64,000 bases of DNA, taken from positions 18,109-82,108 of the forward strand of contig JBHELK010000119.1 in assembly GCA_046263085.1 (NCBI GenBank), given 5' to 3'. Both the position numbers and the translations under genes were made by a program. This stretch comes from Actinomycetota bacterium (lineage in GTDB: Bacteria; Actinomycetota; UBA4738; JACQTL01). Below, one piece after another: positions 1 through 64,000 of this stretch; the stretch's first letter is position 1, and each line of letters starts with the position of its first letter. The notes beneath the pieces are model-generated. The model made no database searches. It was not told the origin of the DNA and worked only from the letters and a program-made list of their open reading frames with translations.

Positions 1-3000
1 CTTCCGCGCCACCTTCTCGTCTCCGCGAGCCGTGGCCAGTGAGGCCTCGGCCAGCCACACGGCCGCGAGCGCGTAGGCGTCCTCGTCCGGGATCGAGGTC
101 CCTGCCGCGGCCAGGGCCTCCTCGGCCCGCCCCAGCTCCCCCAGCTCCACCAGCGCCCGCGTGAGATAGAGGTACACCTCGCCCACCATCCATCCCCCGG
201 TCTCCGTGGCGAGGGGCAGCACCTCGAGCAGGAGCCGCTCCGCCTCCTTGGGGTTGCCGCGCGCGAGCGCGTACTTCGCGAGCGCCCGCATGTTCTGCAC
301 CTCGAGGTGGCTATCGGACCCGCGCTCCCGCCACTCCAGGGCTCGCTGCGCCAGCCGTTCGGCCTCGTCGACGTCGCCCCGGTAGTACTTCACGAACCCG
401 AGCATCGAGATGCTCCGCGCCTCGTCGCGGTGGCTCCCCAGCTCGCCGGCCACTCGCACCGCCTCCGCGAACTCCCCCTCCGCCTCGGCGAGCTCGCCGA
501 CGTTGAAGAGCAGCGCGCCTAGGCGCATGTGTCCCTCGATGCGAAGCCCGCGATCCTCGATCTCGTCGGCGAGATGGAGCGCCGACCTCAGATGCTGCCG
601 GGCGGCGTCGTTGTCCCCCTCCGCCCAGGCCACGAGGGCCGCGAGCTCGAAGTGGGCTCTCACCTCGAGGCGCCGATCTCGCACGAGCGGCACGAGCGGC
701 TCCGCCTCACCCATCGATCGCTTCGCCTCTCCGTACCGCCCCTGCTGCCACTCCACGTACGTGAGCCAGAGCAGCGCGTCGCAGTGGATGTCGGGGTCGC
801 CCAGCGCCTCGGCCTTCGACGCCACCTCCGTGAGCTCGGTGCGGGCCTCGGTGAGGTCGCCCAGCGCCACGAGCGTGGCGCCGCGACGGAGCCGGAGCTC
901 GGTGGCGAGCTCCTGGTGTTCCGCGCCCACGACGTCGAGCGCCCTGGCGTAGAAGCGGTCGGCCTCGCGCACGCCCTCGCGTCGCTCCGCCTTCTGCGCC
1001 GCCCGCTTCAGGGCCTCCGCCGCCCGGCGCACCGGCGGCGTGATCGCCGTGCGCTTCAGCTGGCGCGCCAGGGAACACGACTCCTGCAGGTGATACGCCA
1101 CGATCTCGATGAACTCGTCGGCGGGGCCGGGGAGCGCGTCGATCCACTCCGCGCACCGGATGTGCAGCTCCGCCCGCTGCGCTTTGGGCAGGCGGCTGTA
1201 CGCCACGTCGCGGACCAGGGCGTGTTTGAAGGCGAACTCCCGCTCGCCGGCGACGCTCGATGACTCGTGCTCGTGCACGAAGTCCCGAACCTCGAGCGCC
1301 TCGAGACCGAGGTCGATGTCGTCGGCGGTCGACTCGAGATGGCGGATCGCTCCCGGCCAGAACACCTGCCCCACCACGGACGCGTGCAGCGCCAGTCGCC
1401 GCTCCGTGTCGTTCAGCTGGTCGAGCCGGGAGCCGAGGAGCGACTGCAGGCTCTGCGGCACGGGGACCACGCGCTCCGGTTCGCTCTCTCCGGCCAGGGC
1501 CGAATCGGCGAGCATCCGCACCGTCTCCTCGAGGAACAACGGGTTGCCGCCCGCCGCGTGCAGGAGGGCCGCGGCCTGCTCGTCGGAGAGCTCCACCATG
1601 CCCACGAGCTCCCCGAGCAGCGCCTTGCTCTCCTCGGCGGCCAGGGCCTCGAGCTCGATCACCCTGCGGTTCCAGCTCGCCGTCATGATGCCGGCGCCCG
1701 AGTCCTTGAGCTCCGGGCGGGCCGAGCCGAGGAGGAGCATCGGCGCATCGTCCGTGTCGAGCAGGTACGCGAGGAGCTCGAGGAGGGTCGGCTCCGCCCA
1801 GTGCAGGTCCTCGAAGACGAGCACGATCGGGTGCTGGCCCGAGAGGAGCTGGAACACGCGGCGAACGCCCCAGTGCAATTCGGCCTGGGTGATCTCGCCC
1901 ACGCTGTACGTGCCGCGCGGGGTCACCGGGACCTCGACGAGGATGGCCAGCGCCGAGGCCATGGTTCGCAGTTGATCGCGATCGTCGATCCCGAGACGTT
2001 CGAGGAACCCCCCGAGCTTCGAGGACATCGATGCCGGGTCGTCGGTGTGCAGGATGCCGGCCGCATCGCGAACCATCTCGATGAGCGGCCAGTACGTGAT
2101 GCCCTCGCCGTAGGAGAGGCACCGCCCCGTGTAGACGGACGCGGTGTCCTCGACCCGCGTGGCGAACTCGCCGAGCAGGCGGGACTTGCCGATGCCCGGG
2201 ATCCCCAGGAGCGTCGCCAGATACGGGCGGCGCTCCGTGAGCGCCCGCTCCCACAGCTCCCAGAGGCGGCCGAACTCCTGGCCTCGTCCGATGAGGGGCG
2301 CGCTCGTGGTGGCCTTCTCGGGCGGCGCGCCCTTCACCGCAACGGCCCGCCAGGCCGGCACCGGCTCCTCCTTGCCCTTCGCAGTGAGCGGCGGGACTGG
2401 CTCGAGGTCGATGGACCTCGCCACGGCCGCGAATGTGGGCTCGCCGATGAGCGTCTCTCCCTTGGCCGCCCCGGACTGGAGCCTGGCGGCGGTGTTCACC
2501 GTGTCGCCGAGCACCGTGTGCTGCCCGCCCGGCCCGACGGGGGCGTAGATCGTCTCTCCGGTGTTCACGCCGATGCGAAGCGGCAGGCCGGCGAACTTGT
2601 CGCGGTGCTCGCGAACGTACTGCTGCATGTCGATCGCCGCTCGCACCGCCCGTTCCGGGTCGTCCTCGTGGCTGTCGGGCGCACCGAACACCGCCATCAC
2701 GCAGTCGCCGATGATCTTGTCGACGGTGCCGCCGTAGCGGTGGACGATCTCGCCCAGCCGGCCGGCCGCCTCATCGGCCAGCTGCCGGACCTCCTCGGGG
2801 TCGCTCCGTTCGGAGAACGCGGTGAAGCCCGAGAGGTCCGCGAACAGCACCGTGACCAACCGGCGCTCCTCGGTGGCCGACTGACCGGGATCGGATTCGG
2901 TCACCACCGGGCCGAGGGCGGTGCCGCAGTCCCCGCAGAACCGCTCGCCCGGCTCGTTCGGCGAGGTGCAGGCGGGGCAGGCGATGGACAGGGCCGCGCC

Positions 3001-3060
3001 GCAGCCCGCGCAGAACTTCCGCCCCTCGCGGTTCGTGGTCCCGCATCGGTTGCAGAGCAT
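1..3060 (-). CDS. Adenylate/guanylate cyclase domain protein with N-terminal double zinc ribbon, AAA/NB-ARC ATPase and TPR repeats (LAL-type large regulator). C-terminus lies beyond the window edge.
   Basis: Reverse-strand translation from the ATG at 3060-3058 gives MLCNRCGTTNREGRKFCAGCGAALSIACPACTSPNEPGERFCGDCG (zinc ribbons), then LVTVLFADLSGFTAFSE...GDCVMAVFGAP (class III cyclase homology domain). The EFAFKHALVRDVAY motif typical of LAL regulators follows, then TPR-like repeats through position 1. Frame was checked at 3060, 1620, 1260 and 189. An in-frame TGA lies upstream of the ATG. The gene is absent from the ORF track because its stop is outside the window. Confidence 0.75.
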   Translation of the reverse strand, partial: MLCNRCGTTNREGRKFCAGCGAALSIACPACTSPNEPGERFCGDCGTALGPVVTESDPGQSATEERRLVTVLFADLSGFTAFSERSDPEEVRQLADEAAGRLGEIVHRYGGTVDKIIGDCVMAVFGAPDSHEDDPERAVRAAIDMQQYVREHRDKFAGLPLRIGVNTGETIYAPVGPGGQHTVLGDTVNTAARLQSGAAKGETLIGEPTFAAVARSIDLEPVPPLTAKGKEEPVPAWRAVAVKGAPPEKATTSAPLIGRGQEFGRLWELWERALTERRPYLATLLGIPGIGKSRLLGEFATRVEDTASVYTGRCLSYGEGITYWPLIEMVRDAAGILHTDDPASMSSKLGGFLERLGIDDRDQLRTMASALAILVEVPVTPRGTYSVGEITQAELHWGVRRVFQLLSGQHPIVLVFEDLHWAEPTLLELLAYLLDTDDAPMLLLGSARPELKDSGAGIMTASWNRRVIELEALAAEESKALLGELVGMVELSDEQAAALLHAAGGNPLFLEETVRMLADSALAGESEPERVVPVPQSLQSLLGSRLDQLNDTERRLALHASVVGQVFWPGAIRHLESTADDIDLGLEALEVRDFVHEHESSSVAGEREFAFKHALVRDVAYSRLPKAQRAELHIRCAEWIDALPGPADEFIEIVAYHLQESCSLARQLKRTAITPPVRRAAEALKRAAQKAERREGVREADRFYARALDVVGAEHQELATELRLRRGATLVALGDLTEARTELTEVASKAEALGDPDIHCDALLWLTYVEWQQGRYGEAKRSMGEAEPLVPLVRDRRLEVRAHFELAALVAWAEGDNDAARQHLRSALHLADEIEDRGLRIEGHMRLGALLFNVGELAEAEGEFAEAVRVAGELGSHRDEARSISMLGFVKYYRGDVDEAERLAQRALEWRERGSDSHLEVQNMRALAKYALARGNPKEAERLLLEVLPLATETGGWMVGEVYLYLTRALVELGELGRAEEALAAAGTSIPDEDAYALAAVWLAEASLATARGDEKVARK

Positions 3061-3166
3061 GGTGGGTCGGTGCCGCCCTTCTCCGCCGGTGGGTGAAGGG
3101 TACCGGCCGGTTCACCTCCTCAGGAAGGGGTCCGCTCTTCTATCCTCGGGCCCAGGAGGGAGCGGG

Positions 3167-4840
3167 ATGTTCTCCAGGGTGCTCATCGCGAACCGGGGTG
3201 AGATCGCCGTGCGCGTCGCTCGGACGTGCCGGGAGCTCGGCGTGGGCACCATCGCCGTGTTCTCCGACGTCGACGAGAGGGCCCGCCACGTGACCGCCTG
3301 CGACGAGGCCGTACGGCTGCCGGGCGTGGCGCCGTCCGAGACCTACCTGAACCTCGACGCGGTCATCGCGGCCGCACGGTCCTCAGGCGCGCAGGCCGTC
3401 CACCCGGGCTACGGCTTCCTCTCCGAGCGAGCGGACGCTGCCCGGGCGGTGGCCGAGGCCGGGCTCGTGTGGGTGGGACCGCCGCCGGAAGCAACGGCCG
3501 CGGTCGGGGACAAGATCCATGCCCGCCGCCTGGCGGAGCAGGCCGGGGTGCCGGTCGTGCCGGGCACGGCCGAGCCCGTCGGCTCCGTCGAGGAGGTGCT
3601 CGCGTTCGGAGAGCTGCACGGCTACCCGGTCGCCATCAAGGCCTCCGGCGGGGGCGGGGGGCGGGGCTTCCGGGTGGTCATGACTCCCGGCGACGCGGAG
3701 GACGCCCTGGCGGCCGCGGCGAGGGAGGCAGAGGCCGCCTTCGGATCACCGGACGTCTATCTCGAGCGATACCTGAGCGCGCCGAAGCACGTCGAGGTGC
3801 AGATCCTCGGCACCGGGCCGGGTGACGTGCTGTGGCTCGGCGCCCGGGACTGCTCCCTGCAACGACGGCATCAGAAGTTGACCGAGGAGACGCCGCCGCC
3901 ACTGCACGCCGGCCTCGTGCCGGAGCTGGGCGAGGCTGCGGCCGCCGTGGCGAAGGCGTGCGGGTACGTCAACGCCGGGACGGTGGAGTTCCTCGTGGAC
4001 GAGGACGGCAGCTTCTTCTTCCTCGAGGTCAACGCGCGCCTGCAGGTGGAGCACACCATCACCGAGGAGGTGCTGGGCGTGGATCTCGTCGCGGCCCAGC
4101 TCCGCATCGCTGCCGGCGACGACCTCGATTTCGCCGGGCCGGACCTCGAGCCCCGCGGCCACGCGATCGAGTGCCGGATCAACGCCGAGGATCCGGCGCG
4201 CTCGTTCGCGCCCACCCCCGGCCGCATCACCGCCTACCGCGAGCCCGGCGGGCCGGGTGTTCGGGTCGACTCCGGGTACAACGAGGGCGACGAGGTTCCG
4301 GGGGCGTACGACAGCCTCATCGCCAAGCTCATCGTATGGGCCAGGACCCGCGAGGAGGCCCGGCTCCGTATGCTCCGCTCACTCGACGAGTTCGTGATCG
4401 AGGGCGTCGCCACCACGATCCCGGCGCACCGGGCGCTGCTGCGGCACCCCACGTTCGTGGACGGCTCGTACACGACCCGCACGGTCGAGGAAGGCGCGCT
4501 CGCATCCCTGGAACCGCCGGTCTCGGGCGAGCCCGACCGCCACGTCCTCGTCGTCGGCGGCAGGCCCGTGCGACTGTGGCATCCCGCCATCGGTGCGGCC
4601 GCCACGGGTGCCGCTCCGGCCGGTTCCGGCGGCGTGGTGGTCTCCCCCATGCACGGCACCGTCATCGACGTCCTGGTGAAGCAGGGGGACGAGGTCCGGC
4701 AGGGGGATCCGGTCGCCGTCCTGGAGACGATGAAGATGGAGACGCGCGTCGAGGCCGCCGTGGCCGGCACGGTGACATCGGTGAACATCGAGTCGGGCGC
4801 CGTCGTGGAGTCCGGCGAGGTCATCGCCACCATCTCCTGA
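3167..4840 (+). CDS. Acetyl/propionyl-CoA carboxylase alpha subunit (biotin carboxylase fused to a biotin carboxyl carrier domain)
   Basis: MFSRVLIANRGEIAVR biotin-carboxylase N-terminus and ATP-grasp region. The C-terminus carries the biotinyl-lysine motif AVLETMKME. A GGAGGGAGCGGG RBS precedes the ATG at 3167. The ORF-track start at 2921 overlaps the upstream divergent gene and was trimmed. Confidence 0.9.
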   Translation: MFSRVLIANRGEIAVRVARTCRELGVGTIAVFSDVDERARHVTACDEAVRLPGVAPSETYLNLDAVIAAARSSGAQAVHPGYGFLSERADAARAVAEAGLVWVGPPPEATAAVGDKIHARRLAEQAGVPVVPGTAEPVGSVEEVLAFGELHGYPVAIKASGGGGGRGFRVVMTPGDAEDALAAAAREAEAAFGSPDVYLERYLSAPKHVEVQILGTGPGDVLWLGARDCSLQRRHQKLTEETPPPLHAGLVPELGEAAAAVAKACGYVNAGTVEFLVDEDGSFFFLEVNARLQVEHTITEEVLGVDLVAAQLRIAAGDDLDFAGPDLEPRGHAIECRINAEDPARSFAPTPGRITAYREPGGPGVRVDSGYNEGDEVPGAYDSLIAKLIVWARTREEARLRMLRSLDEFVIEGVATTIPAHRALLRHPTFVDGSYTTRTVEEGALASLEPPVSGEPDRHVLVVGGRPVRLWHPAIGAAATGAAPAGSGGVVVSPMHGTVIDVLVKQGDEVRQGDPVAVLETMKMETRVEAAVAGTVTSVNIESGAVVESGEVIATIS

Positions 4841-4911
4841 CGCCCGAACAGCCTCCGTCCGCGGCATCATGGGGGGCACGCTCCCCACCAACGAGAACGA
4901 GAGGACCCGCC

Positions 4912-5691
4912 ATGGCCAGGGACCACATCCGAAGAGGCCGCGTCGTCACCCGCGCCACCACCGGGGTCACGGAGGACACGGCGTTCCTGCAGACGCCCGA
5001 CACCTCGTTCATCGACACCGATCCGTGGCGGGCGCTTCGCATCCTGTCGGAGTTCGTGGAGGGCTTCGACGCGCTGGCCGCCGCGCCGCCCGCGGTGTCC
5101 GTGTTCGGGTCGGCCCGCATCGGCCGGGACGATCCGATGTACGCCGCGTCGCGGGAGGTCGGCAAGCGGCTCGCCGAGGCCGGTTTCTCGGTCATCACCG
5201 GCGGCGGGCCCGGGGTCATGGAGGCGGCGAACCGCGGATGCGGCGAGGGCGGCGGCCTGTCGATCGGGTGCAACATCGAGCTGCCGCACGAGCAACGGCT
5301 GAACGAGTACGTGGACCTCGGCGTCGACTTCCGCTACTTCTTCGTTCGCAAGACGATGTTCGTGAAGTACGCCGAGGCGTTCGTGGTGTTCCCCGGCGGC
5401 TACGGCACGCTCGACGAGCTGTTCGAGGCGTTGACGCTGATCCAGACCGGCAAGGTGCAGCACTTCCCCGTCGCGCTCTACAGCGCCCGATACTGGGACG
5501 GCCTGATCGACTGGATGCGCGAACGGACGGTCACCGCCGGGATGATCGCCCCCGAGGACCTCGAGCTCTTCCGGACGTGCGAAGACCCGCAGGAGGTGGT
5601 GTCGTTCATCCAGGAGGTGCTCACGAGCGCCGAGCCCACCGACCCTCGGGCCGAGCCCCACGTGAAGGAGCACAAGGCCGACGCGCAGTGA
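4912..5691 (+). CDS. LOG family protein (TIGR00730 Rossmann-fold nucleotide-binding / cytokinin riboside 5'-monophosphate phosphoribohydrolase-like)
   Basis: VFGSARIGRDDPMYAASREVGKRLAEAGFSVITGGGPGVMEAANRG...PGGYGTLDELFEALTLIQTGK are hallmark LOG motifs. The start was chosen at the in-frame ATG with upstream GAGAGGA. Confidence 0.8.
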   Translation: MARDHIRRGRVVTRATTGVTEDTAFLQTPDTSFIDTDPWRALRILSEFVEGFDALAAAPPAVSVFGSARIGRDDPMYAASREVGKRLAEAGFSVITGGGPGVMEAANRGCGEGGGLSIGCNIELPHEQRLNEYVDLGVDFRYFFVRKTMFVKYAEAFVVFPGGYGTLDELFEALTLIQTGKVQHFPVALYSARYWDGLIDWMRERTVTAGMIAPEDLELFRTCEDPQEVVSFIQEVLTSAEPTDPRAEPHVKEHKADAQ

Positions 5692-5701
5692 GGCCGCCCC
5701 G

Positions 5702-6769
5702 ATGATCGACGTCACGACGCTCACCGACGGCGGCCAGCGCCCCGAGGACGTCGCGAGGAGGCTCGCCTCGTTCCTGGACGGCGCCGCCTCGTCGTTGGAC
5801 ATCGCGGTGTACGACGTCGCCCTGTCGCCGCCCGTTGCCGAGCCCGTGCTGACCTCGATCCGGGCGGCGGCCGGTCGGGGGGTGGCGATCCGCGTCGCGT
5901 ACAACGTGGACCACGATCGGCCGATCCCGGTCCCGCCCCCGCCGCGGCCGGACCCGTCCCTCATCGAGGCCTTCGGCGTCCCGTCGCGAGCGATCCCCGG
6001 CATCCCCGATCTCATGCACCACAAGTTCGTGGTGCGCGACGGCCGGGACGTATGGGCGGGGTCGACGAACTGGACCGACGACTCGTGGACCCGTGAGGAG
6101 AACCTCATCGTCACGCTGCGATCGGAGATCGTCGCCGGCGACTTCGCCCGCGACTTCGAGGACCTGTGGTCCACCGAGACCGTCCGGGGCAGCGGGGAGT
6201 TCGATCCGAAGCCGGACACCGTCGGTGGCTCGCGGGTGCAGCCGTGGTTCTCGCCGGGCCGGGGGCGACGGATCGCCCACCGCATCGCCGGCGCCATCGG
6301 CCGGGCGACCCGCCGGGTTCGGATCGCCTCGCCGGTCCTCACGTCAGGACCGATCCTCGGAACGCTGACGGAGGTGGTCACCACGCATCGCGTCGACGTC
6401 GCCGCGGTCGTCGACGGCACGCAGATGGCGCAGGTCCACCGCCAGTGGAGCGAGGACGACCACGCCGGCTGGAAGATCCCGGCCTTCGCGTGCGTCGTCC
6501 AGCACGCACCGATCGCCGGCAAGCGCTCGACGCCATGGGCTCCCGGTGCGATCCACGACTACATGCACGCGAAGGTCACCGTCGCCGACGACGTCGTGTT
6601 CGTCGGCAGCTACAACCTCTCGCACTCCGGGGAGGACAACGCGGAGAACGTGCTGGAGATCGAGGATGCCGCGCTCGCCGACCGCATGGCCGCTTTCATC
6701 GACGAGGTTCGCGGCCGCTATCCGCGCCTCACGTGGCCCCCGGGTATCCTCCCTGGTCATCCAGCGTAA
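5702..6769 (+). CDS. Phospholipase D-like protein with two HKD motifs (cardiolipin/phosphatidylserine synthase-like superfamily)
   Basis: Two HxK(x)4D motifs are present: HHKFVVRDGRDVWAGSTNWT and HAKVTVADDVVFVGSYNLS. Confidence 0.75.
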   Translation: MIDVTTLTDGGQRPEDVARRLASFLDGAASSLDIAVYDVALSPPVAEPVLTSIRAAAGRGVAIRVAYNVDHDRPIPVPPPPRPDPSLIEAFGVPSRAIPGIPDLMHHKFVVRDGRDVWAGSTNWTDDSWTREENLIVTLRSEIVAGDFARDFEDLWSTETVRGSGEFDPKPDTVGGSRVQPWFSPGRGRRIAHRIAGAIGRATRRVRIASPVLTSGPILGTLTEVVTTHRVDVAAVVDGTQMAQVHRQWSEDDHAGWKIPAFACVVQHAPIAGKRSTPWAPGAIHDYMHAKVTVADDVVFVGSYNLSHSGEDNAENVLEIEDAALADRMAAFIDEVRGRYPRLTWPPGILPGHPA

Positions 6770-6809
6770 TCAAGCCTCGACCACCCACCTCCCGAGGAGA
6801 GCCGCCGAC

Positions 6810-8156
6810 GTGAGCGAACTCGTGCACGAGATCCGGAACCGGGTCCGGGAGGACATGCCCCGGATCCGCGGCGATCTGGAGCGCCTCATCCGGATCCCGT
6901 CGGTGTCCGCTGAGGGGTTCGATGCCGCGCACGTTCGCGCGAGCGCGGACGCGACGGCTGAGCTCCTGCAGAACCGGGGCGTGGGCGGGGTGCGGCTCCT
7001 CGAGGTCGAGGGCAGCCACCCTGCGGTGTTCGGCGAGATCCCCGGGACCTCCGGGGCGCCGACCATCCTGCTCTACGCCCATCACGACGTGCAGCCGCCG
7101 GGCAACGTGTCGGCGTGGAACTCCGATCCGTTCGAGCCGACCGAGCGCGACGGGCGCCTGTACGCCCGGGGTTCCTGCGACGACAAGGCCGGGATCGCCG
7201 TGCACGCCGCCGCCGTCGCGGCATACGAGGGATCCCCGCCGATCGGGGTGAAGGTCTTCATCGAGGGCGAGGAGGAGATCGGTTCGGAGCACCTCTCCGG
7301 CTTCCTGGCGGAGCATGGGGCGCTGCTCGAGGCCGACACCCTCGTGCTGGCCGACTCGTCCAACTGGCGCATCGGCGTGCCGGCGCTCACGACGTCGCTC
7401 CGCGGTCTCGCGGACTGCGTGGTCGAGGTCCGCACGCTCGATCACGCCGTGCACAGCGGCATGTACGGCGGCCCCGCCCCGGACGCCCTCACCGCGTTGG
7501 CGAGACTTCTGGCCTCGCTGCACGACGACCGGGGCAGCGTCGCCGTCGCCGGCCTCTCGGCCGCGCCCGCCCGCGACGTGGATCTGCCCGAGGAGGACTA
7601 CCGCGCGGATGCCGGCGTGCTGGACGGCGTGCAGCTCGTCGGGGAGGGATCGATCACGGAGCGGATGTGGACCCGTCCGGCGCTCTCCGTGCTCGGGATC
7701 GACGCGCCGCGCGTGGCGGAGGCCGCGAACCAGCTCGTCCCGGTGGCCCGGGCCAAGGTCAGCTTGCGGATCCCTCCAGGCATCGAGGCCGCGAAGGCGC
7801 TCGACGCACTGACGGCGCACCTGGAGTCCAACGCGCCGTGGGGCGCGCGGGTCGTGGTGACGCAGGGGTCGACCGGCGAGCCGTTCGACGTGAATGCCGA
7901 CGGGGCCACCTACGACGCGGCACGCCGCGCGTTCCGGGACGCGTGGGATCACGAAGCCGTGGACATCGGGGTCGGAGGGACGATCCCGCTGGTGAAGGCC
8001 TTCGCCGACGCCTATCCCCGGGCCGCGCTCCTGCTCACGGGGGTGGAGGACCCGGACGGCCGCGCCCACGGGGAGAACGAGAGCCTGAACCTCGCGGAGT
8101 TCGAGCGGGCCTGCGTCGCCGAGGCCCTCCTCCTGTCCTACCTGGCTCCGTCCTAA
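6810..8156 (+). CDS. M20 family metallopeptidase/dipeptidase (ArgE/DapE/CPG2-like)
   Basis: LLYAHHDVQPPG...GSCDDKAGIA...EGEEEIGS are metal-binding motifs of the M20 family. GTG start at 6810 with a GAGGAGAG RBS. The ORF-track start at 6546 is inside the PLD gene. Confidence 0.8.
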   Translation: MSELVHEIRNRVREDMPRIRGDLERLIRIPSVSAEGFDAAHVRASADATAELLQNRGVGGVRLLEVEGSHPAVFGEIPGTSGAPTILLYAHHDVQPPGNVSAWNSDPFEPTERDGRLYARGSCDDKAGIAVHAAAVAAYEGSPPIGVKVFIEGEEEIGSEHLSGFLAEHGALLEADTLVLADSSNWRIGVPALTTSLRGLADCVVEVRTLDHAVHSGMYGGPAPDALTALARLLASLHDDRGSVAVAGLSAAPARDVDLPEEDYRADAGVLDGVQLVGEGSITERMWTRPALSVLGIDAPRVAEAANQLVPVARAKVSLRIPPGIEAAKALDALTAHLESNAPWGARVVVTQGSTGEPFDVNADGATYDAARRAFRDAWDHEAVDIGVGGTIPLVKAFADAYPRAALLLTGVEDPDGRAHGENESLNLAEFERACVAEALLLSYLAPS

Positions 8157-10213
8157 CGCGGCCTCACCCGGATCACGACGTCGCCGCTCCTCGGGGCCCT
8201 CGATGACCCGCACCCGGAGGTTCCGTCGAACTCCACGTGATACCGCTGCGTGGTCTTGGGCCGCTTGCTGAAGCTGTAGGCGGCCGCCCATGTGCCGTTG
8301 GATCGCTGCGAGGCATTCGCCGACGTCCGCGTCCGGCTCACCACCTTGCCGGCCCTGAGCAGCTCGATCGTCTGATCCGCGGGACACGTCTCCGTGGACG
8401 AGCCCAGCCTGCCGTGGATCACCACGCGCTGGCCCCGGTGGATGGTTTTCGTCGCGGCGGGCGCGATCGTGAGCTCCGTCGCCGCCGCCGTCGGGGTCAC
8501 GGTCTCGGTGGGCATGGGGCTCGCCGGCGTACCGTTCCCCCATCGCTGACGGGCGTTCGCCTGCGGCTCGCTCGTGGCCGTGCCCGGCTTCAGATTGCCG
8601 TCGCTGTCGATGAAGCCCGTGATCGTGTCGTCGTTGTCCTGGGCCGCCAGGTCGGTGTAGGCGCGTTGGCACGTGCCGTCCTGCCCGGTGAAGCACGAGC
8701 CGAAGTACCCCGCCGGCGTACCGCTCGACCCGTCGAGGTCCTTCGCCGCGTTCAGGCCGCTCGTCACGGCGAACGCGATGGCCTGCCCCGCCAGCACGTT
8801 GCCCGCTTGGTCCACGGCCTGACCGGTGATGTCGTGAGAGCCACCGGGGTCTGCCTGCCCCTCCGTCGGGGAGAGCGTGACGCTGGCCGCCCTGGGTGCC
8901 TCCCAGTTGATCGACGCCGTGGCGCACTGTTCGGCGCCGACCGGACCACTCTCGGGACATGCCGGTGATGCGTTGTCGTTCTCGTCGTTGCCGTTCACGT
9001 CGTACCAGGCCTCGATCGCCGTCGAGCCCGCGTTGTGGCCGACCACGGCGAACGTGAACCCGTCGGCCGTGGTCGTGCCGACGATGTGCTTGGCGTTGCT
9101 CGAGGCGTGGATCCCCTCCTGGCCGCTCTGGCCGGGCGCAGCCGGGGTCTGGCCGCCCCCGGAGCCGACGTTGTACTTGTCGCACGTGTCGGCGGTCTCG
9201 AAGGCGTCGTGCGCCGTCGCGTTGCTCGGCGAGGTGAAGGAGCTGACGGGTCCGCCGTTGCCGAACCGCACGTTCGCGCCGGGTCCCGTGATGTGCACGC
9301 TCACCTGCCTGCCGCCGACGCTCGCGCCCGTGGCGTCGAGCACCTGCATCGTGAAGTAGTGGCAGTGGCCCACGGTTTCCGTGATGCTCGGTGGGTTGAT
9401 GGTCACCGAGTTCGGCGACTGCGAGAAACCGGTGACCCGATGCGCGTCACCCGAACCCATCGTCCCGAGGGGGCTGGGGAGATGGCTGACGGGGACGACC
9501 GCCACGGCCTGGACTGCTTCGGCCTTGTCGGTGGCGGCGAGCTTGCACGTCAACGACCATTGCGAGGGTGACCCGGTGGGCAGGACGGTTGCGCTGCCGC
9601 AGCTCGTCCACACCGGATCGGGGCCGGGCCCCGTGGTCGAGTAGTAGGCGTCGATCTCGTCGGCATCCCCGCTGGAGGTTCCCGAGATCGTCGCGTTCTG
9701 GCCGTTGAACCCGAGGTCCCCTCCGTTCGGCGGCTTCGTCATCTCGACCGTGGGGAGCGAGTCGTCGAACACGACGCTCAGCCCGTCGGTCCCCGGCACG
9801 AACGCCAGCTCCCCGTTCGAGTCCTCAACGACGGCGCGAACGGCACCGGTCTTCCCCTCAGCAACGCCGGAGTGGAGCACGTCCCAGTTCCACTCCCAGG
9901 TGTCTGGCCCCACGGACGTGGCGTCGGCGATCGTGGCAAAGGACACGGCGCTGGGCTGGCGGTACTGGATGCCGACCCGCACGATCGTGGCGCCGGCGGT
10001 GGCGGGCGTGGCCCGCACCGAGAAGTGGAAGGTCGAGTCGGTTCCGTCGTCCTTGGCCGAGAGCAGCGTTCCGGGGCCGCCGTGGGTGGCGTCGCCGCTG
10101 GGGTTCAGGAACGCCCCTACCGGCGCCACGGAGAGGGCCGGGCGCACCGTCACCAGCGCTCCGAGCAGGGCGAGGGAGGCTGCGACGGCGACGGCGAGGA
10201 ACGATCGTTTCAT
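8153..10213 (-). CDS. Large secreted hypothetical protein (signal peptide, Thr/Ser/Gly-rich, probably Ig-like/beta-rich modules)
   Basis: Start at MKRSFLAVAVAASLALLGALVTVRPALS, a clear signal peptide. The product is long and low in charged residues with no recognisable catalytic motif. The upstream part of the ORF (MHGAWPAAG...) is an Arg-rich frame artefact. Confidence 0.6.
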   Translation of the reverse strand: MKRSFLAVAVAASLALLGALVTVRPALSVAPVGAFLNPSGDATHGGPGTLLSAKDDGTDSTFHFSVRATPATAGATIVRVGIQYRQPSAVSFATIADATSVGPDTWEWNWDVLHSGVAEGKTGAVRAVVEDSNGELAFVPGTDGLSVVFDDSLPTVEMTKPPNGGDLGFNGQNATISGTSSGDADEIDAYYSTTGPGPDPVWTSCGSATVLPTGSPSQWSLTCKLAATDKAEAVQAVAVVPVSHLPSPLGTMGSGDAHRVTGFSQSPNSVTINPPSITETVGHCHYFTMQVLDATGASVGGRQVSVHITGPGANVRFGNGGPVSSFTSPSNATAHDAFETADTCDKYNVGSGGGQTPAAPGQSGQEGIHASSNAKHIVGTTTADGFTFAVVGHNAGSTAIEAWYDVNGNDENDNASPACPESGPVGAEQCATASINWEAPRAASVTLSPTEGQADPGGSHDITGQAVDQAGNVLAGQAIAFAVTSGLNAAKDLDGSSGTPAGYFGSCFTGQDGTCQRAYTDLAAQDNDDTITGFIDSDGNLKPGTATSEPQANARQRWGNGTPASPMPTETVTPTAAATELTIAPAATKTIHRGQRVVIHGRLGSSTETCPADQTIELLRAGKVVSRTRTSANASQRSNGTWAAAYSFSKRPKTTQRYHVEFDGTSGCGSSRAPRSGDVVIRVRPR

Positions 10214-10286
10214 GGTCTCTCCTATCCAGGCTCTGTGGACAACGATCCTCATACGGGGAGGTTGTTCGCTGCGTCGGGGCGAAATC

Positions 10287-11327
10287 CTACGCCGTGGGGG
10301 TGTGTGGGACGGGGGACCCCGAGCCGACCCCGCGGCCGGCCACGCTCCGTGCACGGATCGCCGACGCCAGGCCCGCGGTGATGTCCCGCACGATGTGGGG
10401 CCCCCGGTAGATCATCCCGGTGTAGACCTGCACGGTCGTCGCGCCCGCGTCGAGGCACGCGATCGCGTCGTCGGGGCCGAAGATGCCCCCGGTCGCGTTG
10501 ATCGGCACCGCGCCGCCCGTCTCCGAGCGGACCTCCTCGACGATGCGCACCGTGTCGGCGAAGACCGCGCGGCCCGACAGACCCCCCGATCCCGACGCGA
10601 GCGTCCGTTCCTCGACCGGCACCGTGTTCGAGCAGGTGAGGCCGTCGGCGCCCCCCTCCTGGGCGATGGCGAGGACGGCCATGACCGCGTCGCGCTCGGC
10701 GGGAGCCCGATACGGGGGGAGCTTGACGAACAGCGGCTTCCGCTTCGAGGGAGCGATCGCGCGAAGCAGCTCGCGCAGGTGTTCCTCGTTGTCGCGGTCG
10801 CGCCCCCATGAGACGTTGGGACAGGAGACGTTGAGCTCGATCGCCTCGGCCAGGGGCTGCAGGAGCGCGTGGCCGGCGAGCACGTCCTCGATAGCCTCGT
10901 CGGCCAGGCTCACCACCACCGGGGCCGTCCGCCGGGCTCCGCGCAGGCGCGAGGCCGCGAACGCCGCACCTCGGTTCGGGAGTCCCATCGAGTTCACGAT
11001 CGAGAGCTCGTCGGGGTGACGGACGATCCGAGGCTTGCGGTTGCCCCGGCGGGGCTGTCTCGTCACGGTCCCGCACACGAGATAGCCGAAGCCGAGCTCG
11101 CCGAGCGGTGTGACGAGCCGGCAGCTCTTGTCGAAGCCCGCGGCGAGCCCCACGGGGTTCGGCAGCCGCATGCCGGCCAGATCCGTCTCGAGGAGGGGGT
11201 CGGGCTCGACGCCGCCGATCCTTCGCCAGGGAAGCGGGAGTCGGAGGAGCGCCTGGGCCACGCGGTGGGCTCCCTCCGGCGGCAACGCGAAGAGCGCCGG
11301 GCGTGCCAGCCGTCGGTAGAGCTCCAT
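10287..11327 (-). CDS. pyrD: Dihydroorotate dehydrogenase (quinone), class 2
   Basis: GLAAGFDK, LGFGYLVCGTVT, NVSCPN and VGSGG(L)SG motifs of class-2 DHODH are present along the full length. Confidence 0.85.
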   Translation of the reverse strand: MELYRRLARPALFALPPEGAHRVAQALLRLPLPWRRIGGVEPDPLLETDLAGMRLPNPVGLAAGFDKSCRLVTPLGELGFGYLVCGTVTRQPRRGNRKPRIVRHPDELSIVNSMGLPNRGAAFAASRLRGARRTAPVVVSLADEAIEDVLAGHALLQPLAEAIELNVSCPNVSWGRDRDNEEHLRELLRAIAPSKRKPLFVKLPPYRAPAERDAVMAVLAIAQEGGADGLTCSNTVPVEERTLASGSGGLSGRAVFADTVRIVEEVRSETGGAVPINATGGIFGPDDAIACLDAGATTVQVYTGMIYRGPHIVRDITAGLASAIRARSVAGRGVGSGSPVPHTPTA

Positions 11328-11349
11328 GCTCCGCCTATGCTACCGGCCG

Positions 11350-11856
11350 ATGGGGGACGATCTGGCCGGACGGCTCATCAGCGCCTCCGAGTTGCACGGT
11401 GATTTCGTGCTCTCCTCGGGGAAACGGTCCACGGTCTACTTCGACAAGTTCCGGTTCCTGGCCGAGCCGGGGCTTTTGCGCGACGTGGCGGTCGCCGTGC
11501 GTGGCCTGATCCCCGACGGTGTGACCCACCTCGCGTCGCCGGAGGGAGCCGCCACGTTGCTGCTGTCGGCGGTGGCCCTGGAGGCGTCGCTCCCCATGGT
11601 CGTGGTGCGCAAACAGCCGAAGGAGTACGGCACTCGGTCGCAGGTGGAGGGCCTCATGCGGAGGGGCGCCCGGGTGGCGCTGATCGAGGACGTCAGCACG
11701 ACCGGGCACCAGGTCGCCGCCGCGGCGAAGGCCGTCGAGGAGGAGGGGGGCTCGGTCGAGGCCATCCTGCTGGTCATCGACCGGGGCGGCGCCGACACCC
11801 TCCGCGCCGCCGGCTACATCGTGGAGTCGGTGGTCTCGCTCCGGCCGGACACCTGA
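11350..11856 (+). CDS. pyrE: Orotate phosphoribosyltransferase
   Basis: LIEDVSTTGHQV PRPP-binding motif and type-I PRTase fold. The start is either the ATG at 11326 or the ATG at 11350; the second was chosen. The gene is divergent from pyrD. Confidence 0.75.
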   Translation: MGDDLAGRLISASELHGDFVLSSGKRSTVYFDKFRFLAEPGLLRDVAVAVRGLIPDGVTHLASPEGAATLLLSAVALEASLPMVVVRKQPKEYGTRSQVEGLMRRGARVALIEDVSTTGHQVAAAAKAVEEEGGSVEAILLVIDRGGADTLRAAGYIVESVVSLRPDT

Positions 11857-12344
11857 GGAGGAGGGAGGCCTCGCAGCGCATCCTCGCCGGGGCCGAGCTC
11901 GCCTCGTTCCACGGCGTCGGCGTCCTCGAGCGCGCGCCGGCTCACGCGTTCGGTGTCGATCCCCCGGTGCCCCGCCGGGTAGCGCTCGATCCTCGACGCG
12001 GCCCGGCGCAGCAAGGTCACCGCCCCGTGGGCGTTCCCCCGCAGGAGATGCACGTACCCCGCGCCGAGCTGCGAGAGACCTTTGAAGAACTCGGCGTCCG
12101 GCGTACCCCGGGCCTGCTTCCAGGCGGTCTCCCACGCCTCGTGGGCGGGGAAGAACCGCCCCGCGTCGAAGTGCCGGATGCCGAGGTGGTGGTTCTCCTC
12201 GAGCGAGAGCGCGTCGAAATCCTCGAGCTCGAGGCGGTTCACGGCATCCCAGTCCTGGGGCCGCCCGAGCTCGTCGCGGGGACGCTCGGGCTTCAGGCGC
12301 TCCGGTCGAGGCCTCCCGCTCTTGCCGGTCGCTTCCTCCGCCAT
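11814..12344 (-). CDS. DUF309 domain protein
   Basis: The FDAGRFFPAHEAWETAWK motif is characteristic of DUF309 (PF03745). The 3' end overlaps pyrE by about 43 nt in a convergent arrangement. Confidence 0.6.
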   Translation of the reverse strand: MAEEATGKSGRPRPERLKPERPRDELGRPQDWDAVNRLELEDFDALSLEENHHLGIRHFDAGRFFPAHEAWETAWKQARGTPDAEFFKGLSQLGAGYVHLLRGNAHGAVTLLRRAASRIERYPAGHRGIDTERVSRRALEDADAVERGELGPGEDALRGLPPPQVSGRSETTDSTM

Positions 12345-12353
12345 GGACCCACG

Positions 12354-13439
12354 CTACGTGGGCGGCTCGGCCGGCGTCACCTCGATCCCCGGGGGGAGGT
12401 CCAGCGGGGTCGATTCCCGGTTGAGCAGGATGTCGCGTACGACCACCTTGATCGTCGCGGCCACCGGCAGGGCGAGGAGGGCGCCCGCGAACCCCGCCAG
12501 CGATCCGCCGACCAGCGTGGTCACGATGACGGCCGCGGGCGACAGGTCGATGGCCTGCTTCATGACGCGGGGCGCGATCAGGTAGTTCTCCACCTGCTGG
12601 TAGACCACGAAGTAGACGGCGGTGATCACGGCGGTCCCGACGCCCGAGAAGGCCGCCACCGCCACGCACACGATCGCGCCCAGCGTGGCCCCCACCGCCG
12701 GGATGAGGTCGGTGATGGCCACCCACATGGCCAGCGCCGCGGGGAACGGCACACCGATCGAGATCAGGGCGACGAAGGCCAGGATCCCGGCGATGATCGA
12801 GATCGTGACGTTGCCGGCGACGTAGCCGCCGACCTTCGCCAGCGACTCGTCCAGCACGCCGGCCCAGCGCTCGCGGCGGTCGGTTGCGAACAGGCTCACC
12901 GCGCCGCGGCGCAGCCGTGGCATCGAGAGCATGAAGTAGATCGTGAGGATGGCGATGGTGAGCAGGTTGAAGATGAACGCGGCAACGCTCTTGGTGATGC
13001 CGAGGATGGTCCCGATCGACTGCGACGCGATGTGCGGGAGGTCTTTCGTGAGGTCCTTCAGCTTCTGTGACAGGTGGTACTTGCGCTCGAGGTTGCCGAC
13101 CCAGCCGTTGGAGTTGCGGAGCCTTCTGACGTAGTCGGGGATGTCGTCGGCGAGCTGGGTGGCCTCGCGAACGAGCGGCGGCACCACCAGATAGGCGAAC
13201 AGGGCGATGAAGCCGATCGTCGAGACGAAGATGATGGCCACGGCCCACCCGCGCTTCACCCTCCACCGCTCCAGCCGCCGGACGGCCGGTTCGAGACCCA
13301 CGGCGAGGACCGCGGCCACCAAGACGAGCACCAGGATCTGGCGGACGGACCACGCGGCGCCGAGGACCGCGGCCGTGATGACGACCGTGACCGTGATGCG
13401 CGCGTAGTAGCCCTGCGGCGGGAAGCGCCGATCCGCCAT
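12354..13439 (-). CDS. AI-2E family transporter (PerM/YhhT, UPF0118)
   Basis: Eight predicted TM helices, with conserved VVYQQVENYLIAPRVM and ALLALPVAATIKVV segments of the AI-2E family. The start was trimmed to MADRRFPPQ at 13439. The upstream extension of the ORF is a frame shadow over the adjacent gene. Confidence 0.8.
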   Translation of the reverse strand: MADRRFPPQGYYARITVTVVITAAVLGAAWSVRQILVLVLVAAVLAVGLEPAVRRLERWRVKRGWAVAIIFVSTIGFIALFAYLVVPPLVREATQLADDIPDYVRRLRNSNGWVGNLERKYHLSQKLKDLTKDLPHIASQSIGTILGITKSVAAFIFNLLTIAILTIYFMLSMPRLRRGAVSLFATDRRERWAGVLDESLAKVGGYVAGNVTISIIAGILAFVALISIGVPFPAALAMWVAITDLIPAVGATLGAIVCVAVAAFSGVGTAVITAVYFVVYQQVENYLIAPRVMKQAIDLSPAAVIVTTLVGGSLAGFAGALLALPVAATIKVVVRDILLNRESTPLDLPPGIEVTPAEPPT

Positions 13440-13510
13440 GGAGGTAACTGTCGGCCACGCGGGTGGCCATTTCCAGCACCCCCCGCGATGCCCGCTCGAG
13501 CTCCCCGCGG

Positions 13511-14398
13511 CTAGGAGCCGTCTCGAAGGAATACGATGACCGCGCCGTAGTCGGCGTCGCCGAGACCCGCGTCCACGGCCTCCTCGTATGCGAGCCGGTT
13601 CGCCTTCGCCGCGGGCAGCGGGACGCCGGCCCGCTCGGCGGCTTCGGTGACCAGGCGGAGATCCTTCGCTGCGAGCGCGGCCCGGAAGTGGGTGTCGCCC
13701 GCCGCGCCCTCGATGATGTGGCGTTTCGACTTGACCACCCCGCCCACATACGAACCGGAGAGGACGTCGAGGGCCACCTGCTCGTCCACGCCGAGCGCCC
13801 GGGCCAGGCCCAGGGCCTCGCCCACGGCGACCATCACGGCGCCGAGGGTTGAGTTCACGACGAGCTTCAGAGACGCGCCCGCGCCGAGCGCGCCCACGTG
13901 GCGTGGGGTGCCCATCGCCTCCAGGATCGGGCGGGCGTGCGAGTACGAATCCTCGTCGCCGCCGACGAACATCTTCAGCTCGCCGGCCTTGGCCTGGGGC
14001 ACGCTGCCAAGGACGGGCGCGTCGAGCATGCCAACCTCTGCCGGTACGCCGCTGCGCAGCTCGCCGACGGCCTCGGGACCGATGGTCGACATCTCCACGA
14101 GCAGTGCGGATGGCGAGAGTCCCTCCGCGAGCCCGTCGGGGCCGAGCACCACGTCGCGGACGGCCGCTTCGTCGGACAGCATGGTGACGGCGATGTCGGC
14201 GCCGTCCGCGGCCTCGCGCGGCGTGGCCGCCACCCGGGCGCCACGATCGGCGAGCGGCTCCGCCCTCCCCTTGCTGCGGTTCCACACCGTCACATCCAGG
14301 CCCGCATCGAGCAGTCGGGTCGCCATCGGCAGTCCCATCACGCCGAGCCCGCAGAACGTCACCCTGGTGGTCGTCACGACTCGCCTCCTTGCGCTCAC
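13511..14398 (-). CDS. NAD(P)-dependent oxidoreductase, 3-hydroxyisobutyrate dehydrogenase/6-phosphogluconate dehydrogenase NAD-binding family
   Basis: FCGLGVMGLPMATRLLDAG Rossmann motif. ...KLVVNSTL...DVLSGS belongs to the HIBADH/GarR family. Confidence 0.8.
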   Translation of the reverse strand: MSARRRVVTTTRVTFCGLGVMGLPMATRLLDAGLDVTVWNRSKGRAEPLADRGARVAATPREAADGADIAVTMLSDEAAVRDVVLGPDGLAEGLSPSALLVEMSTIGPEAVGELRSGVPAEVGMLDAPVLGSVPQAKAGELKMFVGGDEDSYSHARPILEAMGTPRHVGALGAGASLKLVVNSTLGAVMVAVGEALGLARALGVDEQVALDVLSGSYVGGVVKSKRHIIEGAAGDTHFRAALAAKDLRLVTEAAERAGVPLPAAKANRLAYEEAVDAGLGDADYGAVIVFLRDGS

Positions 14399-14453
14399 TC
14401 CCTACGCTAACCGCCGGACCGACGGCGCAGCTCACCCGCGGTAGCCTGGAACC

Positions 14454-14975
14454 GTGGCCACGACGACGCGATGCGCGCGCTGCGGAACCGAGATCGAGGC
14501 CGGCACCTATCTGTGTCCGAGGTGTCGTGAGGAGGAAGGGCCCTCCGTCACCGGTCCACTCCGGCTGAAGCCGCCGTCCGACCTCGAGGCCCGTGCCGGG
14601 CGCTGGCCCTCGTGGATGTCGAAGCCGAGCCCCGTGCAGTACCACGCGACGGTGATGATCACGGTGTTCCTGGTGCTGGCCGGACTCGCCGCATTCGCCT
14701 TCCTTTCACACCGCGGGGTTGGGCCCTTCACCGGCCGGGCGGTGCGCGTCACCTCCCGGCCCCCGTCGTCCCTCGCCGTGGAGGCCGTGGTCCGCAACCG
14801 GGGCTCGAAAGCCGCCCGCGCGAACTGCAGGATCGTGGCCCTGGTGGACCGCTACGTGGAGTCCTCCGCCACGATCCTCACCGATGAGATCCCCGCCCAC
14901 GGCGCCACCCGCATCCACGACATCCTCAGAGGCGTCGACGCCCCTCCCACCACCGTCGCAGTGAACTGCTCGTAG
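14454..14975 (+). CDS. Hypothetical membrane protein with N-terminal zinc ribbon (CxxC...CxxC) and one TM helix
   Basis: CARCGTEIEAGTYLCPRC followed by a hydrophobic helix. Third-position GC bias is consistent with coding. No family assignment. Confidence 0.45.
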   Translation: MATTTRCARCGTEIEAGTYLCPRCREEEGPSVTGPLRLKPPSDLEARAGRWPSWMSKPSPVQYHATVMITVFLVLAGLAAFAFLSHRGVGPFTGRAVRVTSRPPSSLAVEAVVRNRGSKAARANCRIVALVDRYVESSATILTDEIPAHGATRIHDILRGVDAPPTTVAVNCS

Positions 14976-15035
14976 CTTGGCGGGGGTTGACCCGACCGAG
15001 AGCTCACACCGAGGGTTCTACCGACCGACGACCAG

Positions 15036-15104
15036 GTTGGGGAGGGGTGGCCCCCCGACAACTCAGGTCGGGGTGGGGGTTGGGGAGGGGTTGCCCCTCC
15101 CCAA
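15036..15104. repeat. Two tandem copies of a GGGGAGGGG-NNN-CCCC(T)CCCC hairpin element (the second is perfect: TTGGGGAGGGG-TTG-CCCCTCCCCAA). It lies between convergent genes and probably acts as a bidirectional terminator.
   Basis: Read directly from the sequence at 15036-15056 (imperfect copy) and 15080-15104 (11-bp perfect stem). The same element recurs at 62352-62376. Confidence 0.6.
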
Positions 15105-15105
15105 T

Positions 15106-17913
15106 CTAAACAGCTTCATGTTCGGGGATGAGGCCCTTCGCGTGGGATGAGAGGAAAGCCTGCACGACGCCGGGGTCGAACTGGGTACCGGCGGCCTCGT
15201 GGAGCCGGCGCACGGCCTCCCGGACGGGAAGCGCCTTGCGGTAGGCCCGGTCCGACGTCATGGCGTGCCATGCGTCGCACACCGCCACGATGCGCGCGCC
15301 GAGTGGGATCTCCTCGCCCTTCAGGCCCTGCGGATATCCCTCGCCGTCCCAGCGCTCGTGGCTCGCCTTGATCAGCGGCCGCACGGGCTGCAGGAACTCC
15401 ACCGGCGCCATGATCTGGTCCCCGATCTCGGGATGCCGGCGGATCTCGTCCCACTCGTTGTCGTCGAGCGCGTCGGGCTTGTTGATGATGTTGGTGGAAA
15501 TACCGATCTTCCCGATGTCGTGGAACACCCCGGCCAGCTCGAGGAGCTTCTGCTCGTCGTCGTCCAGGCCCATCTCGGCGCCCACGGTCATGGCCATGTG
15601 AGCGACCTGACGCGCGTGGCCGTGCGTGTAGGAGTCCTTCGCCTCCAGGGCGTTCGCCAGGACCTCGACGGTCTCCATGAACGCCCGCTCCATGTCGGCG
15701 AACCGATGCGCGTTGCCGAGCGCCAGCGATGCCATGTCTGCGACACCCTTGGCGAGCCGGAACGTCCGGGGTGCGATGCGCCAGCCGGGAGGCCCGGTGG
15801 CGATGATCGCGGCGACGCCGTCGGGCTCCCACCGAACCGGTGCGATCAACGTCGGCCCGGGCTCGACGTACAGGCCGATCTGAGCGGCGATGTCGGCCAC
15901 GGCGTCTTCGGCGATGAAGAACGGTTCGTCCAGCGACAGGAGGTAGCGGTCCGCGACGTCCTTCGGCAGGGTCGAGAGGAACATCGAGCGAACCTCGGGC
16001 GCGGGATGGCCGAACTGCGCCGCGCACCGAAAGGCGCCCGAGCGGTCGCGGAGCCATGTCGAGACCTTGACCCCGCCGAGGAGCTCGGAACATGCGCTGG
16101 CGAGAACGTCCACCACGGTTTCCACCTCGCGGCTGCGCGTGAGCATCTGGGAGACGCGAAGGAGCGCGTTGGCGGTCTCCGCCGACTGGCGCTCCTCGTC
16201 GAACAACCTGGCGTTCTCGAGCGCCACGGCGACATGCGACGCGAGCGTCTCCATCACGCGGAGGTCGTCGGGGTCGAACTTGGCGAGCCCGAGCTTCGTC
16301 ACGGCGATCGTGCCGATCACCCGGGACCCGAACTTCAGCGGGACGACGAGCAGAGATTCCTGCAGCTCCGGCGTGCCGGGGACGTCCTCCGCGAACTCGC
16401 ACGCCTCGGCGTCCGGCGCGTAGATCGACTCGCCGGTCTCCGCGACCCGGCCGGTGATCCCCACGCCGACCTCGACGACGAGACCCTCCTCGGTCATCCC
16501 CTCGTATTCCGCGCGATCGCTGTGGAAGGCGACCGGGCGAAGCGTGACGCCGTCGGACTCGAGGAGGTGCACGCGGAACCCGTCGTAGGCGATGAGGTTC
16601 TCGAGCTCGCGCATCAGCACGTCGGCGATGCGCTCGACGTCGAGCATGCGGTTCAGCTTGTTGGAGAAGCTCTGGAGGGCCTTGAGGTGATCGGCCATCC
16701 GCGAGTGCTCCTTGGGGACGGCGCGGTCCCCCGACCACTCGCCGGCCGAGTACGCCGCGGCCCGGTTCTTGCCTCCCGACTTGGCCTGCAGGAGCGCGTA
16801 GTGGGCGCAGGCCAGGAGCTCGCTCGGCCCGTCCGCGTGGGCGGGAGCCTCGGCCACGCCCATGCTGGCGGTGACGCGTGTCCCGGTGCCGTTGAACGAC
16901 GCGGCCTCGATCCGCTGCCGGAGGCGCTCGGCCATCGAGACCGCGTCGAGAGAGGTCGTCCCGGGGAGGATGACGCCGAACTCCTCGCCGCCCACCCGGC
17001 AGATCACGTCCTCCGGCCTGGCCTCGAGCCGAAGGAGCTTGCCGAGCCCCGCCAGCACCCCATCGCCCTCCAGGGGACTGTCGTGCTCGTTGATCCGCCG
17101 GAAGTTGTCGACGTCGATGAGCACGACCGACACCGGCCGGCCCGACCGGGCGGACCGGCGGACCTCTTCGGAGAGTCGCTCCTGGAAATAGCGATGGTTG
17201 TAGAGGCCGGTGAGGTGGTCCGTGACGATCTCCGCCTCGAGTCGAAGGCGGATCTGGGTGTTGTCGAGCGCCAGTGCCGCGAGCTCGCCGAACCGTTTGG
17301 CCAGGTCCAGCTCGGAACCCGAGAACCAGTTGCCACGCCCGATCCGGTACAGGTTCAGCATCCCCTTCAACTCGTCGCGCGCGAGGAGCGGGACGCTGAT
17401 CAGGGACTCGTGGTCGACCTCGTTGCCCGAGAGGCGCATCGTTCTCGGGTCTCGATCCGACTCGTTCGACATCACGGCCTCTCGGTGCTCGGCGCCGAAG
17501 CCGGTGATGCCCTGGCCGAAGGCGATGGAGTGGTCGCGGTAGAACTCGTCGGATCGCGGGTGGCGGACGAAGGTCGGGCGCAGCTCGCGGAGCGCGGGGT
17601 CGGCCTGGAACAGCACGAGCCCGTCGTAGGGGATCAGCGTGGAGACGGCGTCCGCCACCGACTCGAGGAGCCGGGTCAGATCCGACTCGGAGACGAGCAG
17701 CCTGGCGACGTCGGACAGCACCCTGAACGAAAGGTCGGGGTCGACTGCGGACGCCTGCTTGCTCTCGAGCTTGCCTTCCTGTGACAGTAGAGCCGTCCTC
17801 TCGCGTACGCGCTTGCCTGGGGTAGTACTTGTTTCGGTTCGCCGGGCCCGTGCTTGAGCGTGCGGAGGAGGACTTCGTGCCGGGACTTTCGGGAATATCT
17901 GCAGGCGAGACAT
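15106..17913 (-). CDS. Multidomain c-di-GMP turnover protein: GAF - GGDEF (GGEEF) - GAF - GAF - HD-GYP
   Basis: The RVGGEEFGV diguanylate cyclase active-site motif is present. The HD-GYP domain is marked by HGHARQVAHMA...FHDIGKIGI...HERWDGEGYPQGL. Three GAF-like sensor regions are recognisable. The start is ambiguous. The ATG at 17913 overlaps the divergent gene's start, and an alternative in-frame GTG lies at 17721, just before the first GAF domain. Confidence 0.8.
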   Translation of the reverse strand: MSRLQIFPKVPARSPPPHAQARARRTETSTTPGKRVRERTALLSQEGKLESKQASAVDPDLSFRVLSDVARLLVSESDLTRLLESVADAVSTLIPYDGLVLFQADPALRELRPTFVRHPRSDEFYRDHSIAFGQGITGFGAEHREAVMSNESDRDPRTMRLSGNEVDHESLISVPLLARDELKGMLNLYRIGRGNWFSGSELDLAKRFGELAALALDNTQIRLRLEAEIVTDHLTGLYNHRYFQERLSEEVRRSARSGRPVSVVLIDVDNFRRINEHDSPLEGDGVLAGLGKLLRLEARPEDVICRVGGEEFGVILPGTTSLDAVSMAERLRQRIEAASFNGTGTRVTASMGVAEAPAHADGPSELLACAHYALLQAKSGGKNRAAAYSAGEWSGDRAVPKEHSRMADHLKALQSFSNKLNRMLDVERIADVLMRELENLIAYDGFRVHLLESDGVTLRPVAFHSDRAEYEGMTEEGLVVEVGVGITGRVAETGESIYAPDAEACEFAEDVPGTPELQESLLVVPLKFGSRVIGTIAVTKLGLAKFDPDDLRVMETLASHVAVALENARLFDEERQSAETANALLRVSQMLTRSREVETVVDVLASACSELLGGVKVSTWLRDRSGAFRCAAQFGHPAPEVRSMFLSTLPKDVADRYLLSLDEPFFIAEDAVADIAAQIGLYVEPGPTLIAPVRWEPDGVAAIIATGPPGWRIAPRTFRLAKGVADMASLALGNAHRFADMERAFMETVEVLANALEAKDSYTHGHARQVAHMAMTVGAEMGLDDDEQKLLELAGVFHDIGKIGISTNIINKPDALDDNEWDEIRRHPEIGDQIMAPVEFLQPVRPLIKASHERWDGEGYPQGLKGEEIPLGARIVAVCDAWHAMTSDRAYRKALPVREAVRRLHEAAGTQFDPGVVQAFLSSHAKGLIPEHEAV

Positions 17914-19549
17914 GATCGAACGCGGATTTTTCGGGCGAATCGGACTCGTGGCGCCCGCGGTCGCCGCCCCCATGGCCGAGACGGCCATCCTGCGGGCCGT
18001 GGCCCCGGGGAGCGTGGGGCTCGCCCCGCAGATCACGGCACCGCCCCCCCTCGACCTCTTCCACGACCTGCGCTGGATCTCGGTGTTCCACAACTCGTGG
18101 GTCGCCCTGGCGCTGGAGCTCCTCGGCGTCATCGCCCTGCGAAGCGTCTGGATGGCCTGGGTGGTCCACCATGCCTGGCCCGAGGGCGAGCCCGCTCCCG
18201 CCATGCGTCCCGCAGCCCGGCGGGCCTCCTTCTTCTATGCCCTCTCCACCTTGTTGTTCGTGCCGTGGGTGGTGCTGCTGTTCGGGCTCGCCTTCTCCCA
18301 CCTGTCGTTCCTGTTCTTCGCGGCGATCCCGCCGGCGCTCGCCATCGCGGCGATCGTCCACCGGGGGGCGGCCAGCCGGGCCGCCGGCGCGCGGCTCGGA
18401 TGGCGTCCCACCTGGCGGAGCCTCGCCTGGATCCTCGGCTCCTTCGTGTGGCTCACGATCTCGGGTGCCGTCGTGACCACGGCCTCCGCACCGGTCGCGC
18501 TCGCCGCGGCAGCGGCGGCCGGGCTGTTGAACGCCCGAGCGGCATACGGAGTGGTGCAGGACATCGCGCTCCGGCACACGCGGCGGCCCCTCCCTGCCCT
18601 CGTCCCCGCGCTCGTCACCACGGTCTTCGTGGTCACCGTGGGGGGCTCAGCGCTGGGGTTCGCCCTCACCGCGGGTCATCAGCACGCTGGGCATCGCCAT
18701 GCCGGCGTCTTGCCGGCAGCGGCCCCCGGGGAGCATCCCGTTCTGATCGCGGCGGGGCTCCACAGCCGGTACGACCCCCGCTCTCCGCTTCGCCTTCCAC
18801 GCGGGTACGTGGCGTGGCGGTTCTCCTACCGGGGTCTCGGATCGAGGGGCCGTCCCCTGTCGTACGGGCCCGCGGCCACACAGCAGTCCCTGCTCGTCTC
18901 GGCGCACCGGATGGCAAGGCAGGTGGAGGCGCTGCACCGCGCGTACGGCGAACCGGTCACGGTGGTCGCGGAGAGCGAGGGCGCGCTCGTCGCTCGGACC
19001 TACCTGCTCGACCTGTACCCCCCCGCGACGCACGCCGTCGATCGACTGATCACCCTCGACATGCCATCGGGCTCGTCCGCCGTGTACTTCCCGCCGCGAG
19101 GTCGGCAGGGATGGGGCGTCGGCAGCGGGTGGGGCCTGCGGGGGCTGGCCCGATTGCTGGGCGCCATCGCGCCGCTGCGGCTCTCGGTCGACTCGAGCCT
19201 CGGCCGCGAGTTCATCGACTGCCGCGCGCTGCTGGCGCGGTTGGCCGTGACCCCCCAGCCAGCCGGCGTGCAGGAGGTCTCCTTCCAAGCTCTTGCCGAC
19301 ATGGTCGACCCGCCTGCGGAAGCGCCGCCCGGCATCCAGACGTACCTCGTCGGCGCGCCGCACGGCGGGATGATGGAACGGCGCTCGGTGCAGGACCTGA
19401 TCCAGGGGATCCTGTCGGGCGGATCCTCCGCGCAGAACGACCGGGGCCCGGGTTTCGTGGCTCGCCTCGTGGCGGCCACCGCTCGGCCGTGGGAATCCCC
19501 CAGCCTGCCCCTCGCACTCGACCCGTCGGGATCCTGCGTCGGCGGGTAG
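17912..19549 (+). CDS. Membrane-anchored alpha/beta-hydrolase-like protein (putative lipase/esterase, PGAP1-like)
   Basis: The N-terminal ~270 aa contain multiple TM helices. The C-terminal domain carries VTVVAESEGALVARTYL, an AxSxG nucleophile-elbow-like motif. The start may instead be the second ATG, around 17972. Confidence 0.6.
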   Translation: MIERGFFGRIGLVAPAVAAPMAETAILRAVAPGSVGLAPQITAPPPLDLFHDLRWISVFHNSWVALALELLGVIALRSVWMAWVVHHAWPEGEPAPAMRPAARRASFFYALSTLLFVPWVVLLFGLAFSHLSFLFFAAIPPALAIAAIVHRGAASRAAGARLGWRPTWRSLAWILGSFVWLTISGAVVTTASAPVALAAAAAAGLLNARAAYGVVQDIALRHTRRPLPALVPALVTTVFVVTVGGSALGFALTAGHQHAGHRHAGVLPAAAPGEHPVLIAAGLHSRYDPRSPLRLPRGYVAWRFSYRGLGSRGRPLSYGPAATQQSLLVSAHRMARQVEALHRAYGEPVTVVAESEGALVARTYLLDLYPPATHAVDRLITLDMPSGSSAVYFPPRGRQGWGVGSGWGLRGLARLLGAIAPLRLSVDSSLGREFIDCRALLARLAVTPQPAGVQEVSFQALADMVDPPAEAPPGIQTYLVGAPHGGMMERRSVQDLIQGILSGGSSAQNDRGPGFVARLVAATARPWESPSLPLALDPSGSCVGG

Positions 19550-19559
19550 TCTCTGGCCG

Positions 19560-20414
19560 GTGGACGCCGTCATCTTCGAGGAACATCCGGAGCTCGAACG
19601 ACCCGTCCTGATCACCGCGTTCCGCGGATGGAACGACGCCGGCGAATCGGCCACCGCGGCCGCGACGTTCCTGAAGGACACATGGGACGCCGAGCCGTTC
19701 GCCCGCATCGATCCGGAGGAGTTCTTCGACTTCCAGGTGGCGCGTCCGGTCGTGCGGCTGGTCGACGGGGTGAGCCGCGTCATCGAGTGGCCGTCGTGCG
19801 AGTTCCACTTCGCTCGCCGGGAGGGCCGCGACATCGTGCTGTTCATCGGGCTCGAGCCCAACAACAGGTGGCGGACGTTCGCGACGTCGATCGTCGACGT
19901 CGGCCGCGCCCTGGGCGCGGAGCGATTGATCACGCTCGGCGCGTTCATGGCCGACGTGCCCCACACACGCGAGGTCCCCGTGGTCGGGTCGGCACCCTCG
20001 CCCGAGGAGGCCGAACGGCTCGGGCTCGAGGCGTCGCGCTACGAGGGGCCCACCGGCATCGTGGGCGTGCTGCACGACGTCTCGAACCGCTCGCAGCTCC
20101 CCTCGGTCAGCTTCTGGGCAGCGGCGCCGCACTACGTGCCGGCCGGCGTCAACCCGAAGGCGACGCTCGCGCTGGTCCAGCGCATCTCGGCGTTCCTCGA
20201 CCTTCCCGTGGACACCGCGGAGCTCTCTCCCAGCATCGAGAGCTGGGAGGCCCGGGTCTCGGAGCTCGTCTCCGAGAACGAGGCGCTGGCCGAGTACGTG
20301 CACCGCCTCGAGGAGACGGCCGGCGACGACATCCAGATGGGGAACCTCCCGTCGGCCGACGCCCTGGCCGCCGAGATCGAGCGCTTCCTGCGGGAGCGAG
20401 GGGGGTCGGCATGA
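19560..20414 (+). CDS. PAC2 (proteasome assembly chaperone 2-like) family protein
   Basis: LITAFRGWNDAGESATAAATFL...GLEPNNRW are typical of the actinobacterial PAC2 family (PF09754). Confidence 0.75.
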   Translation: MDAVIFEEHPELERPVLITAFRGWNDAGESATAAATFLKDTWDAEPFARIDPEEFFDFQVARPVVRLVDGVSRVIEWPSCEFHFARREGRDIVLFIGLEPNNRWRTFATSIVDVGRALGAERLITLGAFMADVPHTREVPVVGSAPSPEEAERLGLEASRYEGPTGIVGVLHDVSNRSQLPSVSFWAAAPHYVPAGVNPKATLALVQRISAFLDLPVDTAELSPSIESWEARVSELVSENEALAEYVHRLEETAGDDIQMGNLPSADALAAEIERFLRERGGSA

Positions 20415-21181
20415 TCGGGCGGCTCCTCGGCTCGCGGGAGGATCGCGGCATGGTCCCGCACGAGGGGCCGGTGCCACCCGACGAGCCCAAGAAGCCGGCC
20501 ACCGGGGGACGCAGCGGCGCCCTGCGGGCGGCCGTGTTCGGCATCAACGACGGCCTGCTCTCCAATCTGTCCCTCATCATCGGGGTCACGGGCGCCACGG
20601 TGAACAACACGATCGTGGTGGTGGCGGGGCTGGCGGGGCTGCTCGCAGGGGCGTTCTCGATGGGGTACGGCGAGTACATCTCGATGCGCGTGCAGCGCGA
20701 GCTCTTCGAGCGGCTGATCCACCTCGAGGCGCACGAGCTGGCCACCGAGCCCGAAGAGGAGCGCATCGAGCTGTCGGGGATCTACCAGCGCAAGGGGGTG
20801 CCGGCCGACGTTGCGGAGCGGCTCGTCGACGTGATCCACAAGGACCCGAAGCTGGCACTCGAGACCCACGCGCGAGAGGAGCTGGGGCTCGACCCCGAGG
20901 GTGGGCTCGGCTCCCCGTGGGCGGCGGCCCTCTCGTCGTTCGTCATGTTCTCCATCGGGGCCGTCATCCCACTGTTCCCCTTCCTGGTGGGCTCGGGACA
21001 CGCCGCCCAGCTCGCGGCGGTGATCGCCGGCGCCACGACGCTGTTCACCGTGGGATCGCTGATGTCGATCATCACGGGCAAGCACGCGTTCCGCTCCGGC
21101 CTCCGCATGCTCGTGGGGGGATGTGCCATCGCGGCCATCACGTACGCCGTCGGCCGCGCGTTCCACGCGAACGTGGCCTAG
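20411..21181 (+). CDS. VIT1/CCC1 family iron/manganese transporter
   Basis: FGINDGLLSNLSLIIGV...GYGEYISMR motifs of the VIT family plus C-terminal TM helices. The ATG overlaps the PAC2 stop in an ATGA arrangement. The long ORF-track N-terminus (from 19628) is a frame shadow over PAC2. Confidence 0.8.
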   Translation: MIGRLLGSREDRGMVPHEGPVPPDEPKKPATGGRSGALRAAVFGINDGLLSNLSLIIGVTGATVNNTIVVVAGLAGLLAGAFSMGYGEYISMRVQRELFERLIHLEAHELATEPEEERIELSGIYQRKGVPADVAERLVDVIHKDPKLALETHAREELGLDPEGGLGSPWAAALSSFVMFSIGAVIPLFPFLVGSGHAAQLAAVIAGATTLFTVGSLMSIITGKHAFRSGLRMLVGGCAIAAITYAVGRAFHANVA

Positions 21182-21837
21182 TCTCCCGCCGGGTCGCCGG
21201 CCGCCTCCCGGTCCGCCAGGACGATCACCGCATCCGAGCGCACGCGCGCAGCCGGGACGCGCTGGTCCCCTTCCATGAGCCTGCGGAGCGGCTCGCGCTT
21301 GGACCGGCCGGCGACGAGGAACAGGGAGAGCTTCGCCGCGTTGAGCACGGGCAGGGTGAGTGTCAACCGCGGATGCTCGGGTGGCATGCCGGGGTGCTCG
21401 ACGCGGACGACGGGCTCGCCGGTCACATCGAGCGCGGGGTCGCCGGGGAAGAGCGAGGCCGTGTGACCGTCGTCGCCGAGCCCCAGGAACACCAGGTCGA
21501 ACAGGGGAACCCCGGAGCCGAAGACGTCCTGTAGCTCCGCTCGGTAGGCGTCCGGGTCGCATTCCGACATCGGATGTGACCGCGCCGGGACCTTCGCCAG
21601 CAGCGCCTCGTTCGCCATGCGGAAGTTCGAGTCGGGATGATCGGACGGTACGCATCGCTCGTCGCCGAAGAAGGCGTCGACGTCACGCCACGGATACGGC
21701 GTCTGGGCCAGGCGCTCGTAGACGGGCTTCGGCGTCGAGCCGCCGGAGAGGGCGATCGTGCGAGGAGTGGTCTCGAGGAACAGCTCGACGGCCGCGTCGA
21801 CGAGGTCGTCGACGACGCGAAGGTCCCGCACGCTCAC
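21178..21837 (-). CDS. pgl: 6-phosphogluconolactonase
   Basis: IALSGGSTP...LGLGDDGHTASLFPG are canonical Pgl/DevB motifs. The GTG start at 21837 overlaps the pgi stop in a GTGA arrangement. The upstream ORF extension is Arg-rich noise. Confidence 0.75.
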   Translation of the reverse strand: MSVRDLRVVDDLVDAAVELFLETTPRTIALSGGSTPKPVYERLAQTPYPWRDVDAFFGDERCVPSDHPDSNFRMANEALLAKVPARSHPMSECDPDAYRAELQDVFGSGVPLFDLVFLGLGDDGHTASLFPGDPALDVTGEPVVRVEHPGMPPEHPRLTLTLPVLNAAKLSLFLVAGRSKREPLRRLMEGDQRVPAARVRSDAVIVLADREAAGDPAGD

Positions 21838-23345
21838 GCCGACTCGAGTTGACGCCGTGTGACGCGTACGACTCGGCGGTCGCGGTCCCGCAGGGCCATC
21901 AGGTCCCCCGCGGCCTGAGCCCGGATGAGGGTGCCGAACGTGTACGGCTTCCCGGGGATCTCGACGTCCTCCTTCGGTTCGTCCACGACCTGGAGGAACA
22001 GGCCCGTGTTGGGGCCGCCTTTGTGGAGCTGCCCCGTCGAGTGAAGGAACCGCGGTCCGAACCCGACGGTGGTGGCCACACGCAGCCGGTCGCGCAGACG
22101 CATCCGGACGTCGTGGAGACGGCGCTTCGAGTCGTCGTCGCGGTGGACGTACGCCTGGATGGCCAGGTACTCCCCGGGGCGCGCCGACGCCAGCAGCTCG
22201 GCCGGATCGCCGGGCTCCGGATCGGGGATGTCGCCCGACTCCAGGATCCGCTTCGTGGCGTCCTTCGCCGACTGCACGTCCGGCTGGTTGAACGGCTGGA
22301 TGCCGAGGACCGCCCCGGCAACGGCGGTCGCGAACTCCCATCGGTACATCTCGGCTCCGAGTCCCTCCCCGTCGACGTGGACGACGGGGTGCCCGGCTTC
22401 CTCCAGCGCGGCGGTAACCCCGGGATCGACGTACGAGACGAACAGGCGATCGTCGCCGTACACGCCGGGATCGCCGAGGTCCTCGCCCTCAACCGGGAGG
22501 ATCCCCTTCCCCTCCTTGCCGGTGGACTCGGCGATGAGCTGCTCGACCCAGTACCCGAAGGATCGGAGCGGCTCGGGCAGCACCAGGGTGAGCTTGTCGC
22601 GGCCCTCGTTGTGCGCCTCGCCGAGCGCGGCGCCCAGGGCCAGCCCGGGGTGCGTCGTGGGGTCGGCGCCGGCGGCGCATCGGGCTTCCATGGACGACGC
22701 GTCGCGGACGAGGCCGGCGAGATCGGCGCCGATCAACGCCGCGTTCACCATCCCGAAGTACGACAGCGCCGAGTACCGGCCCCCGATGTCGGGCTGGTTC
22801 TGCCACGTCCGGCGGAACCCGCGATCCTTCGCGAGGTCCTCGAGCGGTGTGCCCGGGTCGGTGATCGCGACGAACCGGGCTCCTTCTTCTGTCAGGGACC
22901 AGAAGTGCTCGAAGTGCGACAGCGTCTCCGTGGTGGTCCCCGACTTCGAGGCGATCACGAACAACGTGCGATCCAGATCGAGCGAGTGCTGCACGGCCAG
23001 GATCTGGTCGGGATGCGTCGAGTCCAGGACGATGATCTCGAGGGCGCCGTCGGCAACGCCGAACGAGTCGCGAAACACCTCCGGGGCGAGCGACGAGCCG
23101 CCCATGCCGCACAGGACGGCCGTGGTCAGGCCGTCGGACGCGCAATCCCTTGCGAAGATCTGGAGCTCGTCGAGGTCGACGGCGTGGTGGACGGTGAGCC
23201 AGCCCAGCCGGTCGGTGATCTCCGTGGGGTCGTCGCTCCACAGCGTGTGATCCTTCTGCCAGATCCTTCGGGGGAACTCCTCGGCGGCCAGGGCCTGGAC
23301 ACGTCGCCGGACCTTCGCGTCGAAGCGCCGGTCACCGCTCCTCAT
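21834..23345 (-). CDS. pgi: Glucose-6-phosphate isomerase
   Basis: LCGMGGSSLAPEV...FVIASKSGTTTET...GGRYS conserved PGI motifs in a ~500 aa protein. Confidence 0.85.
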   Translation of the reverse strand: MRSGDRRFDAKVRRRVQALAAEEFPRRIWQKDHTLWSDDPTEITDRLGWLTVHHAVDLDELQIFARDCASDGLTTAVLCGMGGSSLAPEVFRDSFGVADGALEIIVLDSTHPDQILAVQHSLDLDRTLFVIASKSGTTTETLSHFEHFWSLTEEGARFVAITDPGTPLEDLAKDRGFRRTWQNQPDIGGRYSALSYFGMVNAALIGADLAGLVRDASSMEARCAAGADPTTHPGLALGAALGEAHNEGRDKLTLVLPEPLRSFGYWVEQLIAESTGKEGKGILPVEGEDLGDPGVYGDDRLFVSYVDPGVTAALEEAGHPVVHVDGEGLGAEMYRWEFATAVAGAVLGIQPFNQPDVQSAKDATKRILESGDIPDPEPGDPAELLASARPGEYLAIQAYVHRDDDSKRRLHDVRMRLRDRLRVATTVGFGPRFLHSTGQLHKGGPNTGLFLQVVDEPKEDVEIPGKPYTFGTLIRAQAAGDLMALRDRDRRVVRVTRRQLESA

Positions 23346-23772
23346 CGGAGGGCTCCTCTCCCACGAGCTCCTCCAGCGCGGTTCGGAAGGCGGCGAACCG
23401 GCGCCAGCCGAGCTGCCGGCGGGCCCGGGACTCGACAGCCGCCATGGCCCGCCTGGCCTCCGCCACGTAGTTCCGTCCCCTGGCCGTGAGTCGGACGATC
23501 TTGGCGCGGCCGTCCTCCGGGTCGGGCACGCGGCGCACGTATCCGCGCTCCTCGAGCTCGTCCACGAGCAACATCATTCCCTGTTTCGTCATGCGCGCTC
23601 GCCGCGCGAGCTCGGTGAGCCGGGTGCCGGTGCGGCGGTCGATGGTCATGAAGAGCGCGGCGTGTCCGGGGCGGACGTCGGCGTAGCCGCGCTCGGACAG
23701 GCCTTCGAGGAGCTCGCCGCCCAGCGCGCGGTGCGCCTCGAGCAGCAGGCGGGAGACTGGGGTCTCGACCAT
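23332..23772 (-). CDS. MarR family transcriptional regulator
   Basis: Winged helix matching MarR: LTELARRARMTKQGMMLLVDELEERGYVRRVPDPEDGRAKIVRLTARG. Confidence 0.8.
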   Translation of the reverse strand: MVETPVSRLLLEAHRALGGELLEGLSERGYADVRPGHAALFMTIDRRTGTRLTELARRARMTKQGMMLLVDELEERGYVRRVPDPEDGRAKIVRLTARGRNYVAEARRAMAAVESRARRQLGWRRFAAFRTALEELVGEEPSDEER

Positions 23773-23851
23773 GAGCGGCCATCGTCGCCGAGGGGCTCGT
23801 GTCCGTCAATCTCCTTGACCAGATTTCGAAGTGGCGTAATGAATGCGGGCG

Positions 23852-24775
23852 TCAGATGTCGCCGAGATCGGCGCACTTCTCGCGGATGCCCTCGGCTGCC
23901 TCGCGGAGCCGCGAGAGCTCCTGCTCGGAGAGATCGAGCTCGACGATCTCCTCGACGCCCTTCTTCCCGAGCTTCGCCGGCACGCCGACGTAGACCCCGT
24001 CGATGCCGAACTGGCCGGTCGTCCAGGCGCAGACCGGGAGGACCTCCTTCGTGTCGCCGGCGATGGCGTTCACCATCTGCGCGATCGATGCGCTGGGGGC
24101 GTAATACGCGCTCCCCTTCTTCAGCATCGCGACGATCTCGGCGCCGGCGTCACGGGTGCGCTGGTACAGCCGCTCCAGCGTGTCGTCGTCAACGAGCTCC
24201 GTGAGCGGCTTGCCCTGGACGGTGGCGTGACCCGGCAGCGGCACCATCGACTCCCCGTGCGAGCCGAGGGTCATGGCTTCCACGCTGCTCGGCGAGACGT
24301 TCAGCTCCTCGGCGATGAAGTACCGGAGCCGGCTGGAATCGAGCACGCCGGCCATCCCCATCACTCGGTTGCGGTCGAACCCACTGGTCTCCGCCGCCAG
24401 ATACGTCATCTCGTCCAGGGGGTTCGTGACCACGATGATGATGGCGTCGGGCGAGTGTTGCTTGATGTTCTGCACGACGTCTTGGACGATGCCGGCGTTC
24501 TTCTCGAGGAGATCCATCCTGCTCATGCCCGGTTGCCGGGGAAGGCCGGCCGTGATCACGACGACGTCGGAGCCGCCCGTGTCGGCGTAGTCATTCGTCC
24601 CGGTGATGGCGGGCTCGAAACCCTCGACCGGAGAGGACTCCTTCATGTCGAGGGCGACGCCCTGCGGCAGGCCCTCCACGATGTCGATGAGCACGACCTC
24701 CGCGAGGCCTTTCTGGACCACCCGCATGGCTGTGGTCGCTCCCACGAACCCGCTTCCGACGACGGTGACTCGCAT
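23852..24775 (-). CDS. mdh: Malate dehydrogenase (LDH-like family)
   Basis: VTVVGSGFVGATTA Rossmann motif, ...ITAGLPRQPGMSRMDL..., catalytic His region and full-length similarity to the family. An AAGGAG RBS precedes the ATG. Confidence 0.9.
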   Translation of the reverse strand: MRVTVVGSGFVGATTAMRVVQKGLAEVVLIDIVEGLPQGVALDMKESSPVEGFEPAITGTNDYADTGGSDVVVITAGLPRQPGMSRMDLLEKNAGIVQDVVQNIKQHSPDAIIIVVTNPLDEMTYLAAETSGFDRNRVMGMAGVLDSSRLRYFIAEELNVSPSSVEAMTLGSHGESMVPLPGHATVQGKPLTELVDDDTLERLYQRTRDAGAEIVAMLKKGSAYYAPSASIAQMVNAIAGDTKEVLPVCAWTTGQFGIDGVYVGVPAKLGKKGVEEIVELDLSEQELSRLREAAEGIREKCADLGDI

Positions 24776-24943
24776 CTCCGATCAGCTCCTTGGTTCGGCG
24801 GTTGGCGGCATCCTACCGAGAGGAGCCAGGCACTCGGTCCCGGGCTCGTCGGAGGCAGCCCCGGGACGGTGCCATGCAGCGATTCCTCGTCGACTGTGAG
24901 CGCGGTCACAGACGGGATGAGTCCTCCTCTCTATTCTCGCGAC

Positions 24944-26119
24944 ATGAGCACGTTGCGGTCCGTTCTCGATGAGATGCGCATGGAGGATCCGTCGCGAATG
25001 AGCGAGACCGAGCTCGAGGAAGGGCTGCTGGAGCGCGAGCGCGCGGCGAACGTGTTGCTCGCGGACCGGGCTCGGTGGCTGGCGGAAGTCGAACGCCGGC
25101 AGACGTTCCGCAAGGACGGATTCCTCACCCCCGAGGCGTGGCTCTCGGCTCGGACCAATCTCTCGTACTCCGATGCGAAGCGTCAGGTGAGGACCGCGCG
25201 AGCGCTTGACCGGATGCCGGCCACACGAGAGGCGCTGGCCGGCGGCGAGGTGTCCTCCTCCACCGTTCGCGTGCTGGTCCATGCGCAGGAGACGAATCCA
25301 GAGGAGTTTCCGGAGGCCGAGGCGATGCTGCTCGACGCCGCCCGCACCAGTTCTCCAAAGGAACTGGCATCCACCGTGACGTCGTGGCGTATCGCCGCTG
25401 ACGAGGGTTCCGGCGAACGCGAGGAGCGCATGTTCCGACGCCGTGCCATGACGGTCCTGCCGACCCTCGAGGGGATGGTACGGATGGACGGGAATCTCGA
25501 CCCCGAATCGGGTCAGACCGTCATCACAGCGATCCGGGCCTACATCGATGCCGAGGTTCGCGCATCACGAGACACGAGAAGCCCGATGCAGCGGCGCGCC
25601 GACGCGATCACGGGGATATGCCGCTGGTGGCTCGACTCATCGGATCGCCCAACAGTGGCGGGAGAGCGACCGCATCTGACCGTCGTCGTCGACGCCGAGG
25701 CCCTCGAGACGGGGATCGGACGCTGTGAGTTCGAGGACACTGGTCCGACGTCACCGGAGACAGCCGCCCGTATCGCCTGCGATTCGACGATCACCCGACT
25801 CGTGATGAAGGGCCGGTCGATGCCGATCGACGTGGGTCGGGCCACGCCTGTGATCCCCGGGCCGATGCGGAAGGCGCTGGTGGCTCGGGACAACGGATGC
25901 CGCTTTCCTGGATGCGGCCTCCCGGCGCCCTGGTGCGACGGCCACCACATCGTCCACCTGGCCCACGGGGGCGTGACCGCCCTCTCGAATCTCGTGCTGC
26001 TCTGCCGTCGCCACCATCGGTTGATCCACCAGCGCGCCTTCTCGGTCAGGATGATCGGTGAACAACCGGTGTTCTTCCGCGCTGACGGAACTCAACTGCA
26101 GGAGCGGCGGCCTCCGTAG
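24944..26119 (+). CDS. DUF222 domain HNH endonuclease (REP13E12-like family)
   Basis: The N-terminal DUF222-like region is followed by the HNH motif CRFPGCGLPAPWCDGHHIVHLAHGGVTALSNLVLLCRRHH. The first two-thirds of the ORF-track ORF (from 23843) is antisense to mdh and was trimmed. Confidence 0.8.
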   Translation: MSTLRSVLDEMRMEDPSRMSETELEEGLLERERAANVLLADRARWLAEVERRQTFRKDGFLTPEAWLSARTNLSYSDAKRQVRTARALDRMPATREALAGGEVSSSTVRVLVHAQETNPEEFPEAEAMLLDAARTSSPKELASTVTSWRIAADEGSGEREERMFRRRAMTVLPTLEGMVRMDGNLDPESGQTVITAIRAYIDAEVRASRDTRSPMQRRADAITGICRWWLDSSDRPTVAGERPHLTVVVDAEALETGIGRCEFEDTGPTSPETAARIACDSTITRLVMKGRSMPIDVGRATPVIPGPMRKALVARDNGCRFPGCGLPAPWCDGHHIVHLAHGGVTALSNLVLLCRRHHRLIHQRAFSVRMIGEQPVFFRADGTQLQERRPP

Positions 26120-26122
26120 GTC

Positions 26123-27097
26123 TCAGCCGGCGGCGAGGGTCTGAGTGAGGCCCGTGTCGAGGTCGCGGGGCGAGTAGCCGAGCTCCGCGCGAGCCTTGGC
26201 GTCGCTCGCGTAGAACGTGGCGCCGACGTTCCTGAGCATCTCGCGCATGTTCGACGGGAGGCCGGTGAGCCGGCTCACGATCCGCCCGAACGGAAGCCCG
26301 AGTTTGAGCGCGCCGTCGGGGATCGTGAGACGCGGCGGCTTGCGCCCGGCAGCGCGGGAGATGCGCGCGATAGCATCCTTCAGGTTCGCGATCTCGCCAC
26401 CCAGCACGTAGGACTCGCCGATCTTGCCCCTCTCGTGGGCCAGGATGATGCCGTCGGCGACGTCCTCGACGTACACCCAGTTGAAGCCGGCGCGCGGCAT
26501 GATGTTGACCGGCAGCATGCCCTTGCGGATGAACTTCATCATGATCCCGAGGATCGACGGATCGTTCGGCCCGTAGATCCCGCCTGGCTGCACGATCACG
26601 ATCGGCGCGCCCTTGGCGACCCGATCCTTCGCCAGCTCATGGGCGAAGTACTTGGTCTCCTCGTAATACGACATGAAGTCGGTCGGCTCGCGGTGGAACG
26701 TCTCGTCGACGGTCTGACCGTGCGTGTCCCCGAAGACGCCGATGGTCGAGACGTAGACCATCTTCGGCACGCCCGCCTCCACGGTCGCGTCGATGACCCG
26801 CTCCGTCCCTTTGACGTTGGCGTCGTACATCGCGGCTTGCTGGGCCTCGGGGATCCCGACCTCGTACATCGCGGCGACGTGGAACACGGCGTCACAGCCG
26901 ACGACGGCCTTGCGGATCACGTCCTCGTCGGAGAGATCACCCTGCACGATCTCGCATCCGAGCTCGCGGACCTGCGTCGCCTTCTGCGGCGACCTGACCA
27001 GAGCCACCACGTCGTCGCCTCGCTCTCGCAACTTGCGCGCGAGATGACCGCCGACGAAGCCCGTGCCCCCGGTGACGAAGGCGCGCATCCTACGCAC
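26123..27097 (-). CDS. NAD-dependent epimerase/dehydratase family protein (SDR, atypical)
   Basis: [18 protein letters not shown] Rossmann motif, plus a YxxxK-type catalytic region ([12 protein letters not shown]). Confidence 0.8.
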
Positions 27098-28175
27098 CCC
27101 CCAGCTTCTCGATCACGGCGTCGGCCACTTCGGAGGTCCCGACCGCGGTCGGATCGTCGCGGGTCGGCTTCATGTCGTATGTCACGGACCGCCCCTCCTC
27201 GATCACCGCCGCGAGCGCGGCTTCCAGCCGGTCGGCGGCGTCGTCCTCCTCGAGGTGCCGAAGCATCAACACGCCGCTGAACATCATGGCCATTGGATTG
27301 ACCTTGTTCATGCCCTTGTACTTCGGCGCGCTGCCGTGCGTCGCCTCGAACACCGCGACGTCGTCGCCGATGTTCGCCCCCGGCGCCACGCCGAGCCCGC
27401 CGATGAGACCCGCGCACAGGTCGCTGATGATGTCGCCGTACAGGTTCGGCAGTACCAGCACGTCGTACTCCTCGGGTCGCGACACGAGCTGCATCGAGCA
27501 GTTGTCGACAATCCGGTCCTCGAACTCGATCTCGGGGTGTTCCTTCGCGACCTCCCCGGCGACCTCGAGGAACAAGCCGTCCGTGAACTTCATGATGTTC
27601 GCCTTGTGCACGGCGGTCACCTTCTTCCGCCCGTATCGCTTCGCGTAGTCGAAGGCGTACGAGACGATGCGCCGTGTCCCGGTGACGCTGATCGGCTTGA
27701 TCGAGATCCCGGAATCCTCGCGGATCCGCTTGCCGGCCTGATCGGCGATGAACTCGATGAGCTTCAGCGCCTCGCCCGTCCCCTGCTCGAACTCGATGCC
27801 GGCGTACAGGTCCTCGTGGTTCTCGCGCACGATCACCACGTCGACGTTCTCGTAGCGGGTGCGCACGCCCTTGTACCACTTGCACGGCCGCAGGCAGGCG
27901 TAGAGGTCGAGCTCCTTGCGAAGGGCCACGTTCACGCTGCGGAATCCGGTGCCGACCGGCGTGGTGATCGGCCCCTTGATGGCGATGCCGTTCGCACGGA
28001 TCGACTCCAGGACATGCTCCGGCAGCGGGGTGCCGTACTTGTCCATGACGTCGGCCCCCGCCTCCTGGAAGTCCCAGTCGAACTGCACCCCGGTCCCTTC
28101 CAGGACCCGCCGGGTGGCCTCCGAGAGCTCGGGACCGACGCCGTCGCCGGGGATGAACGTCACGCGATATGCCAT
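27090..28175 (-). CDS. Isocitrate/isopropylmalate dehydrogenase family protein (NAD-dependent isocitrate dehydrogenase-like)
   Basis: [27 protein letters not shown] and [16 protein letters not shown] family motifs. The start was trimmed to MAYRV at 28175, which has a GAGGAGAT RBS. Confidence 0.85.
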
Positions 28176-28233
28176 CGATCGAATCTCCTCGTGAAGGGGT
28201 CCGGCCATTGTGGCCCGTGGGCCGGGTGGATGC

Positions 28234-29730
28234 TCAGCCCGTGACGCACTGAGCCTCGTACCCGGGCGGAACGGGGTTCCGGGCACAGGGGTTCGGGGGG
28301 TCGAAGAGCAGCGCGTCCCCGAGGTTCGAGTTCCCCTCCAGGAACCCGATCTTCGAGACGTCGGCGGCCCCTTCACCCGTGTAGCGCAGGATGTACAGCC
28401 CGTTGCGCACGTCGACCACGTAGATCAGCCCGTCCTTGATCACCGGGTAGGACCACATGACGACCTTGTCCTGCCCGGCCGACAGCGCAGGGTCCTCCTG
28501 CAGGACGGCGGGCAGCGGGTCGGGCGAGTACACCCCGGTCTGGATCGGATGCGTGGGGTCCTTCAGCGAGATGGCCTGGAGCCCGCCGGAATGCCAGGTG
28601 ATGAAAGCGAGGTCCGGCGTGAGTGTTGGGTTGTGCGACGCCCAGCTCGACGACACGCGTGGGGGGTCGGTGGTGCAGAAGTTCGGATCGTTCTGGGGCA
28701 GCTTGTACTCCGCCACCACCTTCGGCTTGGTCGGGTCGGAGATGTCGATCATCCGCACCCATCCCCACGGACAGCCGTGGCCGCCACCGTTCACGGCCTG
28801 AAGCAGCACCCCGTACACCTCGTCGGTGACGAGCGCGTACGGCTGGCCGTAGAGCTTGATCGCGCTGTGGGCGCCGGGTCCCGGCCAGCTCACGCGGTTC
28901 GCCGCCGGCGTGACCAGCCGCGTGCGCGGGCTGGCGACGTCGTTGATGTACTCCGAGGTGTCGGTGACGAAGAAACCGCCGGTGAGATGGGCCATGTACC
29001 CGCGGAACCCGTCGTTGGACAGGGAAAGGGAGTGGAGGTTGCCGGAGGGGACCATCCTCGACTGCGAGCCCAGCTCACGGAAGGTGCCCTGACGGGCTCC
29101 CGAGATGTCGGTGACGAGCAGACGCCCGGTCGCCGGGGAGGAGATGAACATCAGCGCGCGGTCGGGGATGAACGGGTCCGCCCACAGGTAGAACTCGTGC
29201 GGGCTCGCCGACGGCATGTACGTCGACACGAGCTTGGGAGCCGCGGCGTTGGCCCCGGAGATGTCGTAGAAGCGGAAGTTGTCGTTGACGATCCGCGGCG
29301 AGCACTCGTGGATGATGTCGCTGCAGTTGGACCCCAGGTTCTCGACGATCAGCAGGTTCTGCTGGGGCCAGATGCGGAGCTCTCGCGACGTCTCTCCCTC
29401 ATTGGCCTCGTTCGGAGGCCCGATCTCGTTGACCACGTGCGGTGACGCCGGGTCGGAGACGTCCACGACCATGACGCCAGCGTGATTCAGGTTGAGGGTC
29501 GTCCCCCACGGCTTCGCGTCGGTCCGGCTGCCCACGTAGGCGTAGTTGCCCTTCACGGCGAGCGCCGCGTTCATGCCGCGGTTCATGAGCGGCACGTGGC
29601 CCACGAGCTGGAAGTTTTGGGCAAGCTCGAGCGGGCCGAGGTGGACGGGCGACGTCGGGGCTGGAACCGCAGGGAGAGCTAGGGCGAGCACCGTGACCAG
29701 GGCCGGCAGGAACAGCCGTCGAAGCGCCAT
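28234..29730 (-). CDS. Secreted beta-propeller protein with LVIVD-type repeats
   Basis: Signal peptide [25 protein letters not shown]. Repeated hhVVDVSDPxxP / hLVTDISG / [10 protein letters not shown] blades match the LVIVD repeat (PF08309). The upstream ORF extension was trimmed. Confidence 0.75.
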
Positions 29731-29786
29731 GCCTCTCTGGTTCGCTGCCGGCTTCCCCTTTCCTTCCGGCGCTCGCGACCGTCTGT

Positions 29787-29800
29787 TGTGCAGGTGCACA
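29787..29800. promoter_or_regulatory. Palindromic putative operator, site 1: TGTGCAGGTGCACA
   Basis: Perfect inverted repeat in the divergent intergenic region, 57 nt upstream of the minus-strand gene start at 29730 and 109 nt upstream of the plus-strand gene start at 29909. Confidence 0.6.
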
Positions 29801-29829
29801 GTTCTGCGCCACACGAACACTCGCTGACT

Positions 29830-29843
29830 TGTGCATGTGCACA
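29830..29843. promoter_or_regulatory. Palindromic putative operator, site 2: TGTGCATGTGCACA
   Basis: Second perfect copy lies 43 bp from site 1 in the same divergent promoter region. Confidence 0.6.
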
Positions 29844-29908
29844 GAGGAATGCGCACTTCGCTCCGCGTAGTCCATCTCGAGACATCCATCCGCCATACAG
29901 GAGAGACC

Positions 29909-31597
29909 ATGCGCGCACGTCTGTTCGCCACCCTCGCCGTATCCGTCCTGGCCGCCCTGCTCGCCATCCCGTCAGGGACCGTGTCCGCCAGCAGCTCCGG
30001 GAACGCCGTCGTGTCCTCCACCGGGGACATCCGGTTCGTGGCCAACATCCCCTATCCGGTGGGAACCGACGAGGAGTTCGCCACGTTCAACGTGACGAAG
30101 CTCTCGAACGGCGCCACCGGCGACCCGGTCTGCCAGACGAACCCGGACGGCTCGTGCGCGACCGACGCGGCCGGGAAGATCGTCTACCAGACCGAGGACC
30201 GCGACTTCGCTTTCGTGGGAAGCGAGAGCGTGAACGGGTTCGTCATCGACATCACCGACCCGGAGAACCCCGTCTCTGTGGCGTCCCTGCCCTGCAGGGC
30301 AAGCCAGAACGACATCCAGATCTGGCACAACATCCTGCTGCAGTCCCAGGACGGCACGGGCGGGACGTGCCACAAGCCGTCCGGCGGGACGCAGACCCAG
30401 GTCACGATCGGCTTCTCCGACATCTCCGACCCCCGCAACCCCAGGTTCCTGGGCAAGCTCACCGAGGCGCGCGGCGCCCACAACGCCACGGTGCACCCCA
30501 CCCAGCCCATCGTCTACATCTCAAACTCCGATCTTCCGTCGACGTCCGACGTGATCCACATCTGGGACTTCAGCAACCCGGCCGCGCCGGTCAAGGTCAA
30601 GGACTGGAACCCCACCTCGGGCTCGGTGTTCTCCCCCCACGACATCACGTTCAACGCCTCCGGGACGAGGGCATACGTCGCCTCCGTCGATCACACCGAG
30701 ATCCTCGATAGCACGGACCCGAAGAACCCCACCTTGATCTCCACGATCTACAACGAGGGAGTGTCGATCTCCCACCAGTCCGACCCCACCCCCGACGGCA
30801 AGTTCCTGCTGGTCTCCGACGAGCTGGGAGGCGGCGGCGCACCCACGGTCTCCCCCGGTGGGAGCGTCCACGTCTACGACATCCGCAACGAGCTGCGCCC
30901 GGTGAAGGTGGGACTCATCAACGAGGACCTCACCGGGGCCGGCCACGTGTCCACCGCGCACGTCTTCCGGATCAACCCGGACGGCCGGACCATGGCCATC
31001 GCCTGGTACCAGGACGGAGTGCACGTGTTCGACTTCTCCGACATCCACGGGCCCAACCTGTACGGCTCCGGGAACGCGACCGGCGTGGGGGCGCGGACCA
31101 TCGCCTCGATCCTGATGCAGAACGCCAACACATGGTCCGCCAAGATGTGGCAGGACCGCCACCCCGGCTACGTGTTCGCCAATGACATCAACCGCGGCTT
31201 CGACGTCTTCTACGTGCCGGAGCTCGGCCCCGGCTTCCTCTCCACCGGGACGATCCACGCGCCCATCGCGGACGGCCAGGCGCCCAGCCTCACCGAGATC
31301 GAGTTCCAGACCCGCTGCGAGTACTCCCCCGTCTCCCAGGGTCTCGACGGCTACGTGTTCGACCTTCGCGGAACCGGTGACGGCAACCACACCAACTCGG
31401 TGAAGGGCACGTCGGCGGCAGCGCACAACCTGGACCTGACCTTCTACGACGCCGCGTGCAAGCTGCTCACCGGCAAGAACCTGACCGCCGGGAACGACCC
31501 GTCGGGGACCATCCCGGCAGGAGCGAAGTACGCGGTGGCCGACCTGGTGGGTGGGGCCCAGACACGCTTCGTGGCCACCACCGCGGTGGCCGCCTAG
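29909..31597 (+). CDS. Secreted beta-propeller protein (LVIVD-like repeats)
   Basis: Start at MRARLFATLAVSVLAALLAIPSG (signal peptide) with a CAGGAGAGACC RBS. Blades such as FVIDITDPENP, IHIWDFSNPAAP and VHVYDIRNELRP are recognisable. Confidence 0.7.
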   Translation: MRARLFATLAVSVLAALLAIPSGTVSASSSGNAVVSSTGDIRFVANIPYPVGTDEEFATFNVTKLSNGATGDPVCQTNPDGSCATDAAGKIVYQTEDRDFAFVGSESVNGFVIDITDPENPVSVASLPCRASQNDIQIWHNILLQSQDGTGGTCHKPSGGTQTQVTIGFSDISDPRNPRFLGKLTEARGAHNATVHPTQPIVYISNSDLPSTSDVIHIWDFSNPAAPVKVKDWNPTSGSVFSPHDITFNASGTRAYVASVDHTEILDSTDPKNPTLISTIYNEGVSISHQSDPTPDGKFLLVSDELGGGGAPTVSPGGSVHVYDIRNELRPVKVGLINEDLTGAGHVSTAHVFRINPDGRTMAIAWYQDGVHVFDFSDIHGPNLYGSGNATGVGARTIASILMQNANTWSAKMWQDRHPGYVFANDINRGFDVFYVPELGPGFLSTGTIHAPIADGQAPSLTEIEFQTRCEYSPVSQGLDGYVFDLRGTGDGNHTNSVKGTSAAAHNLDLTFYDAACKLLTGKNLTAGNDPSGTIPAGAKYAVADLVGGAQTRFVATTAVAA

Positions 31598-32839
31598 ATG
31601 CGCCGCCGCGTCGCTGCGATCGCCTTCGCCGTCGCCGCTGTCGTGAGCGGCCCCGTCGCGGGCACGACGATCCCGGCCGAAGCGGGAGCCGGACAGTACT
31701 TCGATCTCTCGGCGCTCCCCGGTCCGGACTTCACGGGGGCACAGATCTGGCAGGGCCACCAGGACTTCATCAACGCGCACCCCTACCGTGTGACCGGCAC
31801 GGCGATGGAGGTCGTGACCGGCATGGATCTCCGTGACGACATGAGGGCCCTGGGCTACGACACACACATCCATTCGCTGCCGGCCGACCCGGGCGTCGAC
31901 GCAGGGCCGGGCGTCGCGCTGAAGGCCATCATCGCCACGAAGCGCGGCGTCACGAAGCCCGACGAATGGATCGTGTTCACCGGCCACTACGACAGCGTGC
32001 CGCAGACGATCTACGGCGCGTACGACAACGGCTCCGGCACGAACCTGCTGCGCTACCTGGCCCGGGAGTTCGCGAACGTCCAGACCAACCGCTCCCTCGT
32101 CTTCGTGTGGTTCAACGGCGAGGAGGAGGGCGTGCTGGCGTCGTCCCGGTACGCCAAGGAGCTGAGCGACGCCGGTCAGAAGATCGTGGCCGACCTCGGT
32201 TTCGACATGGAAGGCATCGCCTACCCGGTGGCCAACCCCGGATCCACGAACTGCCTCTGCATGTGGTACGGCGGCAACGACAAGACGGCGTTCGACCCCC
32301 TGCTGCGCTACGTGAACTTCTCGTTCCTCGGTCTCCCGAATTCCAAGAGGCTCGTATCGGTGGAGGGGATCAACAACCGCAACTCCGATGAGTCCTCGTT
32401 TGCCTCGAATGGCTTTCCCACGATGCGATGGGCGGGCATGCGAACGGCCGCGGCCTACCCCGCGTACCACATGTACAACGACACCCTCGACGAGATCGTG
32501 ACCGTGGCGGGCGGTGCGAGCTACGTCGAGCAGGGCATCGAGAACACGATGAAGAGCGCCTATTACACGGCGCTCGCCCTGGACAATCACCTCCCGGTGC
32601 CGGCGGCAACGGCGACCACGAACGGCCTCAGCATCCAGCTCGACGCCACGGGCAGCTCGGACGAGGACGGCACGCTCTCCACGTTCAGCTGGGACTTCGG
32701 CGACGGCACCGCGGGTACGGGCTCCGCCGTGCAACACACGTACGCGGCGGCCGGGACCTACACCGTGACGCTCAGCGTGGCAGACAACCTGTGGCCCACC
32801 GTGACGCAGGGCCTGACCCTGCAGGTGACGGTGGCCTGA
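31598..32839 (+). CDS. Secreted M28 family zinc aminopeptidase with C-terminal PKD domain
   Basis: FTGHYDSV, DNGSGT and NGEEEG are M28 zinc-ligand motifs. A C-terminal PKD-like segment (FSWDFGDGTAGTGSAVQHTYAAAGTYTVTLSV) follows. The ATG immediately follows the upstream TAG stop. Confidence 0.8.
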   Translation: MRRRVAAIAFAVAAVVSGPVAGTTIPAEAGAGQYFDLSALPGPDFTGAQIWQGHQDFINAHPYRVTGTAMEVVTGMDLRDDMRALGYDTHIHSLPADPGVDAGPGVALKAIIATKRGVTKPDEWIVFTGHYDSVPQTIYGAYDNGSGTNLLRYLAREFANVQTNRSLVFVWFNGEEEGVLASSRYAKELSDAGQKIVADLGFDMEGIAYPVANPGSTNCLCMWYGGNDKTAFDPLLRYVNFSFLGLPNSKRLVSVEGINNRNSDESSFASNGFPTMRWAGMRTAAAYPAYHMYNDTLDEIVTVAGGASYVEQGIENTMKSAYYTALALDNHLPVPAATATTNGLSIQLDATGSSDEDGTLSTFSWDFGDGTAGTGSAVQHTYAAAGTYTVTLSVADNLWPTVTQGLTLQVTVA

Positions 32840-32894
32840 CCGGTCCGGCGATCGGTCCAGACCGCCCTCTGATCACGAGGGAGGGAGCCAGGCG

Positions 32895-33818
32895 ATGAGC
32901 GGTCCGGGGTCTGCGGCTGGGACTGACACGATGCGGGCGGTCAGGGTGCATCCCCCCGGCGGCCTTGACGGGGTGCGGCTCGAACGGATCGAGATCCCCC
33001 GGCCCGGAGAGGGCCAGGCGCTCGTGCGTGTGCATGCCGCGGCGATCACCCGCGACGAGCTGGGGTGGCCCGTCGACCGCCTGCCCGCGATCCCATCGTA
33101 CGAGCTCTCCGGGGTGGTCGTGGACGTAGTCGGCGGCGAAGATCTCGTGACCGTCGGGGACGACGTGTACGGGCTCGTTCCCTTCAACCGTGACGGCGCC
33201 GCGGCCGAGTACGCCGTCGTTCCGGCGAACGCGCTGGCGCCGAAGCCTAAGGGGCTCGACCACGTGGAAGCCTCCGCCCTGCCCCTGGCCGCCCTCAGCG
33301 CCTGGCAGGGACTGGTCGTGCACGGTGGGCTCCAGGACGGTCATCGTGTGCTCATCCACGGCGCGGGCGGCGGCGTCGGTCACCTGGCGGTGCAGCTCGC
33401 CCGCCACCGCGGCTCGCACGTGACCGGAACGGCGTCACCCGCCACGGCGGGCCTGGCGCACGAGGTCGGCACACACGAGGTCGTCGATCGCACGAAGGAC
33501 GGGTGGGAGGAGTCCATACAGCCGGTGGACCTCGTCTTCGACACGGTGGGCGGCGAGGTGCTGGCTCGGTCGGCGGGCTTCCTCCGCGACGGCGGCCGGG
33601 TGGTGTCGGTTGCCGAGCCCGGGGGCACGGACGTCGTGTACTTCGTGGTCGAACCGGATCGAGATCAGCTCATGGAGTTCGCCCGCCTCGCCGACCGGGG
33701 GGACCTCCGCCCGGCCATCGACTCCGTGTTTCCGCTCGTCGAGGCTCGCGAGGCCTTCGCGCGGAGCATGGCGCCCGCGAAGCATGGCAAGGTGGTCATG
33801 CGTGTCGTGGACGCGTAG
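32895..33818 (+). CDS. Zinc-independent quinone oxidoreductase / MDR superfamily NAD(P)H-dependent reductase
   Basis: GAGGGVGHLAVQLA cofactor motif in an MDR fold. There is no signal peptide. GAGGGAGGGAG RBS. It lies downstream of the M28 gene in the same orientation. Confidence 0.8.
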   Translation: MSGPGSAAGTDTMRAVRVHPPGGLDGVRLERIEIPRPGEGQALVRVHAAAITRDELGWPVDRLPAIPSYELSGVVVDVVGGEDLVTVGDDVYGLVPFNRDGAAAEYAVVPANALAPKPKGLDHVEASALPLAALSAWQGLVVHGGLQDGHRVLIHGAGGGVGHLAVQLARHRGSHVTGTASPATAGLAHEVGTHEVVDRTKDGWEESIQPVDLVFDTVGGEVLARSAGFLRDGGRVVSVAEPGGTDVVYFVVEPDRDQLMEFARLADRGDLRPAIDSVFPLVEAREAFARSMAPAKHGKVVMRVVDA

Positions 33819-33827
33819 CCAGGAACA

Positions 33828-33843
33828 GAAGGCCTCGGCCTTC
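33828..33843. terminator. Hairpin GAAGGCC-TC-GGCCTTC between convergent genes
   Basis: 7-bp perfect stem read from the sequence. It sits between the oxidoreductase stop (33818) and the minus-strand gene stop (33881). Confidence 0.4.
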
Positions 33844-33880
33844 CGCGAGCCGCGGGCCGCGGGCCGCGGGCCGCGGGCGG
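33843..33880. repeat. Heptanucleotide tandem repeat (CCGCGGG)x4-5
   Basis: CCGCGAG CCGCGGG CCGCGGG CCGCGGG CCGCGGG read directly. It is intergenic, immediately 3' of the minus-strand propeller gene. Confidence 0.7.
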
Positions 33881-35017
33881 TTAACCGCTCGAGGGGATCG
33901 GACCGGTGTACTGGAAGATGTCGAAGCTCCGCTGGTAGTCCGTGGCGTACATGATCCGGTCGGTGATCCAGTAGACCCCTGAGGTCATCCCGCCCGCCGG
34001 CACGTACCAGCCCAGCTCCTCGATCTGGCCGTCGGCCTTCACGTTCAGGATCCGCACACCGTGCTCGTAATACGCCATGGCCACGAGACCGCCATCGCGA
34101 TACGCGGGGTGCGTGTCGAACCAGTGGGCGCACCACTGGGCGACAGGCGGGAACTCACCGTCGGTCGGCGAGCCGCTGCTCAGGCCCCACTCCGCGATCT
34201 TCGTGAACTCGCCCTGTTTGATCATGCGGCCGTTCTCGTCGTACGTCGGCCAACCGTTCGTGGCGTCGAAGGTCCAGAACTTCGCGGCGGGCTTGTTGCA
34301 GTCGCTCGGCACGGTGTTGCCGACCTCACCCCCCACGAGCAGGAACTTGTCGGTCCCCTGGTGCGGCCACAGGTTGCCGTGCGTGAACTTGTTCTGCCGA
34401 GGCCCCTGACCGATCAGCACCGGGTGCTCCGGATCGTCTCGGGCGTCGAGCAGCAGGACCGGATCGGTCGACGTCACGATGATTCCCGGCTTGATCTCGG
34501 TGACGTCGTGCGAGTTGGTCACCGGAGTGCCCGTCGTCCACCGGTGCGTCGACGTCACGGGGTGCGCCGGATCGCGCAGGTCCACGATCACACCGTTCGA
34601 CGCGTACGCCCACGTGCAGTCCAGGACACACGTGATGGTGTGGGACGACCTCCCGTGCGTGGAGATGACCTTCGGGTTGGCCTTGTCGGTGACGTCGATG
34701 ACACTGTCGTCGATCAGCAGGATCTTCCCGTTCGTGTCGACGTCCTCCTGGGCGAACTGCGGCGTCTGCTGGAAGGGAAGGACGCCGGTCAGCTTGGGGT
34801 TCAGCGGATCCTTGATGTCGTAGATCATGAGTGCCGTCGACGTCGTGAGGTAGAACCAGTCGCCCAGGCGCCTGGCGCCAGCTGAGTCGCTGTTCAGCGG
34901 GACGGTCGTCACCCACTCGACGTTCTTGCCGAACCCGACGGCGTCGGCCGTGGGCGCGACCGAGAGTCCGGAGATCGCGAAGATCAGGAGGCACGCCAGA
35001 ACGAGCGCTTTTTTCAA
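33881..35017 (-). CDS. Secreted beta-propeller protein (LVIVD-like)
   Basis: TTG start at 35017, preceded by AGGAGGATCTCGG. This yields the signal peptide (M)KKALVLACLLIFAISGLSVAPTADA. Blades include IYDIKDPLNP, VIDVTDKANP, IVDLRDPAHP and LLDARDDPEHP. Confidence 0.7.
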   Translation of the reverse strand: MKKALVLACLLIFAISGLSVAPTADAVGFGKNVEWVTTVPLNSDSAGARRLGDWFYLTTSTALMIYDIKDPLNPKLTGVLPFQQTPQFAQEDVDTNGKILLIDDSVIDVTDKANPKVISTHGRSSHTITCVLDCTWAYASNGVIVDLRDPAHPVTSTHRWTTGTPVTNSHDVTEIKPGIIVTSTDPVLLLDARDDPEHPVLIGQGPRQNKFTHGNLWPHQGTDKFLLVGGEVGNTVPSDCNKPAAKFWTFDATNGWPTYDENGRMIKQGEFTKIAEWGLSSGSPTDGEFPPVAQWCAHWFDTHPAYRDGGLVAMAYYEHGVRILNVKADGQIEELGWYVPAGGMTSGVYWITDRIMYATDYQRSFDIFQYTGPIPSSG

Positions 35018-35028
35018 CCGAGATCCTC

Positions 35029-36435
35029 CTAGGTGTTCCTGCCGGTGGCGGCCCTGCGGCACAGGTACCGCTCAGCGGCGGCAACAGGGTCGTTGACTCC
35101 GAGTTTGGCCAGCCAGGATGCGCGGAACTGCGCCTTCGACGGCACGAGGTTCTTCGACGGGTCGTACTTCAGGATGTCGACGCCGCGCTCGTAGTCGACC
35201 GAGTAGATGTAGTTCTTGTCGATCCAGTACGCAGACGACGTGGAGCCCACGACGGGCTGGAAGAACCCCAGCTGCTTGATCTTCCCGGTCTTGCCGTCGA
35301 CGTCGAAGATGCGTGTGCCGTGCTCGTACCATCCGTTCGCGGTGACGATGTGGTCGTGGGTGCTGTTGTCGGAGCTGATGTCGAACCAGTGTCCGGAGCA
35401 TCCCAGGCCGTTCACCTCGGGGTTGCCGTCCTGGTAGTTGCCCTGGACGGGGCGGAAGACGTCGATCGGCTTGAACGGCTTGGCTCCGGGCTGATCGAAG
35501 TCGCGCAAGGAGTAGGTGGTGAACGGACCGCTCCCCGAGTTGCACGAAGGCGAGAAGTTCGTCTCGCCCTCGCCGAGCAGCAGCTCGCCGGGCCGGAGGT
35601 TCGGATCGGCCTTGTCCTCGTCGGTGATCCGCGGCTTGTACTCGGCCGCGTAGGGCCGGAGGTTGTTGTGCTGGTAGGCCGTCTTCTTGACGCCCATCTG
35701 CGAGGCGTCGCTGTGCGCCACCTCAACCGGTTGAGCCGGATCCGAAACGTTCAGCGCGTAGATCGGCGTCGTGTCGGTCCAGATGAGTCCGGTGGCGTCG
35801 CGGGTCACGTGATGACCGGTGCGGCCGCCGGCGGCGCTCTTCCACTCCCCCACGTACGTCGGGTTGGCCTTGTCGCGGAGGTCGTAGATCTTGCCCTCCG
35901 ACCCGTAGGCCCAGTCGCACGTCGGGCTCGCGTCGACGCACTCGATCGTGTGGTTACCCTGGTGCGCCGTCTCCTTCCCCTCGACCGTCAGGCTCACGAG
36001 CCCGCCGGGCAGGTCCTGCACGTGGATGACGATGAGATAGAGGATCCCCTCGAAGTCGCTCATCAGGACCCAATGGCCGTCGGCGGAGACCGCCACGTCC
36101 TCGTTCTCCCAGTTGTGGGTGTAGAGCGCGCCCATCAGCAGCGGAACGGCCGGGTTCGTCACGTTGTAGACGCTCAGGCCCTTCGCCGAGCTCACGTACA
36201 GGCGCTTCACGGCGCCGACCTGGACCACCCGCGCGCTGACCCCGGGGGATTCGTTGGCCAGCGTCGCCACGTAGCTGATGTTCGGCGACATGAAGCCGCC
36301 CGGGCCCGGGTCGATGTAGGTCAGGGGAGCCGGCTGGGCGCCCGCGGGACTCAGGGGACCGGCCTGCGTGGACGGCCCTGCGACCACGCCGAACAGGACA
36401 AGAGCGGGGATCAGCGCGAGTGCGCGTCGCAGCAC
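35029..36435 (-). CDS. Secreted beta-propeller protein (LVIVD-like)
   Basis: GTG start at 36435, preceded by AAGGAGGA. This yields the signal peptide (M)LRRALALIPALVLFGVVAGPSTQA. Blades include VYNVTNPAVP, IYDLRDKANP and LNVSDPAQP. The gene is 12 nt upstream of the next propeller gene and is operonic with it. Confidence 0.7.
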   Translation of the reverse strand: MLRRALALIPALVLFGVVAGPSTQAGPLSPAGAQPAPLTYIDPGPGGFMSPNISYVATLANESPGVSARVVQVGAVKRLYVSSAKGLSVYNVTNPAVPLLMGALYTHNWENEDVAVSADGHWVLMSDFEGILYLIVIHVQDLPGGLVSLTVEGKETAHQGNHTIECVDASPTCDWAYGSEGKIYDLRDKANPTYVGEWKSAAGGRTGHHVTRDATGLIWTDTTPIYALNVSDPAQPVEVAHSDASQMGVKKTAYQHNNLRPYAAEYKPRITDEDKADPNLRPGELLLGEGETNFSPSCNSGSGPFTTYSLRDFDQPGAKPFKPIDVFRPVQGNYQDGNPEVNGLGCSGHWFDISSDNSTHDHIVTANGWYEHGTRIFDVDGKTGKIKQLGFFQPVVGSTSSAYWIDKNYIYSVDYERGVDILKYDPSKNLVPSKAQFRASWLAKLGVNDPVAAAERYLCRRAATGRNT

Positions 36436-36521
36436 GGGAGTCCTCCTTGTTCGATGTCGATGAAGCTTCTGAGGGGCTGACCTATCGATTCGCAGGTGCG
36501 GGGCCGAATCCTCCCTGCCAT

Positions 36522-38609
36522 CTAGGAGGGCCCCACGGACGAGAAGCCGCAGCTCGTGCCGAAGCAAGCCCGGGCGAAGACCACGGAACCGGAGGGAACC
36601 GCGCCCACGGCGCCGGTGAAGGATCCGTCGGCGGCAACGACCGCCGGGGTGCTGTAGCTCACCTGAGCGGGATCCGTCCCGGCCGGCGCCACGCCGAGGC
36701 TGACGGTGCGGTCTGGGATGGCGTACGAGGTCCAGGTGGCGCCGTCGGCCATGTTGCCGACCGTCTGCCCGCCGACCGTCGTCCCGAAGCTCGTCACGCC
36801 CGCGCTGTATGCGGCGTAGATCGAGGGGGTGGTGACCCCGGTGGTCTGGGTCGTGGAGATCACCGCCCCGGGCTTGATGTCCGGGGCGAAGGACGCGCCG
36901 ATCGGGACGCGCACGGTGATGGTGTTCGAGGCGGTGTCGAACGAGCCGTCGAGCCACGCGAGGTGGGAACAGTTGTTGACGGCGACGAGGGTTGCGCAGT
37001 TGCCGCGGAGCCGGAACGACCGGCCGGCGTGGGTGACGGCTCCCTCGGGGTCGTCCACCGTGCCGGTGCTGCCGACGTTCGAGAGCTTCGCCTGCACCTG
37101 GTACTGCTTGCCGTTCACGAGGAACGCCCACGTGTACACGAATGTCTCCGGCGCCGTCGCCGGCACCGTCGGGTCCGGACCCGGCAGCTTGCTCACCTTC
37201 CAACGGAACTGGAGGTACGGGAGTTGGGCCTCCGGCTGGGAAACGCTCGCCTCGGTGAGGTCCGTACCGTCCTGCGCCCCAGTGGTGGGCTCGAGGGCGC
37301 CGTCGCCTGCGGGGTCGGTTGCCGCCACCACCGGCGCGGTCTCGCCGGCGAACCCGGCGGTCCCGCTCACATTCCCCGCGGCCGATGCGACGAGCGAGGT
37401 GACGCCGTTGGCGGCTGCCGGATCGCGGGGCAGGGGCCCGTTCCACTTCAGGACGTCGAACCCTCGCGTGTAGTCGACCACGTAGACCACGCGGTCCGTG
37501 ACCCAGTGCGCCGCGGACGCCCAGCTGGCGAAGGACTGGAAGAACCCCACGTTGGTGAGCTTGCCGTTCCCGTTCACGTAGAAGAACCGGGTTCCGTGGT
37601 CGTAGTACGCCTGCGCGAAGATCCCGCCGTTGTGGAAGGACGGGCTCGCCTCGAGCCAGTGCGCAGAGCACCCGGCGCCGTCCGCGGGGGTGTTCCCGTC
37701 GAGCATGTAGCCGTTCCTGGTCTGCCACCGGTCGGCCCTGCTGTACGTGCCGCCCTGCCAGCCGGTCATGTCGTAGACGTACGTCGAACCGTTCCCTGTG
37801 CCGTTGGCGCCGCAGCGCCCCGTCAGGTTGGTTTCCGTTCCCACGAGCATGAACCGGTCGGTGGCCTGGTTCGCCCAGCTCGTAGAGTGCATGTATTCGC
37901 TGGTCTTCTGCCCTGCGCCCATGCACGCGAGCTTCTTGGGATGGGCCGGGTCGGTGGTGTCGAGGATGGCGCCCGGGCAGTTCGCGCCGCTCCCGGAGGA
38001 CACGACGACGATGCCGGGGGCGTCCTCGCGGACGTCGTGGCCCGCGGACACACCGGCGAGGGTTGCCCAGTTCCCGACGAGGGCCGGCTTCGTGGGGTCG
38101 TGGAGATCGATGATGTTGCCGCTCGAGCCGTACAGGTAGGTGCAGTCCGCCACGCAGGTCATGGTGTGCTGCGCCAGGCCCGAGACGGAGGCGACCTCGA
38201 CGGGCTTCGTCTTGTCGGTGACGTCGTAGATGTGCAGGAAGTTCTGTCCCGGGCCCACGATCGGGACGTTCCCGGTCTGCGAGTACACGAGGATCTTGCC
38301 GTTCGTGGCGACGTCCTCGTTCTCGTACTGGCTCGGGACCGGCGTGATGCTCACGAGCTGTGGGTCCTCGGGGTTCGAGGCGTCGTAGATGGAGATGCTC
38401 CGCCAGCTGGTGATGTAGAAGTAATGCCCCACGAGCTTGGCTCCGGTGGCGCCGTACACCTCGAATGGCACGAACCGAACGTGCTCGACCCACGACGACG
38501 CAACGCCCTGCGCCGGCGCGTCCGGCCCCGCCCGCCCGATGCCGGGTGACATCACGGCGACGGTGAGCGAAAGCGACACGACCGTCGCGAGGATCCTGAG
38601 CTTCTTCAT
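36522..38609 (-). CDS. Secreted LVIVD beta-propeller protein with a C-terminal ~300 aa conserved module of unknown function ('ACFGxxCG' module)
   Basis: Signal peptide MKKLRILATVVSLSLTVAV. The N-terminal propeller carries blades ISIYDASNPEDP, LHIYDVTDKTKP, IIDLHDPTKP and ILDTTDPAHP. The C-terminal module reads QYQVQAKLSNV...RLRGNCA...LAWLDGSFD...VRVPIGASFAPDIKPGAV...ARACFGTSCG. Confidence 0.75.
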   Translation of the reverse strand: MKKLRILATVVSLSLTVAVMSPGIGRAGPDAPAQGVASSWVEHVRFVPFEVYGATGAKLVGHYFYITSWRSISIYDASNPEDPQLVSITPVPSQYENEDVATNGKILVYSQTGNVPIVGPGQNFLHIYDVTDKTKPVEVASVSGLAQHTMTCVADCTYLYGSSGNIIDLHDPTKPALVGNWATLAGVSAGHDVREDAPGIVVVSSGSGANCPGAILDTTDPAHPKKLACMGAGQKTSEYMHSTSWANQATDRFMLVGTETNLTGRCGANGTGNGSTYVYDMTGWQGGTYSRADRWQTRNGYMLDGNTPADGAGCSAHWLEASPSFHNGGIFAQAYYDHGTRFFYVNGNGKLTNVGFFQSFASWASAAHWVTDRVVYVVDYTRGFDVLKWNGPLPRDPAAANGVTSLVASAAGNVSGTAGFAGETAPVVAATDPAGDGALEPTTGAQDGTDLTEASVSQPEAQLPYLQFRWKVSKLPGPDPTVPATAPETFVYTWAFLVNGKQYQVQAKLSNVGSTGTVDDPEGAVTHAGRSFRLRGNCATLVAVNNCSHLAWLDGSFDTASNTITVRVPIGASFAPDIKPGAVISTTQTTGVTTPSIYAAYSAGVTSFGTTVGGQTVGNMADGATWTSYAIPDRTVSLGVAPAGTDPAQVSYSTPAVVAADGSFTGAVGAVPSGSVVFARACFGTSCGFSSVGPS

Positions 38610-38628
38610 CTCATGCCTTCCTGTTCGA

Positions 38629-40683
38629 TCAGGGCGCGACCGAGCGGTATCCGCAGCTCGCGCCGAAGCAGGCCTGGGCGAACACCTGGGAACCTGCCGG
38701 GACGCTCGGCACCTGGCCGGTGAAGGTCCCGTCGTCGTTCAGCGTGACCGGGATGGTGTAGTCGACCGTCGATGGATCCGTCCCGGCGGGAGCGACGCCC
38801 AGCATCACGGTGGCCTTCGGGATCGTGTACTGATCCCAGTCGATGTCGTCCGCGACGGTGGTGTTCGTCACCAGCACCGAGTTCGCGGCGTACAGCGTCG
38901 GCAGGCTGGCCGACGGCGTGAGGACCGCGCCGGGCTTGATGTCGGGGGCGTACGAGGCGCCGACCGGCACGCGGACCATGATGGTCTTGTTCGGGACGTC
39001 GATCGAGCCGTCGAGCCACGCGAGCGTCGGGCAGTTGTTGAGCACCCCGACCACCGCGCAGTTCCCGCGGAGCCGGAAGGAACGGCCGAGCCTCGTCACG
39101 GGGCTCGTGGGGTCGTCGGCGAGGACGGTGCTGGCGATGTTCTCGACCTTGGCCTGCACGGCGTAGTCCTTGTTGTTCGCCTTGAAGTACCAGTTGTAGG
39201 AGGTGGTCTCGGGGATCGCCCCGGACGTGGTGTCCGGCAGCGGGAGGTTCGTCACCTTGAACCGAAGCTCCACGTACGGCAGTTGCGCCTGCGGCTGTGA
39301 GAGGCTCGCCTCCACGAGGTCGGCGCCGGCCGCGTCGGAGACCTGCGCAACCCCTGGGCCGTCACCCACGGCGTCGGTGAAGGTGGTCGGGCTCGTCTCG
39401 CCGGCGAAGGTGGCGGTACCCGTGACCGTGGCCCCGCTGCCCGAGGCCGTCGCCACGAGCTGGGTCACGGCGTTGTCGGCCGCCGCGTCGTGCGGCAGGG
39501 GCCCGTTGTACTTCAGGACGTCGATGCCCCTCGTGTAGTCCACCGCGTACACGACACGGTCGGTGATCCAGTGCACTGCCGACGTCGACCCGCCGAACGG
39601 GGTGAAGAACCCGACGGGTGTGAGCTTGCCGTTGCCGTTGACGTAGAAGAACCGGGTCCCGTGCTCGTAGTAGCCCTGGGCGAAGATGCCGCCGTTGTGG
39701 AAGGAGGGCGCCGCCTCCAGCCAGTGAGCGGAGCATCCGAGCACGTTCACCGGGGGGTTCCCGTCGAACAGGTAGCCGTTCTTGCCCTGCATGCGGTCCG
39801 TGCGGTGGTACGTGCCGCTCTCCCACCCGGTGGTGTCGTAGACGTAGGTGGCGCCGTTGCCGGTGGCGTTCGCGCCGCACCGGGTCTTCTCGTTCGTCTC
39901 CGAGCCGACCAGCATGAATCGGTCGGTGGCGTTGTTCGGCCACGTTTCCGAGTGCATGTACTCGGACGTCCTCTGGGTGCTGGCGATGCACGAGAGCTTC
40001 ACCGGGTTCACCGGGTCCGTGACGTCGAGGACGGCGCCCGGACAGTTCTGTCCGCTGCCCGAGGAGACGACCACGATCCCCGGCGCGTCCTCACGGACGT
40101 CGTGGCCCCCGGAGACGCCCGCCTTCTGGGCCCAGTTGCCGACGAGCGCCGGCTTCGTGGGGTCCCGCAGGTCGATGATGTTGCCGCTCGAGCCGTAGAG
40201 GTAGGTGCAGTCGGCGACGCACGTCATCGTGTGCTGAGCGATGCCGGCGACGTTTGCGATCATGACAGGGTTCGCCTTGTCGGTGACGTCGTAGATCCGC
40301 AGGTGGTTCGACCCGCCGCCGGCGAGGGATGCGCTGGTCTCGCTGAAGACCAGGACCTTGCCGTTCGTGGCGACATCCTCGTTCTCGAACCGGTGCGGGT
40401 CGCTCGGGTCCTCCTTGGCGAAGGGCACGATGCTCACGAGCTGAGGGTCCTCGGGGGTCGACGTGTCGTAGATCGACAATGACCTCCACCCCGTGACGTA
40501 GTAGTAGTGGCCGACGAGGCGGGCGCCGGTGGCGCCGTACACCTCGAACGGAACGAACTTCACGTGCTCGACCAGGGTCGAGGTGACGCCCTGGGCCGGG
40601 GCATCCGGGCCGGCCGCCACGACCTGCGAGCCGGTGGGTACCGCCACGAGAGCGAGGGTGAGGATCAGCGCCAGTCGTCGCAT
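38629..40683 (-). CDS. Secreted LVIVD beta-propeller protein with the C-terminal 'ACFGxxCG' module (tandem paralog of 36522-38609)
   Basis: Signal peptide MRRLALILTLALVAVPTG. The protein is collinear with, and highly similar to, the downstream paralog throughout. C-terminus ...AQACFGASCGYRSVAP. Confidence 0.75.
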   Translation of the reverse strand: MRRLALILTLALVAVPTGSQVVAAGPDAPAQGVTSTLVEHVKFVPFEVYGATGARLVGHYYYVTGWRSLSIYDTSTPEDPQLVSIVPFAKEDPSDPHRFENEDVATNGKVLVFSETSASLAGGGSNHLRIYDVTDKANPVMIANVAGIAQHTMTCVADCTYLYGSSGNIIDLRDPTKPALVGNWAQKAGVSGGHDVREDAPGIVVVSSGSGQNCPGAVLDVTDPVNPVKLSCIASTQRTSEYMHSETWPNNATDRFMLVGSETNEKTRCGANATGNGATYVYDTTGWESGTYHRTDRMQGKNGYLFDGNPPVNVLGCSAHWLEAAPSFHNGGIFAQGYYEHGTRFFYVNGNGKLTPVGFFTPFGGSTSAVHWITDRVVYAVDYTRGIDVLKYNGPLPHDAAADNAVTQLVATASGSGATVTGTATFAGETSPTTFTDAVGDGPGVAQVSDAAGADLVEASLSQPQAQLPYVELRFKVTNLPLPDTTSGAIPETTSYNWYFKANNKDYAVQAKVENIASTVLADDPTSPVTRLGRSFRLRGNCAVVGVLNNCPTLAWLDGSIDVPNKTIMVRVPVGASYAPDIKPGAVLTPSASLPTLYAANSVLVTNTTVADDIDWDQYTIPKATVMLGVAPAGTDPSTVDYTIPVTLNDDGTFTGQVPSVPAGSQVFAQACFGASCGYRSVAP

Positions 40684-40710
40684 CTACGTTTCTCCTGTCG
40701 TCCTGGTCGT

Positions 40711-42279
40711 CTATGCGACGACGTTCTGGGTCACGGTCACGGGCTGGTAGGCGTCGTCGCCGGCCCAGGTCGCGGTGACCTGGTGAGGGCCGGCGGGAAG
40801 AGCAAGCGGAGCTGAGAACGTGCCGTCCGCCGCGGTGGTCGCGGTGACCGACGTGCTCCCGGAGCTCACCGTCAGGGTGATCCCGGCGAGGGGCTTGTTG
40901 ACCCACCCGAGGTAGGTCCACACGGCGTAGCGGTCGAGCTTGCCGGTGATGGCCCCGCCGGTGGCGGCCGCGTTCACCTGGAGGCGGGCCACCTTCTTCG
41001 GCATCGCTCCGGTGTAGGTGAAGACGTCCATCCCGCGGGTGATGTCCTGCGTGAAGACGTACCGGTCGAATTTCGGATCGTCGAAGCGGGTCCACTTCGA
41101 GGACCACGTGTTGGCGCCCTCCGGCAGGAAGTTCCCAACCGTGTTGCCCCACGTGGTGGGCCCGCCGAACGTCGTGCCCTTGAACTCCTGGTACTCACCG
41201 CCGGAGGCCTTCGTCGGGAACTGCATGTCGGCGACGAACGTGCCCGCCGAGTAATGGGCCACCGACATCAGGAACCGCTCCGCCTGGAACGTGAGCACGT
41301 GGATCGTGCAGTTGCCCCACTGCCGCTGCGCGGTGGGGTCGGTGAGGCTGTAGAACGGCGCGAACCAGTGCCCGATCTCCTTCGGGTTGCTCAGGCTCGC
41401 CCCCGGGATGTACTTGCCGCTGATGTCGTAGATGTGGGCGCCGCCGCCCGGGCAGGTTTCATTGGTGAGGCCGCCGCCGCGCTCGTCGGTGAGGACCACG
41501 AACGATGAGTCCGGCGAGGGGTCGGCCTGGTGCCCGATCGAGACGTTCCCGTCGTGGACGTTCTTGATGATGGTGGGCTTCGCCGGGTCCGAGAGGTCGA
41601 CGATCTGCAGGTTGGTGCTCGACTGAGGGCACGCCGAGTAGCCGATCGTCGGGTTGTTCGGATCGACCGTGAGGTCGTGGCCACAGATCTGCGGCGCCTG
41701 CCCCAGGACCTTCGGGTTCCTCGCATCCGAGTAGTCGACGATGTAGGTGGGGAGCAGCGTGTAGAAGTACTGGTCGTTGATGATCGTCACGTTGTGGGCG
41801 CCGTCCACGCCCTCGAAGTGCGACAGCAGCTGCGGATTGGCCACATCGGTGATGTCCACGATGTCCACACCGATACCGTTCGTCCCGCCACCGTGGTCGA
41901 CGGTCGAACCGAGGTTGTCGGTGGCGAGCAGCACGATGTTGCGCCGCGGGTTCACCTGGATGTCGCCCTCCCAGTTGAATCCTGGATCGACGAAAGCGCC
42001 GGCGATCAGCGGCAGGTCCGGATTGGTGATGTCGATGATGTTGAACCCGTGGCCCATGTCGCCGACCACGGCGTAGCGCTTCAGCGCCCCGTCGGACAGC
42101 TTGCGCTCGAAGAACTCGATGTCGCTGCCGACATCGGCCGGGACGTTCCACTTCCAGTCCATGTTGTGCTTGCCCAGGGCACCGGCGGCGGGAATGACGG
42201 CCCCGGCCGGCTGGCCGGCGAACGTCGCAGTCAGGATGGCCGCTGCGACGAATGCGAGTGCTGTCTTCCTCAAGGTCAT
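40711..42279 (-). CDS. Secreted LVIVD beta-propeller protein with C-terminal Ig-like/big domain
   Basis: Signal peptide MTLRKTALAFVAAAILTATFAG. Blades include FNIIDITNPDLP, VDIVDITDVANP, LQIVDLSDPAKP and AHIYDISGK. The C-terminus has a Thr-rich beta domain. Confidence 0.75.
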   Translation of the reverse strand: MTLRKTALAFVAAAILTATFAGQPAGAVIPAAGALGKHNMDWKWNVPADVGSDIEFFERKLSDGALKRYAVVGDMGHGFNIIDITNPDLPLIAGAFVDPGFNWEGDIQVNPRRNIVLLATDNLGSTVDHGGGTNGIGVDIVDITDVANPQLLSHFEGVDGAHNVTIINDQYFYTLLPTYIVDYSDARNPKVLGQAPQICGHDLTVDPNNPTIGYSACPQSSTNLQIVDLSDPAKPTIIKNVHDGNVSIGHQADPSPDSSFVVLTDERGGGLTNETCPGGGAHIYDISGKYIPGASLSNPKEIGHWFAPFYSLTDPTAQRQWGNCTIHVLTFQAERFLMSVAHYSAGTFVADMQFPTKASGGEYQEFKGTTFGGPTTWGNTVGNFLPEGANTWSSKWTRFDDPKFDRYVFTQDITRGMDVFTYTGAMPKKVARLQVNAAATGGAITGKLDRYAVWTYLGWVNKPLAGITLTVSSGSTSVTATTAADGTFSAPLALPAGPHQVTATWAGDDAYQPVTVTQNVVA

Positions 42280-42288
42280 TCTCCGGTC

Positions 42289-43989
42289 TTACGTCTGGAC
42301 GGATTGGGTGACGCTGGCCTGCTGGAACGTGTCGTCGCCCGTCCAGGTCACGGTGACCTGGTGCGACCCGGCGGAGAGTCCGAGGTTCGCCGAGAACGTG
42401 CCGTCGTCGGCGGTCGTGGCCATCACGGTGACGCCGCCGCCCGTGACCTCCACGCTCCGTCCGGCGAGGGACTTGTTGACCCATCCCTGGTACGTGAGGA
42501 CGGCGTAACGATCGAGCTTGCCGGTGGCCACGCCTCCGGGCGCGGCAGGATCGACAGCGAGGCGCGCAAGTTTCTTCGGCAGCGGCCCCGTGTACTTCAG
42601 GATGTCGAACCCCCGTACGAGCCCGTTCGTGAAGACGTAGCGACCCGTGTCCGGATCGGCGGCGGAAGCGTCGAACGGCCACCACTGCGACGCGTTCACG
42701 AAGTCGCCCTCGGCGAGGAAGTTGCCCGTGGTGTTGCCCCAGGTGGTGGGCCCGAGCCCCCGGACGGCGCTGCACGGAGGGGTGACCTCCGGGCGGCAGG
42801 TCCAATCCCGCTTGGGGTTTCTATTCCATTCGGTATAGAGACCACCGCTCGACTTCGTGGCGGCAGTCGGATCGCCCACCCAGCTTCCGAGCGTGTAAAC
42901 ACCGGCGGTGAAGATCATCCGCTCGGCCTGGAACTGCCAGCTGTGGGTCGTGCAGCTGGCCCAGTTCGGATGGTTCGAATCCGGGTCGGGATCAGTGGAC
43001 TCGATCGTGTTGAAAGGCGCGAACCACTTCCCCATCTTGATCGGGTTCGTGAGACTCGCCCCGGGCATGTACTTCCCGCTGATGTCCCAGAAGTGGATTC
43101 CTCCACCCGGGCACTGGAAGTACGTGTAGCCGGTCGCGGGCCCGATCCGATAGTCGGTGACGCCGATGAACGAGGAATCCGCGGATGGATAGACCTCGTG
43201 GGCGAGGCTGATCTCCGGATCTTGCTTCTGGACGATGACGACCGGATGGGCCGGATCCGTGGTGTCGAGGATCCCCCACTTGGCGGGCTGCGCGCAGAAG
43301 CCGACGTAGGTCCGGCCCGGGATGTTCGGATCGGGATAGAACTCGTGGCCGCAGAGGTTGTTCAAGCCCGCGTCTGCGAGCTTCGGCTTCGCCGGGTCGG
43401 CCACGTCGATGATGTGCGTGGGAAGGGTGGTGTACAGGTATCGGTCGTCGATCCACCGGATGGTGTGCGGCCCGTTCGAGTCGCCCTGCCCCAGAGCCGC
43501 CACCTGGCCGCGGTACACCGGATTCGTGACGTCGGAGATGTCGACGATGTCGACGCCGTTCGAGCCCCCGTGGCCGAGGTTCGGGTCGGTCGGAGGCCAC
43601 GCGGATCTGCCCGGTGCCTCGATGGAGTACGCCACGAGCTTGCGGGTGGGATTCACCGAGACCCACGAGTGGTAGTTGAAGCCCACCGTCACGTAGCGGC
43701 CCACGGTCGAAGGCTCAGCCGGGTCGGTGATGTCGATGATGTCGAACCCGAAGTTGTGAGCGACCACGGCGTACCGGGAAAGCGAGCCGTTCGACTCCTG
43801 CCGCTCGAAGAAGTCGAGCGCGTTGCCGCCCGAGCTGACCTGGTTGTTGACCCAGGTCACGTTCTTCGAGCTCACGATGCCCTCGGCGGGAAGACCGGCC
43901 GGCTGTGCGCCGGCGGGGATCGCCGCCGTGCCGCCGAGCATGGCGGCGGCGAGCGCCGCGACCCCCAGCTTGCGCACCGAGCCCGTCAT
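42289..43989 (-). CDS. Secreted LVIVD beta-propeller protein with C-terminal Ig-like domain (tandem paralog of 40711-42279)
   Basis: Start trimmed to MTGSVRKLGVAALAAAMLGGTAAIPAGA (signal peptide). The protein is collinear with its paralog (FDIIDITDPAEP, VDIVDISDVTNP, IHFWDISGK). The ATG overlaps the upstream stop in an ATGA arrangement. Confidence 0.75.
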   Translation of the reverse strand: MTGSVRKLGVAALAAAMLGGTAAIPAGAQPAGLPAEGIVSSKNVTWVNNQVSSGGNALDFFERQESNGSLSRYAVVAHNFGFDIIDITDPAEPSTVGRYVTVGFNYHSWVSVNPTRKLVAYSIEAPGRSAWPPTDPNLGHGGSNGVDIVDISDVTNPVYRGQVAALGQGDSNGPHTIRWIDDRYLYTTLPTHIIDVADPAKPKLADAGLNNLCGHEFYPDPNIPGRTYVGFCAQPAKWGILDTTDPAHPVVIVQKQDPEISLAHEVYPSADSSFIGVTDYRIGPATGYTYFQCPGGGIHFWDISGKYMPGASLTNPIKMGKWFAPFNTIESTDPDPDSNHPNWASCTTHSWQFQAERMIFTAGVYTLGSWVGDPTAATKSSGGLYTEWNRNPKRDWTCRPEVTPPCSAVRGLGPTTWGNTTGNFLAEGDFVNASQWWPFDASAADPDTGRYVFTNGLVRGFDILKYTGPLPKKLARLAVDPAAPGGVATGKLDRYAVLTYQGWVNKSLAGRSVEVTGGGVTVMATTADDGTFSANLGLSAGSHQVTVTWTGDDTFQQASVTQSVQT

Positions 43990-45764
43990 CGGTCCGCCGG
44001 AGCCACGATCACGGATCCCTGCATAGACGTGTCGGTCGCCGACGACGTCGACGTATAGACCCACGTGCCGGACTCGTCCTCGAAATCAGCGGAGTGCGAC
44101 TTGCGCGGCGGAATGTCGCCGTTGGAGTTGATCTCGTCCCCCGGGAGGATGACCGAGCCCTCGGTCGTGACGACCACGGCCCGCTCTGCCGTTACGTTGT
44201 GGGGGACGGTGTCCTCGTTCACCCACAGGACCTTGACGTCGCGCGGGATCGTGATGACCTGCGGCACGAACTGACCGTCGATGATCTCCACGGTGTACGT
44301 GTCCGGCGTGTCCTGGACGAACGTGACCCGATAGACCGAGCCGTGGAAATCGGCGACGTACATGGCGCCGTCCGGTCCGAACACCACGTCGATGGGGGCG
44401 CCGCCCGTCATGAACGCCCGGGTCCAGGCCACGGTGCCGTCCTCGTTGAAGTGGACCTGTTGGATCTTGTGGCCGCTCGGCTCGGGAGGAACGGCGTTCG
44501 TGTTCCAGATGCTGCCCCACTCGGCCACGAAGAGGTCGCCGTCGTAGCGCTCCGGGAAGTCGTCGCCGCGCTCGAACGCGAGGCCGGACGTCCCGCTGTG
44601 CGCGCTGAGGAACTTGACGGGGCGCAGGATGTGGTCGATCGGAGTCCGAGGCGGAGCCGCTGGGCAGTGGCCGAACTTGGCGATCGTCGCCTCGTTCAGG
44701 TTGTCGTCCGGGTCGTAGATCTCGGGGTGCTCATGGCCACCCGACGGCTGCGGCCAGGCGTTGACGTGCTGGCCGTAGAGGCAGGACGGGAACCCCGCGT
44801 CGTCGATGACCGGGCCATAGATCGGGTTGCCCTGTGGGTCGGTACCGACGACGTGCTGGTCACAGATGTTGGTTCGGTACAGGGGCTCGTTGGAGGCGGG
44901 GTTGTCCGAGCCGTTCATCGGCGTGTAGAGCGAGCAGGGATCGCCGGGCTGGGTGTCGACGTCGTAGATGTTGCGGAAGCCCCGGGCGGCGAGGACCTCG
45001 TCGTCGTCCAGAACGCCGGGGTCGTCGTAGCCGTTGGCGTCGACGGTGACGTCCTTCAGCAGGTCGACGTCGCGCCACGCGGGATTGACGCGCAGGATCG
45101 ATCCCGTCCAGGGCTGGACCTCCTGGGTCGGGCATGCGAGCGGCGAGGCCGGCTCGGGCCCGCATTCGGTTCCGTCGTCGGTGGCACTGCCCGTCGCGAC
45201 GTACAGCATGCCGTCAGGGCCGAACACCATGCCGTTCGTCTGATGGCGGCCGTTCGGGATGTCCTTGAGGATCGTCGCTCGCGTCTCATACGTGCCGTCG
45301 CCATCCGCGTCGCGCAGCGCGAGGATGCTCCCCTTGTACGCGGTCGTGTCGTTGTCGGAGACGTACATCGTGCCGTCGGGCCCGAAGACCATCCCGATGA
45401 CCTGGCCGAAGCCGTCGGCGACCGGGATCGGAGCCCCGCCCGCCACCACGCCGTCGACCACGTCGAAGGAGTAGACGGCGCCGTTCGAGAGCGCCTGGGG
45501 CCCGTCGCCGGCTGCAACGCCCTGCACCGACGTGACGAAGAGCTTCCCGCCCGGTCCGAACGTGAGGCTGGTGGCGAGATCGCCCGGGGGAAGCTGGGCG
45601 AAGGTGGAGACGCCGAACCCGACCGGCGGAACGAGGGCCCCGGCCAGCTCGACGGGATCGTGGGCCTGGGCCGGTGCCTGGACGAGACCGGGACCGGCGA
45701 GGGTCACGAGGATCACGATCGCTCGGGCGAGTCCGCGAAACCGCGTGCGTCCGTTCCCCTTCAC
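43986..45764 (-). CDS. Secreted soluble glucose/sorbosone dehydrogenase-like (SGDH/PQQ-dependent-like) beta-propeller protein with C-terminal cupredoxin-like domain
   Basis: GTG start at 45764, preceded by GGGAGGAG. Signal peptide (M)KGNGRTRFRGLARAIVILVTLAGPGLVQAPAQA. Repeated GMVFGPDGTMYVSDND / GMVFGPDGMLYVATGS / VVFGPDGAMYVADFHG blades are typical of the GSDH family. The C-terminal ~110 aa have a plastocyanin-like pattern (VPHNVTA...), but the Cys ligand appears to be replaced. Confidence 0.7.
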   Translation of the reverse strand: MKGNGRTRFRGLARAIVILVTLAGPGLVQAPAQAHDPVELAGALVPPVGFGVSTFAQLPPGDLATSLTFGPGGKLFVTSVQGVAAGDGPQALSNGAVYSFDVVDGVVAGGAPIPVADGFGQVIGMVFGPDGTMYVSDNDTTAYKGSILALRDADGDGTYETRATILKDIPNGRHQTNGMVFGPDGMLYVATGSATDDGTECGPEPASPLACPTQEVQPWTGSILRVNPAWRDVDLLKDVTVDANGYDDPGVLDDDEVLAARGFRNIYDVDTQPGDPCSLYTPMNGSDNPASNEPLYRTNICDQHVVGTDPQGNPIYGPVIDDAGFPSCLYGQHVNAWPQPSGGHEHPEIYDPDDNLNEATIAKFGHCPAAPPRTPIDHILRPVKFLSAHSGTSGLAFERGDDFPERYDGDLFVAEWGSIWNTNAVPPEPSGHKIQQVHFNEDGTVAWTRAFMTGGAPIDVVFGPDGAMYVADFHGSVYRVTFVQDTPDTYTVEIIDGQFVPQVITIPRDVKVLWVNEDTVPHNVTAERAVVVTTEGSVILPGDEINSNGDIPPRKSHSADFEDESGTWVYTSTSSATDTSMQGSVIVAPADR

Positions 45765-45829
45765 GACGGGCTCCTCCCAAAGACACGACCGTCCCGGGGA
45801 CCTTTCGAGGGGAACGGGCCGGCTACCTT

Positions 45830-45843
45830 TGTGCAAGTGCACA
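45830..45843. promoter_or_regulatory. Palindromic putative operator, site 3: TGTGCAAGTGCACA (extended form TTGTGCA-AG-TGCACAA)
   Basis: Perfect 16-bp inverted repeat 66 nt upstream of the GTG at 45764. This GTG heads the apparent seven-gene minus-strand operon running 45764 to 33881. Confidence 0.6.
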
Positions 45844-45856
45844 AGCGAGGGCCGGC

Positions 45857-47491
45857 TCAGACCTGGATGGTGGTGACCCTCGTGGCGCAGTTCGCACCGA
45901 AGCAGGCCCTCGCCCACACGTCCCAGGACCCGGGACCGGGCGCGGACAGGACCCCGGCGAAGCGCCCGGTGGAGTCCGCGGTCGTGGTGACGGCGAACAT
46001 CACCTGGCCGAGCGGCGTCCCGGCCGGCGCGATCCCGATCGAGACCTGCCGATCCGGGATCCGGTAGGTGAACGACGTGTCGCTGCCTCCCCACGCCGCC
46101 TGGTCGGCCGTCACCGTTTCGGCACCGGGCGCGATCTGGTACCCGGTCTGGATCGTGGAGAGGTCGCCGGCGGGGCTCTGGTTCCTCGTCAGCACGGCCC
46201 CGGGCACGATCTCGGGCGTGGCGCCGAGCGGCACCTTCACACGGATCGTGTTCGTGGCGACGTCGAAGGAGCCGGTGAGCCAGGCCATGTGCGTACAGGT
46301 GCCGGCGGGGGGGACCGTCGTGTCGATGCACTCCCTGAGCTCGAAGGCATGGCCCGTATTGCCGACTCTGCCCTGAGGATCGGACCGGTCCGTTGCCGAT
46401 AGGTCCGACAGTTTCGCCTGCACCTGGAATTGTTTGCCGCCCGTCCGGAACGGGATCGTGTAGCGAACAGCTTCAGGGAAGCTGCCCGACTCGGGCAATC
46501 CCGTGACGTGCCACTCGAAGAAGACCGAGGGGATGGCGGGATCCGGCTGATAGGCGCTCGCGCCGACCAGGTCGACGCCCGTGTCCTGGGCAGTCTGAGC
46601 GGTGCCGGGCGCGTCACCCGCCGGATCCTGCGCGAGGGATACGGGCGACTCGCCCGCGAACACCGCGCCCCCGGACACGGAGACCTGCGACCCGGATGCG
46701 GTTGCGTTCAGCGAGGGTACCGATGTCGAGGACGACCCAGGCGCAAGGACGCGGACCACGCCGGCATGGCCTCCTCCCCCGGCAGTGCCGTGAACCTTGC
46801 AGTAGTAGAGGTAGACGCCCGGTTTCAGGAAGGTGTGGGAGTACGTCTCTCCCGGCTGCCAGCAGACCTGGGCCGCCGTGGGGCACTGCGGGCTGGAGTC
46901 CCAGGACCCGTCGCTGGCGGTGACGGAGTGCGCCACCTGGCCCGTGTTCCGCCACTCGACGGTGGTTCCCGCCGGTACGGTGAGGTCCTTCGGAGCGAAG
47001 AAGTTGTCTCCGGCGTTCACCTCGATGTCGCCGCCGGACTCCGGCACGGGGGCCGGCCGCGGCAGGATCTGCAGCGAGCCCGTCATGTACGGGTGGATCG
47101 TGCAGATGAACGTGTAGAGCCCTGGGGGCACCTGCTCGACGGGCACCGGGGCGCTCTGACTCACGCCGACGAGGTCGCTGATGAACCAGGGTTGCCCGTC
47201 CGGCCGATGTTCAAGTGACTCGAGGTTGTGAAGGTCACCGTCGAGATTGGTGTGAACCAGGCTGTCCCCCTCGACGATCTGCAGCGGCGGCAAGGGGGCG
47301 ATGTGCGTGTCCCCGGGTACGTACGTGTAGTTGTCGGTGAGGATCTGGTGCGTGGTGGTGTCGCTGCCGGTGGGACTCGAGACGACCGCCGCCGATCCCG
47401 GACCGCCCGCCCAGGCGCGGGCCGACGTCACCGCTCCGGGAACGCCGAGGGCGATCGCGAAGGCAACGACGAGCCGCAACGTCCTCACCAC
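45857..47491 (-). CDS. Secreted protein with two cupredoxin (type-1 blue copper) domains and the C-terminal 'ACFGxxCG' module
   Basis: GTG start at 47491 or 47488, preceded by GGGAGGTG. Signal peptide VVRTLRLVVAFAIALGVPGAVTSARAWA. First cupredoxin: H...YTFICTIHPYM (Cys-His-Met ligand spacing). Second: AHSVT...YLYYCKVHG. The C-terminus (QFQVQAKLSDLS...THMAWLTGSFD...RVKVPLGATPEIVPGAVL...ARACFGANCATRV) is homologous to the module in 36522 and 38629. Confidence 0.7.
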   Translation of the reverse strand: MVRTLRLVVAFAIALGVPGAVTSARAWAGGPGSAAVVSSPTGSDTTTHQILTDNYTYVPGDTHIAPLPPLQIVEGDSLVHTNLDGDLHNLESLEHRPDGQPWFISDLVGVSQSAPVPVEQVPPGLYTFICTIHPYMTGSLQILPRPAPVPESGGDIEVNAGDNFFAPKDLTVPAGTTVEWRNTGQVAHSVTASDGSWDSSPQCPTAAQVCWQPGETYSHTFLKPGVYLYYCKVHGTAGGGGHAGVVRVLAPGSSSTSVPSLNATASGSQVSVSGGAVFAGESPVSLAQDPAGDAPGTAQTAQDTGVDLVGASAYQPDPAIPSVFFEWHVTGLPESGSFPEAVRYTIPFRTGGKQFQVQAKLSDLSATDRSDPQGRVGNTGHAFELRECIDTTVPPAGTCTHMAWLTGSFDVATNTIRVKVPLGATPEIVPGAVLTRNQSPAGDLSTIQTGYQIAPGAETVTADQAAWGGSDTSFTYRIPDRQVSIGIAPAGTPLGQVMFAVTTTADSTGRFAGVLSAPGPGSWDVWARACFGANCATRVTTIQV

Positions 47492-49818
47492 GGGACACCT
47501 CCCTGGATCCTCGGATGCAGGACCACCTTGTTCGGGTCCCACGGGCTCGATCCCCGGCCCTGTTCGAGGATCGTGAAGTGCTCGCCGGTCACCCGTGTCG
47601 CGGTCCCGGTGACCTCGAAGTACGTGTAGGACGCGTTGTTGCCGTCCGTGGTCTCGAGGATGTTGTTCTTCGGGTCCGCGGTGAGCCGCACCACGTAGCG
47701 CCCGTCCCCATTCGCCGCGAAGTTGACGTAGTTGCCGACCCGCTGCCACCGGTAGACGTCCCCCCAGCCGCCCGAGAGCCCCACCATGCTCTGGGACCCG
47801 GACAGGCCGCACCCCGCGACCTTCGAGCTGTCGGTGCGCTGATCGAACGAGTACCAGTTTCCGAAGGACTCGTTCGCAGGGAAGTAGCCGATCTTGCGGC
47901 CCACCCCCGAGGAAGCCAGCGTGCCCGCAGTCGCGTCGGTGACCTTGAAGAGCTCCAGCTTGACGATGTCCTTGACGTGGAGGTGGGCGTGGGTCTCGTG
48001 CCACACCATCTCCCCGGCAGGGCGCGTCTCGAAGGCCGGGGTCTCTCCCGGTCGCTCGACGCACTGGAACGCCGGTCCCGGACCGGCGGTGGTGGCGTTG
48101 CCGTTCCAGTACGCGTCGAACTGACCGTGTCCGACGTTCGATAACCCGAAGGAGAACCGAAGGCAACGCGTGTGGGGGCTGTCCGGGTCCGGGCCATCGG
48201 AGATCAGCTCCTGGGTGGTGTTGTCGCCGAACGTCTCGTCCGGCGAACAGGACGCGGGGTGAACGCCGGCGACGTCGGCCGGGGGGTTCGCCGAGTCCGG
48301 CGCGAAGAAGGGGCCGTTCAGCGGATTCACCGGCGCTGCGAACCCGAGGTCGTACGGCGGGGTCGGCTGGAGGTCCGGGAGCAGCCGGCCGCTCGCGTCC
48401 GGGGCGAAGACGGGGATCTGCGCCTCGAGCTTCGCGCGCATCTGGAACCGGGTGGGGGCGTGCACCGAATACGGGTGCACCAGGATGTCGTAGACGCCCA
48501 CCGGCGGGTTCGCCGTGAAATCCTCCCGGTTGAAGGCGGTGGGATTCGTCGCATCCGTGTGCGCGGGCCCGCTCGGGGGCGTGACCCGGAACGCGAACCC
48601 GTCGCTCCGGGCGGGGACGTCGATGGCGATCCGCAGCCTCGCCGCTCCGGGGGTGTCCACCCTGAGCTTGTAGTCGAAGCATGGGGTGTTGTCGCAGCTC
48701 TGGATGTTGGCGTTGTTGGGCAGGTTGTTGGCGTAGGGGAGCTGGTCGCCGACCTTGCCGCCCGCCCAGAAGACGTAGCTGTCGCTCGCCCGGTCCGTGA
48801 GGCGGAGCGTGGCGACGAGGCCGTCGTCGACCCTCGTGACGCCGCCGAGGCTCCGGATGCCGCAGTTGGCGCCGAAGCAGGCCTTGGCGAAGACGTCGAA
48901 GCTCCCCGGCGCGAACCCGGCCGTGGAGATGGATCCGGAGAACGAGCCGTCGCCGGCGAGCGTCGCCGGGGTCGAGAAGTCGACGCCCGAGGGATCGGTC
49001 CCGGTCGGGCCGATGCCCAGCGTCACCTGCTTGGTCGGGATGGTGAAGGCATAGCTCGCGGACGACGGGTCGCCGAACGAGGCGGTGTCGTTCGCCGCGC
49101 CGACGAAGCCGAGCTGGACGCCGGCCATGATGAGGTTGAGGTCGTCGCTCGTGGCGTTGTTGCGCTCCAGCACCGCGCCGGGAACGAGTTGGGGCGCTGC
49201 GGGCGAGCCCATCGGGACGGAGACCGAGACCGTGGAATAGACGGTGTCGACGGAGCCGGTGAGCCACGCGAGGTGCTGACAGCTGGCGCTACCGGTTCCC
49301 ATGAAGTTCGGCATGCAGTTGCCGAGGAGCTCGTAGGCGCCGTCGATGTGACCGGACCCGCCCTGCGGATCCGTGGCCAGGTTCGAGAACTTGGCCTGAA
49401 CCTGGTACACGGCCTCGCCGGCCTTGAACGGGAAGGTCAGCCGAGTGGCCTCCGGGATCTGCCCGCTTGGCGGGATGCCCGCGAGCTGCCACTGCACGAG
49501 CAGCTGCGGCGTGTCCGGGTCGGGCACGGAGATGTCCGCGCCGATGAGGTCGATGCCGTGCTCGCCGGTGCCGTTGAAGTCACCGACGTTCGGCGTGACC
49601 TGGGCGTCGTTCCCGGGGTCGTCCGCCACCTCGACCGGCCGCTGGCCGCCGAAGACCGCCGACCCCGAGATGGCCATTTCGCCGGAGGTGGGCGTCCCGG
49701 ATACCGCCGTCACCGCGCTCGGTACCGTCGTCTTGTCGCCCGCATCGGCGGACACCGCCATCGCAGGCACGAGTCCCAGCAGCGTGAACGGCACGACGAG
49801 CAGGACGAGCTTCCGCAT
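47485..49818 (-). CDS. Secreted protein: N-terminal 'ACFGxxCG' module fused to a C-terminal domain with a lysyl-oxidase-like His-rich copper motif
   Basis: ATG at 49818 with a GGAGGT RBS. Signal peptide MRKLVLLVVPFTLLGLVPAMAVSADA. The N-terminal half (VYQVQAKFSNLATDP...CQHLAWLTGSVDT...VSVPMGSPAAPQLVPGAVL...FAKACFGANCGI) matches the shared module. The C-terminal half contains MVWHETHAHLHVKD, which resembles the WEWHSCHQHYH copper site of lysyl oxidase. That assignment is tentative. The stop overlaps the downstream start (GTGGTGA). Confidence 0.6.
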   Translation of the reverse strand: MRKLVLLVVPFTLLGLVPAMAVSADAGDKTTVPSAVTAVSGTPTSGEMAISGSAVFGGQRPVEVADDPGNDAQVTPNVGDFNGTGEHGIDLIGADISVPDPDTPQLLVQWQLAGIPPSGQIPEATRLTFPFKAGEAVYQVQAKFSNLATDPQGGSGHIDGAYELLGNCMPNFMGTGSASCQHLAWLTGSVDTVYSTVSVSVPMGSPAAPQLVPGAVLERNNATSDDLNLIMAGVQLGFVGAANDTASFGDPSSASYAFTIPTKQVTLGIGPTGTDPSGVDFSTPATLAGDGSFSGSISTAGFAPGSFDVFAKACFGANCGIRSLGGVTRVDDGLVATLRLTDRASDSYVFWAGGKVGDQLPYANNLPNNANIQSCDNTPCFDYKLRVDTPGAARLRIAIDVPARSDGFAFRVTPPSGPAHTDATNPTAFNREDFTANPPVGVYDILVHPYSVHAPTRFQMRAKLEAQIPVFAPDASGRLLPDLQPTPPYDLGFAAPVNPLNGPFFAPDSANPPADVAGVHPASCSPDETFGDNTTQELISDGPDPDSPHTRCLRFSFGLSNVGHGQFDAYWNGNATTAGPGPAFQCVERPGETPAFETRPAGEMVWHETHAHLHVKDIVKLELFKVTDATAGTLASSGVGRKIGYFPANESFGNWYSFDQRTDSSKVAGCGLSGSQSMVGLSGGWGDVYRWQRVGNYVNFAANGDGRYVVRLTADPKNNILETTDGNNASYTYFEVTGTATRVTGEHFTILEQGRGSSPWDPNKVVLHPRIQGGVPW

Positions 49819-49871
49819 CGGCAAGGACCTCCGGTTGGATGAAGACATTCGACGCGGGCACCCAGCGACCT

Positions 49872-49887
49872 TTGTGCATCGGCACAA
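49872..49887. promoter_or_regulatory. Palindromic putative operator, site 4: TTGTGCA-TC-GGCACAA (one mismatch from the perfect palindrome)
   Basis: Located in the divergent region, 54 nt upstream of the ATG at 49818 (minus strand) and about 90 nt upstream of the S8 protease ATG at 49978. Confidence 0.55.
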
Positions 49888-49977
49888 CGGAAAGAAGGAG
49901 TGCTGCCGGGGCAATCGACGGATGTCCGTGCGCCGCCAGGAGGATTCGGCCCGTCCCTCGCGAAGAAAGTGGAAGAC

Positions 49978-51561
49978 ATGACTGCTCCGACACGCCCATC
50001 CCTGTTCCGGGTGGCCGCCGTGCTGTTCGCCCTGTACGTCGGCGTCGCGGGCCCGGTGCCGGCCGGATCGGCCCACGCCGGCCGAGGGATCGCTCGCTCG
50101 ACAGGCGCCGGCTTCGTGGACCCCACCCTGATCCGAGAGGTGGCAACGGGCCTCCCTGCCACGGTCCTGATCGGTTTCGACGAGCGCCGGACGACCGGCC
50201 CCCAGCTGGTCTCGTACCTGCGCGACCAGGGGATCTCCGCGCAGTCGTTCGAGCGGCTTCCGGTGGCCTACGCATGCGCCGGGTCCCTCGCCACGCTGCG
50301 GACCCTGGCCAGCGCCCCCGGAACGCGCTCCCTCTACGCCGACGCCCAGCTCGAGACGGCGCTCGACAAGAGCGTCCCGACCGCCATGAACGGCGATCCG
50401 CACAACGTGTGGGACGGCCTCGGCATCACGGGCAAGGGCGTGGGTCTCGCGGTCATCGACACCGGGGTCGATGCGACGCACCCCGACCTCCAGTACGGCC
50501 TGCGGACCAAGCTGAACGTCCGGGTCATCGTGGGGCACCGCGACCTGCTGCCGCCGCCGGCCGACCCCTGCGTGCAGGACACGTACACGGCGTCCCTGCA
50601 GGACAGCGAGATCAGCAGCGGCCACGGGACCCATATGGCGAGCGTGGCGGCCGGCGACGGCACGGTCTCGGGCGGCCGCTACACCGGTGTGGCACCCGAG
50701 GCGACCATCATGGGCGTGGCCATCGACGACACGGTCACGCCGAACGTCCGCACCGATGCCACGGGGACCCCGACGGGTCTCTCACTCTTCGGGGCCATCG
50801 CCGGCCTCAACTACGTCGCGCTGAACGGGATCCAGGACGGTGTCAGCCCCGCGATCATGCAGGTCAAGGTGATCCTGGCGGGATGGGTCCAGCACGGGCT
50901 GTACGACCCGTGGCACCCCATGGCCCTCGCGATCCACGACATGTCCGAGCTCGGGATCATCACCGTGTTCCCCGCCGGGAACGACGGCTCGGACACGAGC
51001 GACTGCTCCACGGCCGACACCTGTCACTTCAACATGTGGGGCGCCTCACCCGACGCGGTGACGGTCGCGGCCACGCCGAAGACCTCGCGGACGATCCTCG
51101 AGAGCTACTCCTCCCGCGGCGATCCCCTGGAGCGCACGTTCCACGACGCCACCTTCCGGTACTGGCCCCTCGTGTCGGCACCGGGCACCAACGTGGTCGC
51201 GGCCCGGAGGCCGGGCATCGCGCCCTTCCTGCAGCCGCCGGGATCGTTCCTCGGCGCCCACGGCGACGGCTCCGTGGGCCTCGACCGCCGCTACGTCGCC
51301 CTCACCGGCACCAGCGTGTCGGCGGCGCACGTGGCGGGGGCGGTGGCCCTCATGCAGCAGGCCGCCGTGCAGGCCAAGGGGTGCTACCTCACGACAGCGC
51401 AGGTCAGGGACATCCTGGGGTCCACGGCCACGTCGATGCCGGGCTACGCGCAGTGGCAGGTGGGCCGGGGCGACGTGAATATCACCGCAGCGGTCCTCTC
51501 GGCCCGCTCGGCCCCCGCCATCCACAACCCCGAACCGTGGATGTGCCCGGGCTCGGCATAA
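49978..51561 (+). CDS. Secreted subtilisin-like serine protease (peptidase S8)
   Basis: Catalytic triad motifs AVIDTGVD (Asp), SGHGTHMAS (His) and LTGTSVSAAHVAGAVAL (Ser). Start trimmed to MTAPTRPSLFRVAAVLFALYVGVAG (signal peptide). Confidence 0.85.
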   Translation: MTAPTRPSLFRVAAVLFALYVGVAGPVPAGSAHAGRGIARSTGAGFVDPTLIREVATGLPATVLIGFDERRTTGPQLVSYLRDQGISAQSFERLPVAYACAGSLATLRTLASAPGTRSLYADAQLETALDKSVPTAMNGDPHNVWDGLGITGKGVGLAVIDTGVDATHPDLQYGLRTKLNVRVIVGHRDLLPPPADPCVQDTYTASLQDSEISSGHGTHMASVAAGDGTVSGGRYTGVAPEATIMGVAIDDTVTPNVRTDATGTPTGLSLFGAIAGLNYVALNGIQDGVSPAIMQVKVILAGWVQHGLYDPWHPMALAIHDMSELGIITVFPAGNDGSDTSDCSTADTCHFNMWGASPDAVTVAATPKTSRTILESYSSRGDPLERTFHDATFRYWPLVSAPGTNVVAARRPGIAPFLQPPGSFLGAHGDGSVGLDRRYVALTGTSVSAAHVAGAVALMQQAAVQAKGCYLTTAQVRDILGSTATSMPGYAQWQVGRGDVNITAAVLSARSAPAIHNPEPWMCPGSA

Positions 51562-51670
51562 CGCCCAGCGCGTCAGCCGGACCCCGACCGGATCCCCGCC
51601 GACTGCTTACGCGATCGTGACCGGCGTGCCGGCCCACGACGGCGTTACGCGGATGTGGTGAAATCAAATC

Positions 51671-52792
51671 GTGACCGAGAAGGGGCTGGCCGAGGTCGTC
51701 GCCGCGCAGACGGCGCTCTCCGACATCGACGGCAAGCTGGGCAAGCTGTCCTACTGCGGCTACGACATCCACGACCTGGCCCAGGGATCGACGTTCGAGG
51801 AGTGCGTCTACCTCCTCCACCACCAGCGGCTGCCGAATCAGAACGAGCTCGACGAGCTCTGCGAGCAGTTGGTGGCGGAACGGGAGATATCCGGGTTCCT
51901 GCGCGACCTGATGGCCACGCTCGCCCAGCAGACCTCGCCGATGTCCATGCTGCGGACCTCGATCTCGGCGGCGTCCGCCTACGACCCCGACGGGTGGGAC
52001 CAGTCGCCCGAGGCCAACGCGCGCAAGGCCATCCGCCTGATCGCGCGCATCCCCACGCTCATCGCGTCCTACGACCGGCTGCGGTCGGGGCGCGAGGTCG
52101 TCGAGCCCAACGAGAAGCTGCCCCATGCCGCGAACTTCCTGTACATGCTCCTGGGGGAGGAGCCCGAGCAGGAGGCCGCCCGGGCCCTCGACGTCACGAT
52201 GATCCTCTACGTCGATCACACGATGAACGCGTCGACGTTCACGGCGCGGGTCATCGCCTCGACGCTCTCCGACATGCACTCCGCCGTCACCGGTGCCATC
52301 GCCGCGCTGAAGGGGCCGCTGCACGGCGGCGCCAACGAAGAGGCCTGGAAGATGATCGAGGAGATCGGCGAGGTCGACCGCGCCGAGAGCTACATCAAGG
52401 ACGCGCTGGCCCGCAAGCAGAAGATCATGGGATTCGGGCACCGCGTGTACAGGACGGAGGACCCCCGCGCCACACACCTGCGGCGGCTGTCACAGGAGCT
52501 CGGGCAGCGTGCGGGCGAGCCGAAGTGGCACGACATCGCGGAGCGCGTGGAGAAGGTCGTGATGGACGAGAAGGGCCTGTACCCCAACGTCGACTTCTAC
52601 GCGGCCACCGTCTACCACTACCTCGGGGTCCCGACCGACCTGATGACCCCGATCTTCGCGCTGGCCCGGATGGCGGGCTGGACGGCCCACATCCGCGAGC
52701 AGTACGCCGACAACCGGTTGATCCGCCCGGAGTCGGAGTACATCGGGCCGCGCGACCAGGCCTACGTGTCCATCGAGGAGCGGAACGGATGA
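51671..52792 (+). CDS. Citrate synthase (short ~373 aa type, CitA/2-methylcitrate-synthase-like)
   Basis: GFGHRVYRTEDPRA with catalytic His, and YPNVDFYAATVYHYLG family motifs. GTG start. Confidence 0.9.
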   Translation: MTEKGLAEVVAAQTALSDIDGKLGKLSYCGYDIHDLAQGSTFEECVYLLHHQRLPNQNELDELCEQLVAEREISGFLRDLMATLAQQTSPMSMLRTSISAASAYDPDGWDQSPEANARKAIRLIARIPTLIASYDRLRSGREVVEPNEKLPHAANFLYMLLGEEPEQEAARALDVTMILYVDHTMNASTFTARVIASTLSDMHSAVTGAIAALKGPLHGGANEEAWKMIEEIGEVDRAESYIKDALARKQKIMGFGHRVYRTEDPRATHLRRLSQELGQRAGEPKWHDIAERVEKVVMDEKGLYPNVDFYAATVYHYLGVPTDLMTPIFALARMAGWTAHIREQYADNRLIRPESEYIGPRDQAYVSIEERNG

Positions 52793-53253
52793 GGGTCTCC
52801 GACATCATGACCCAGGCCGCCGTCTCCGATCAGGCGGACGACTCCCTGGCCGACGCGGCCCGCAGGATGTGGGAGCAGCAGACGGGGTCGCTCCTCGTGA
52901 TGGAGGGCGGCGGGCTGGTCGGCATCATCACCGAGCGCGACATCCTGAAGGCGGTCGCCACGGGCACGGAGCTCGAGAAGACCACCGTCGAGCAGGTCAT
53001 GGTCCGCGACCTCGTCACGATCCATCCCGGGGCGTCCCTGCGCGAAGCGGCGAGGGTGATGAACGACAAGTGGATCCGCCACCTGCCCGTCATGGACGGC
53101 ACCAAGCTCGTCGGCATCCTGTCCCAACGCGACCTGGCCGGTGTGCTCGGCACGGCGCTGAACGAGCCGGAGGCGCTCGAGCAGCTCATCGACGCGAGCG
53201 AGCTGGCCCGGGAGCGCCGGCTCTCGCGGATCGAATCCGGCGTCTGGGACTGA
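52789..53253 (+). CDS. CBS-pair domain protein
   Basis: Two CBS motifs are present: VGIITERDILKAV and VGILSQRDLAGVL. The ATG overlaps the citrate synthase stop in an ATGA arrangement. Confidence 0.75.
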   Translation: MRVSDIMTQAAVSDQADDSLADAARRMWEQQTGSLLVMEGGGLVGIITERDILKAVATGTELEKTTVEQVMVRDLVTIHPGASLREAARVMNDKWIRHLPVMDGTKLVGILSQRDLAGVLGTALNEPEALEQLIDASELARERRLSRIESGVWD

Positions 53254-53269
53254 CCCCGACCCCGATCGT

Positions 53270-53731
53270 CTAGCCGGAGAAACCCCCCGCGGGCGGCGGT
53301 GGCTGCGCGGCTCCACCGGGGGCCGTTCCGCCTTGGCCCGCCCCGGCACCGGCGGCGTAGCGCTCCCAGATCTTGTTCAGGCCGCTCTGGTAGTACGCCG
53401 TGTGGAGGCTGTACACGAGGTAGCACAGGATCCCGAGCACGGGAGAGACCTGCTGCTGCACCCCCGCCTTCTCCTGCATGCGATCGATGCGCTCGCCCGT
53501 GCGGTAGATGCTCACGAACGGCGGGATGATGAGGATGAATCCGGGGATCAACGCGAGCACGGAGACCCCGGGCTTGATGTTCTCGTCCCCCAGGTACTGC
53601 TTGGCTTCCTTGTTGACCTTGTAGTACCAGACGAAGCCGTAGATCGACAGCGTGATGAACGTGAGGCCCCACACGCCGAGTGGGCTGCGCTTCTTGAACT
53701 CGTACCCGCCGATGCTGAGCGTCTCTGCCAT
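53270..53731 (-). CDS. DUF4234-like small membrane protein
   Basis: GLTFITLSIYGFVWYYKVNKE and the ...ILIIPPFVSIYRTG pattern are typical of DUF4234. Third-position GC bias is strong. It is the last gene of the purN-purH-folD-metF string. Confidence 0.6.
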   Translation of the reverse strand: MAETLSIGGYEFKKRSPLGVWGLTFITLSIYGFVWYYKVNKEAKQYLGDENIKPGVSVLALIPGFILIIPPFVSIYRTGERIDRMQEKAGVQQQVSPVLGILCYLVYSLHTAYYQSGLNKIWERYAAGAGAGQGGTAPGGAAQPPPPAGGFSG

Positions 53732-53761
53732 CTCCGGCCCCTTTCCCGCGTTTCGGGCAGC

Positions 53762-54661
53762 CTAGCGGACGTCGGACCTGGGGAGAAGGCCGGCTCGCTC
53801 GATCACGGCCCGCACCGAGTCCTCCTGGCCGAGGCCCATCACGTGGACCCCGGCGATGCCCTCCATCCCCTGCAGCCGCTCCACGATCTCGACCGTCTGG
53901 CGCACCCCGACCTCCGCCGCGTCGGGTCCGGCAGCCTCGAGCTCCTCGATGATCCGATCGGGCACCGCCACCCCCGGGAGGTGGTCGCGCATGAACCGCG
54001 CCGACTTCGGCCCGCGAGGCGGCGCCACGCCCGCGATGACGAAGAGCCGCTCGAGGACCCCACGGGCCCTGGCGCCGTCGGCCCACTCGCCGAAGGCGTC
54101 CACGTCGTAGACGATCTGCGTCTGGACGAAGTCGGCCCCGGCATCCGCTTTCTGGTCGAGCCGGGCGGGGTCGTACGCTTCGTCGAGCGGCAGGTCGGCC
54201 ACGCCGATGAAGTAGCGCGGCGGAGGATCGAATGGGCCCTCCCGCATGCTCGCCACCAGGGCGACCAACTCGGTGACGGACAGGTCGAACACCGGCGTGG
54301 CCTCGGGGTGATCCCCGAGCGAGGTGGGGTCCCCCGTGAGGCACAGCACGTTGCGCGCGCCGAGCGCCCACCCGCCGAGGAGGTCGCTCATCAGCCCGAG
54401 CCGGTTGCGATCACGGCACGTCAGCTGCATGACGGGTTCGAGACCGGCGCCGGCGACCATGGCCACCCCCGCCTGCGAGGACATGTGCACGGCCCCGGTC
54501 GGGTTGTCCGTGACGTTCACGGCGTCGGCGAATCCCACGAGCTCGCTCGCCTGGTCCCGGATGGGTTGGGGGTCGGCGGAGCGCGGGGGCACCACCTCCG
54601 CTGTGACGCAGAACGTCCCCTCGTGCAGCAGTCGCTCGAGCCGCGATTCCGAGCGGATCAC
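53762..54661 (-). CDS. metF: 5,10-methylenetetrahydrofolate reductase
   Basis: FCVTAEVVPP..., VNVTDNPTG and LTCRDRNR conserved MTHFR motifs. Confidence 0.85.
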   Translation of the reverse strand: MIRSESRLERLLHEGTFCVTAEVVPPRSADPQPIRDQASELVGFADAVNVTDNPTGAVHMSSQAGVAMVAGAGLEPVMQLTCRDRNRLGLMSDLLGGWALGARNVLCLTGDPTSLGDHPEATPVFDLSVTELVALVASMREGPFDPPPRYFIGVADLPLDEAYDPARLDQKADAGADFVQTQIVYDVDAFGEWADGARARGVLERLFVIAGVAPPRGPKSARFMRDHLPGVAVPDRIIEELEAAGPDAAEVGVRQTVEIVERLQGMEGIAGVHVMGLGQEDSVRAVIERAGLLPRSDVR

Positions 54662-54668
54662 GGGGAGC

Positions 54669-55538
54669 TCAACCCGTGGCGAGCTCTGCCGCCTGCACGG
54701 TGTTCGACAACAGCATCGCCACCGTCATCGGCCCCACACCACCCGGGACCGGCGTGATCGCCCCCGCCACCTTGGATACCTGGTCGAAGTCGACGTCGCC
54801 GACGAGCGAGCCGTCCTCCGCACGGTTCGTGCCAACGTCGACCACGACGGTGCCCGGCGTGACCATCTCGCCGGTGACGGCGCGGCGCTGGCCGGCTGCC
54901 ACGACCAGGATGTCGGCCCGGAGGGTCTCGAGCGCGAGGTCCCTCGTTCCCGTGTGGCACAACGTGACCGTGGCGTTCAGCCCCTCGCCCTTCATCGAGA
55001 GCAGGATCGAAAGCGGTCGCCCCACGAGGTTCGAGCGCCCCACGACCACCACCCGCTTCCCGGCGACGTCGATCTTGCTGCGCTTGAGCAGCTCCACGAC
55101 ACCGGCGGGCGTCGCCGGGACGAACCGGGGACGGCCCATGGCGAGGAGCCCCTGGTTCTCGGGATGCAGGCCGTCGACGTCCTTGTGCGGGGCGATGGCG
55201 CACTGGAGATCGAAGATGTCGATGGGCGCAACCTCGGGCAGCGGGCTCTGGACGATCACGCCGTGCACGTTCGGATCCCCGTTCAGCTCCGCGATGACCT
55301 CGAGGGCCTGCTGCTCCGACACGTCCGGCGGGAGCGTGCGGTCGAACGCCCGCATGCCCACCTCCGCGGCGGCCTTGTTCTTCATCCGGACGTAGGTGCC
55401 CGAGGCCGGGTCGTCGCCGATCAGCAGGTCGACGAACCCGGGCTGCACACCGCGCTCGGCGAGCTTGCGGACGCGTTCCGCGACCTCGGCCCGGACGTCG
55501 GCGGCGATGGCCTTGCCGTCGATGATGGTCGCCGTCAT
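54669..55538 (-). CDS. folD: Bifunctional methylenetetrahydrofolate dehydrogenase / methenyltetrahydrofolate cyclohydrolase
   Basis: MTATIIDGKAIA...SGTYVRMKNKAA...VVVGRSNLVGRPLS...TPVPGGVGPMTVAMLL are canonical FolD motifs. Confidence 0.9.
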   Translation of the reverse strand: MTATIIDGKAIAADVRAEVAERVRKLAERGVQPGFVDLLIGDDPASGTYVRMKNKAAAEVGMRAFDRTLPPDVSEQQALEVIAELNGDPNVHGVIVQSPLPEVAPIDIFDLQCAIAPHKDVDGLHPENQGLLAMGRPRFVPATPAGVVELLKRSKIDVAGKRVVVVGRSNLVGRPLSILLSMKGEGLNATVTLCHTGTRDLALETLRADILVVAAGQRRAVTGEMVTPGTVVVDVGTNRAEDGSLVGDVDFDQVSKVAGAITPVPGGVGPMTVAMLLSNTVQAAELATG

Positions 55539-55548
55539 GGCTTGCAGC

Positions 55549-57075
55549 CTAGTGCCTGAAGTGGCGGCGGCCCGTGAGCACCATGGCCATGCCGTGTTCC
55601 TCCGCTGCGGCGAGGACCTCGTCGTCGCGCACCGAGCCGCCCGGCTGGATCACGGCGGTCACCCCGGCGGCGCCCGCCGCGTCGACGCCGTCGCGGAAGG
55701 GGAAGAACGCGTCGCTCGCCATCACCGATCCGCGGGAGCGGTCCCCCGCCTTCTTCGCGGCGATCTCCACCGAATCGACACGCGACATCTGGCCGGCACC
55801 GACGCCGACCGTCGCGCCGTCGCGCGCCAGGACGATGGCGTTGGACTTCACCCTGGCCGCGACGACCCAGGCGAACACGAGGTCGCGCCACTCCTCCACC
55901 GACGGATCGCGGGAGGACACGACCTTCATGTCGCTCCGCCCCTCGGTCACGGCATCGTTGTCCTGCACGAGGGCTCCGCCGGGGAGCAGACGCACGTCGG
56001 GCATCGAGCTCGGCCCGACCTGTGCCTCGAGGAGCCGGAGGTTCTTCTTCTCCCCGAACAGGGAGAGCGCGCCCTCCGAGAACGACGGCGCCACAACCAC
56101 CTCGGTGAACACCTCGCCGATGGCGGCCGCGGCCGCATCGTCGAGCGCCGCGTTCACCGCGACCACACCTCCGAACGCGGAGACGGTGTCCGAGGCGAAC
56201 GCCCTGCGGTACGCCTCTTCCAGCGAGGGGGCCACGGCCACGCCGCATGGGTTGTTGTGCTTGACGATCACGGCAGCCGGCGACGGCAGCGAGGCCGCGA
56301 GCGACAACGCCGCCTCGGCGTCGAGCCAGTTGTTGAACGACATCGCCTTGCCCTGCAGCACGCGCGCGCCGTGAAGCGGCCCGGGGCCGCCGGGCAGCCG
56401 GTACAGCGCGGCCCGCTGGTGAGGGTTCTCGCCGTAGCGGAGGTCCTCGATCTTCTCGAGCGCCGTGAACAGCAGGGCCGGGAGCTCCGCCGGGTCGCCG
56501 GCGGCGAACCACGACGCGATGGCCTCGTCGTAGGCCGCGATCTCGCGGAAGGCCTCGGCGGCCAGCGCGCGCCGCGTCTCGCGCGAGAGCTCCCCGCCGG
56601 CCCGGAGCTCTTCCACGACCTCTGCGTACCGGGCGGGACTGACCACGACGCCCACCGACTCGAAGTTCTTCGCGGCGGCCCGGACCAGCGTCGGCCCGCC
56701 GATGTCGATCTGCTCCACGATCTCGTCGGGCGACGCGCCGCTCGCGACGGCCTCCCGGAACGGATAGAGGGTCACCACGACGAGGTCGAAGGGTTCGATC
56801 CCCAGCTCCTCGAGCTGGCGGATGTGCTCGGGATCGCGGCGGTCGGCCAGGATCCCGCCGTGGATCTTCGGGTGAAGCGTCTTCACCCGCCCCCCGAGGA
56901 TCTCGGGATGCCCCGTGACGTCGGCGACCGCCGTCACCTCGAGCGCGGCGTCGCGGATGACGCCGGCCGTCGAACCGGACGACACGATGTCGACGCCGAG
57001 CTCGCGCAGTGCCCGGGCCAGGTCGACGAGACCGGTCTTGTCGGCCACCGACACGAGCGCCCGCCGGACCTTCAT
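55549..57075 (-). CDS. purH: Bifunctional AICAR formyltransferase / IMP cyclohydrolase
   Basis: KVRRALVSVADKTG...GILADR...KHNNPCGVA...MASDAFFPFRDG are canonical PurH motifs. ATG at 57075; an alternative GTG lies at 57078. Confidence 0.9.
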   Translation of the reverse strand: MKVRRALVSVADKTGLVDLARALRELGVDIVSSGSTAGVIRDAALEVTAVADVTGHPEILGGRVKTLHPKIHGGILADRRDPEHIRQLEELGIEPFDLVVVTLYPFREAVASGASPDEIVEQIDIGGPTLVRAAAKNFESVGVVVSPARYAEVVEELRAGGELSRETRRALAAEAFREIAAYDEAIASWFAAGDPAELPALLFTALEKIEDLRYGENPHQRAALYRLPGGPGPLHGARVLQGKAMSFNNWLDAEAALSLAASLPSPAAVIVKHNNPCGVAVAPSLEEAYRRAFASDTVSAFGGVVAVNAALDDAAAAAIGEVFTEVVVAPSFSEGALSLFGEKKNLRLLEAQVGPSSMPDVRLLPGGALVQDNDAVTEGRSDMKVVSSRDPSVEEWRDLVFAWVVAARVKSNAIVLARDGATVGVGAGQMSRVDSVEIAAKKAGDRSRGSVMASDAFFPFRDGVDAAGAAGVTAVIQPGGSVRDDEVLAAAEEHGMAMVLTGRRHFRH

Positions 57076-57677
57076 CACCCGTCCTCCAGCACGTGCACGA
57101 CACGCCCCTCGACCTTCAACCGTCCCTCGACCAGGGCCCGGAGGGCCCTCGGATACAGCCGGTGCTCGACCTCGTGGACACGCTCCAGGAGCGAGGCCTC
57201 GTCGTCATCCGAGGCCACCTCGATCGCCTCCTGCACCACGATCGGGCCGTGATCGACCTCCTCGTCGACGAGGTGGACGGTGACGCCCGTGACCTTCGCT
57301 CCCCACTGCATCGCGTCGCGGACGGCGTGAGCGCCGGGGAACGACGGCAGCAGCGACGGATGGATGTTCAGCAGCCGCCCCTCGAAGGCCCGAACGACGT
57401 CGGCCGACAGGATCCTCATGAACCCGGCCAGCGCGACGTACTCGATGTTCTCGACCGACAGCACGTTCAGGAGTCCCCGGTCGTAGTCCTCGCGGTCCGG
57501 GTGGGCCTTCGGGTCCAGGAAGATCGAGCCCACCCCGGCAGCGTCCGCGCGTTGCAACGCTCCCGACGCCTCGTGGTCCGAGACGACCAGCGCGATCCAG
57601 GGGCGCACGACGGGGTCGTCGAGGAGCGCCTGGAGGTTGGACCCGTTCCCCGAGGCGAGCACCGCGACCCGGGCCAT
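57075..57677 (-). CDS. purN: Phosphoribosylglycinamide formyltransferase
   Basis: MARVAVLASGNGSNLQALL...NIHPSLLPSFPG are PurN motifs. The stop overlaps the purH start (TGATG). The upstream Arg-rich ORF extension was trimmed. Confidence 0.85.
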   Translation of the reverse strand: MARVAVLASGNGSNLQALLDDPVVRPWIALVVSDHEASGALQRADAAGVGSIFLDPKAHPDREDYDRGLLNVLSVENIEYVALAGFMRILSADVVRAFEGRLLNIHPSLLPSFPGAHAVRDAMQWGAKVTGVTVHLVDEEVDHGPIVVQEAIEVASDDDEASLLERVHEVEHRLYPRALRALVEGRLKVEGRVVHVLEDG

Positions 57678-57698
57678 CACGTCGCCGGACGGTAGGGG

Positions 57699-58373
57699 GT
57701 GCTCGCGAACGATGCAACTGGCCGGCGCCCGCCCGAGGCTAAGCTGAGGTGGATGCCGCCCGACGACCAGGCAACGCGCAGCGCGGCGCGGTGCGACTCC
57801 CACCCCGGCACCGCATCGGTCGCCGTCTGCGAATCCTGCGGGAGGGCCCTGTGCCTGGCGTGCGCGGTTCCCGTGCGCGGTCGGGTGATCGGCCGTGAGT
57901 GTCTTGCGGAGGTGCTGGGTCCAGAAGGGTCCCCGGCCCCGGCGCCGGTCCCGCCCCGCCCCAGGAACCCGCTCCTGCGGCTGGCGACGGTGGCCTTCGC
58001 CGTCGCCGCCGCGGCATCGGTCCTCCCGTGGACGCACTTCGGCGTCGGCTCCGGCATGTTCGGCGGCTGGGAGTACGACCCGCCCCGGTGGTCGCTGGTG
58101 GAGGCAGCCGCCTCGGCGGTCGGGCTCACCCTGTCCGCGTTCCTGGTGGCCCGCACGGTGCGGCATGGGTGGATAGCGAAGGCCGCGCTCCCGGGTCTCG
58201 CCCTCGCCGGCGTCCTGGGCACGGTGCTGCACATCCTGAACCCGCCTCCCTTCACCCAGGCCTGGTACGGCTCCTGGGTGGCGCTCGGCGGTGCCGCCGT
58301 CGCGAGCTTCGCCACCCTGTCGCTGCTGGTCAGGCGCCGCGCCGGAGACCTCCATTCCTTGACTCACCCCTGA
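57699..58373 (+). CDS. Hypothetical membrane protein with N-terminal CxxC...CxxC zinc-ribbon-like segment
   Basis: CDSHPGTASVAVCESCGRALCLAC followed by about four TM helices. Coding-like GC3 bias. The start is either the GTG at 57699 or the ATG at 57753. No family assignment. Confidence 0.45.
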   Translation: MLANDATGRRPPEAKLRWMPPDDQATRSAARCDSHPGTASVAVCESCGRALCLACAVPVRGRVIGRECLAEVLGPEGSPAPAPVPPRPRNPLLRLATVAFAVAAAASVLPWTHFGVGSGMFGGWEYDPPRWSLVEAAASAVGLTLSAFLVARTVRHGWIAKAALPGLALAGVLGTVLHILNPPPFTQAWYGSWVALGGAAVASFATLSLLVRRRAGDLHSLTHP

Positions 58374-58445
58374 CCAGGGAACAGAATCCGCTCAGGCCTA
58401 CGATCCGTGGGCGGACCGGGGAATCACTACCAGGGAGGAGAGCGG

Positions 58446-58925
58446 ATGGCGCAACGACCTCAGTTCGACATGTCCAAGATGTCGACGGCCTCGAAGATCC
58501 TGCTCGGGGCGGGATTGCTGTACCTGATCGACATGTTCCTCGCCTGGAACAAGTTCTGCCTTGCGGGCCAGTGCAGCAGCGGCATCAGCGGCTGGCACGG
58601 GATCGGGTTCCTGAACGGCATCATCGTGATCCTGATCGTGCTCATGGAGATCCTGTTGATCGCCGGCGTGCAGGTGAACGCGGGCACCACGCAGCAGAAG
58701 ATGATGACCGAGGCGGGACTCGCCGGTGCGTTGCTGGTCTTCACGATCCTCCGCGTCCTCCTGAAGCCGTCGGTGCTCGGCTTCAAGGCCGACATCAAGT
58801 ACGGAGCCTGGATCGGCCTCATCCTGGCATTGGTCATCGCGTACGGCGGCTACATGCGATGGCAGGAATCGAAGGTCGGGACGCCGCCACCGGCGTCGCC
58901 GGCAGGTGGGGGCTTCGCGCCGTAG
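58446..58925 (+). CDS. Hypothetical small integral membrane protein
   Basis: A GGGAGGAGAGCGG RBS precedes the ATG at 58446. Four predicted TM helices. No family recognised. Confidence 0.5.
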   Translation: MAQRPQFDMSKMSTASKILLGAGLLYLIDMFLAWNKFCLAGQCSSGISGWHGIGFLNGIIVILIVLMEILLIAGVQVNAGTTQQKMMTEAGLAGALLVFTILRVLLKPSVLGFKADIKYGAWIGLILALVIAYGGYMRWQESKVGTPPPASPAGGGFAP

Positions 58926-58948
58926 ATCGAGCGCACCACCGCATCGCG

Positions 58949-58974
58949 GAGGGCCCCGCTTCGGCGGGGCCCTC
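58949..58974. terminator. Hairpin GAGGGCCCCGC-TTCG-GCGGGGCCCTC followed by TT, between convergent genes
   Basis: 11-bp perfect GC-rich stem with a TTCG tetraloop, read from the sequence. It sits 24 nt after the stop at 58925. Confidence 0.55.
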
Positions 58975-58990
58975 TTGCATGTCGGCTCGA

Positions 58991-60331
58991 TCAATCCGGC
59001 GCTGCGTCCGACTCGGGAGAGCGGGCCAGGAGCGAGCCGACGGCGCCGCCCGCAACCCCCCACAGGAGGGCGACGAGGCCGCCCGTGACCGGCCGGGGTC
59101 CGACGGAGCCGTGCCCGAGCTGTCCCACCTCCACGACCCTGGCCGAGGCGGAGAAGCCGATACCGGCGAGCCACGCGCCGGCGCCGACGAGCACGCCGAA
59201 CACGACGCCGGAACCGGCACCCGCGGCCAGGGCGCTCGATCGACGCGTCGAGCGCGTTCGGCGGGCCGCCGCGAGTCCTCCCGAGACCGTGGCCAGCGCC
59301 GGCACCAGCAGGAACAGGAAGTACGGGGGTGGCGCGGTCTCGAACCCGACCGCCTCCGGGGGCCGGATCCGGCCGTGATGCTGCCCGAGGCGGACGTCCT
59401 GGGCGCCGACTCGAAGCGACGCTCGCGGCCCCGGGAAGTGGCCGTAGCACAGCAGATCGATGTCCACGTCGGACCTCCCGAAGCGACCGGTGAGCGCGTC
59501 GCATCCGCCCATCGCCGGGACCAGCACCCACAGCGACTGATCCGGCAACGCCAGCACGTGGTGCGCGAAGCCGGCCGCGCCGCCGGCACCGCTCGTGACG
59601 GCGGTGACGTAGCGCCTCGTCGCTTCGGGCTTGGCCGCGGCGAGCACGAGCAGGCCCACGAAGCTCAGGACCAAGGCGGCGAGGAACGCGCGCCACCCGC
59701 CGGCGAGCGCGGCGAGCACGCGCTCCCGGCCGCTCCCCGGCGCGGCACGCTCCCGGTCCCCCGAGAACAGGCCGCCCGCGCCGCCCGCAACGGCGCCCAG
59801 GGCGAGGGGCACGAGGAGCGCGCCGAGATGGTCGGCGTCGAGGCGAACGGGGCCTCGACGACCCAGCGACGTCACGTAGGACAGGAGGAACGGGAGGAGC
59901 GCGTACGGGATGGCGACGCTGGAAGCGCCGAGGATCCGCCGCCACGTGCCTCCGTCGGCATCGGACGCGAGCCGGCGCCCGGATCGGAACAGCAACCAGA
60001 CGGCGAGGCCGGTCACCGACAGCAGCGCTACCTGGTACCCGAAGGAGGGGCCCGAGTCCCGGACCACGGCGATCGACGCCGTGACGGACGTCGTGATCGT
60101 GACGTGGTGGAAGGCGAAGAAGTACATCGCGCCGAGTCGAAGGGTGTCCACGAGACCGAGGTGGCCGGTGCCGGCGGACACCCGGAGCGCGAGGTACACG
60201 ACGAACGCCATCGCCTCGCCGATCAGCGCGACGGCCAGGAAGACACCGGAGCCCATCCGGAGCGCCCGGAGCCATGGGATGGAGCGATCGCGACGGGGAG
60301 GATGGGTGCCCGGAGGGGGCGCGTCGGTCAC
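58991..60331 (-). CDS. Hypothetical polytopic membrane protein
   Basis: About ten predicted TM helices. The GTG start at 60331 overlaps the sucD stop in a GTGA arrangement, which suggests translational coupling to sucCD. No family recognised. Confidence 0.55.
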
Positions 60332-61200
60332 GAGGGCAGCGAGGCCTCGACCAGCTCCCCGACCTCGTTCGGCGTCCTGCCGACCTTCACACCGACCTTC
60401 TCGAACGCCTCGGCCTTGGCCTGCGCGGTGCCGCGCGAGCCCGTGATGATGGCCCCCGCGTGGCCCATCCGCTTGCCCGCCGGCGCGGTGAACCCCGCGA
60501 CGTACCCCACGACGGGCGTGGCCATGTGCTCCGCGATGTACTGCGCCGAGCGCTCCTCGTCGTCGCCGCCGATCTCACCGATGAGCACCACGAGCTCCGT
60601 CTCCGGATCGGCCTCGAACCGCTCGAGGGCATCGATGAATCCGAGCCCGTGCACGGGGTCTCCCCCGATGCCGATGCACGTGGACTGCCCGATGCCCCGG
60701 GTCGTGAGCTCGTGCACGATCTGGTACGTCAGGGTGCCGGAGCGCGACACGACACCCACCCGTCCACGGGTACAGATCTCTCCCGGGATGATCCCCACGT
60801 TGGCCTGGCCCGGGGAGATGAGCCCGGGGCAGTTCGGTCCGATCAGCACGGAGTCGCTCCCCCGCAGGTAGCTCGCCACGGGCGCCATGTCGTGCACCGG
60901 GATCCCCTCCGTGATGCACACCACCAGCGGAACGCCCGCCTCGGCGGCCTCGAAGATGGCGTCGGCGGCGAAGCGGGCCGGCACGAAGATCATCGCCGTG
61001 TTGGCGTCGGTCTCCCGGACCGCTTCCATCACGGTGTCGTACACGGGGATGCCCTCGACGTCGGTGCCGGACTTGCCCGGGGTGACCCCGGCCACGACCT
61101 TGGTCCCGTACGCGCGGTTGCGCATGGCGTGGAACCGGCCCTGCTCGCCCGTCAGCCCCTGCACCACGACCCGCGTCTCGTGACCGACGAGGATGGCCAT
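60328..61200 (-). CDS. sucD: Succinyl-CoA synthetase alpha subunit
   Basis: [14 protein letters not shown]...GPNCPGLI...SRSGTLTYQ...catalytic His region MGHAGAII. Confidence 0.9.
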
Positions 61201-61203
61201 CGC

Positions 61204-62346
61204 CTAGGCCACTTCCTTCGACAGATCGGCGGCCTTCTGCGCGCCGTCCCACATCGTGTCGGCGGTGACGATCCCGGCGAGGTTCGCCTCGGCGAGGATG
61301 CGCCGGCCCTCCTCGGCGTTCGTGCCGTCGAGCCGCACCACGATCGGCACCGTCGCCTCGATCATGCCGAGCGCCTGCACGATGCCCTTCGCCACCTCGT
61401 CGCACCGCGTGATGCCGCCGAAGATGTTGATGAGCACCGAGCGGACGGCCGGATCCGACAGGATCACCTCGAGCGCGGTGGCCACGACGTCGGCGCGCGA
61501 GCCGCCCCCGGCGTCCAGGAAGTTCGCCGGTCGCCCGCCGGCGAGCGCCACGAGATCGAGGGTCGACATCACGAGGCCGGCGCCGTTGCCCATGATCCCG
61601 ACCTCGCCGTCGAGCTTCACGTACTGCAGGTCCTTCTCCCTGGCGCGCGCCTCCGTCGGGTCGATCGGGAACTCCCCGCGCAGCTCGGCGAGCTCCGGCT
61701 GCCGGTACAGCGCGCTGTCGTCGACGGTGACCTTGGAGTCGAGCGCGACCACGCGGCCGTCTCCGAGCTTGGCGAGCGGATTGATCTCCACGAGCGTGGC
61801 GTCGGCCGCGCGCAGCACCTCGTACATCTTCTGCAGGATCTCCGACGCGCCCGCTCGGGCGTCCTCGGGGAGCGTCCCGGTGAGCCACCGCAGTTGGTAC
61901 CCGTGCACGCCGAGCATGGGAGCGATGTGCGCGCGACGGATGGCGTCGGGACGTTCCTCCGCGAGCTGCTCAATGTCCATGCCGCCCTCGGCCGTGACCA
62001 TCGCCAGGAACGTTCCCGCTCCCCGATCCAGCGTGATCGCGCAGTAGAACTCGCTGTCGATGTCGACGAGCTCCTCGCAGAGCACGCGCGTCACCGGCAT
62101 GTCCTTGAAGCCCCCGGCGAGCATCCTCTCGGCGGCGGCCGCCGCTTCCTCCGGCGATTTCGCCACCACGATGCCGCCGCCCTTGCCCCGCCCCCCGATC
62201 TGCACCTGGACCTTCACCACGGCCCCGCCGCCGAGCTCCTCCGCGGCCGTGCGGGCTTCCTCGGCGGAACGGGCCACGATGCCCCGGGGCGTGGGGATCC
62301 CGTGCTGACGAAAGAGCTCCTTCCCCTGGTGTTCGTAGAGATCCAT
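61204..62346 (-). CDS. sucC: Succinyl-CoA synthetase beta subunit (ADP-forming)
   Basis: MDLYEHQGKELF...VVKVQVQIGGRGKGGG...GIMGNGAGLVMSTLD are canonical SucC motifs. The start was trimmed to MDLYEH at 62346. Confidence 0.9.
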   Translation of the reverse strand: MDLYEHQGKELFRQHGIPTPRGIVARSAEEARTAAEELGGGAVVKVQVQIGGRGKGGGIVVAKSPEEAAAAAERMLAGGFKDMPVTRVLCEELVDIDSEFYCAITLDRGAGTFLAMVTAEGGMDIEQLAEERPDAIRRAHIAPMLGVHGYQLRWLTGTLPEDARAGASEILQKMYEVLRAADATLVEINPLAKLGDGRVVALDSKVTVDDSALYRQPELAELRGEFPIDPTEARAREKDLQYVKLDGEVGIMGNGAGLVMSTLDLVALAGGRPANFLDAGGGSRADVVATALEVILSDPAVRSVLINIFGGITRCDEVAKGIVQALGMIEATVPIVVRLDGTNAEEGRRILAEANLAGIVTADTMWDGAQKAADLSKEVA

Positions 62347-62351
62347 TCGTA

Positions 62352-62386
62352 TTGGGGAGGGGCTACCCCTCCCCAACCCCCTCCCC
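62352..62386. repeat. TTGGGGAGGGG-CTA-CCCCTCCCCAA hairpin followed by an extra CCCCCTCCCC arm. It is a second copy of the element at 15036-15104.
   Basis: Read from the sequence. It lies between the stop of the B12-binding gene (62419) and the sucC start (62346), on the transcribed strand of both. Confidence 0.6.
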
Positions 62387-62418
62387 GGCGTCCGTGCTCA
62401 CGACCCCATCCCCGTCCC

Positions 62419-62835
62419 TCACGCGCTCGCTGCTTCGGTCTCGCCGAGTCGCTCGCGCAGCCACGCGACGATCTCGGTGGTCGGGGCACCGGGTGTGAAG
62501 ATCTTCTCGACGCCCGCCTCCGCCAGCCTCGGGATGTCCTCCTTGGGGATGATGCCGCCGCCGAAGACGAGGATCTCGCCGGCGCCCTGGTCGCGGAGCA
62601 GCCGGATGACCTTCGGGAACAGCGTCATGTGGGCCCCCGAGTGGCAGGACAATCCGACGCCGTCGGCGTCCTCCTGGATGGCGGCCTCGACGATCTGCTC
62701 CGGCGTCTGGTGCAGGCCGGTGTAGATCACCTCGAAACCGGCGTCGCGCAGCGCCCGGGCCACGACCTTCGCTCCGCGGTCGTGGCCGTCGAGGCCGGGC
62801 TTGGCCACGATGATCCGGTGCTTCTCGGTGGGCAC
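62419..62835 (-). CDS. Cobalamin-binding small subunit of an acyl-CoA mutase (methylmalonyl/isobutyryl-CoA mutase B12-binding domain, IcmB-like)
   Basis: [34 protein letters not shown] contains the DxHxxG B12-binding motif. The 138 aa standalone size is IcmB-like. No catalytic large subunit is adjacent. Confidence 0.8.
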
Positions 62836-62886
62836 GCGGCCAAATATATCGGGGCGGTGCGCTGCCGACTCGCGGGGGCGTCGCGG

Positions 62887-63609
62887 CTAGGCGTGCGGCG
62901 GCTCCCCGTTCCCGTCGAAGGGGACGAAGAAGGCCCAGAGCACCGTGCGTCCGAACGTCGTCTTCTTGCTGTCGACGGCGACCGCCGTCAGCTCGACGGT
63001 GTGCTCGCCCTCCTTCGTCACCGGGACCACCCCGTCCGTGGCGCAGTCGTCGTCGGAGTTCACGCCGTTCACCACGAACCACCGGCGGGTCGACGAGACC
63101 TCGTCGCCGTCGACCGCCAGCGCGCAGGCCAGGAGGTCGCGGATCTTCTGGTTGTAGGTGTCGGAGGACGCGTGGATCACGAGGAAGCCCGGCCCCGGTG
63201 CTCGGATCGAGGCCGAGATCACGGAGCCGCTCTTGCCGACCAGCGTGCGACTCGAGGCGCTGGCGGCGTACCCCACACGCGTGAGCCGGTCGGGAGAGAA
63301 GCCACCGACGCGCTCGGCATTGGCCACGGTGCTGCCCGCCTGGTAGAAGCCGGTCGAGTCGATGCCGTCGAGCTGATCGGCGTCGCCGACCTTCTTGATG
63401 GCGTTGTCGGGCAGGTAGCCGTTCGGGCAGGTGGCGACGAGCACCCGGTCGCGGTTCGCCACCGAGGCCTTGCAGCTCACGGCGTCGAAGCCGTCGACCT
63501 TGTCGGCGTTCGTGACGTTCGCGGCGATGGCCGGAGCCGCCGCGGTGACGGCCGCCGTGACGAAGGCGACGACGACGGTCGATGCATGGCGTTGCAGGAG
63601 GGTGAGCAT
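62887..63609 (-). CDS. Secreted hypothetical protein
   Basis: Signal peptide MLTLLQRHASTVVVAFVTAAVTAAAPAIAANVT. Strong GC3 bias. No recognisable family. Confidence 0.55.
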   Translation of the reverse strand: MLTLLQRHASTVVVAFVTAAVTAAAPAIAANVTNADKVDGFDAVSCKASVANRDRVLVATCPNGYLPDNAIKKVGDADQLDGIDSTGFYQAGSTVANAERVGGFSPDRLTRVGYAASASSRTLVGKSGSVISASIRAPGPGFLVIHASSDTYNQKIRDLLACALAVDGDEVSSTRRWFVVNGVNSDDDCATDGVVPVTKEGEHTVELTAVAVDSKKTTFGRTVLWAFFVPFDGNGEPPHA

Positions 63610-63693
63610 GGGGAAGCCTTTCGCTCGCTCGGTCCCTCCATGTTCGCCCCTCGGGCGGGCGAGTCAAGGACGCTGCCTATACTCGTGACCGGC

Positions 63694-63852
63694 ATGGCGA
63701 GGATCAGGTTCCGTCCGCCCGGGTTGAAGCCCTGGACGAAGGTCGGGCATCTCGGCCCGTACCGCGGGAGGCTCGGCCTCGCGTGGGTGGTCGCGCCGCT
63801 CGTGGCCGGCCTGATCATCGTGGCCGCCGGCTGGGCCCTGCTCTCGCGCTAG
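63694..63852 (+). CDS. Possible small membrane protein (53 aa)
   Basis: Single TM helix (LGLAWVVAPLVAGLIIVAAGWALL). The stop overlaps the stop of the convergent amidase-like gene. Evidence is weak. Confidence 0.25.
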   Translation: MARIRFRPPGLKPWTKVGHLGPYRGRLGLAWVVAPLVAGLIIVAAGWALLSR

Positions 63853-64000
63853 GAGACCGGCGGGCGGCGGTCCCGCCATGGCCGCGCCGCTTCCAGCTGA
63901 GCGGAGAGCCGGATCAACGTCGCTTCCTCCGCGGGCCGCCCCACGATCTGCACGCCGGCCGGGAGGTCGTGCTCGTCCCAGGCAAGAGGAACGGACACTC
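63849..64000 (-). CDS. C-terminal end of an amidase-signature family protein (GatA-like). The N-terminus lies beyond the window.
   Basis: The reverse-strand frame gives ...VSVPLAWDEHDLPAGVQIVGRPAEEATLIRLSAQLEAARPW...*, which resembles amidase/GatA C-termini (..GLPVGLQ(L)IG.P..E..LL..A..). Confidence 0.45.
   Translation of the reverse strand, partial: VSVPLAWDEHDLPAGVQIVGRPAEEATLIRLSAQLEAARPWRDRRPPVS

Follow-up and report, generated by a model that had tools for sequence, protein, structure and literature searches.

Four secreted actinobacterial proteins share a two-part extracellular module predicted to combine DOMON-like and FN3-like folds

Four genes coding for secreted proteins of an uncultured soil actinobacterium, termed A to D, were identified on the minus strand of the 64,000-nt window (the whole stretch of DNA that was analyzed), and the lengths of their open reading frames (695, 684, 544, and 777 aa) matched the NCBI gene calls. 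Gene A (36522..38609) encodes a signal peptide, an LVIVD-type beta-propeller (Pfam LVIVD, 24.9 bits), and a C-terminal module within 695 aa and was named "LVIVD repeat-containing protein" by NCBI (MFN2545635.1). The same arrangement of signal peptide, LVIVD-type propeller, and module was found in the 684 aa product of gene B (38629..40683) from the open reading frame, BLASTP, Pfam, and NCBI data, and A and B were full-length tandem paralogues with 63.6% identity (BLASTP). Gene C (45857..47491; 544 aa) codes for a signal peptide, two cupredoxin domains (Pfam Copper-bind, 4.9e-12, residues 157-239), and the module, under the NCBI name "plastocyanin/azurin family copper-binding protein." Gene D (47485..49818; 777 aa) encodes a signal peptide followed by the module, a beta-rich spacer, and a lysyl oxidase (LOX)-like domain according to the open reading frame, Pfam, BLASTP, and NCBI data. 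Read directly from the sequences, proteins A, C, and D have no N-terminal twin-arginine motif of Tat signals, and B begins MRRLAL. A PQQ-GSDH-like gene (43986-45764) adjoins gene C, and in further LVIVD paralogues of the island the position of the module is taken by an Ig-like domain unrelated to it (Big_3_5/CarboxypepD_reg).

Pairwise BLASTP of the whole proteins revealed a segment of about 285 aa common to all four, with 34-41% identity between differently built proteins (E 1e-37 to 1e-61). The alignments included A 398-687 with C 253-535 (41.5% identity, E 2.6e-51), A 397-693 with D 33-325 (36.5%, E 1.6e-45), B with C (38.8%, E 3e-45), B with D (34.3%, E 1.6e-37), and C 248-538 with D 22-322 (41.0%, E 1.6e-61). 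HMM-defined limits of the module were residues 405-693 in A (nt 36531-37397), 408-683 in B (nt 38635-39462), 260-543 in C (nt 45863-46714), and 38-325 in D (nt 48844-49707), all on the minus strand, and tblastn with the four segments as queries found no fifth copy in the window. These alignments covered exactly the regions for which a sequence-only reading of this DNA had claimed a shared domain, and its landmarks QVQAK, GNC, C-x-H-[LM]-A-W-L, PGAV, and a terminal ACFGxxC were all recovered. The segment was somewhat shorter than the ~300 aa then proposed, and the final G of the proposed "ACFGxxCG" ending was not universal, with protein C ending "ACFGANCA." Instead of the single conserved Cys pair suggested earlier, two pairs were conserved (C388/C399 and C530/C535 in protein C), such that each of the two parts of the module contained one short-range pair. 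An alignment of 10 sequences contained 19 invariant columns that included the four Cys. Given a genomic GC content of about 70% and the abundance of A, G, T, S, and V in the segments, the likeness could in principle have been a chance or compositional effect of Ala/Gly/Thr-rich stretches in high-GC proteins. This explanation is refuted by the E values (1e-37 to 1e-61) obtained despite composition-based statistics, the invariant columns, hundreds of database homologues with identical boundaries, and the confident structure predictions for the module.

An exhaustive HMMER search with the module profile identified 603 representatives of clusters formed at 50% identity, and all members with a named source were from uncultured Actinomycetota metagenome-assembled genomes (MAGs); a first word-indexed protein search had returned mostly orthologues of protein C and missed A, B, and D. 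About 60% of the members were free-standing secreted proteins of ~300 aa, and the remainder were fused to propellers (including the PQQ propeller of P0068), to single and double cupredoxins, or to BNR, PD40, PA, S8 protease, dockerin, or LOX-like domains. The fused module was mostly at the extreme C-terminus with nothing behind it, and the two-domain arrangement was obligate across the 600 clusters. The default form of the family is the free-standing protein. Several paralogues were present per genome, including the four in the window, three in a row in L003, a tandem in L004, and at least three loci in MAG SMAG_U2913. A GTDB genome scan restricted to a narrow C-terminal peptide pattern detected five loci, all in Actinomycetota soil MAGs, a result with little bearing on taxonomic breadth. 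The neighborhoods of five free-standing members had no recurrent neighbor gene, and a lysyl oxidase gene was located near one free-standing member.

The module was without annotation in the sequence libraries searched, and the NCBI names of the four proteins came from their other domains only. It had no match in Pfam-A and NCBIfam for the four window proteins, nor in Pfam-A for 10 free-standing members (hmmscan, E<=1) and 78 aligned members (E<=10), and none of the DOMON, CBM9, EB_dh, CDH-cyt, and Glucodextran_C profiles matched in these three Pfam-A searches. The Pfam fn3 and Big models remained below threshold on the module (best E 0.0045 among the 78 members). PDB sequence searches with 4-sequence and 78-sequence profiles gave chance matches alone (antibody, lectin; E>=0.04), Foldseek against the PDB returned nothing significant, and a word-indexed protein search with 78 sequences at E<=1 produced neither marginal matches nor DOMON-annotated proteins. 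Literature searches found no description of the module or of the LVIVD/cupredoxin/LOX island.

The view that the segment could not be assigned to a known family held for sequence comparison, while predicted structures pointed to two familiar folds. They suggested that the module is composed of a DOMON/CBM9-type ligand-binding beta-sandwich (~205 residues) and an FN3/Ig-like domain (~75 residues). A 10-11-strand beta-sandwich of the Ig type characterizes the DOMON-like superfamily (Iyer, Anantharaman & Aravind 2007, summarized in PMC4846438), and the N-terminal part was predicted as a 10-11-strand Ig-like beta-sandwich resembling solved members, with the C-terminal part predicted as a seven-strand beta-sandwich that superposed on FN3 domains. 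Subdomain borders were set by hmmalign to the module profile with a cut at profile position 212. The predicted DOMON-like subdomain comprised residues 405-625 of A (36735..37397; Cys538/Cys547), 408-615 of B (38839..39462; Cys542/Cys551), 260-466 of C (46094..46714; Cys388/Cys399), which was the sequence modelled alone, and 38-247 of D (49078..49707; Cys168/Cys180). The predicted FN3/Ig-like subdomain comprised residues 626-693 of A (36531..36734; Cys682/Cys687 in ACFGTSCG), 616-683 of B (38635..38838; Cys672/Cys677), 467-543 of C (45863..46093; Cys530/Cys535 in ACFGANCA), and 248-325 of D (48844..49077; Cys314/Cys319 in ACFGANCG), with all eight on the minus strand.

For the first part, the closest solved structure was the non-heme domain C of the glucodextranase from Arthrobacter (PDB 1ULV/1UG9), which belongs to the DOMON_like superfamily and is named Glucodextran_C in Pfam, yet no member of the module family matched the Glucodextran_C model (PF09985) even at E<=10. 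Six of the 11 DOMON-type structural neighbors were heme-b cytochrome domains, namely NxrC (7B04_C), EBDH-gamma (2IVF_C), three cellobiose dehydrogenase (CDH) cytochromes (1d7c, 4qi6, and 4qi3), and the pyranose dehydrogenase (PDH) cytochrome b domain (6JT6). Remotely related were CBM9 of Thermotoga maritima Xyn10A (PDB 1I82), where a Trp pair clamps the sugar, the CBM74-containing Sas6 (7UWU), and BACUNI_03838 (4JPQ), in contrast to which the partners of the module are not glycoside hydrolases. Another related system, the dopamine beta-hydroxylase DOMON domain (PDB 4ZEL), is eukaryotic, is without an FN3 partner, and had no sequence similarity to the module. Relatives of the second part included fibronectin, a Lap adhesin repeat (6XI3), and a C. 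thermocellum Fn3-like domain (3MPC), from which the module family differs by its characteristic terminal C-x4-C hairpin clamp with "ACFGxxC." The last Cys pair (C-x4-C) probably forms a disulfide that clamps the final beta-hairpin, and each part would be pinned by one short-range disulfide. The "ACFGxxC" motif was also considered as a C-terminal sorting signal and rejected because no hydrophobic helix follows and its residues lie in the last FN3 strand; the sequences stop 8-10 residues beyond the last Cys, and these residues form that strand with pLDDT ~95. LPXTG/sortase and MYXO-CTERM-type (Cys plus transmembrane helix) signals, in which a hydrophobic helix and then a basic tail come after the motif, were likewise absent, with no such helix at the C-terminus.

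Subfamily-specific conservation mainly involved polar residues (Arg, Lys, His, Gln, and Asp). K102 was conserved in 59% and H146 in 52% of the family; both were present in 64 sequences, neither in 50, and one only in 18. A catalytic or ligand role for the Lys of "QVQAK" throughout the family was rejected because of the 59% conservation of this residue, and protein B retains the K of QAK with the subfamily His replaced by Thr. No Met column reached 50% in any subgroup.

We favor, with a probability of about 0.45, a reading in which the module is a non-catalytic cassette for ligand binding or anchoring and provides a common address for its partner enzymes. The interpretation proposed earlier, a mobile domain with a targeting, substrate-binding, or cofactor-handling role, is supported in part. 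One sheet of the DOMON-like domain would bind a ligand on its exposed face, most probably a glycan or a polymer of the cell envelope and possibly with the aid of a structural metal on conserved Asp/Glu, and the FN3-like domain would serve as a rigid spacer. Fusion to LVIVD propellers, cupredoxins, and the LOX-like copper oxidase may then confer a shared address on the cell surface or a polymeric substrate. The predominance of free-standing secreted members, the several paralogues per genome, the dockerin domains on some members, and the presence of the module on both translationally coupled proteins D and C could alternatively indicate a self-associating surface-layer or scaffold element, in which module-module or module-envelope contacts let free-standing copies form a lattice or matrix where fused enzymes dock. 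In Pfam, Glucodextran_C is characterized as a binding module resembling SLH that occurs in S-layer proteins as well, which would fit this alternative, but the polar subfamily-specific conservation suits small-ligand or glycan recognition rather than a hydrophobic interface, and we consider it unlikely. An inert stalk, in which the two beta-sandwich domains bind nothing specific and just hold catalytic domains away from the cell, is very improbable. FN3/Ig-like domains are common spacers and the unrelated Ig-like domain of the other LVIVD paralogues occupies the same position, but an extreme C-terminal module with nothing behind it spaces nothing, free-standing copies would be left without a role, and the strongly conserved polar set together with the obligate two domains over 600 clusters points to a specific function.

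A redox role would have the DOMON-like domain carry heme b, another redox cofactor, or a metal via the co-varying Lys/His, so as to connect the LOX-like copper oxidase with cupredoxins and PQQ-type dehydrogenases in extracellular electron transfer. This would resemble the way in which cellobiose and pyranose dehydrogenases supply copper enzymes through their cytochrome DOMON. Known DOMON cytochromes have Met/His or Met/Lys axial ligands. Consistent with such a role are the heme-b majority among the structural neighbors, the strong co-occurrence of K102 and H146 plus two Arg as candidate propionate holders, the recurrent redox partners (single and double cupredoxins, the PQQ propeller, and the LOX-like domain), and the redox neighbors (the PQQ-GSDH-like gene and the lysyl oxidase gene by a free-standing member). 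Lys and His are also accepted heme axial ligands in the DOMON-like superfamily (PMC4846438). Unlike the heme-b DOMON cytochromes, however, the module has no conserved Met in any subgroup, no family-wide axial ligand pair, no match to the EB_dh or CDH-cyt models, and many non-redox partners (BNR, PD40, S8 protease, PA, and dockerin). The K/H pair is missing from about 40% of the family, protein B has Thr at the His position, and the co-occurrence of the pair may just mark a clade; among solved structures, the glucodextranase domain, which is non-heme, matches best. With no twin-arginine in A, C, and D, most of the four window proteins would be exported unfolded, so that heme would need to be inserted outside the cell. 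We consider this role quite unlikely for the family. Slightly more doubtful is the specific proposal that the Lys/His-bearing half, including A, C, and D, is a new cofactor-binding DOMON with copper or Lys/His-ligated heme b, forming an extracellular electron-transfer network with cupredoxins, LOX-like oxidase, and PQQ-type dehydrogenases on uncultured soil Actinomycetota, in which the free-standing ~300-aa proteins would shuttle electrons either by diffusion or while bound to the surface.

A family of about 600 clusters that is unnamed in any searched library and whose source-named members all come from uncultured Actinomycetota MAGs merits a new Pfam/InterPro entry in the DOMON-like clan, and roughly 40% of each of four half-annotated secreted proteins now has a structural hypothesis. 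If the ligand is a cell-envelope polymer, the module would become a candidate device for surface display without sortase in an actinobacterial lineage about which little is known; with a redox cofactor as ligand, the range of DOMON cytochromes would instead grow to include extracellular electron transfer in Gram-positive bacteria.

Genes D (module-LOX-like) and C (double-cupredoxin-module) overlap by 7 nt, and this type of pair was kept in three unrelated contexts. The translationally coupled pair is a candidate extracellular copper system with one address tag on both components. The LOX-like domain of D scored 17.5 bits against Pfam Lysyl_oxidase (PF01186), below the cut-off of 20.4, and its lysyl oxidase-homologous region (residues ~367-757; 47548..48720, minus strand) aligned by BLASTP with the Pfam-positive lysyl oxidase protein of L009 (E 1e-29). 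The copper motif WHETHAHLH in this region fits W-H-x-x-H-x-H-x-H and was conserved in orthologues.

The four minus-strand genes at 36522-38609 (A), 38629-40683 (B), 45857-47491 (C), and 47485-49818 (D) were confirmed as open reading frames of 695, 684, 544, and 777 amino acids, lengths identical to the NCBI gene calls on the 84-kb source contig of the "Actinomycetota bacterium" MAG. Whole-protein pairwise BLASTP aligned the same regions for which a sequence-only reading had claimed a shared module, matching A 398-687 with C 253-535 (41.5% identity, E 2.6e-51), A 397-693 with D 33-325 (36.5%, E 1.6e-45), C 248-538 with D 22-322 (41.0%, E 1.6e-61), B with C (38.8%, E 3e-45), and B with D (34.3%, E 1.6e-37). 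With E values of 1.6e-37 or lower, chance similarity among the four was refuted and the common module lies far beyond it. A and B are in addition tandem paralogues over their full length (63.6%). The HMM-defined limits of the module are nt 36531-37397 in A, 38635-39462 in B, 45863-46714 in C, and 48844-49707 in D (all minus strand), and tblastn identified no fifth copy in the window. In the alignment of A-D, 64 columns are invariant, among them four Cys that fall into two local pairs, and all four N-termini resemble signal peptides. The motifs first picked out as landmarks were all recovered in A-D, apart from the terminal "...CG", since C ends in ACFGANCA.

Pfam-A and NCBIfam matches in A-D were confined to the partner domains: A and B matched LVIVD, along with choice-of-anchor-B below threshold, C matched Copper-bind/Cupredoxin_1, and D matched Lysyl_oxidase below threshold (Pfam 17.5 bits versus a cut-off of 20.4), the last explaining the NCBI designation of D as "hypothetical". 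Ten free-standing relatives had no library match at E<=1, and 78 members scanned singly at E<=10 matched no DOMON-clan family, giving a few sub-threshold Ig-like matches that all fell on the C-terminal subdomain. PDB sequence and profile searches with the module returned chance matches only, and members in public sources are labeled "hypothetical protein" or named after their partner domain. The suggestion that the module belongs to no named family was thus upheld by Pfam-A, NCBIfam, and PDB sequence searches, and at the sequence level it is a new family of a few hundred clusters. A word-indexed search recovered just 15 relatives, mostly C orthologues, and an exhaustive HMMER scan with a 10-sequence profile over 1.84 billion cluster representatives retrieved 603 at E<=1e-3, 393 at E<=1e-10, and 89 at E<=1e-30.

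The profile was re-mapped onto the best 150 of the 603 representatives plus the window proteins, where the module was always intact as a single unit with divergence limited to the middle of distant members. Among 132 intact copies, 79 were free-standing (signal peptide plus module, about 290-345 aa), 26 followed a small N-terminal domain, 17 followed a large one, four were N-terminal, and six lay within giant proteins (1250-2150 aa), which in some cases carry two copies. The module ended <=4 residues from the protein C-terminus in 133/151 cases, and a signal-peptide-like N-terminus was present in 129/144 proteins of >=280 aa. Partners identified by Pfam were propellers (LVIVD, BNR/sialidase-like, SBBP, PQQ, and PD40), cupredoxins (one or two), the LOX-like domain, DUF11, dockerin, S8 protease, and the PA domain. 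The closest module pairs often came from unlike architectures, consistent with repeated fusing and splitting of the module, and the label "mobile" proposed earlier fits. Uncultured Actinomycetota MAGs were the origin of all source-named members and of 5/5 GTDB matches, a scan with one narrow peptide pattern such that taxonomic breadth may exceed these five. No recurrent partner gene was found in the inspected neighborhoods of free-standing members; in one locus (L009 1450-7099) an 840-aa BNR_2 protein and a Pfam-positive lysyl oxidase of 414 aa are encoded close to such a member, repeating the propeller/LOX company of the window.

An AlphaFold2 model of the C module built from a 10-sequence alignment was all-beta (pLDDT 82.5, pTM 0.82). 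The eleven top structural neighbors (scores in brackets) were glucodextranase 1ulv_A (10.0; 155 residues aligned), NxrC 7b04_C (8.1), ethylbenzene dehydrogenase gamma 2ivf_C (7.7), dopamine beta-hydroxylase (DBH) 4zel_B (7.3), the cellobiose dehydrogenase cytochrome domains 1d7c_A (7.1) and 4qi3_B (6.3), Sas6 7uwu_A (7.0), the pyranose dehydrogenase cytochrome b domain 6jt6_A (6.7), a putative carbohydrate-binding protein 4jpq_B (6.4), cellobiose dehydrogenase 4qi6_A (6.4), and CBM9 1i82_A (6.3). All eleven are known structural members of the DOMON-like superfamily, and generic antibody and Ig folds ranked below them. Heme- or sugar-binding families, at least nine of them and distant from one another in sequence, make up this superfamily (PMC4846438), which includes Glucodextran_C, likened to CBM9 (PMC10074034). 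Foldseek against the PDB gave nothing significant (best E 0.05), with glucodextranase as the sole non-antibody top match (prob 0.94, TM 0.41). The model therefore suggests a DOMON link that is remote, at the level of fold and without support from any sequence model. A single undescribed domain was not borne out, as the predicted structure joins two known fold types, a DOMON-like sandwich and an FN3-like domain, into one fixed cassette; the remainder of the sequence-only interpretation, a mobile, extracellular, and unannotated module probably involved in targeting or binding, stands. The module is accordingly predicted to be not new in kind, both folds being common extracellular building blocks, and its distinctive traits are the obligate two-domain cassette, two characteristic putative disulfides, the lack of canonical heme ligands, the confinement of named members to uncultured Actinomycetota, and the mostly free-standing copies.

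Across 132 modules, conservation was highest (protein C numbering) for the Cys pairs C388/C399 and C530/C535 (95-99%), doubling the one pair remarked on initially, and for Y344 (94%), followed by the acidic set D289, D293, D307, E340, D410, and D463 (63-83%), which is reminiscent of the Asp-built metal site behind the DBH DOMON pocket (PMC4846438). The number of Cys per module was always even (four in 109/132, otherwise two, six, or eight), and the last pair was C-x4-C in 103/130. Both pairs are probably disulfides because in the secondary-structure map the first flanks one sandwich beta-hairpin and the second holds the last FN3 hairpin together, in agreement with an extracellular location. 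No His or Met column was conserved family-wide in the 132 modules. The Lys of QVQAK (K102) occurs in 59% of members and the His of C-x-H-[LM]-A-W-L (H146) in 52%, with both in 64, neither in 50, and one in 18 (Fisher p about 1e-18), a co-occurrence that shared ancestry alone could explain. A, C, and D belong to the subfamily having both residues, and B has Thr at the His position. Specific to this subfamily are W69, R85, Q100, D114-P-x-G-H118, R129, D155, and Q199, with no conserved Met. According to strand periodicity, R85, Q100, K102, and R129 point outward from the core on adjacent strands, and this face looks like a candidate ligand-binding surface.

The best-supported reading, to which a probability of roughly 0.45 is assigned, is that the module acts as a non-catalytic binding or anchoring cassette. 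By analogy with glucodextranase domain C and CBM9, its nearest relatives, the DOMON-like sandwich would hold a structural metal and recognize a ligand, for which a glycan or an envelope polymer is the most plausible candidate; the FN3-like domain would serve as a rigid spacer, and enzymes fused to the module would share one address. This is suggested by the promiscuous and functionally unrelated partners, the strong bias to the extreme C-terminus, the signal peptides and putative disulfides, the conserved polar and aromatic residues of the surface, and the presence of the module on both members of the coupled D-C pair. Against it stand the remote fold link and the 60% of free-standing members, atypical of CBMs or anchors. 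A self-associating surface-layer or scaffold element would account for this free-standing majority and for the multiple paralogues, but is considered improbable.

A heme or redox-cofactor DOMON is somewhat less likely still: in its favor are the cupredoxin/PQQ/LOX company, the Lys/His pair, and the six b-type cytochrome domains among the eleven DOMON-type neighbors, yet a conserved Met is absent, about 40% of members lack the Lys/His pair and B lacks the His, non-redox partners are numerous, and the N-termini of A, C, and D have no twin-arginine (Tat) motif. Only if this cofactor-binding role were true would the module be surprising in kind. The notion of an inert stalk is given very little credence. 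The finding helps with family curation and with annotation of a poorly known actinobacterial lineage.

The D (module-LOX-like) and C (double-cupredoxin-module) genes overlap by 7 nt (45857-49818, minus strand), and the same order and overlap are kept in two metagenomic contigs (L003, 7770-10007/10001-11593; L014, 7743-10007/10001-11587) amid otherwise unrelated flanking genes, suggesting a copper unit of two genes that are translationally coupled. Directly upstream of the pair in L003 lies a third module gene, giving a run of single cupredoxin plus module, module plus LOX-like, and double cupredoxin plus module. A FUR-family regulator and a NicO-type metal transporter (L003 4996-7656) were also observed just upstream of these three genes. 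The "LOX-like" label for the C-terminal half of D (residues ~367-777; 47485-48720, minus strand) is justified by sequence comparison despite the sub-threshold Pfam score, as it matches the Pfam-positive lysyl oxidase of L009 (E 1e-29) and contains WHETHAHLH, a copper motif of the LOX type that the L003 orthologue shares. It also contains a Lys in GRKIGY and a Tyr in GWGDVY, which may sit at the positions that form the LTQ cofactor in human LOX. The cupredoxins of C (residues ~30-240; 46775-47400, minus strand) comprise a first domain with the classic ligand loop C-x2-H-x2-M (CTIHPYM) and a second with C-K-V-H-x7-H-A-G lacking Met, a pattern kept in three C orthologues (P0004, P0009, and P0013) that may represent a type-1 copper site whose axial ligation is unusual. 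The LOX-like/double-cupredoxin pair sharing one tag is a testable side-finding.

The module genes lie in an island of about 14 signal-peptide-bearing proteins (28234-51561) of slightly lower GC (0.665-0.685 versus 0.70-0.72), flanked by icd/mdh on one side and gltA/folD/purH on the other. It encodes eight LVIVD-type propeller paralogues, namely A, B, 28234-29730 (-), 29909-31597 (+), 33881-35062 (-), 35029-36468 (-), 40711-42279 (-), and 42289-43989 (-), along with an M28 peptidase with a PKD domain (31598-32839, +) and an S8 subtilase (49900-51561, +). Where A and B have the module, 40711-42279 and 42289-43989 carry a C-terminal Big_3_5/CarboxypepD_reg-like Ig domain unrelated to it, and the island propellers thus exchange C-terminal appendages. 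The island also encodes a PQQ-GSDH/DUF7133-like propeller (43986-45764, -) whose cupredoxin-like tail (Pfam Cupredoxin_1, E 4.7e-4) is probably not blue-copper because Cys is absent at the expected ligand position. Apparently unrelated to the island, a 1032-aa GGDEF-GAF-HD(HD_5) signaling protein is encoded at 15106-18204 (-).

Follow-up and report, generated by a model that had tools for sequence, protein, structure and literature searches.

Old, diverged LVIVD-type propeller paralogs, putative secreted metalloenzymes, in an Actinomycetota gene cluster

Two adjacent pairs of propeller genes in a 64,000-nt stretch of Actinomycetota DNA (the window) are old and diverged, have been stably maintained, and belong to a larger cluster of LVIVD propeller genes. 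The nearest solved relative of their products is Sb-PTE, the binuclear-Mn phosphotriesterase, or haloalkylphosphorus hydrolase, of Sphingobium sp. TCM1 (PDB 5HRM, 5IOJ). The explanation that we find best, and hold to be somewhat better than an even bet, is that of an old family of secreted LVIVD propellers that would be Sb-PTE-like metalloenzymes, positioned by their tails.

Results

A Family of Eight Propellers

There are eight genes for seven-bladed LVIVD-type propellers between 28.2 and 44.0 kb, in at least three subfamilies, and no further copy was found elsewhere in the window. Two of the proteins, A1 and A2, end in a tail that we call the T-module.

A1, 36522-38609, minus strand: 695 aa; seven-bladed LVIVD-type propeller (aa ~35-397), then T-module (aa 398-695); predicted to be secreted
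A2, 38629-40683, minus strand: 684 aa; paralog of A1 with identical architecture
B1, 40711-42279, minus strand: 522 aa; LVIVD-type propeller and C-terminal Ig-like domain
B2, 42289-43989, minus strand: 566 aa; ancient paralog of B1 with identical architecture
P35k, 35029-36435, minus strand: fifth paralog, A-clade, without tail; 31-32% identity to A1/A2 (E 1e-43 to 1e-48)
P34k, 33881-35017, minus strand: sixth paralog, A-clade, propeller only; 34-37% identity to A1/A2 (E 1e-69 to 1e-73)
P30k, 29909-31597, plus strand: seventh paralog, B-clade; 29% identity to B1 (E 3e-35)
P28k, 28234-29730, minus strand: eighth paralog, the most divergent

The first-pass annotation had described the two pairs A1/A2 and B1/B2, and these are indeed four intact, co-directional genes whose translations contain the peptides it quoted; its account of the locus was incomplete, as it missed the four further paralogs at 28234-36435. 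The coding-frame GC3 of the four ORFs is 0.87-0.94 (window GC ~70%), which shows them to be real genes. A protein identical to A1 is found in an Actinomycetota metagenome-assembled genome (MAG) at NCBI, under the name LVIVD repeat-containing protein, and the AF2 model of A1 has a pLDDT of 84.6. NCBI annotates B2 as a 591-aa version starting at GTG 44064; translation probably begins at the ATG at 43989, which shares an ATGA with the stop codon of the gene upstream. The Ig-like domain of B1 has sub-threshold matches to Big_3_5 and CarboxypepD_reg-like models. P35k is supported by its GC3 frame plot and preceded by a Shine-Dalgarno-like AAGGAGG. P34k starts at a TTG with AGGAGG before it, its ORF running on to a GTG at 35062.

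A1 and A2 align end to end, with 446 identical residues out of 701 (64%, E = 0 in BLASTP), and B1 and B2 with 244 out of 542 (45%, E 8e-143); at the nucleotide level, identity is 71% and 62%, respectively. Hence "very similar", as the pairs had been called, is fair for A1/A2 and generous for B1/B2. The A and B pairs are distant homologs of one another (22% identity, E 5e-8).

Membership in Pfam LVIVD (PF08309) was taken as a whole-protein score of at least the gathering threshold of 20.2 bits. Five of the eight paralogs reach it, with scores at or barely above it: A1 24.9, A2 20.2 (exactly at threshold), B1 29.4, B2 39.2, and P28k 31.8 bits. P30k, P34k, and P35k have no Pfam match and are tied to the other paralogs by BLASTP. 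The propellers are built from repeats of about four β-strands, as is characteristic of the LVIVD family. The first description of LVIVD repeats was from cell-surface proteins of Methanosarcina (PMC2447325); they are treated as cell-surface or attachment modules, with no assigned function (PMC2447325; bioRxiv 10.1101/2022.05.06.490989). All the paralogs here resemble these proteins in being, by prediction, of secreted or surface type. They differ in combining propeller with T-module or propeller with Ig-like domain, architectures confined to an uncultured Actinomycetota lineage, and in that three of them have diverged beyond the reach of the Pfam model. Six of the eight also match weakly the choice-of-anchor B model (TIGR04312), a domain that is likewise one of secreted proteins with variable anchoring ends. 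As the best of these matches (P30k) scores 54 bits against an NCBIfam cut-off of 100, the others scoring 16-28 and A1 and P35k having none, we rejected membership in this family.

The Duplications Are Old

Both pairs had been put down to recent expansion within the operon, which the synonymous sites contradict. At conserved amino acid sites, codons match between A1 and A2 with a frequency of 0.649, against 0.571 expected by chance (z 3.3), and between B1 and B2 with a frequency of 0.612, against 0.584 (z 0.9). Synonymous sites are thus ~80% randomised in the first pair and fully randomised in the second (Nei-Gojobori pS 0.46 and 0.48). The highest ungapped DNA stretches between copies span 180-300 nt at 80-84% identity, none exceeding 84%, and neither pair has unsaturated synonymous divergence or long near-identical tracts.

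These data bear first on the possibility that the duplicates are a mis-assembled single gene or strain variants. The source is a metagenome-assembled genome, and strain mixtures can make spurious repeats. However, nucleotide identity between copies is far from the near-identity that an artefact would leave, the longest exact common words being just 26 nt (A1/A2) and 17 nt (B1/B2), which excludes it; moreover, the ORFs of the copies are all intact, with separate start contexts and stop codons, and separate orthologs of the B copies are found in independent assemblies. We therefore give a misjoin practically no credence, and the paralogy stands.

Recent tandem duplication of both pairs within the operon, followed by ongoing diversification, would fit the adjacency and collinearity of the copies. 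It would also fit the tree, in which A1 and A2 are sisters (86% bootstrap; 100% for the clade A1+A2+P0003) and so each other's nearest known relatives, and the single A-type gene found in each of the relatives with long contigs. On the other hand, it is common in the lineage for A-clade genes to be multi-copy or tandem (in a genome scan using an alignment of 10 close sequences as query), and other MAGs repeatedly have an A-type gene in tandem with a P34k-like one. For B1/B2 the recent origin is already refuted: B1 and B2 are not mutual closest relatives, as ~57 proteins of other organisms are nearer to B1 (81-46% identity) than B2 is, and each copy has orthologs in other metagenomic contigs at 70-81% identity, compared with 45% between the two. 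In contig L046 the orthologs of B2 (70%) and B1 (76%) are not adjacent but separated by two other genes, the contig carrying orthologs of B2, P30k, the M28-PKD peptidase gene (see following), B1, and P28k at 69-76% identity. L047 carries orthologs of B1 and P28k at 81-82%, and in both contigs the P28k ortholog (75-82%) lies directly downstream of that of B1. The B1/B2 split long predates the divergence of the sampled relatives. With synonymous sites nearly or fully randomised and no DNA tract above 84% identity, we regard recent duplication of the two pairs as improbable; that of A1/A2 is lineage-specific yet old.

A last possibility is that the pairs are very old and that occasional gene conversion has kept A1 and A2 alike, making their sister relationship misleading. 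The tail alone does not recover this relationship (29% bootstrap), whereas the propeller does (85%), and identity is uneven between them (57% and 72%). However, pS stays fairly even over the length of the gene (0.38-0.62), the longest exact match is 26 nt, and the gap between propeller and tail is more simply explained by stronger constraint on the propeller. As neither the pS windows nor the ungapped DNA matches contain a low-divergence tract, conversion between A1 and A2 was rejected, and concerted evolution seems to us very improbable.

Both copies of each pair are intact and under purifying selection, with pN < pS in all sliding windows of A1/A2 and in 13 of 16 of B1/B2; this makes functional divergence probable, rather than redundancy. 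Regional dN/dS was computed (Nei-Gojobori), but its values are uninterpretable since dS is saturated at GC3 ~0.9: apparent ω is 0.1-0.7 in the windows of the A pair and up to 1.8 in one of the B pair, which does not count as evidence of positive selection. The suggestion that the tails mark diversifying specificity holds for A1/A2, in view of the lower identity of their tail, but not for B1/B2, in which no other part is conserved as well as the Ig-like tail.

Relation to a Metal-Dependent Phosphotriesterase

A profile of the eight paralogs has a single match in PDB, Sb-PTE (E 1e-15, ~300 columns), which is also ranked first by Foldseek; the propellers thus share detectable homology and the fold with this type of hydrolase. 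In the profile alignment, H148, H191, and H317 of A1 correspond to H258, H317, and H475 of Sb-PTE, and these three His are invariant in 8/8 paralogs. Among 37 A-clade sequences H148, H191, H241, H317, E98, and D99 are invariant and E259 is conserved in at least 90%; in 82 B-clade sequences four His are each conserved in at least 96%. The metal ligands of Sb-PTE are reportedly, in work by Mabanglo and colleagues of 2016, Glu-201, His-258, His-317, His-389, Glu-407, and His-475, and its sequence has residues of the right type at these six numbers. The remaining ligands, one His and two acidic residues, were matched by spacing, outside the HMM alignment: H241 and E259 are 18 residues apart, as are H389 and E407 of Sb-PTE, and the first Glu falls no more than 3 columns from the ENED motif. 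An hhalign comparison of the A-clade with Sb-PTE and an HMM of the B-clade alone gave short local matches with a one-blade shift, the alignment register being ambiguous because the blades repeat. B2 lacks Glu at either acidic position (FNYHSW, compared with FNWEGD in B1, and TDYRIG, compared with TDERGG), the latter motif retaining just the preceding Asp.

Sb-PTE differs from the paralogs in several ways. Identity is only 14-15%, it is of proteobacterial origin, it has neither T-module nor Ig tail, and it is known to act on man-made organophosphate triesters, compounds that the propellers described here are unlikely to use.

The usual assumption for LVIVD proteins would make these propellers non-catalytic adhesins or ligand-binding scaffolds, the diversity of paralogs reflecting different binding partners. 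Against it, the strongest and most specific relative is an enzyme, the neighbouring genes encode enzymes (peptidases, copper proteins), and the His and acidic residues at blade starts are invariant across subfamilies that otherwise share just 20-30% identity, a pattern that marks a metal or active site rather than a binding surface that varies. We consider surface proteins of this kind a serious though unlikely alternative, and favour, from residue conservation and homology, metalloenzymes that are secreted and have diverged in specificity, rather than inert adhesins. Each propeller would then be an extracytoplasmic metalloenzyme of the Sb-PTE kind, with a metal centre on one propeller face that His and acidic residues hold from the inner ends of successive blades. 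Differences between paralogs in the loops surrounding this site would give them different substrates.

Adjacent paralogs are as such nothing unusual: secreted repeat proteins often come in multigene families, and existing annotation already names the present genes as LVIVD repeat proteins. The interest lies in the family, which is without assigned function: the link to Sb-PTE, its one characterised relative, together with His conserved across subfamilies, provides a testable metalloenzyme hypothesis. The link may also indicate from what natural family Sb-PTE, which degrades flame retardants, was recruited.

Gene Order and Neighbours

Genes adjoining the propellers encode peptidases and copper-protein-like products.

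31598-32839, plus strand: M28 peptidase with PKD domain (Pfam), directly downstream of P30k; predicted to be secreted
43986-45764, minus strand: GSDH/DUF7133-like propeller with C-terminal cupredoxin (Pfam), directly upstream of B2
45857-47488, minus strand: double cupredoxin (plastocyanin/azurin type) with C-terminal T-module (Pfam Copper-bind, 46.6 bits); predicted to be secreted
47485-49818, minus strand: N-terminal T-module and lysyl-oxidase-like C-terminal region (Lysyl_oxidase E 0.0033, below cut-off); predicted to be secreted
49900-51561, plus strand: subtilase (S8; Pfam Peptidase_S8, 108.7 bits), divergent from the cluster

Nine co-directional genes follow one another on the minus strand from 49818 down to 33881, including six of the eight propellers and three copper-protein-like secreted proteins. 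The first, the lysyl-oxidase-like gene, has a GTGA overlap with the next. Intergenic gaps along the run are -4, 92, -4, 9, 27, 19, 86, and 11 nt, with Shine-Dalgarno-like motifs; around the pairs these are the ATGA overlap between B2 and the gene upstream, then 9 nt (B2-B1), 27 nt (B1-A2), and 19 nt (A2-A1). No terminator-like site was found on the minus strand. The earlier placing of the pairs within an operon agrees with this layout, which is consistent with co-transcription of the run as a single unit. Against PDB, the GSDH-cupredoxin protein has marginal matches only and the lysyl-oxidase-like C-terminal domain has none. The N-termini of all cluster members are positively charged and hydrophobic, resembling signal peptides, and invariant Cys pairs were also counted as evidence of secretion.

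An Uncatalogued Tail

The tail of A1 recurs in three other proteins of the locus.

36525-37418, minus strand: T-module of A1, ~290 aa; putative DOMON/CBM9-like β-sandwich and Ig/Fn3-like domain, 4 invariant Cys
38632-39483: T-module of A2
45860-46750: T-module of the cupredoxin protein
48829-49755: T-module of the oxidase-like protein

This ~290-aa tail is an uncatalogued, rare domain. In A1 it matches no Pfam family at E <= 1, DOMON and EB_dh included, and it has 505 representatives among 1.84 billion proteins. The copy of the cupredoxin protein is 39-42% identical to the tails of A1 and A2. An alignment of 61 sequences shows four invariant Cys and no conserved Met, His, or Lys, and a role as haem-binding cytochrome was accordingly rejected as the primary reading. 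It thus differs from DOMON, EB_dh, and CBM9 domains (the comparison set being the ethylbenzene dehydrogenase γ subunit, NxrC, the cytochrome domain of cellobiose dehydrogenase, the DOMON domain of dopamine β-hydroxylase, and CBM9) in lacking a sequence-model match and haem-ligating residues, having four invariant Cys instead, and in being fused also to non-redox partners. Elsewhere these partners include PD40 propellers and subtilases. Its exchange between propellers, cupredoxins, subtilases, and oxidase-like proteins is what one would expect if it served for targeting or docking. By means of their tails, the T-module in A1/A2 and the Ig-like domain in B1/B2, the enzymes would be brought to a shared target, e.g., the cell envelope or an extracellular polymer; the tails would not be expected to take part in catalysis.

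A broader and quite tentative reading is that the locus at 28-50 kb is a conserved extracellular battery of Sb-PTE-like metallo-propeller hydrolases, peptidases, and copper redox proteins, several of them tied together by the T-module, which may dock them onto one shared target, envelope or polymer, or relay electrons between them. If so, the LVIVD family, up to now regarded as adhesin-like, would consist largely of metalloenzymes, and Sb-PTE would have been recruited from it recently. Parts of the locus recur elsewhere. The pair formed by P30k and the M28-PKD gene is also adjacent in L046 (69% identity), and in L044 a homolog of the GSDH-cupredoxin gene (37%) adjoins a B1-like gene. The related cluster of L044 also contains an S8 gene; that of the window probably starts at the ATG at 49978.

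The Two Propeller Pairs and Their Paralogs

The four propeller genes of the first-pass annotation lie where it placed them, all on the minus strand, and the peptides it quoted are found in their translations:

36522-38609, minus strand, A1, 695 aa
38629-40683, minus strand, A2, 684 aa
40711-42279, minus strand, B1, 522 aa
42289-43989, minus strand, B2, 566 aa

In a window with a G+C content of ~70%, these are real genes, since GC3 in their reading frame is 0.87-0.94. The NCBI annotation gives B2 591 aa, with a GTG start at 44064 (minus strand) that lies within the upstream gene; a more plausible start is the ATG at 43989 (minus strand), as it forms an ATGA overlap with the upstream stop and a signal-peptide-like stretch comes next.

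A1 and A2 are indeed collinear and similar (446 of 701 aa, 64% identity), and B1 and B2 are paralogs as proposed (45% aa identity, E = 8e-143). The two pairs are distant homologs of each other (22% identity, E = 5e-8). All four proteins score at or just over the threshold of the Pfam LVIVD repeat model, and both B proteins have an Ig-like domain at the C-terminus (sub-threshold score). An assembly artefact, which would show as near-identity of the copies, is not what one finds: nucleotide identity in codon alignments is 71% for the A pair and 62% for the B pair, the best ungapped DNA stretches reach only 80-84% across 180-300 nt, and the longest exact common words are 26 nt and 17 nt, respectively.

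The set of four is correct but understates the family, as the window holds eight propeller paralogs. No further copies were found elsewhere in it. The remaining four, named after their positions and grouped by BLASTP, are:

28234-29730, minus strand, P28k, outlier
29909-31597, plus strand, P30k, in a clade with B1 and B2
33881-35017, minus strand, P34k, in a clade with A1, A2, and P35k
35029-36435, minus strand, P35k, in a clade with A1, A2, and P34k

Identity among the subtypes of the A1/A2/P34k/P35k clade is 30-37% (BLASTP). A 33-nt motif recurring across the propeller genes (28724-48991, 14 copies, 70-82% identity) was rejected as a separate repeat element; it reflects, at the DNA level, the blade signature (I/V)xD(I/V)(S/T)DPxxP.

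Ages of the Duplications

Both pairs had been taken for products of a recent expansion. At synonymous sites, the proportion that differs is 0.46 for A1/A2 and 0.48 for B1/B2. Because a GC3 of ~0.9 leaves third positions little room to differ, these values were calibrated separately, by comparing the use of the same codon, at sites where the amino acid is kept in both copies, with the expectation from codon usage. The same codon is found at a frequency of 0.649 in A1/A2 (0.571 expected, z = 3.3) and of 0.612 in B1/B2 (0.584 expected, z = 0.9); the clearly ancient pairs A1/P34k and B1/P30k behave alike. Hence, randomisation of synonymous sites is about four-fifths complete in A1/A2 and total in B1/B2. 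Sliding-window dN/dS values, the regional check originally suggested, can be computed but are unusable as evidence of selection.

For B1/B2 the notion of recent expansion is wrong. Some 57 foreign proteins (81-46% identity) are nearer to B1 than is B2, which ranks ~58th at 45%. One relative's contig, L046, has co-directional orthologs of B2 (70%), P30k (69%), the M28-PKD peptidase (69%), B1 (76%), and P28k (75%), and the nearest relative, L047, has a B1 ortholog (81%) directly followed by a P28k ortholog (82%). Given this gene content, each B-clade paralog has its own ortholog; because the B1 and B2 orthologs are not adjacent in L046, the adjacency of B1 and B2 in the window says nothing about recent duplication. 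P30k and M28-PKD form a conserved gene pair (29909-32839, plus strand, in the window; 1482-4456 in L046; 69% orthologs). The locus has been rearranged, since in the window this pair lies on the strand opposite to the main run and, compared with L046 and L047, a block A2-A1-P35k-P34k is placed between B1 and P28k.

The A duplication is lineage-specific, though old, so that "recent" is at best loosely true of it. A1 and A2 match proteins annotated "LVIVD repeat-containing protein", encoded on a contig of 84,328 nt from a metagenome-assembled genome labelled "Actinomycetota bacterium" at NCBI. Among 5.8 billion sequences searched, none is nearer to A1 than A2; the next nearest, P0003, has 62% identity. 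The lineage-specific reading follows from the grouping of A1 with A2 (neighbour-joining bootstraps of 86% for A1+A2 and 100% for A1+A2+P0003) and from the single A-type gene, in unrelated contexts, of the relatives with enough flanking DNA (P0022, P0015, and P0003). The metagenome-assembled genome with P0003 has three A-type genes, dispersed, and propeller-only A-clade genes stand in tandem, as pairs or triples, at no fewer than seven other loci (L006, L011, L016, L027, L028, L032, and L036). Multiple A-type copies are typical of the group. In one relative, genes with TIR_2, HEPN_Apea, and ApeA_NTD1 domains (L003, 2733-7383) adjoin the single A-type gene; they resemble an anti-phage defence islet and have no relation to the propeller family.

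The tails had also been read as marks of diversifying specificity. This fits the A pair, where identity is 72% in the propeller and 57% in the tail and the minimum of non-synonymous divergence falls in the region of the H191 blade (aa 155-214). Relaxed constraint explains the A1/A2 tail divergence equally well. The reading does not fit the B pair, where conservation runs the other way, being highest in the last blade and Ig-like tail (aa 397-516) and lowest in the N-terminal blades.

Likely Function of the Propellers

The family of these propeller genes is already known and annotated; modest added interest comes from homology to a metalloenzyme, together with the conservation of candidate ligands, and from an undescribed tail module common to several proteins. 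The metalloenzyme is Sb-PTE, the phosphotriesterase of Sphingobium sp. TCM1, for which Mabanglo et al. in 2016 reportedly described the ligands Glu-201, His-258, His-317, His-389, Glu-407, and His-475; these positions of the Sb-PTE chain do hold residues of matching type. In a profile alignment, A1 H148, H191, and H317 align with His-258, His-317, and His-475, and the spacing between A1 H241 and E259 (18 residues) equals that between His-389 and Glu-407. The title of PDB entry 5ioj gives Sb-PTE a binuclear manganese centre.

H148, H191, and H317 (A1 numbering) are invariant in all eight paralogs. Among 37 A-clade sequences, no variation is seen at H148, H191, H241, H317, E98, or D99, and conservation of E259 is at least 90%; in 82 B-clade sequences, four histidines reach a conservation of at least 96%. 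Each conserved histidine of A1 sits where a predicted strand begins, as would be expected if these residues lined the central channel on one of its faces. Because of the alignment, the conserved histidines, and their strand-start positions, secreted metalloenzymes are favoured over passive adhesins, at roughly even odds or a little better. The odds are held at that level because the blade repeats make the alignment register ambiguous, because B2 has no Glu at either acidic position, and because the LVIVD family has no characterised member (PMC2447325).

The T-Module and the Gene Run

The tails of A1 (398-695) and A2 (401-684) are homologous to the C-terminus of a cupredoxin protein and the N-terminus of an oxidase-like protein (34-42% identity). 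The copies of this T-module, each of ~290 aa, are:

36525-37418, minus strand, in A1
38632-39483, minus strand, in A2
45860-46750, minus strand, in the cupredoxin protein
48829-49755, minus strand, in the oxidase-like protein

The module has no Pfam match, and an exhaustive profile search of 1.84 billion proteins gives only 505 representatives, most of them stand-alone secreted proteins of ~300 aa. Its fusion partners among 37 longer proteins are PD40 propellers (13), cupredoxins (7), Ig-like domains, PA+S8 peptidases, LVIVD propellers, and PQQ-like propellers. Four cysteines, invariant in 61 sequences, would fit two extracytoplasmic disulfides, and, by structure prediction, the module may consist of a DOMON/CBM9-like sandwich and, C-terminal to it, an Ig/Fn3-like domain.

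Nine minus-strand genes form a run between 49818 and 33881; the gaps are -4, 92, -4, 9, 27, 19, 86, and 11 nt, and a Shine-Dalgarno-like motif is present for most of the genes. The tight gaps, ATGA and GTGA stop-start overlaps, and lack of any terminator-like site found on the minus strand of the run are consistent with one long operon. Upstream of the propellers it contains:

47485-49818, minus strand, secreted 777-aa protein with N-terminal T-module and weak lysyl-oxidase-like C-terminal region
second of the three upstream genes, cupredoxin protein with C-terminal T-module
43986-45764, minus strand, fusion of a GSDH/DUF7133-like propeller with a C-terminal cupredoxin, next gene upstream of B2 (ATGA overlap)

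The cluster is flanked by the M28-PKD peptidase and an S8 subtilase, and all its proteins (propellers, copper-protein-like proteins, and peptidases) have signal-peptide-like N-termini. The association of propellers with copper proteins recurs on an unrelated metagenome contig, L044, where a 37% GSDH-cupredoxin homolog of the same architecture (11986-13644) adjoins a B1-like gene; L044 also carries an S8 gene, two further LVIVD genes, and a gene for a T-module protein that stands alone.

For the C-terminal half of the 47485-49818 (minus strand) protein, the lysyl-oxidase hit stays below threshold (E = 0.0033); this half contains a histidine-rich motif, WHETHAHLHVKD, and has no sequence relative found in the PDB. 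P0120 (776 aa, N-terminal T-module) has the same length and layout. G+C across ~24-50 kb (24001-50000) is 0.65-0.69, below the flanks (0.70-0.73), and GC skew is positive at ~34-50 kb, coinciding with the long minus-strand gene run. HNH-endonuclease domain proteins are common mobile or selfish genes in actinobacteria, and the C-terminal part (~24900-26119) of the open reading frame at 23843-26119 (plus strand) has an HNH-endonuclease-like reading (…CDGHHIVHLAHGG…LLCRRHHRLIHQ…).

Follow-up and report, generated by a model that had tools for sequence, protein, structure and literature searches.

Several described systems resemble parts of the locus analysed here, which lies in a 64,000-nucleotide stretch of DNA (the window) from an uncultured Actinomycetota. 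Soluble PQQ dehydrogenases, such as A. calcoaceticus sGDH, E. coli YliI/Asd, S. coelicolor Adh and the fungal AA12 pyranose dehydrogenase, are secreted or periplasmic six-bladed propellers with a catalytic His in an H-x4-6-FGPDG..Y motif and an Arg-Asn pair. In sGDH, we take His144 to be the catalytic base, Arg228/Asn229 to be the Arg-Asn pair, and Arg406/Arg408 to be the Arg-x-Arg that binds the PQQ carboxylates. The product of gene A shares the fold, the location, the catalytic His and the Arg-Asn pair and, as in the AA12 enzymes, an electron-transfer type of domain is appended to it. Unlike the soluble PQQ dehydrogenases, to which it is only 14-16% identical, it has large Cys-containing insertions, hydrophobic residues in place of the last-blade Arg-x-Arg, a best Pfam match to DUF7133 rather than GSDH, and an appended cupredoxin in which copper ligands have been lost.

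Two other families combine a propeller with a carrier domain. The PVC-type 'membrane-bound dehydrogenase domain' proteins (TIGR02604/DUF7133), of which we found no characterised member in the literature, belong to the same Pfam propeller subfamily as A and also place a small electron-carrier domain after the propeller. However, their C-terminal carrier is a heme-binding CxxCH domain, whereas that of A is an inactivated cupredoxin; a motif search of the A protein finds no CxxCH, and its NCBIfam TIGR02604 score (66 bits) is below the cut-off of 122. Nitrous oxide reductase likewise consists of a propeller followed by a cupredoxin and gives whole-length Foldseek alignments to A (E ~2e-9). Its propeller is seven-bladed with CuZ, its cupredoxin holds binuclear CuA, and, with TM-scores of only 0.27, the two proteins are alike in architecture but not homologous in detail.

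Amicyanin is the dedicated cupredoxin acceptor of methylamine dehydrogenase, a quinoprotein, and it is the best match (E ~2e-7) for both the tail of A and the first domain of the adjacent gene B. B is similarly paired with a putative quinoprotein, an LTQ-type lysyl-oxidase-like enzyme, but this partner is LOX-like and not a TTQ dehydrogenase. B also differs from amicyanin in having two cupredoxins and a 285-residue beta module, as does the tail of A in having neither the Cys nor the second His. Lysyl oxidase homologues have been described in prokaryotes (PMC4448552), including the Haloterrigena LOX (PMC6452851), and most of the prokaryotic proteins are reported to have the LOX domain alone (PMC4448552). 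The enzyme in the window keeps the W-H-x2-H-x-H-x-H copper motif and the LTQ-forming Lys and Tyr of LOXL2. Unlike in most prokaryotic LOX proteins, its LOX domain is accompanied by domain X and a middle domain, and it is coupled in an operon, or in a relative fused, to cupredoxins.

We lean towards reading the interval that contains A and B (Table 1) as parts of two separate, probably co-regulated operons for secreted proteins, one with A and its LVIVD and S8 partners and the other with B and the oxidase. An earlier note on this DNA had proposed that A and B are an electron-transfer pair, which is possible but not well supported. Both open reading frames encode proteins identical to NCBI MAG proteins of the same lengths.

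Table 1. Features of the window, with positions counted from its first nucleotide
Feature	Position	Strand	Evidence
LVIVD gene flanking the sites at 29786-29844	28234-29730	-	
Two more palindrome sites (29786-29801 and 29829-29844), between divergent propeller genes	29786..29844	.	
LVIVD-like gene and M28-PKD peptidase operon flanking the sites at 29786-29844	29909-32839	+	
Three further LVIVD propeller genes in the same run: 36522-38609 and 38629-40683 (each with a C-terminal domain X) and 40711-42279 (Ig-like tail)	36522..42279	-	Pfam LVIVD, domain X alignment
LVIVD beta-propeller with Ig-like domain, operon partner of gene A	42289..43989	-	Pfam LVIVD 5e-10
ATGA overlap of gene A stop and LVIVD gene start (translational coupling)	43986..43989	-	Sequence and codon check
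Gene A, 592 aa: Sec-type signal peptide, six-bladed sGDH-superfamily (DUF7133) propeller, C-terminal cupredoxin-fold tail	43986..45764	-	
Degenerate cupredoxin tail of gene A, residues 486-592	43989..44309	-	Amicyanin profile match, family alignment, beta-strand model
Propeller of gene A, residues ~45-485	44310..45632	-	hhalign vs E. coli YliI, column counts, codon positions
Perfect palindrome TTGTGCA-AG-TGCACAA, candidate operator	45829..45844	.	0 matches expected in 100 shuffles
Gene B, 544 aa: signal peptide, amicyanin-type cupredoxin, plastocyanin-type cupredoxin, domain X	45857..47491	-	
Domain X of gene B, residues 258-544, all-beta module of ~285 aa with FN3-like sub-domain	45860..46720	-	
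Domain 2 of gene B, residues 152-250	46742..47038	-	phmmer vs plastocyanin, family alignment
Domain 1 of gene B, residues 46-146, amicyanin-like C-x2-H-x2-M loop	47054..47356	-	Profile vs amicyanin 1id2
Lysyl-oxidase-like protein: signal peptide, domain X, middle beta domain, LOX-like catalytic domain	47485..49719	-	
Second palindrome site (one mismatch), between divergent oxidase-like and S8 genes	49872..49887	.	
Secreted S8 subtilase, divergently transcribed	49978..51561	+	Pfam S8 4.4e-31

Gene A encodes a secreted propeller of the DUF7133 branch of the sGDH superfamily. The repeated GSDH-family blades that the earlier note had recognised in this protein are borne out by four FGP[DG]G..[YF]V motifs (at residues 69, 127, 181 and 462), by Pfam and by Foldseek. 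DUF7133 matches well above threshold (1.3e-14, 54.8 bits, cut-off 27) and outscores GSDH PF07995 (3.1e-7, 30.5 bits, cut-off 25), which covers residues 134-228 only. The AlphaFold model is confident (pLDDT 86, pTM 0.84), and its top PDB folds in Foldseek (6i1t, 6jt5, 3a9g, 1c9u and 3das; E 3e-16 to 5e-12) are PQQ enzymes of the AA12, sGDH and aldose sugar dehydrogenase types; streptogramin lyase and hedgehog-interacting protein are also among the matches. An hhalign alignment of the propeller to YliI (probability 86%) places His174 (45243-45245) and Arg264-Asn265 (44970-44975) on the corresponding His and Arg-Asn of YliI and 2ISM. These three residues, together with N284, D287 and H389, are unchanged across all 66 homologues. 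The same alignment sets R-I-R-D-V of YliI against A456-P457-I458-D459-V460, with Ala456 and Ile458 in place of the Arg-x-Arg clamp that sGDH and YliI have in their last blade. None of the 66 homologues has the clamp, and columns 456 and 458 are hydrophobic in every one. Gene A is predicted from its sequence to be redox-active, and its dependence on PQQ is uncertain because the clamp is missing. There are no pqq genes within the 64-kb window.

Two cupredoxin domains are present in gene B (Pfam Copper-bind, 4.9e-12). Domain 1 matches amicyanin 1id2 (E 1.5e-7) with H88, C130, H133 and M136 on the four ligand positions. The first three are kept in all 12 homologues that have this domain and Met136 in 11 of them, the exception being a Gln in P0132. 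Domain 2 matches plastocyanin (phmmer, E 1.6e-9) with H188, C231 and H234 aligned to ligands and invariant, and it also contains an invariant pair of cysteines (Cys203 and Cys210). The position of the plastocyanin Met is Gly here. A conserved His242, eight residues past H234, is likely to take the axial position of this site; P0133 has a Met and P0123 a Gln in this column. The claim that B has two intact type-1 sites therefore stands for domain 1 and for the Cys and His ligands of both domains, as aligned to amicyanin and plastocyanin, but not for a canonical Met in the second, where the axial ligand is predicted to be non-canonical.

The lysyl-oxidase-like gene directly upstream is the conserved, translationally coupled partner of B. 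It ends 7 nt into B, and the two genes occur together in all four other loci with a B homologue (L008, L009, L010 and L077), overlapping by the same 7 nt in each of these except L010. No DUF7133 gene is present at any of the four, although the L077 contig ends 154 nt after B. In P0133, a B-like cupredoxin, domain X and the oxidase domain are joined in a single polypeptide. The oxidase-like family has 14 members, in which W-H575-x2-H578-x-H580-x-H582, K610 and Y657 are all invariant; the last two align weakly (E 0.064) to the 'GHKASF' and 'DMYRH' segments of LOXL2. PF01186 matches nine of the 14 (best E 1.2e-8); the window's protein, at 17.7 bits, is below the cut-off of 20.4. Domain X is found in B, the oxidase-like protein and two LVIVD proteins of the window. 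Since B lies in an operon headed by the oxidase and has domain X in common with it, B most likely serves this enzyme.

The conserved partners of gene A are the LVIVD propeller and the S8 protease. An LVIVD gene lies downstream of the A orthologue in 11 of 11 other loci, with a 4-nt overlap also in L003, and four of its histidines (H175, H215, H264 and H349) are invariant. An S8 gene adjoins the A orthologue in all ten survey loci with enough flank and also in L078. Both partners in the window are 52% identical to their counterparts at L001, the LVIVD gene after the A orthologue and the S8 gene adjoining it. CopC-CopD copper-handling genes adjoin the S8-A-LVIVD module in L001, L007, L013 and L018. 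A B-like cupredoxin gene is present in none of the 11 loci with an A orthologue. In L078, which has the closest orthologue (64% identity), the S8 gene is directly upstream of A and there is no oxidase-B insertion. Genes A and B are neighbours in the window because the oxidase-B operon lies within the region that serves elsewhere as the divergent promoter of S8 and A.

A 22-bp palindrome (CCTTTGTGCA-NN-TGCACAAAGG) precedes gene A and the oxidase-B operon as well as the S8 gene and two other propeller genes, and this shared site suggests that they form one regulon. The copy nearest to A, a candidate operator, lies in the 92 nt that separate B from A, with its centre ~72 nt ahead of the first codon of A. 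The same palindrome is found upstream of A orthologues in L001, L007, L012, L013, L017 and L018, and an equivalent one precedes the oxidase-like gene in L008, L009 and L077.

The earlier proposal was that A oxidises a sugar or aldose and, its own cupredoxin being dead, passes electrons to the cupredoxins of B in an extracellular redox chain. The propeller does have a dead tail and B does have real cupredoxin sites. The two genes are same-strand neighbours, the same conserved operator-like palindrome precedes both A and the oxidase-B operon, and the invariance of the catalytic residues argues that A probably still works as an enzyme and needs an acceptor. Cupredoxins are a cited acceptor class for this enzyme family (PMC6657660). 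Domain 1 of B is also 35% identical (E 5e-15) to a cupredoxin that is fused N-terminally to a related propeller in L060, and such a cupredoxin lies directly upstream at seven distant propeller loci. However, the adjacency of A and B is not conserved at any A-orthologue or B-homologue locus, B is coupled (and in P0133 its counterpart is fused) to the oxidase-like enzyme, and A, which has an operator and a ribosome-binding site to itself, is coupled to the LVIVD gene instead. This makes electron transfer between A and B unlikely.

The tail of A has the plastocyanin-like fold that the earlier note had suspected, and it has lost the Cys ligand as claimed. Residues 489-591 are confidently all-beta in the AlphaFold model, and a profile of the tail family aligns end to end with amicyanin (E 1.9e-7), with the ligand Cys of amicyanin on a Ser of the family. 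As a single sequence, the tail is below the cut-offs of Pfam Copper-bind and Cupredoxin_1. The first His (H522, 44199-44201) and the Met (M581, 44022-44024) of the ligand set are present, and S572 (44049-44051) and D578 (44031-44033) occupy the positions of the Cys and the second His. With these two ligands replaced, no blue-copper site is possible, and the tail can no longer act as a blue-copper relay. Across 66 homologues, the first His column is H in 60 and the Met column is M in 59, the Cys column is S in 50 and C in 13, and the second His column is D in 29, H in 10, E in 8 and a gap in 16. The complete His-Cys-His-Met set is retained in all ten members of a paralogous clade and in a few close relatives of A, which marks the tail, at the sequence level, as a degenerate derivative of a real blue-copper domain. 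Four MAGs have both paralogues, and a neighbour-joining tree fits either one or several losses of the copper site. The tail has also changed faster in evolution than the propeller, with a mean column entropy of 1.65 versus 1.17. A fusion of this kind had been considered unusual, but a search of other genomes finds it repeatedly in Actinomycetota MAGs, both as the intact C-terminal version of the paralogous clade and as intact N-terminal cupredoxins on more distant propellers.

Ser572, His522 and Met581 rank 13th, 19th and 24th in conservation among the 107 tail positions, which is more than pure decay predicts and makes a residual non-blue metal site possible. Such a site, for example type-2-like copper or a site for another metal, might be built from His522, Asp578, Met581 and perhaps Ser572 and still function in redox chemistry, metal sensing or metal delivery. 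Of the 53 members without the Cys, 50 retain the Ser, 47 the first His and 46 the Met, and 37 have an acidic residue at the second His column. The CopC-CopD genes beside four of the modules would fit this idea, and engineered azurin Cys112 variants still bind copper. However, Ser is a poor copper ligand, the second His column is no better than 56th of 107 in conservation and is missing from 16 sequences, three members have also exchanged the first His for Arg, and the conserved His-Asn and Met may be mere fold determinants. A tail remodelled in this way is quite improbable.

It is very improbable that A is a non-redox protein, with a propeller that needs no quinone cofactor to bind or cleave its ligand, as in six-bladed lyases, lactonases or hedgehog-interacting protein, within a surface, adhesion and proteolysis repertoire: the missing PQQ clamp, the lack of pqq genes in the window, the Foldseek matches to streptogramin lyase and hedgehog-interacting protein, the decayed acceptor domain, and neighbours that are proteases (S8 and M28-PKD) and eight LVIVD-like surface propellers would all be compatible with this, but no homologue departs from the catalytic His and Arg-Asn pair of PQQ dehydrogenases, every one of the best fold matches is a PQQ enzyme, and relatives repeatedly have intact cupredoxins at either terminus, which is sensible only for a redox enzyme.

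In the two-operon arrangement that we favour, gene A would be expressed together with the LVIVD propeller, and its constant neighbour is the S8 protease gene. Its ancestral tail would have been a working type-1 copper domain, presumably a built-in electron acceptor as it still is in the paralogous clade, and the role that we infer for it now is most likely that of a structural or docking module. Gene B, placed second in its operon behind the gene of a lysyl-oxidase-like copper enzyme, would contribute two cupredoxin domains and may serve that enzyme either as its electron acceptor, in which case electrons would flow from the oxidase to B, or as a copper-handling partner.

Gene A, at the coordinates of the earlier note, is a minus-strand reading frame of 592 residues whose product is best classed as a propeller of the DUF7133 type that ends in a pseudo-cupredoxin. 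Its matches to the Pfam families DUF7133 (E = 1.3e-14) and GSDH (E = 3.1e-7) both exceed the cut-offs, and there are four copies of the blade motif FGP[DG]G..[YF]V. In the AlphaFold model, built with 66 homologues (pLDDT 86, pTM 0.84), the signal peptide region (residues 1-41) is disordered; the six cysteines fit an extracytoplasmic, disulfide-bonded protein. The best PDB matches of this model in Foldseek are PQQ enzymes (E = 3e-16 to 5e-12), namely AA12 pyranose dehydrogenases, the aldose sugar dehydrogenases of P. aerophilum and S. coelicolor, and A. calcoaceticus sGDH. Nitrous oxide reductase, likewise a propeller joined to a cupredoxin, is the next match and has a poor TM-score. Alignment of the A family with E. 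coli YliI, an aldose sugar dehydrogenase (hhalign, 86% probability), places His174 on the histidine of the YliI N-H-F-G-G-R motif and Arg264-Asn265 on its G-I-R-N-P-Q-G motif. None of these residues varies among the 66 homologues, nor do N284, D287, H389 and D459. However, the Arg-x-Arg of the last YliI blade (R-I-R-D-V) falls on Ala456-Pro457-Ile458-Asp459-Val460, and all homologues have hydrophobic residues in columns 456 and 458. In sGDH the histidine is the catalytic base and the Arg-x-Arg arginines hold the PQQ carboxylates, so A has kept the active-site core and not the cofactor clamp. Gene A would operate in the manner of dehydrogenases to which a carrier domain is appended (sGDH, AA12 or PVC-type), but it lacks both the clamp that defines PQQ-sGDH and the ligands that define a type-1 copper protein. 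No characterised relative was found in the literature on DUF7133/TIGR02604, and apparently no member has been characterised.

The stop codon of A overlaps the start of the next gene (ATGA), which encodes an LVIVD propeller with an Ig-like tail and shares 52% identity with its counterpart behind the A orthologue of L001, one of the loci surveyed in other MAGs. An LVIVD partner follows the A orthologue in 11 of 11 loci, either directly or behind a small stand-alone protein made of the all-beta module domain X. An orthologue of the secreted S8 protease adjoins A in all ten loci with enough flank, plus L078. The window encodes eight LVIVD-type paralogues within 16 kb. Across 11 LVIVD members (21-55% identity to the A partner) four histidines (H175, H215, H264 and H349 in A-partner numbering) and three aspartates are invariant; this pattern suggests a putative metal or catalytic centre in the family, and the four histidines in particular suggest a metal site. 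A PDB sequence search with the partner gave no match, and the literature on LVIVD function yielded no characterised relative. The window shares M28-PKD peptidases with L003, L005, L014, L016 and L017. L001, L007, L013 and L018 have CopC-CopD genes instead of sharing only these partners, which hints that the S8/A/LVIVD module is tied to copper supply even where the copper site of A has been lost.

The earlier note had A pass electrons to the cupredoxins of gene B, its neighbour in the window. This chain now appears unlikely. A B-like cupredoxin gene occurs in none of the surveyed A-orthologue loci, and in L078, home of the closest A orthologue (64% identity), S8 immediately precedes that orthologue and the oxidase-B insertion is absent. 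Nor does a DUF7133 gene occur in L008, L009, L010 and L077, where B homologues sit with the oxidase-like gene. L077, which holds the closest B relative in the gene order S8, oxidase-like gene, B, is silent on whether A follows, because its contig ends 154 nt after B; those 154 nt contain no recognisable A start or palindrome. The S8/A/LVIVD and oxidase/B genes are separate conserved modules that are juxtaposed, and apparently co-regulated, in the window lineage.

The pseudo-cupredoxin tail proposed for A is borne out. AlphaFold models residues 489-591 confidently as all-beta. At residues 487-587 the single sequence gives weak Pfam cupredoxin hits that fall short of the cut-off; the profile of the family aligns with amicyanin over the entire tail (E = 1.9e-7), pairing amicyanin Y-F-C-T-P-H-P-F-M-R-G with Y-e-S-t-t-s...M-r-G. 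In this alignment the ligand columns of A are His522, Ser572, Asp578 and Met581. Among the 66 homologues, the first column is His in 60, the Cys column is Ser in 50 and Cys in 13, the second-His column is Asp in 29, Glu in 8, His in 10 and a gap in 16, and the Met column is Met in 59. Constraint on the tail is weaker than on the propeller in the 53 Cys-less members (mean column entropy 1.65 vs 1.17), where Ser572 ranks 13th, His522 19th and Met581 24th in conservation among 107 tail positions and the second-His column only 56th. Taken together, these columns, ranks and constraint exclude a blue-copper centre in the A tail. Remodelling of the tail into a residual, different metal site is an unlikely alternative; the conservation of the Ser, His and Met positions speaks for it, that of the second-His column against it.

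Sequence comparison shows that the A tail has degenerated from a genuine copper site. All ten sequences of a paralogous clade (about 35-43% identity) have H-C-H-M; P0044, P0047 and P0054, within the close clade, read Y-I-C-S-L-H-P-T/S-T-M, and P0255 reads V-C-S-F-H-P-Q-T-M. Degenerate and intact copies occur together in four GTDB MAGs (contig pairs L012+L023, L013+L019, L017+L021 and L018+L024), so the two types are paralogues and the copper site was lost after gene duplication. The Ser codon at the Cys position is TCN in four of four readable cases, one step from TGC, which fits a single TGC-to-TCC step. In a neighbour-joining tree the Cys-containing P0044/47/54 group branches within the Cys-less clade, a hint that the site was lost independently several times. 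A tail-only search of 1.8 billion representatives revealed no new architecture: most matches were repeat proteins with several cupredoxins or fragments of the same family. Two small Cys-less proteins, P0286 and P0287, resemble stand-alone cupredoxins by eye.

A cupredoxin lies immediately upstream of more remote propellers (about 30% identity) in MAGs of Mycobacteriales, Frankiaceae, Thermoleophilaceae and Acidimicrobiales. In L060 a cupredoxin with intact ligands (P-H-N-L and F-F-C-S-I-H-P-M-M), 35% identical to domain 1 of B (E = 5e-15), is fused N-terminally to the propeller. The propeller superfamily has thus been wired to cupredoxins repeatedly, which supports a redox function; a non-redox propeller in A, with which the missing clamp might be squared, is very improbable. 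Such fusions, which had been thought unusual, are also not rare. Relatives of A are automatically annotated as 'glucose/arabinose dehydrogenase/plastocyanin', and reduction of cupredoxins by this enzyme family has been proposed (PMC6657660), so the finding on A is a variant of what is known.

Gene B, again at the coordinates given before, is a minus-strand reading frame of 544 residues and encodes a signal peptide, two cupredoxins and, in its C-terminal 285 residues, domain X. Of its two copper sites, both previously called apparently intact, the amicyanin-type domain 1 has the full set, with H88, C130, H133 and M136 on the amicyanin ligands (profile E = 1.5e-7). In the plastocyanin-type domain 2, H188, C231 and H234 are invariant, as is a cysteine pair in a loop (Cys203/Cys210), but the canonical Met is Gly. 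Eight residues beyond the second His lies the conserved His242, which may serve as an axial ligand of an unusual kind: its column holds Met in P0133 and Gln in P0123, as would be expected for an axial position.

The oxidase-like gene, upstream of B, overlaps it by 7 nt and is translationally coupled to it. Its secreted product has domain X at the N terminus, a beta domain in the middle and a lysyl-oxidase-like domain with an invariant W-H-x2-H-x-H-x-H motif, Lys610 and Tyr657. Nine of 14 family members match Pfam Lysyl_oxidase (best E = 1.2e-8), and a weak profile alignment (E = 0.064) places the Lys and Tyr on the LTQ-forming residues of LOXL2. The overlap with B is identical in L008, L009 and L077, and P0133 (852 aa) joins cupredoxin, domain X and oxidase domain in one polypeptide. 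Our literature search on lysyl oxidase and cupredoxin in bacteria found no characterised relative. The function of prokaryotic lysyl-oxidase-like enzymes is described as enigmatic (PMC6452851), and a survey that found them to be mostly single-domain proteins does not mention coupling to cupredoxins by operon or fusion (PMC4448552). Domain X, of about 285 aa, is present in four copies in the window (42-45% identity). Its model is confident and all-beta (pLDDT 89), with two conserved Cys pairs and an FN3-like sub-domain as the only recognisable part. Outside the cell it would perhaps act as a stalk or association module and could bring its carrier proteins together.

The spacer between B and A contains a perfect palindrome, TTGTGCA-AG-TGCACAA, followed by a GGGAGGAG ribosome-binding site. 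With up to two mismatches it has four window sites, all intergenic, vs zero expected in 100 shuffles; the sites at 29786 and 29829 each lie about 63-72 nt from the respective start codon. It also lies upstream of A orthologues (L001, L007, L012, L013, L017 and L018), the intact-tail paralogue in L021, oxidase-like genes (L008, L009 and L077), a Copper-bind gene in L008 and LVIVD genes in L006. The consensus of 21 unique sites, cCCTTTGTGCA-NN-TGCACAAAGGg (22 bp), is mostly about 45-95 nt upstream of start codons in several Actinomycetota MAGs, and the genes behind it encode secreted propeller, protease, cupredoxin and oxidase-like proteins. Its density is 22 sites per 0.42 Mb in close loci vs 1 per 0.76 Mb in distant propeller loci. 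Judged from these sequences, the palindrome looks like the operator of one regulon, a signal that is lineage-restricted because it is absent from L003, L005, L010 and L078. In three MAGs a PucR-like regulator (GGDEF_2 + HTH_30) adjoins the intact-tail paralogue of A near palindromes and is a candidate for the transcription factor that binds them; the window has no copy.

Proteins identical to A, B and the oxidase-like protein occur in an 'Actinomycetota bacterium' MAG at NCBI (locus tags ABR600), and all proteins involved are annotated as hypothetical or domain-only. Mostly secreted proteins are encoded from about 28 kb to 51.6 kb of this high-GC window (0.65-0.73), with housekeeping genes on both flanks. 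G+C is 0.65-0.69 across the secreted-protein locus (about 24000-50000) vs 0.70-0.73 in the flanking housekeeping DNA, and the locus breaks a run of TCA-cycle genes (mdh, icd and citrate synthase). Rfam and tRNA scans of the window gave no matches, and a scan of 42-52 kb for consensus promoters and terminators gave nothing useful, with no terminator in the B-A spacer. A DUF4234 membrane protein is encoded about 1.7 kb past the S8 gene, with citrate synthase between, and in L008 a DUF4234 protein directly follows the B homologue. This placement suggests residual synteny, with a conserved chromosomal neighbourhood for the oxidase-B operon that the S8/A/LVIVD module joined in the window.

Features of the window and of related loci in other MAGs
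Feature	Locus	Coordinates	Strand
LVIVD-type paralogue	window	28234-29730	-
LVIVD-type paralogue	window	29909-31597	+
LVIVD-type paralogue	window	33881-35062	-
LVIVD-type paralogue	window	about 35029-36470	-
LVIVD-type paralogue (C-terminal domain X)	window	36522-38609	-
LVIVD-type paralogue (C-terminal domain X)	window	38629-40683	-
LVIVD-type paralogue	window	40711-42279	-
LVIVD-type paralogue (A partner)	window	42289-43989	-
Gene A	window	43986-45764	-
Gene B	window	45857-47491	-
B, Cys203/Cys210	window	46862-46885	-
B, His242	window	46766-46768	-
Oxidase-like gene	window	47485-49719 (49749 with earlier ATG)	-
S8 gene	window	49978-51561	+
Domain X of LVIVD proteins	window	36525-37460; 38632-39540	-
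Domain X of B	window	45860-46720	-
Domain X of oxidase-like protein	window	about 48760-49650	-
Stand-alone domain X	L005	11659-12585	
Stand-alone domain X	L016	about 11700-12614	
Palindromes between divergent LVIVD gene and LVIVD-like + M28-PKD operon	window	29786-29801; 29829-29844	
Palindrome upstream of A	window	45829-45844	
Palindrome between oxidase-like and S8 genes	window	49872-49887	
Palindrome	L001	9921	
Palindromes	L006	3919; 13704	
Palindrome	L007	9846	
Palindromes	L008	6318; 7690	
Palindromes	L012	9899; 5454	
Palindrome	L013	7686	
Palindrome	L017	3348	
Palindrome	L018	9910	
Palindrome	L021	2162	
Palindrome	L077	about 1775	
PucR-like regulator	L006	13742-14953	
PucR-like regulator	L019	10461-11453	
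PucR-like regulator	L024	2793-3782	
CopC-CopD fusion beside S8/A/LVIVD module	L001	6334-8286	
CopC-CopD fusions, likewise	L007	3111-4988; 6275-8176	
CopC-CopD fusion, likewise	L013	4129-6075	
CopC-CopD fusion, likewise	L018	6318-8270	
LVIVD partner directly after A orthologue	L001, L003, L007, L012, L013, L018, L078		
Stand-alone domain-X protein between A orthologue and LVIVD partner	L005, L014, L015, L016		
Malate dehydrogenase (mdh), one flank	window	23852-24775	
Isocitrate dehydrogenase (icd), same flank	window	27090-28376	
Citrate synthase, other flank (with folate and purine genes, succinyl-CoA ligase)	window	51671-52792	
DUF4234 membrane protein	window	53270-53731	-
DUF4234 protein	L008	11607-11990	

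We infer that A would be an oxidoreductase outside the cytoplasm that works with its LVIVD partner and whose cupredoxin domain, once its built-in acceptor, would now have a structural or docking function, and that B would serve the oxidase-like enzyme. A broader reading, of one copper-linked extracellular oxidative regulon under the CCTTTGTGCA-NN-TGCACAAAGG operator, is rather unlikely. It would make the lysyl-oxidase-like enzyme a quinoprotein with the amicyanin-type cupredoxins of B, not O2, as acceptors, an 'LTQ amine dehydrogenase' that parallels methylamine dehydrogenase and amicyanin, with B kept nearby through the common domain X. B would also take electrons from propeller A, whose own copper domain is retired, and the LVIVD propellers with their four His would add further metal-dependent parts.

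If the reading of A as an oxidoreductase with a retired acceptor is true, then the A family is a natural case of a built-in blue-copper relay that was dismantled, Cys to Ser and His to Asp, while its fold was kept, and the intact paralogues in the same genomes offer a ready comparison for acceptor change in extracellular dehydrogenases. Two side findings may carry more weight: cupredoxins that share an operon, or sometimes a polypeptide, with a bacterial lysyl-oxidase-like enzyme, and a sharply defined, operator-like palindrome that links propellers, proteases and copper proteins in uncultured Actinomycetota. This oxidase-cupredoxin coupling, together with the operator, is the more original lead.
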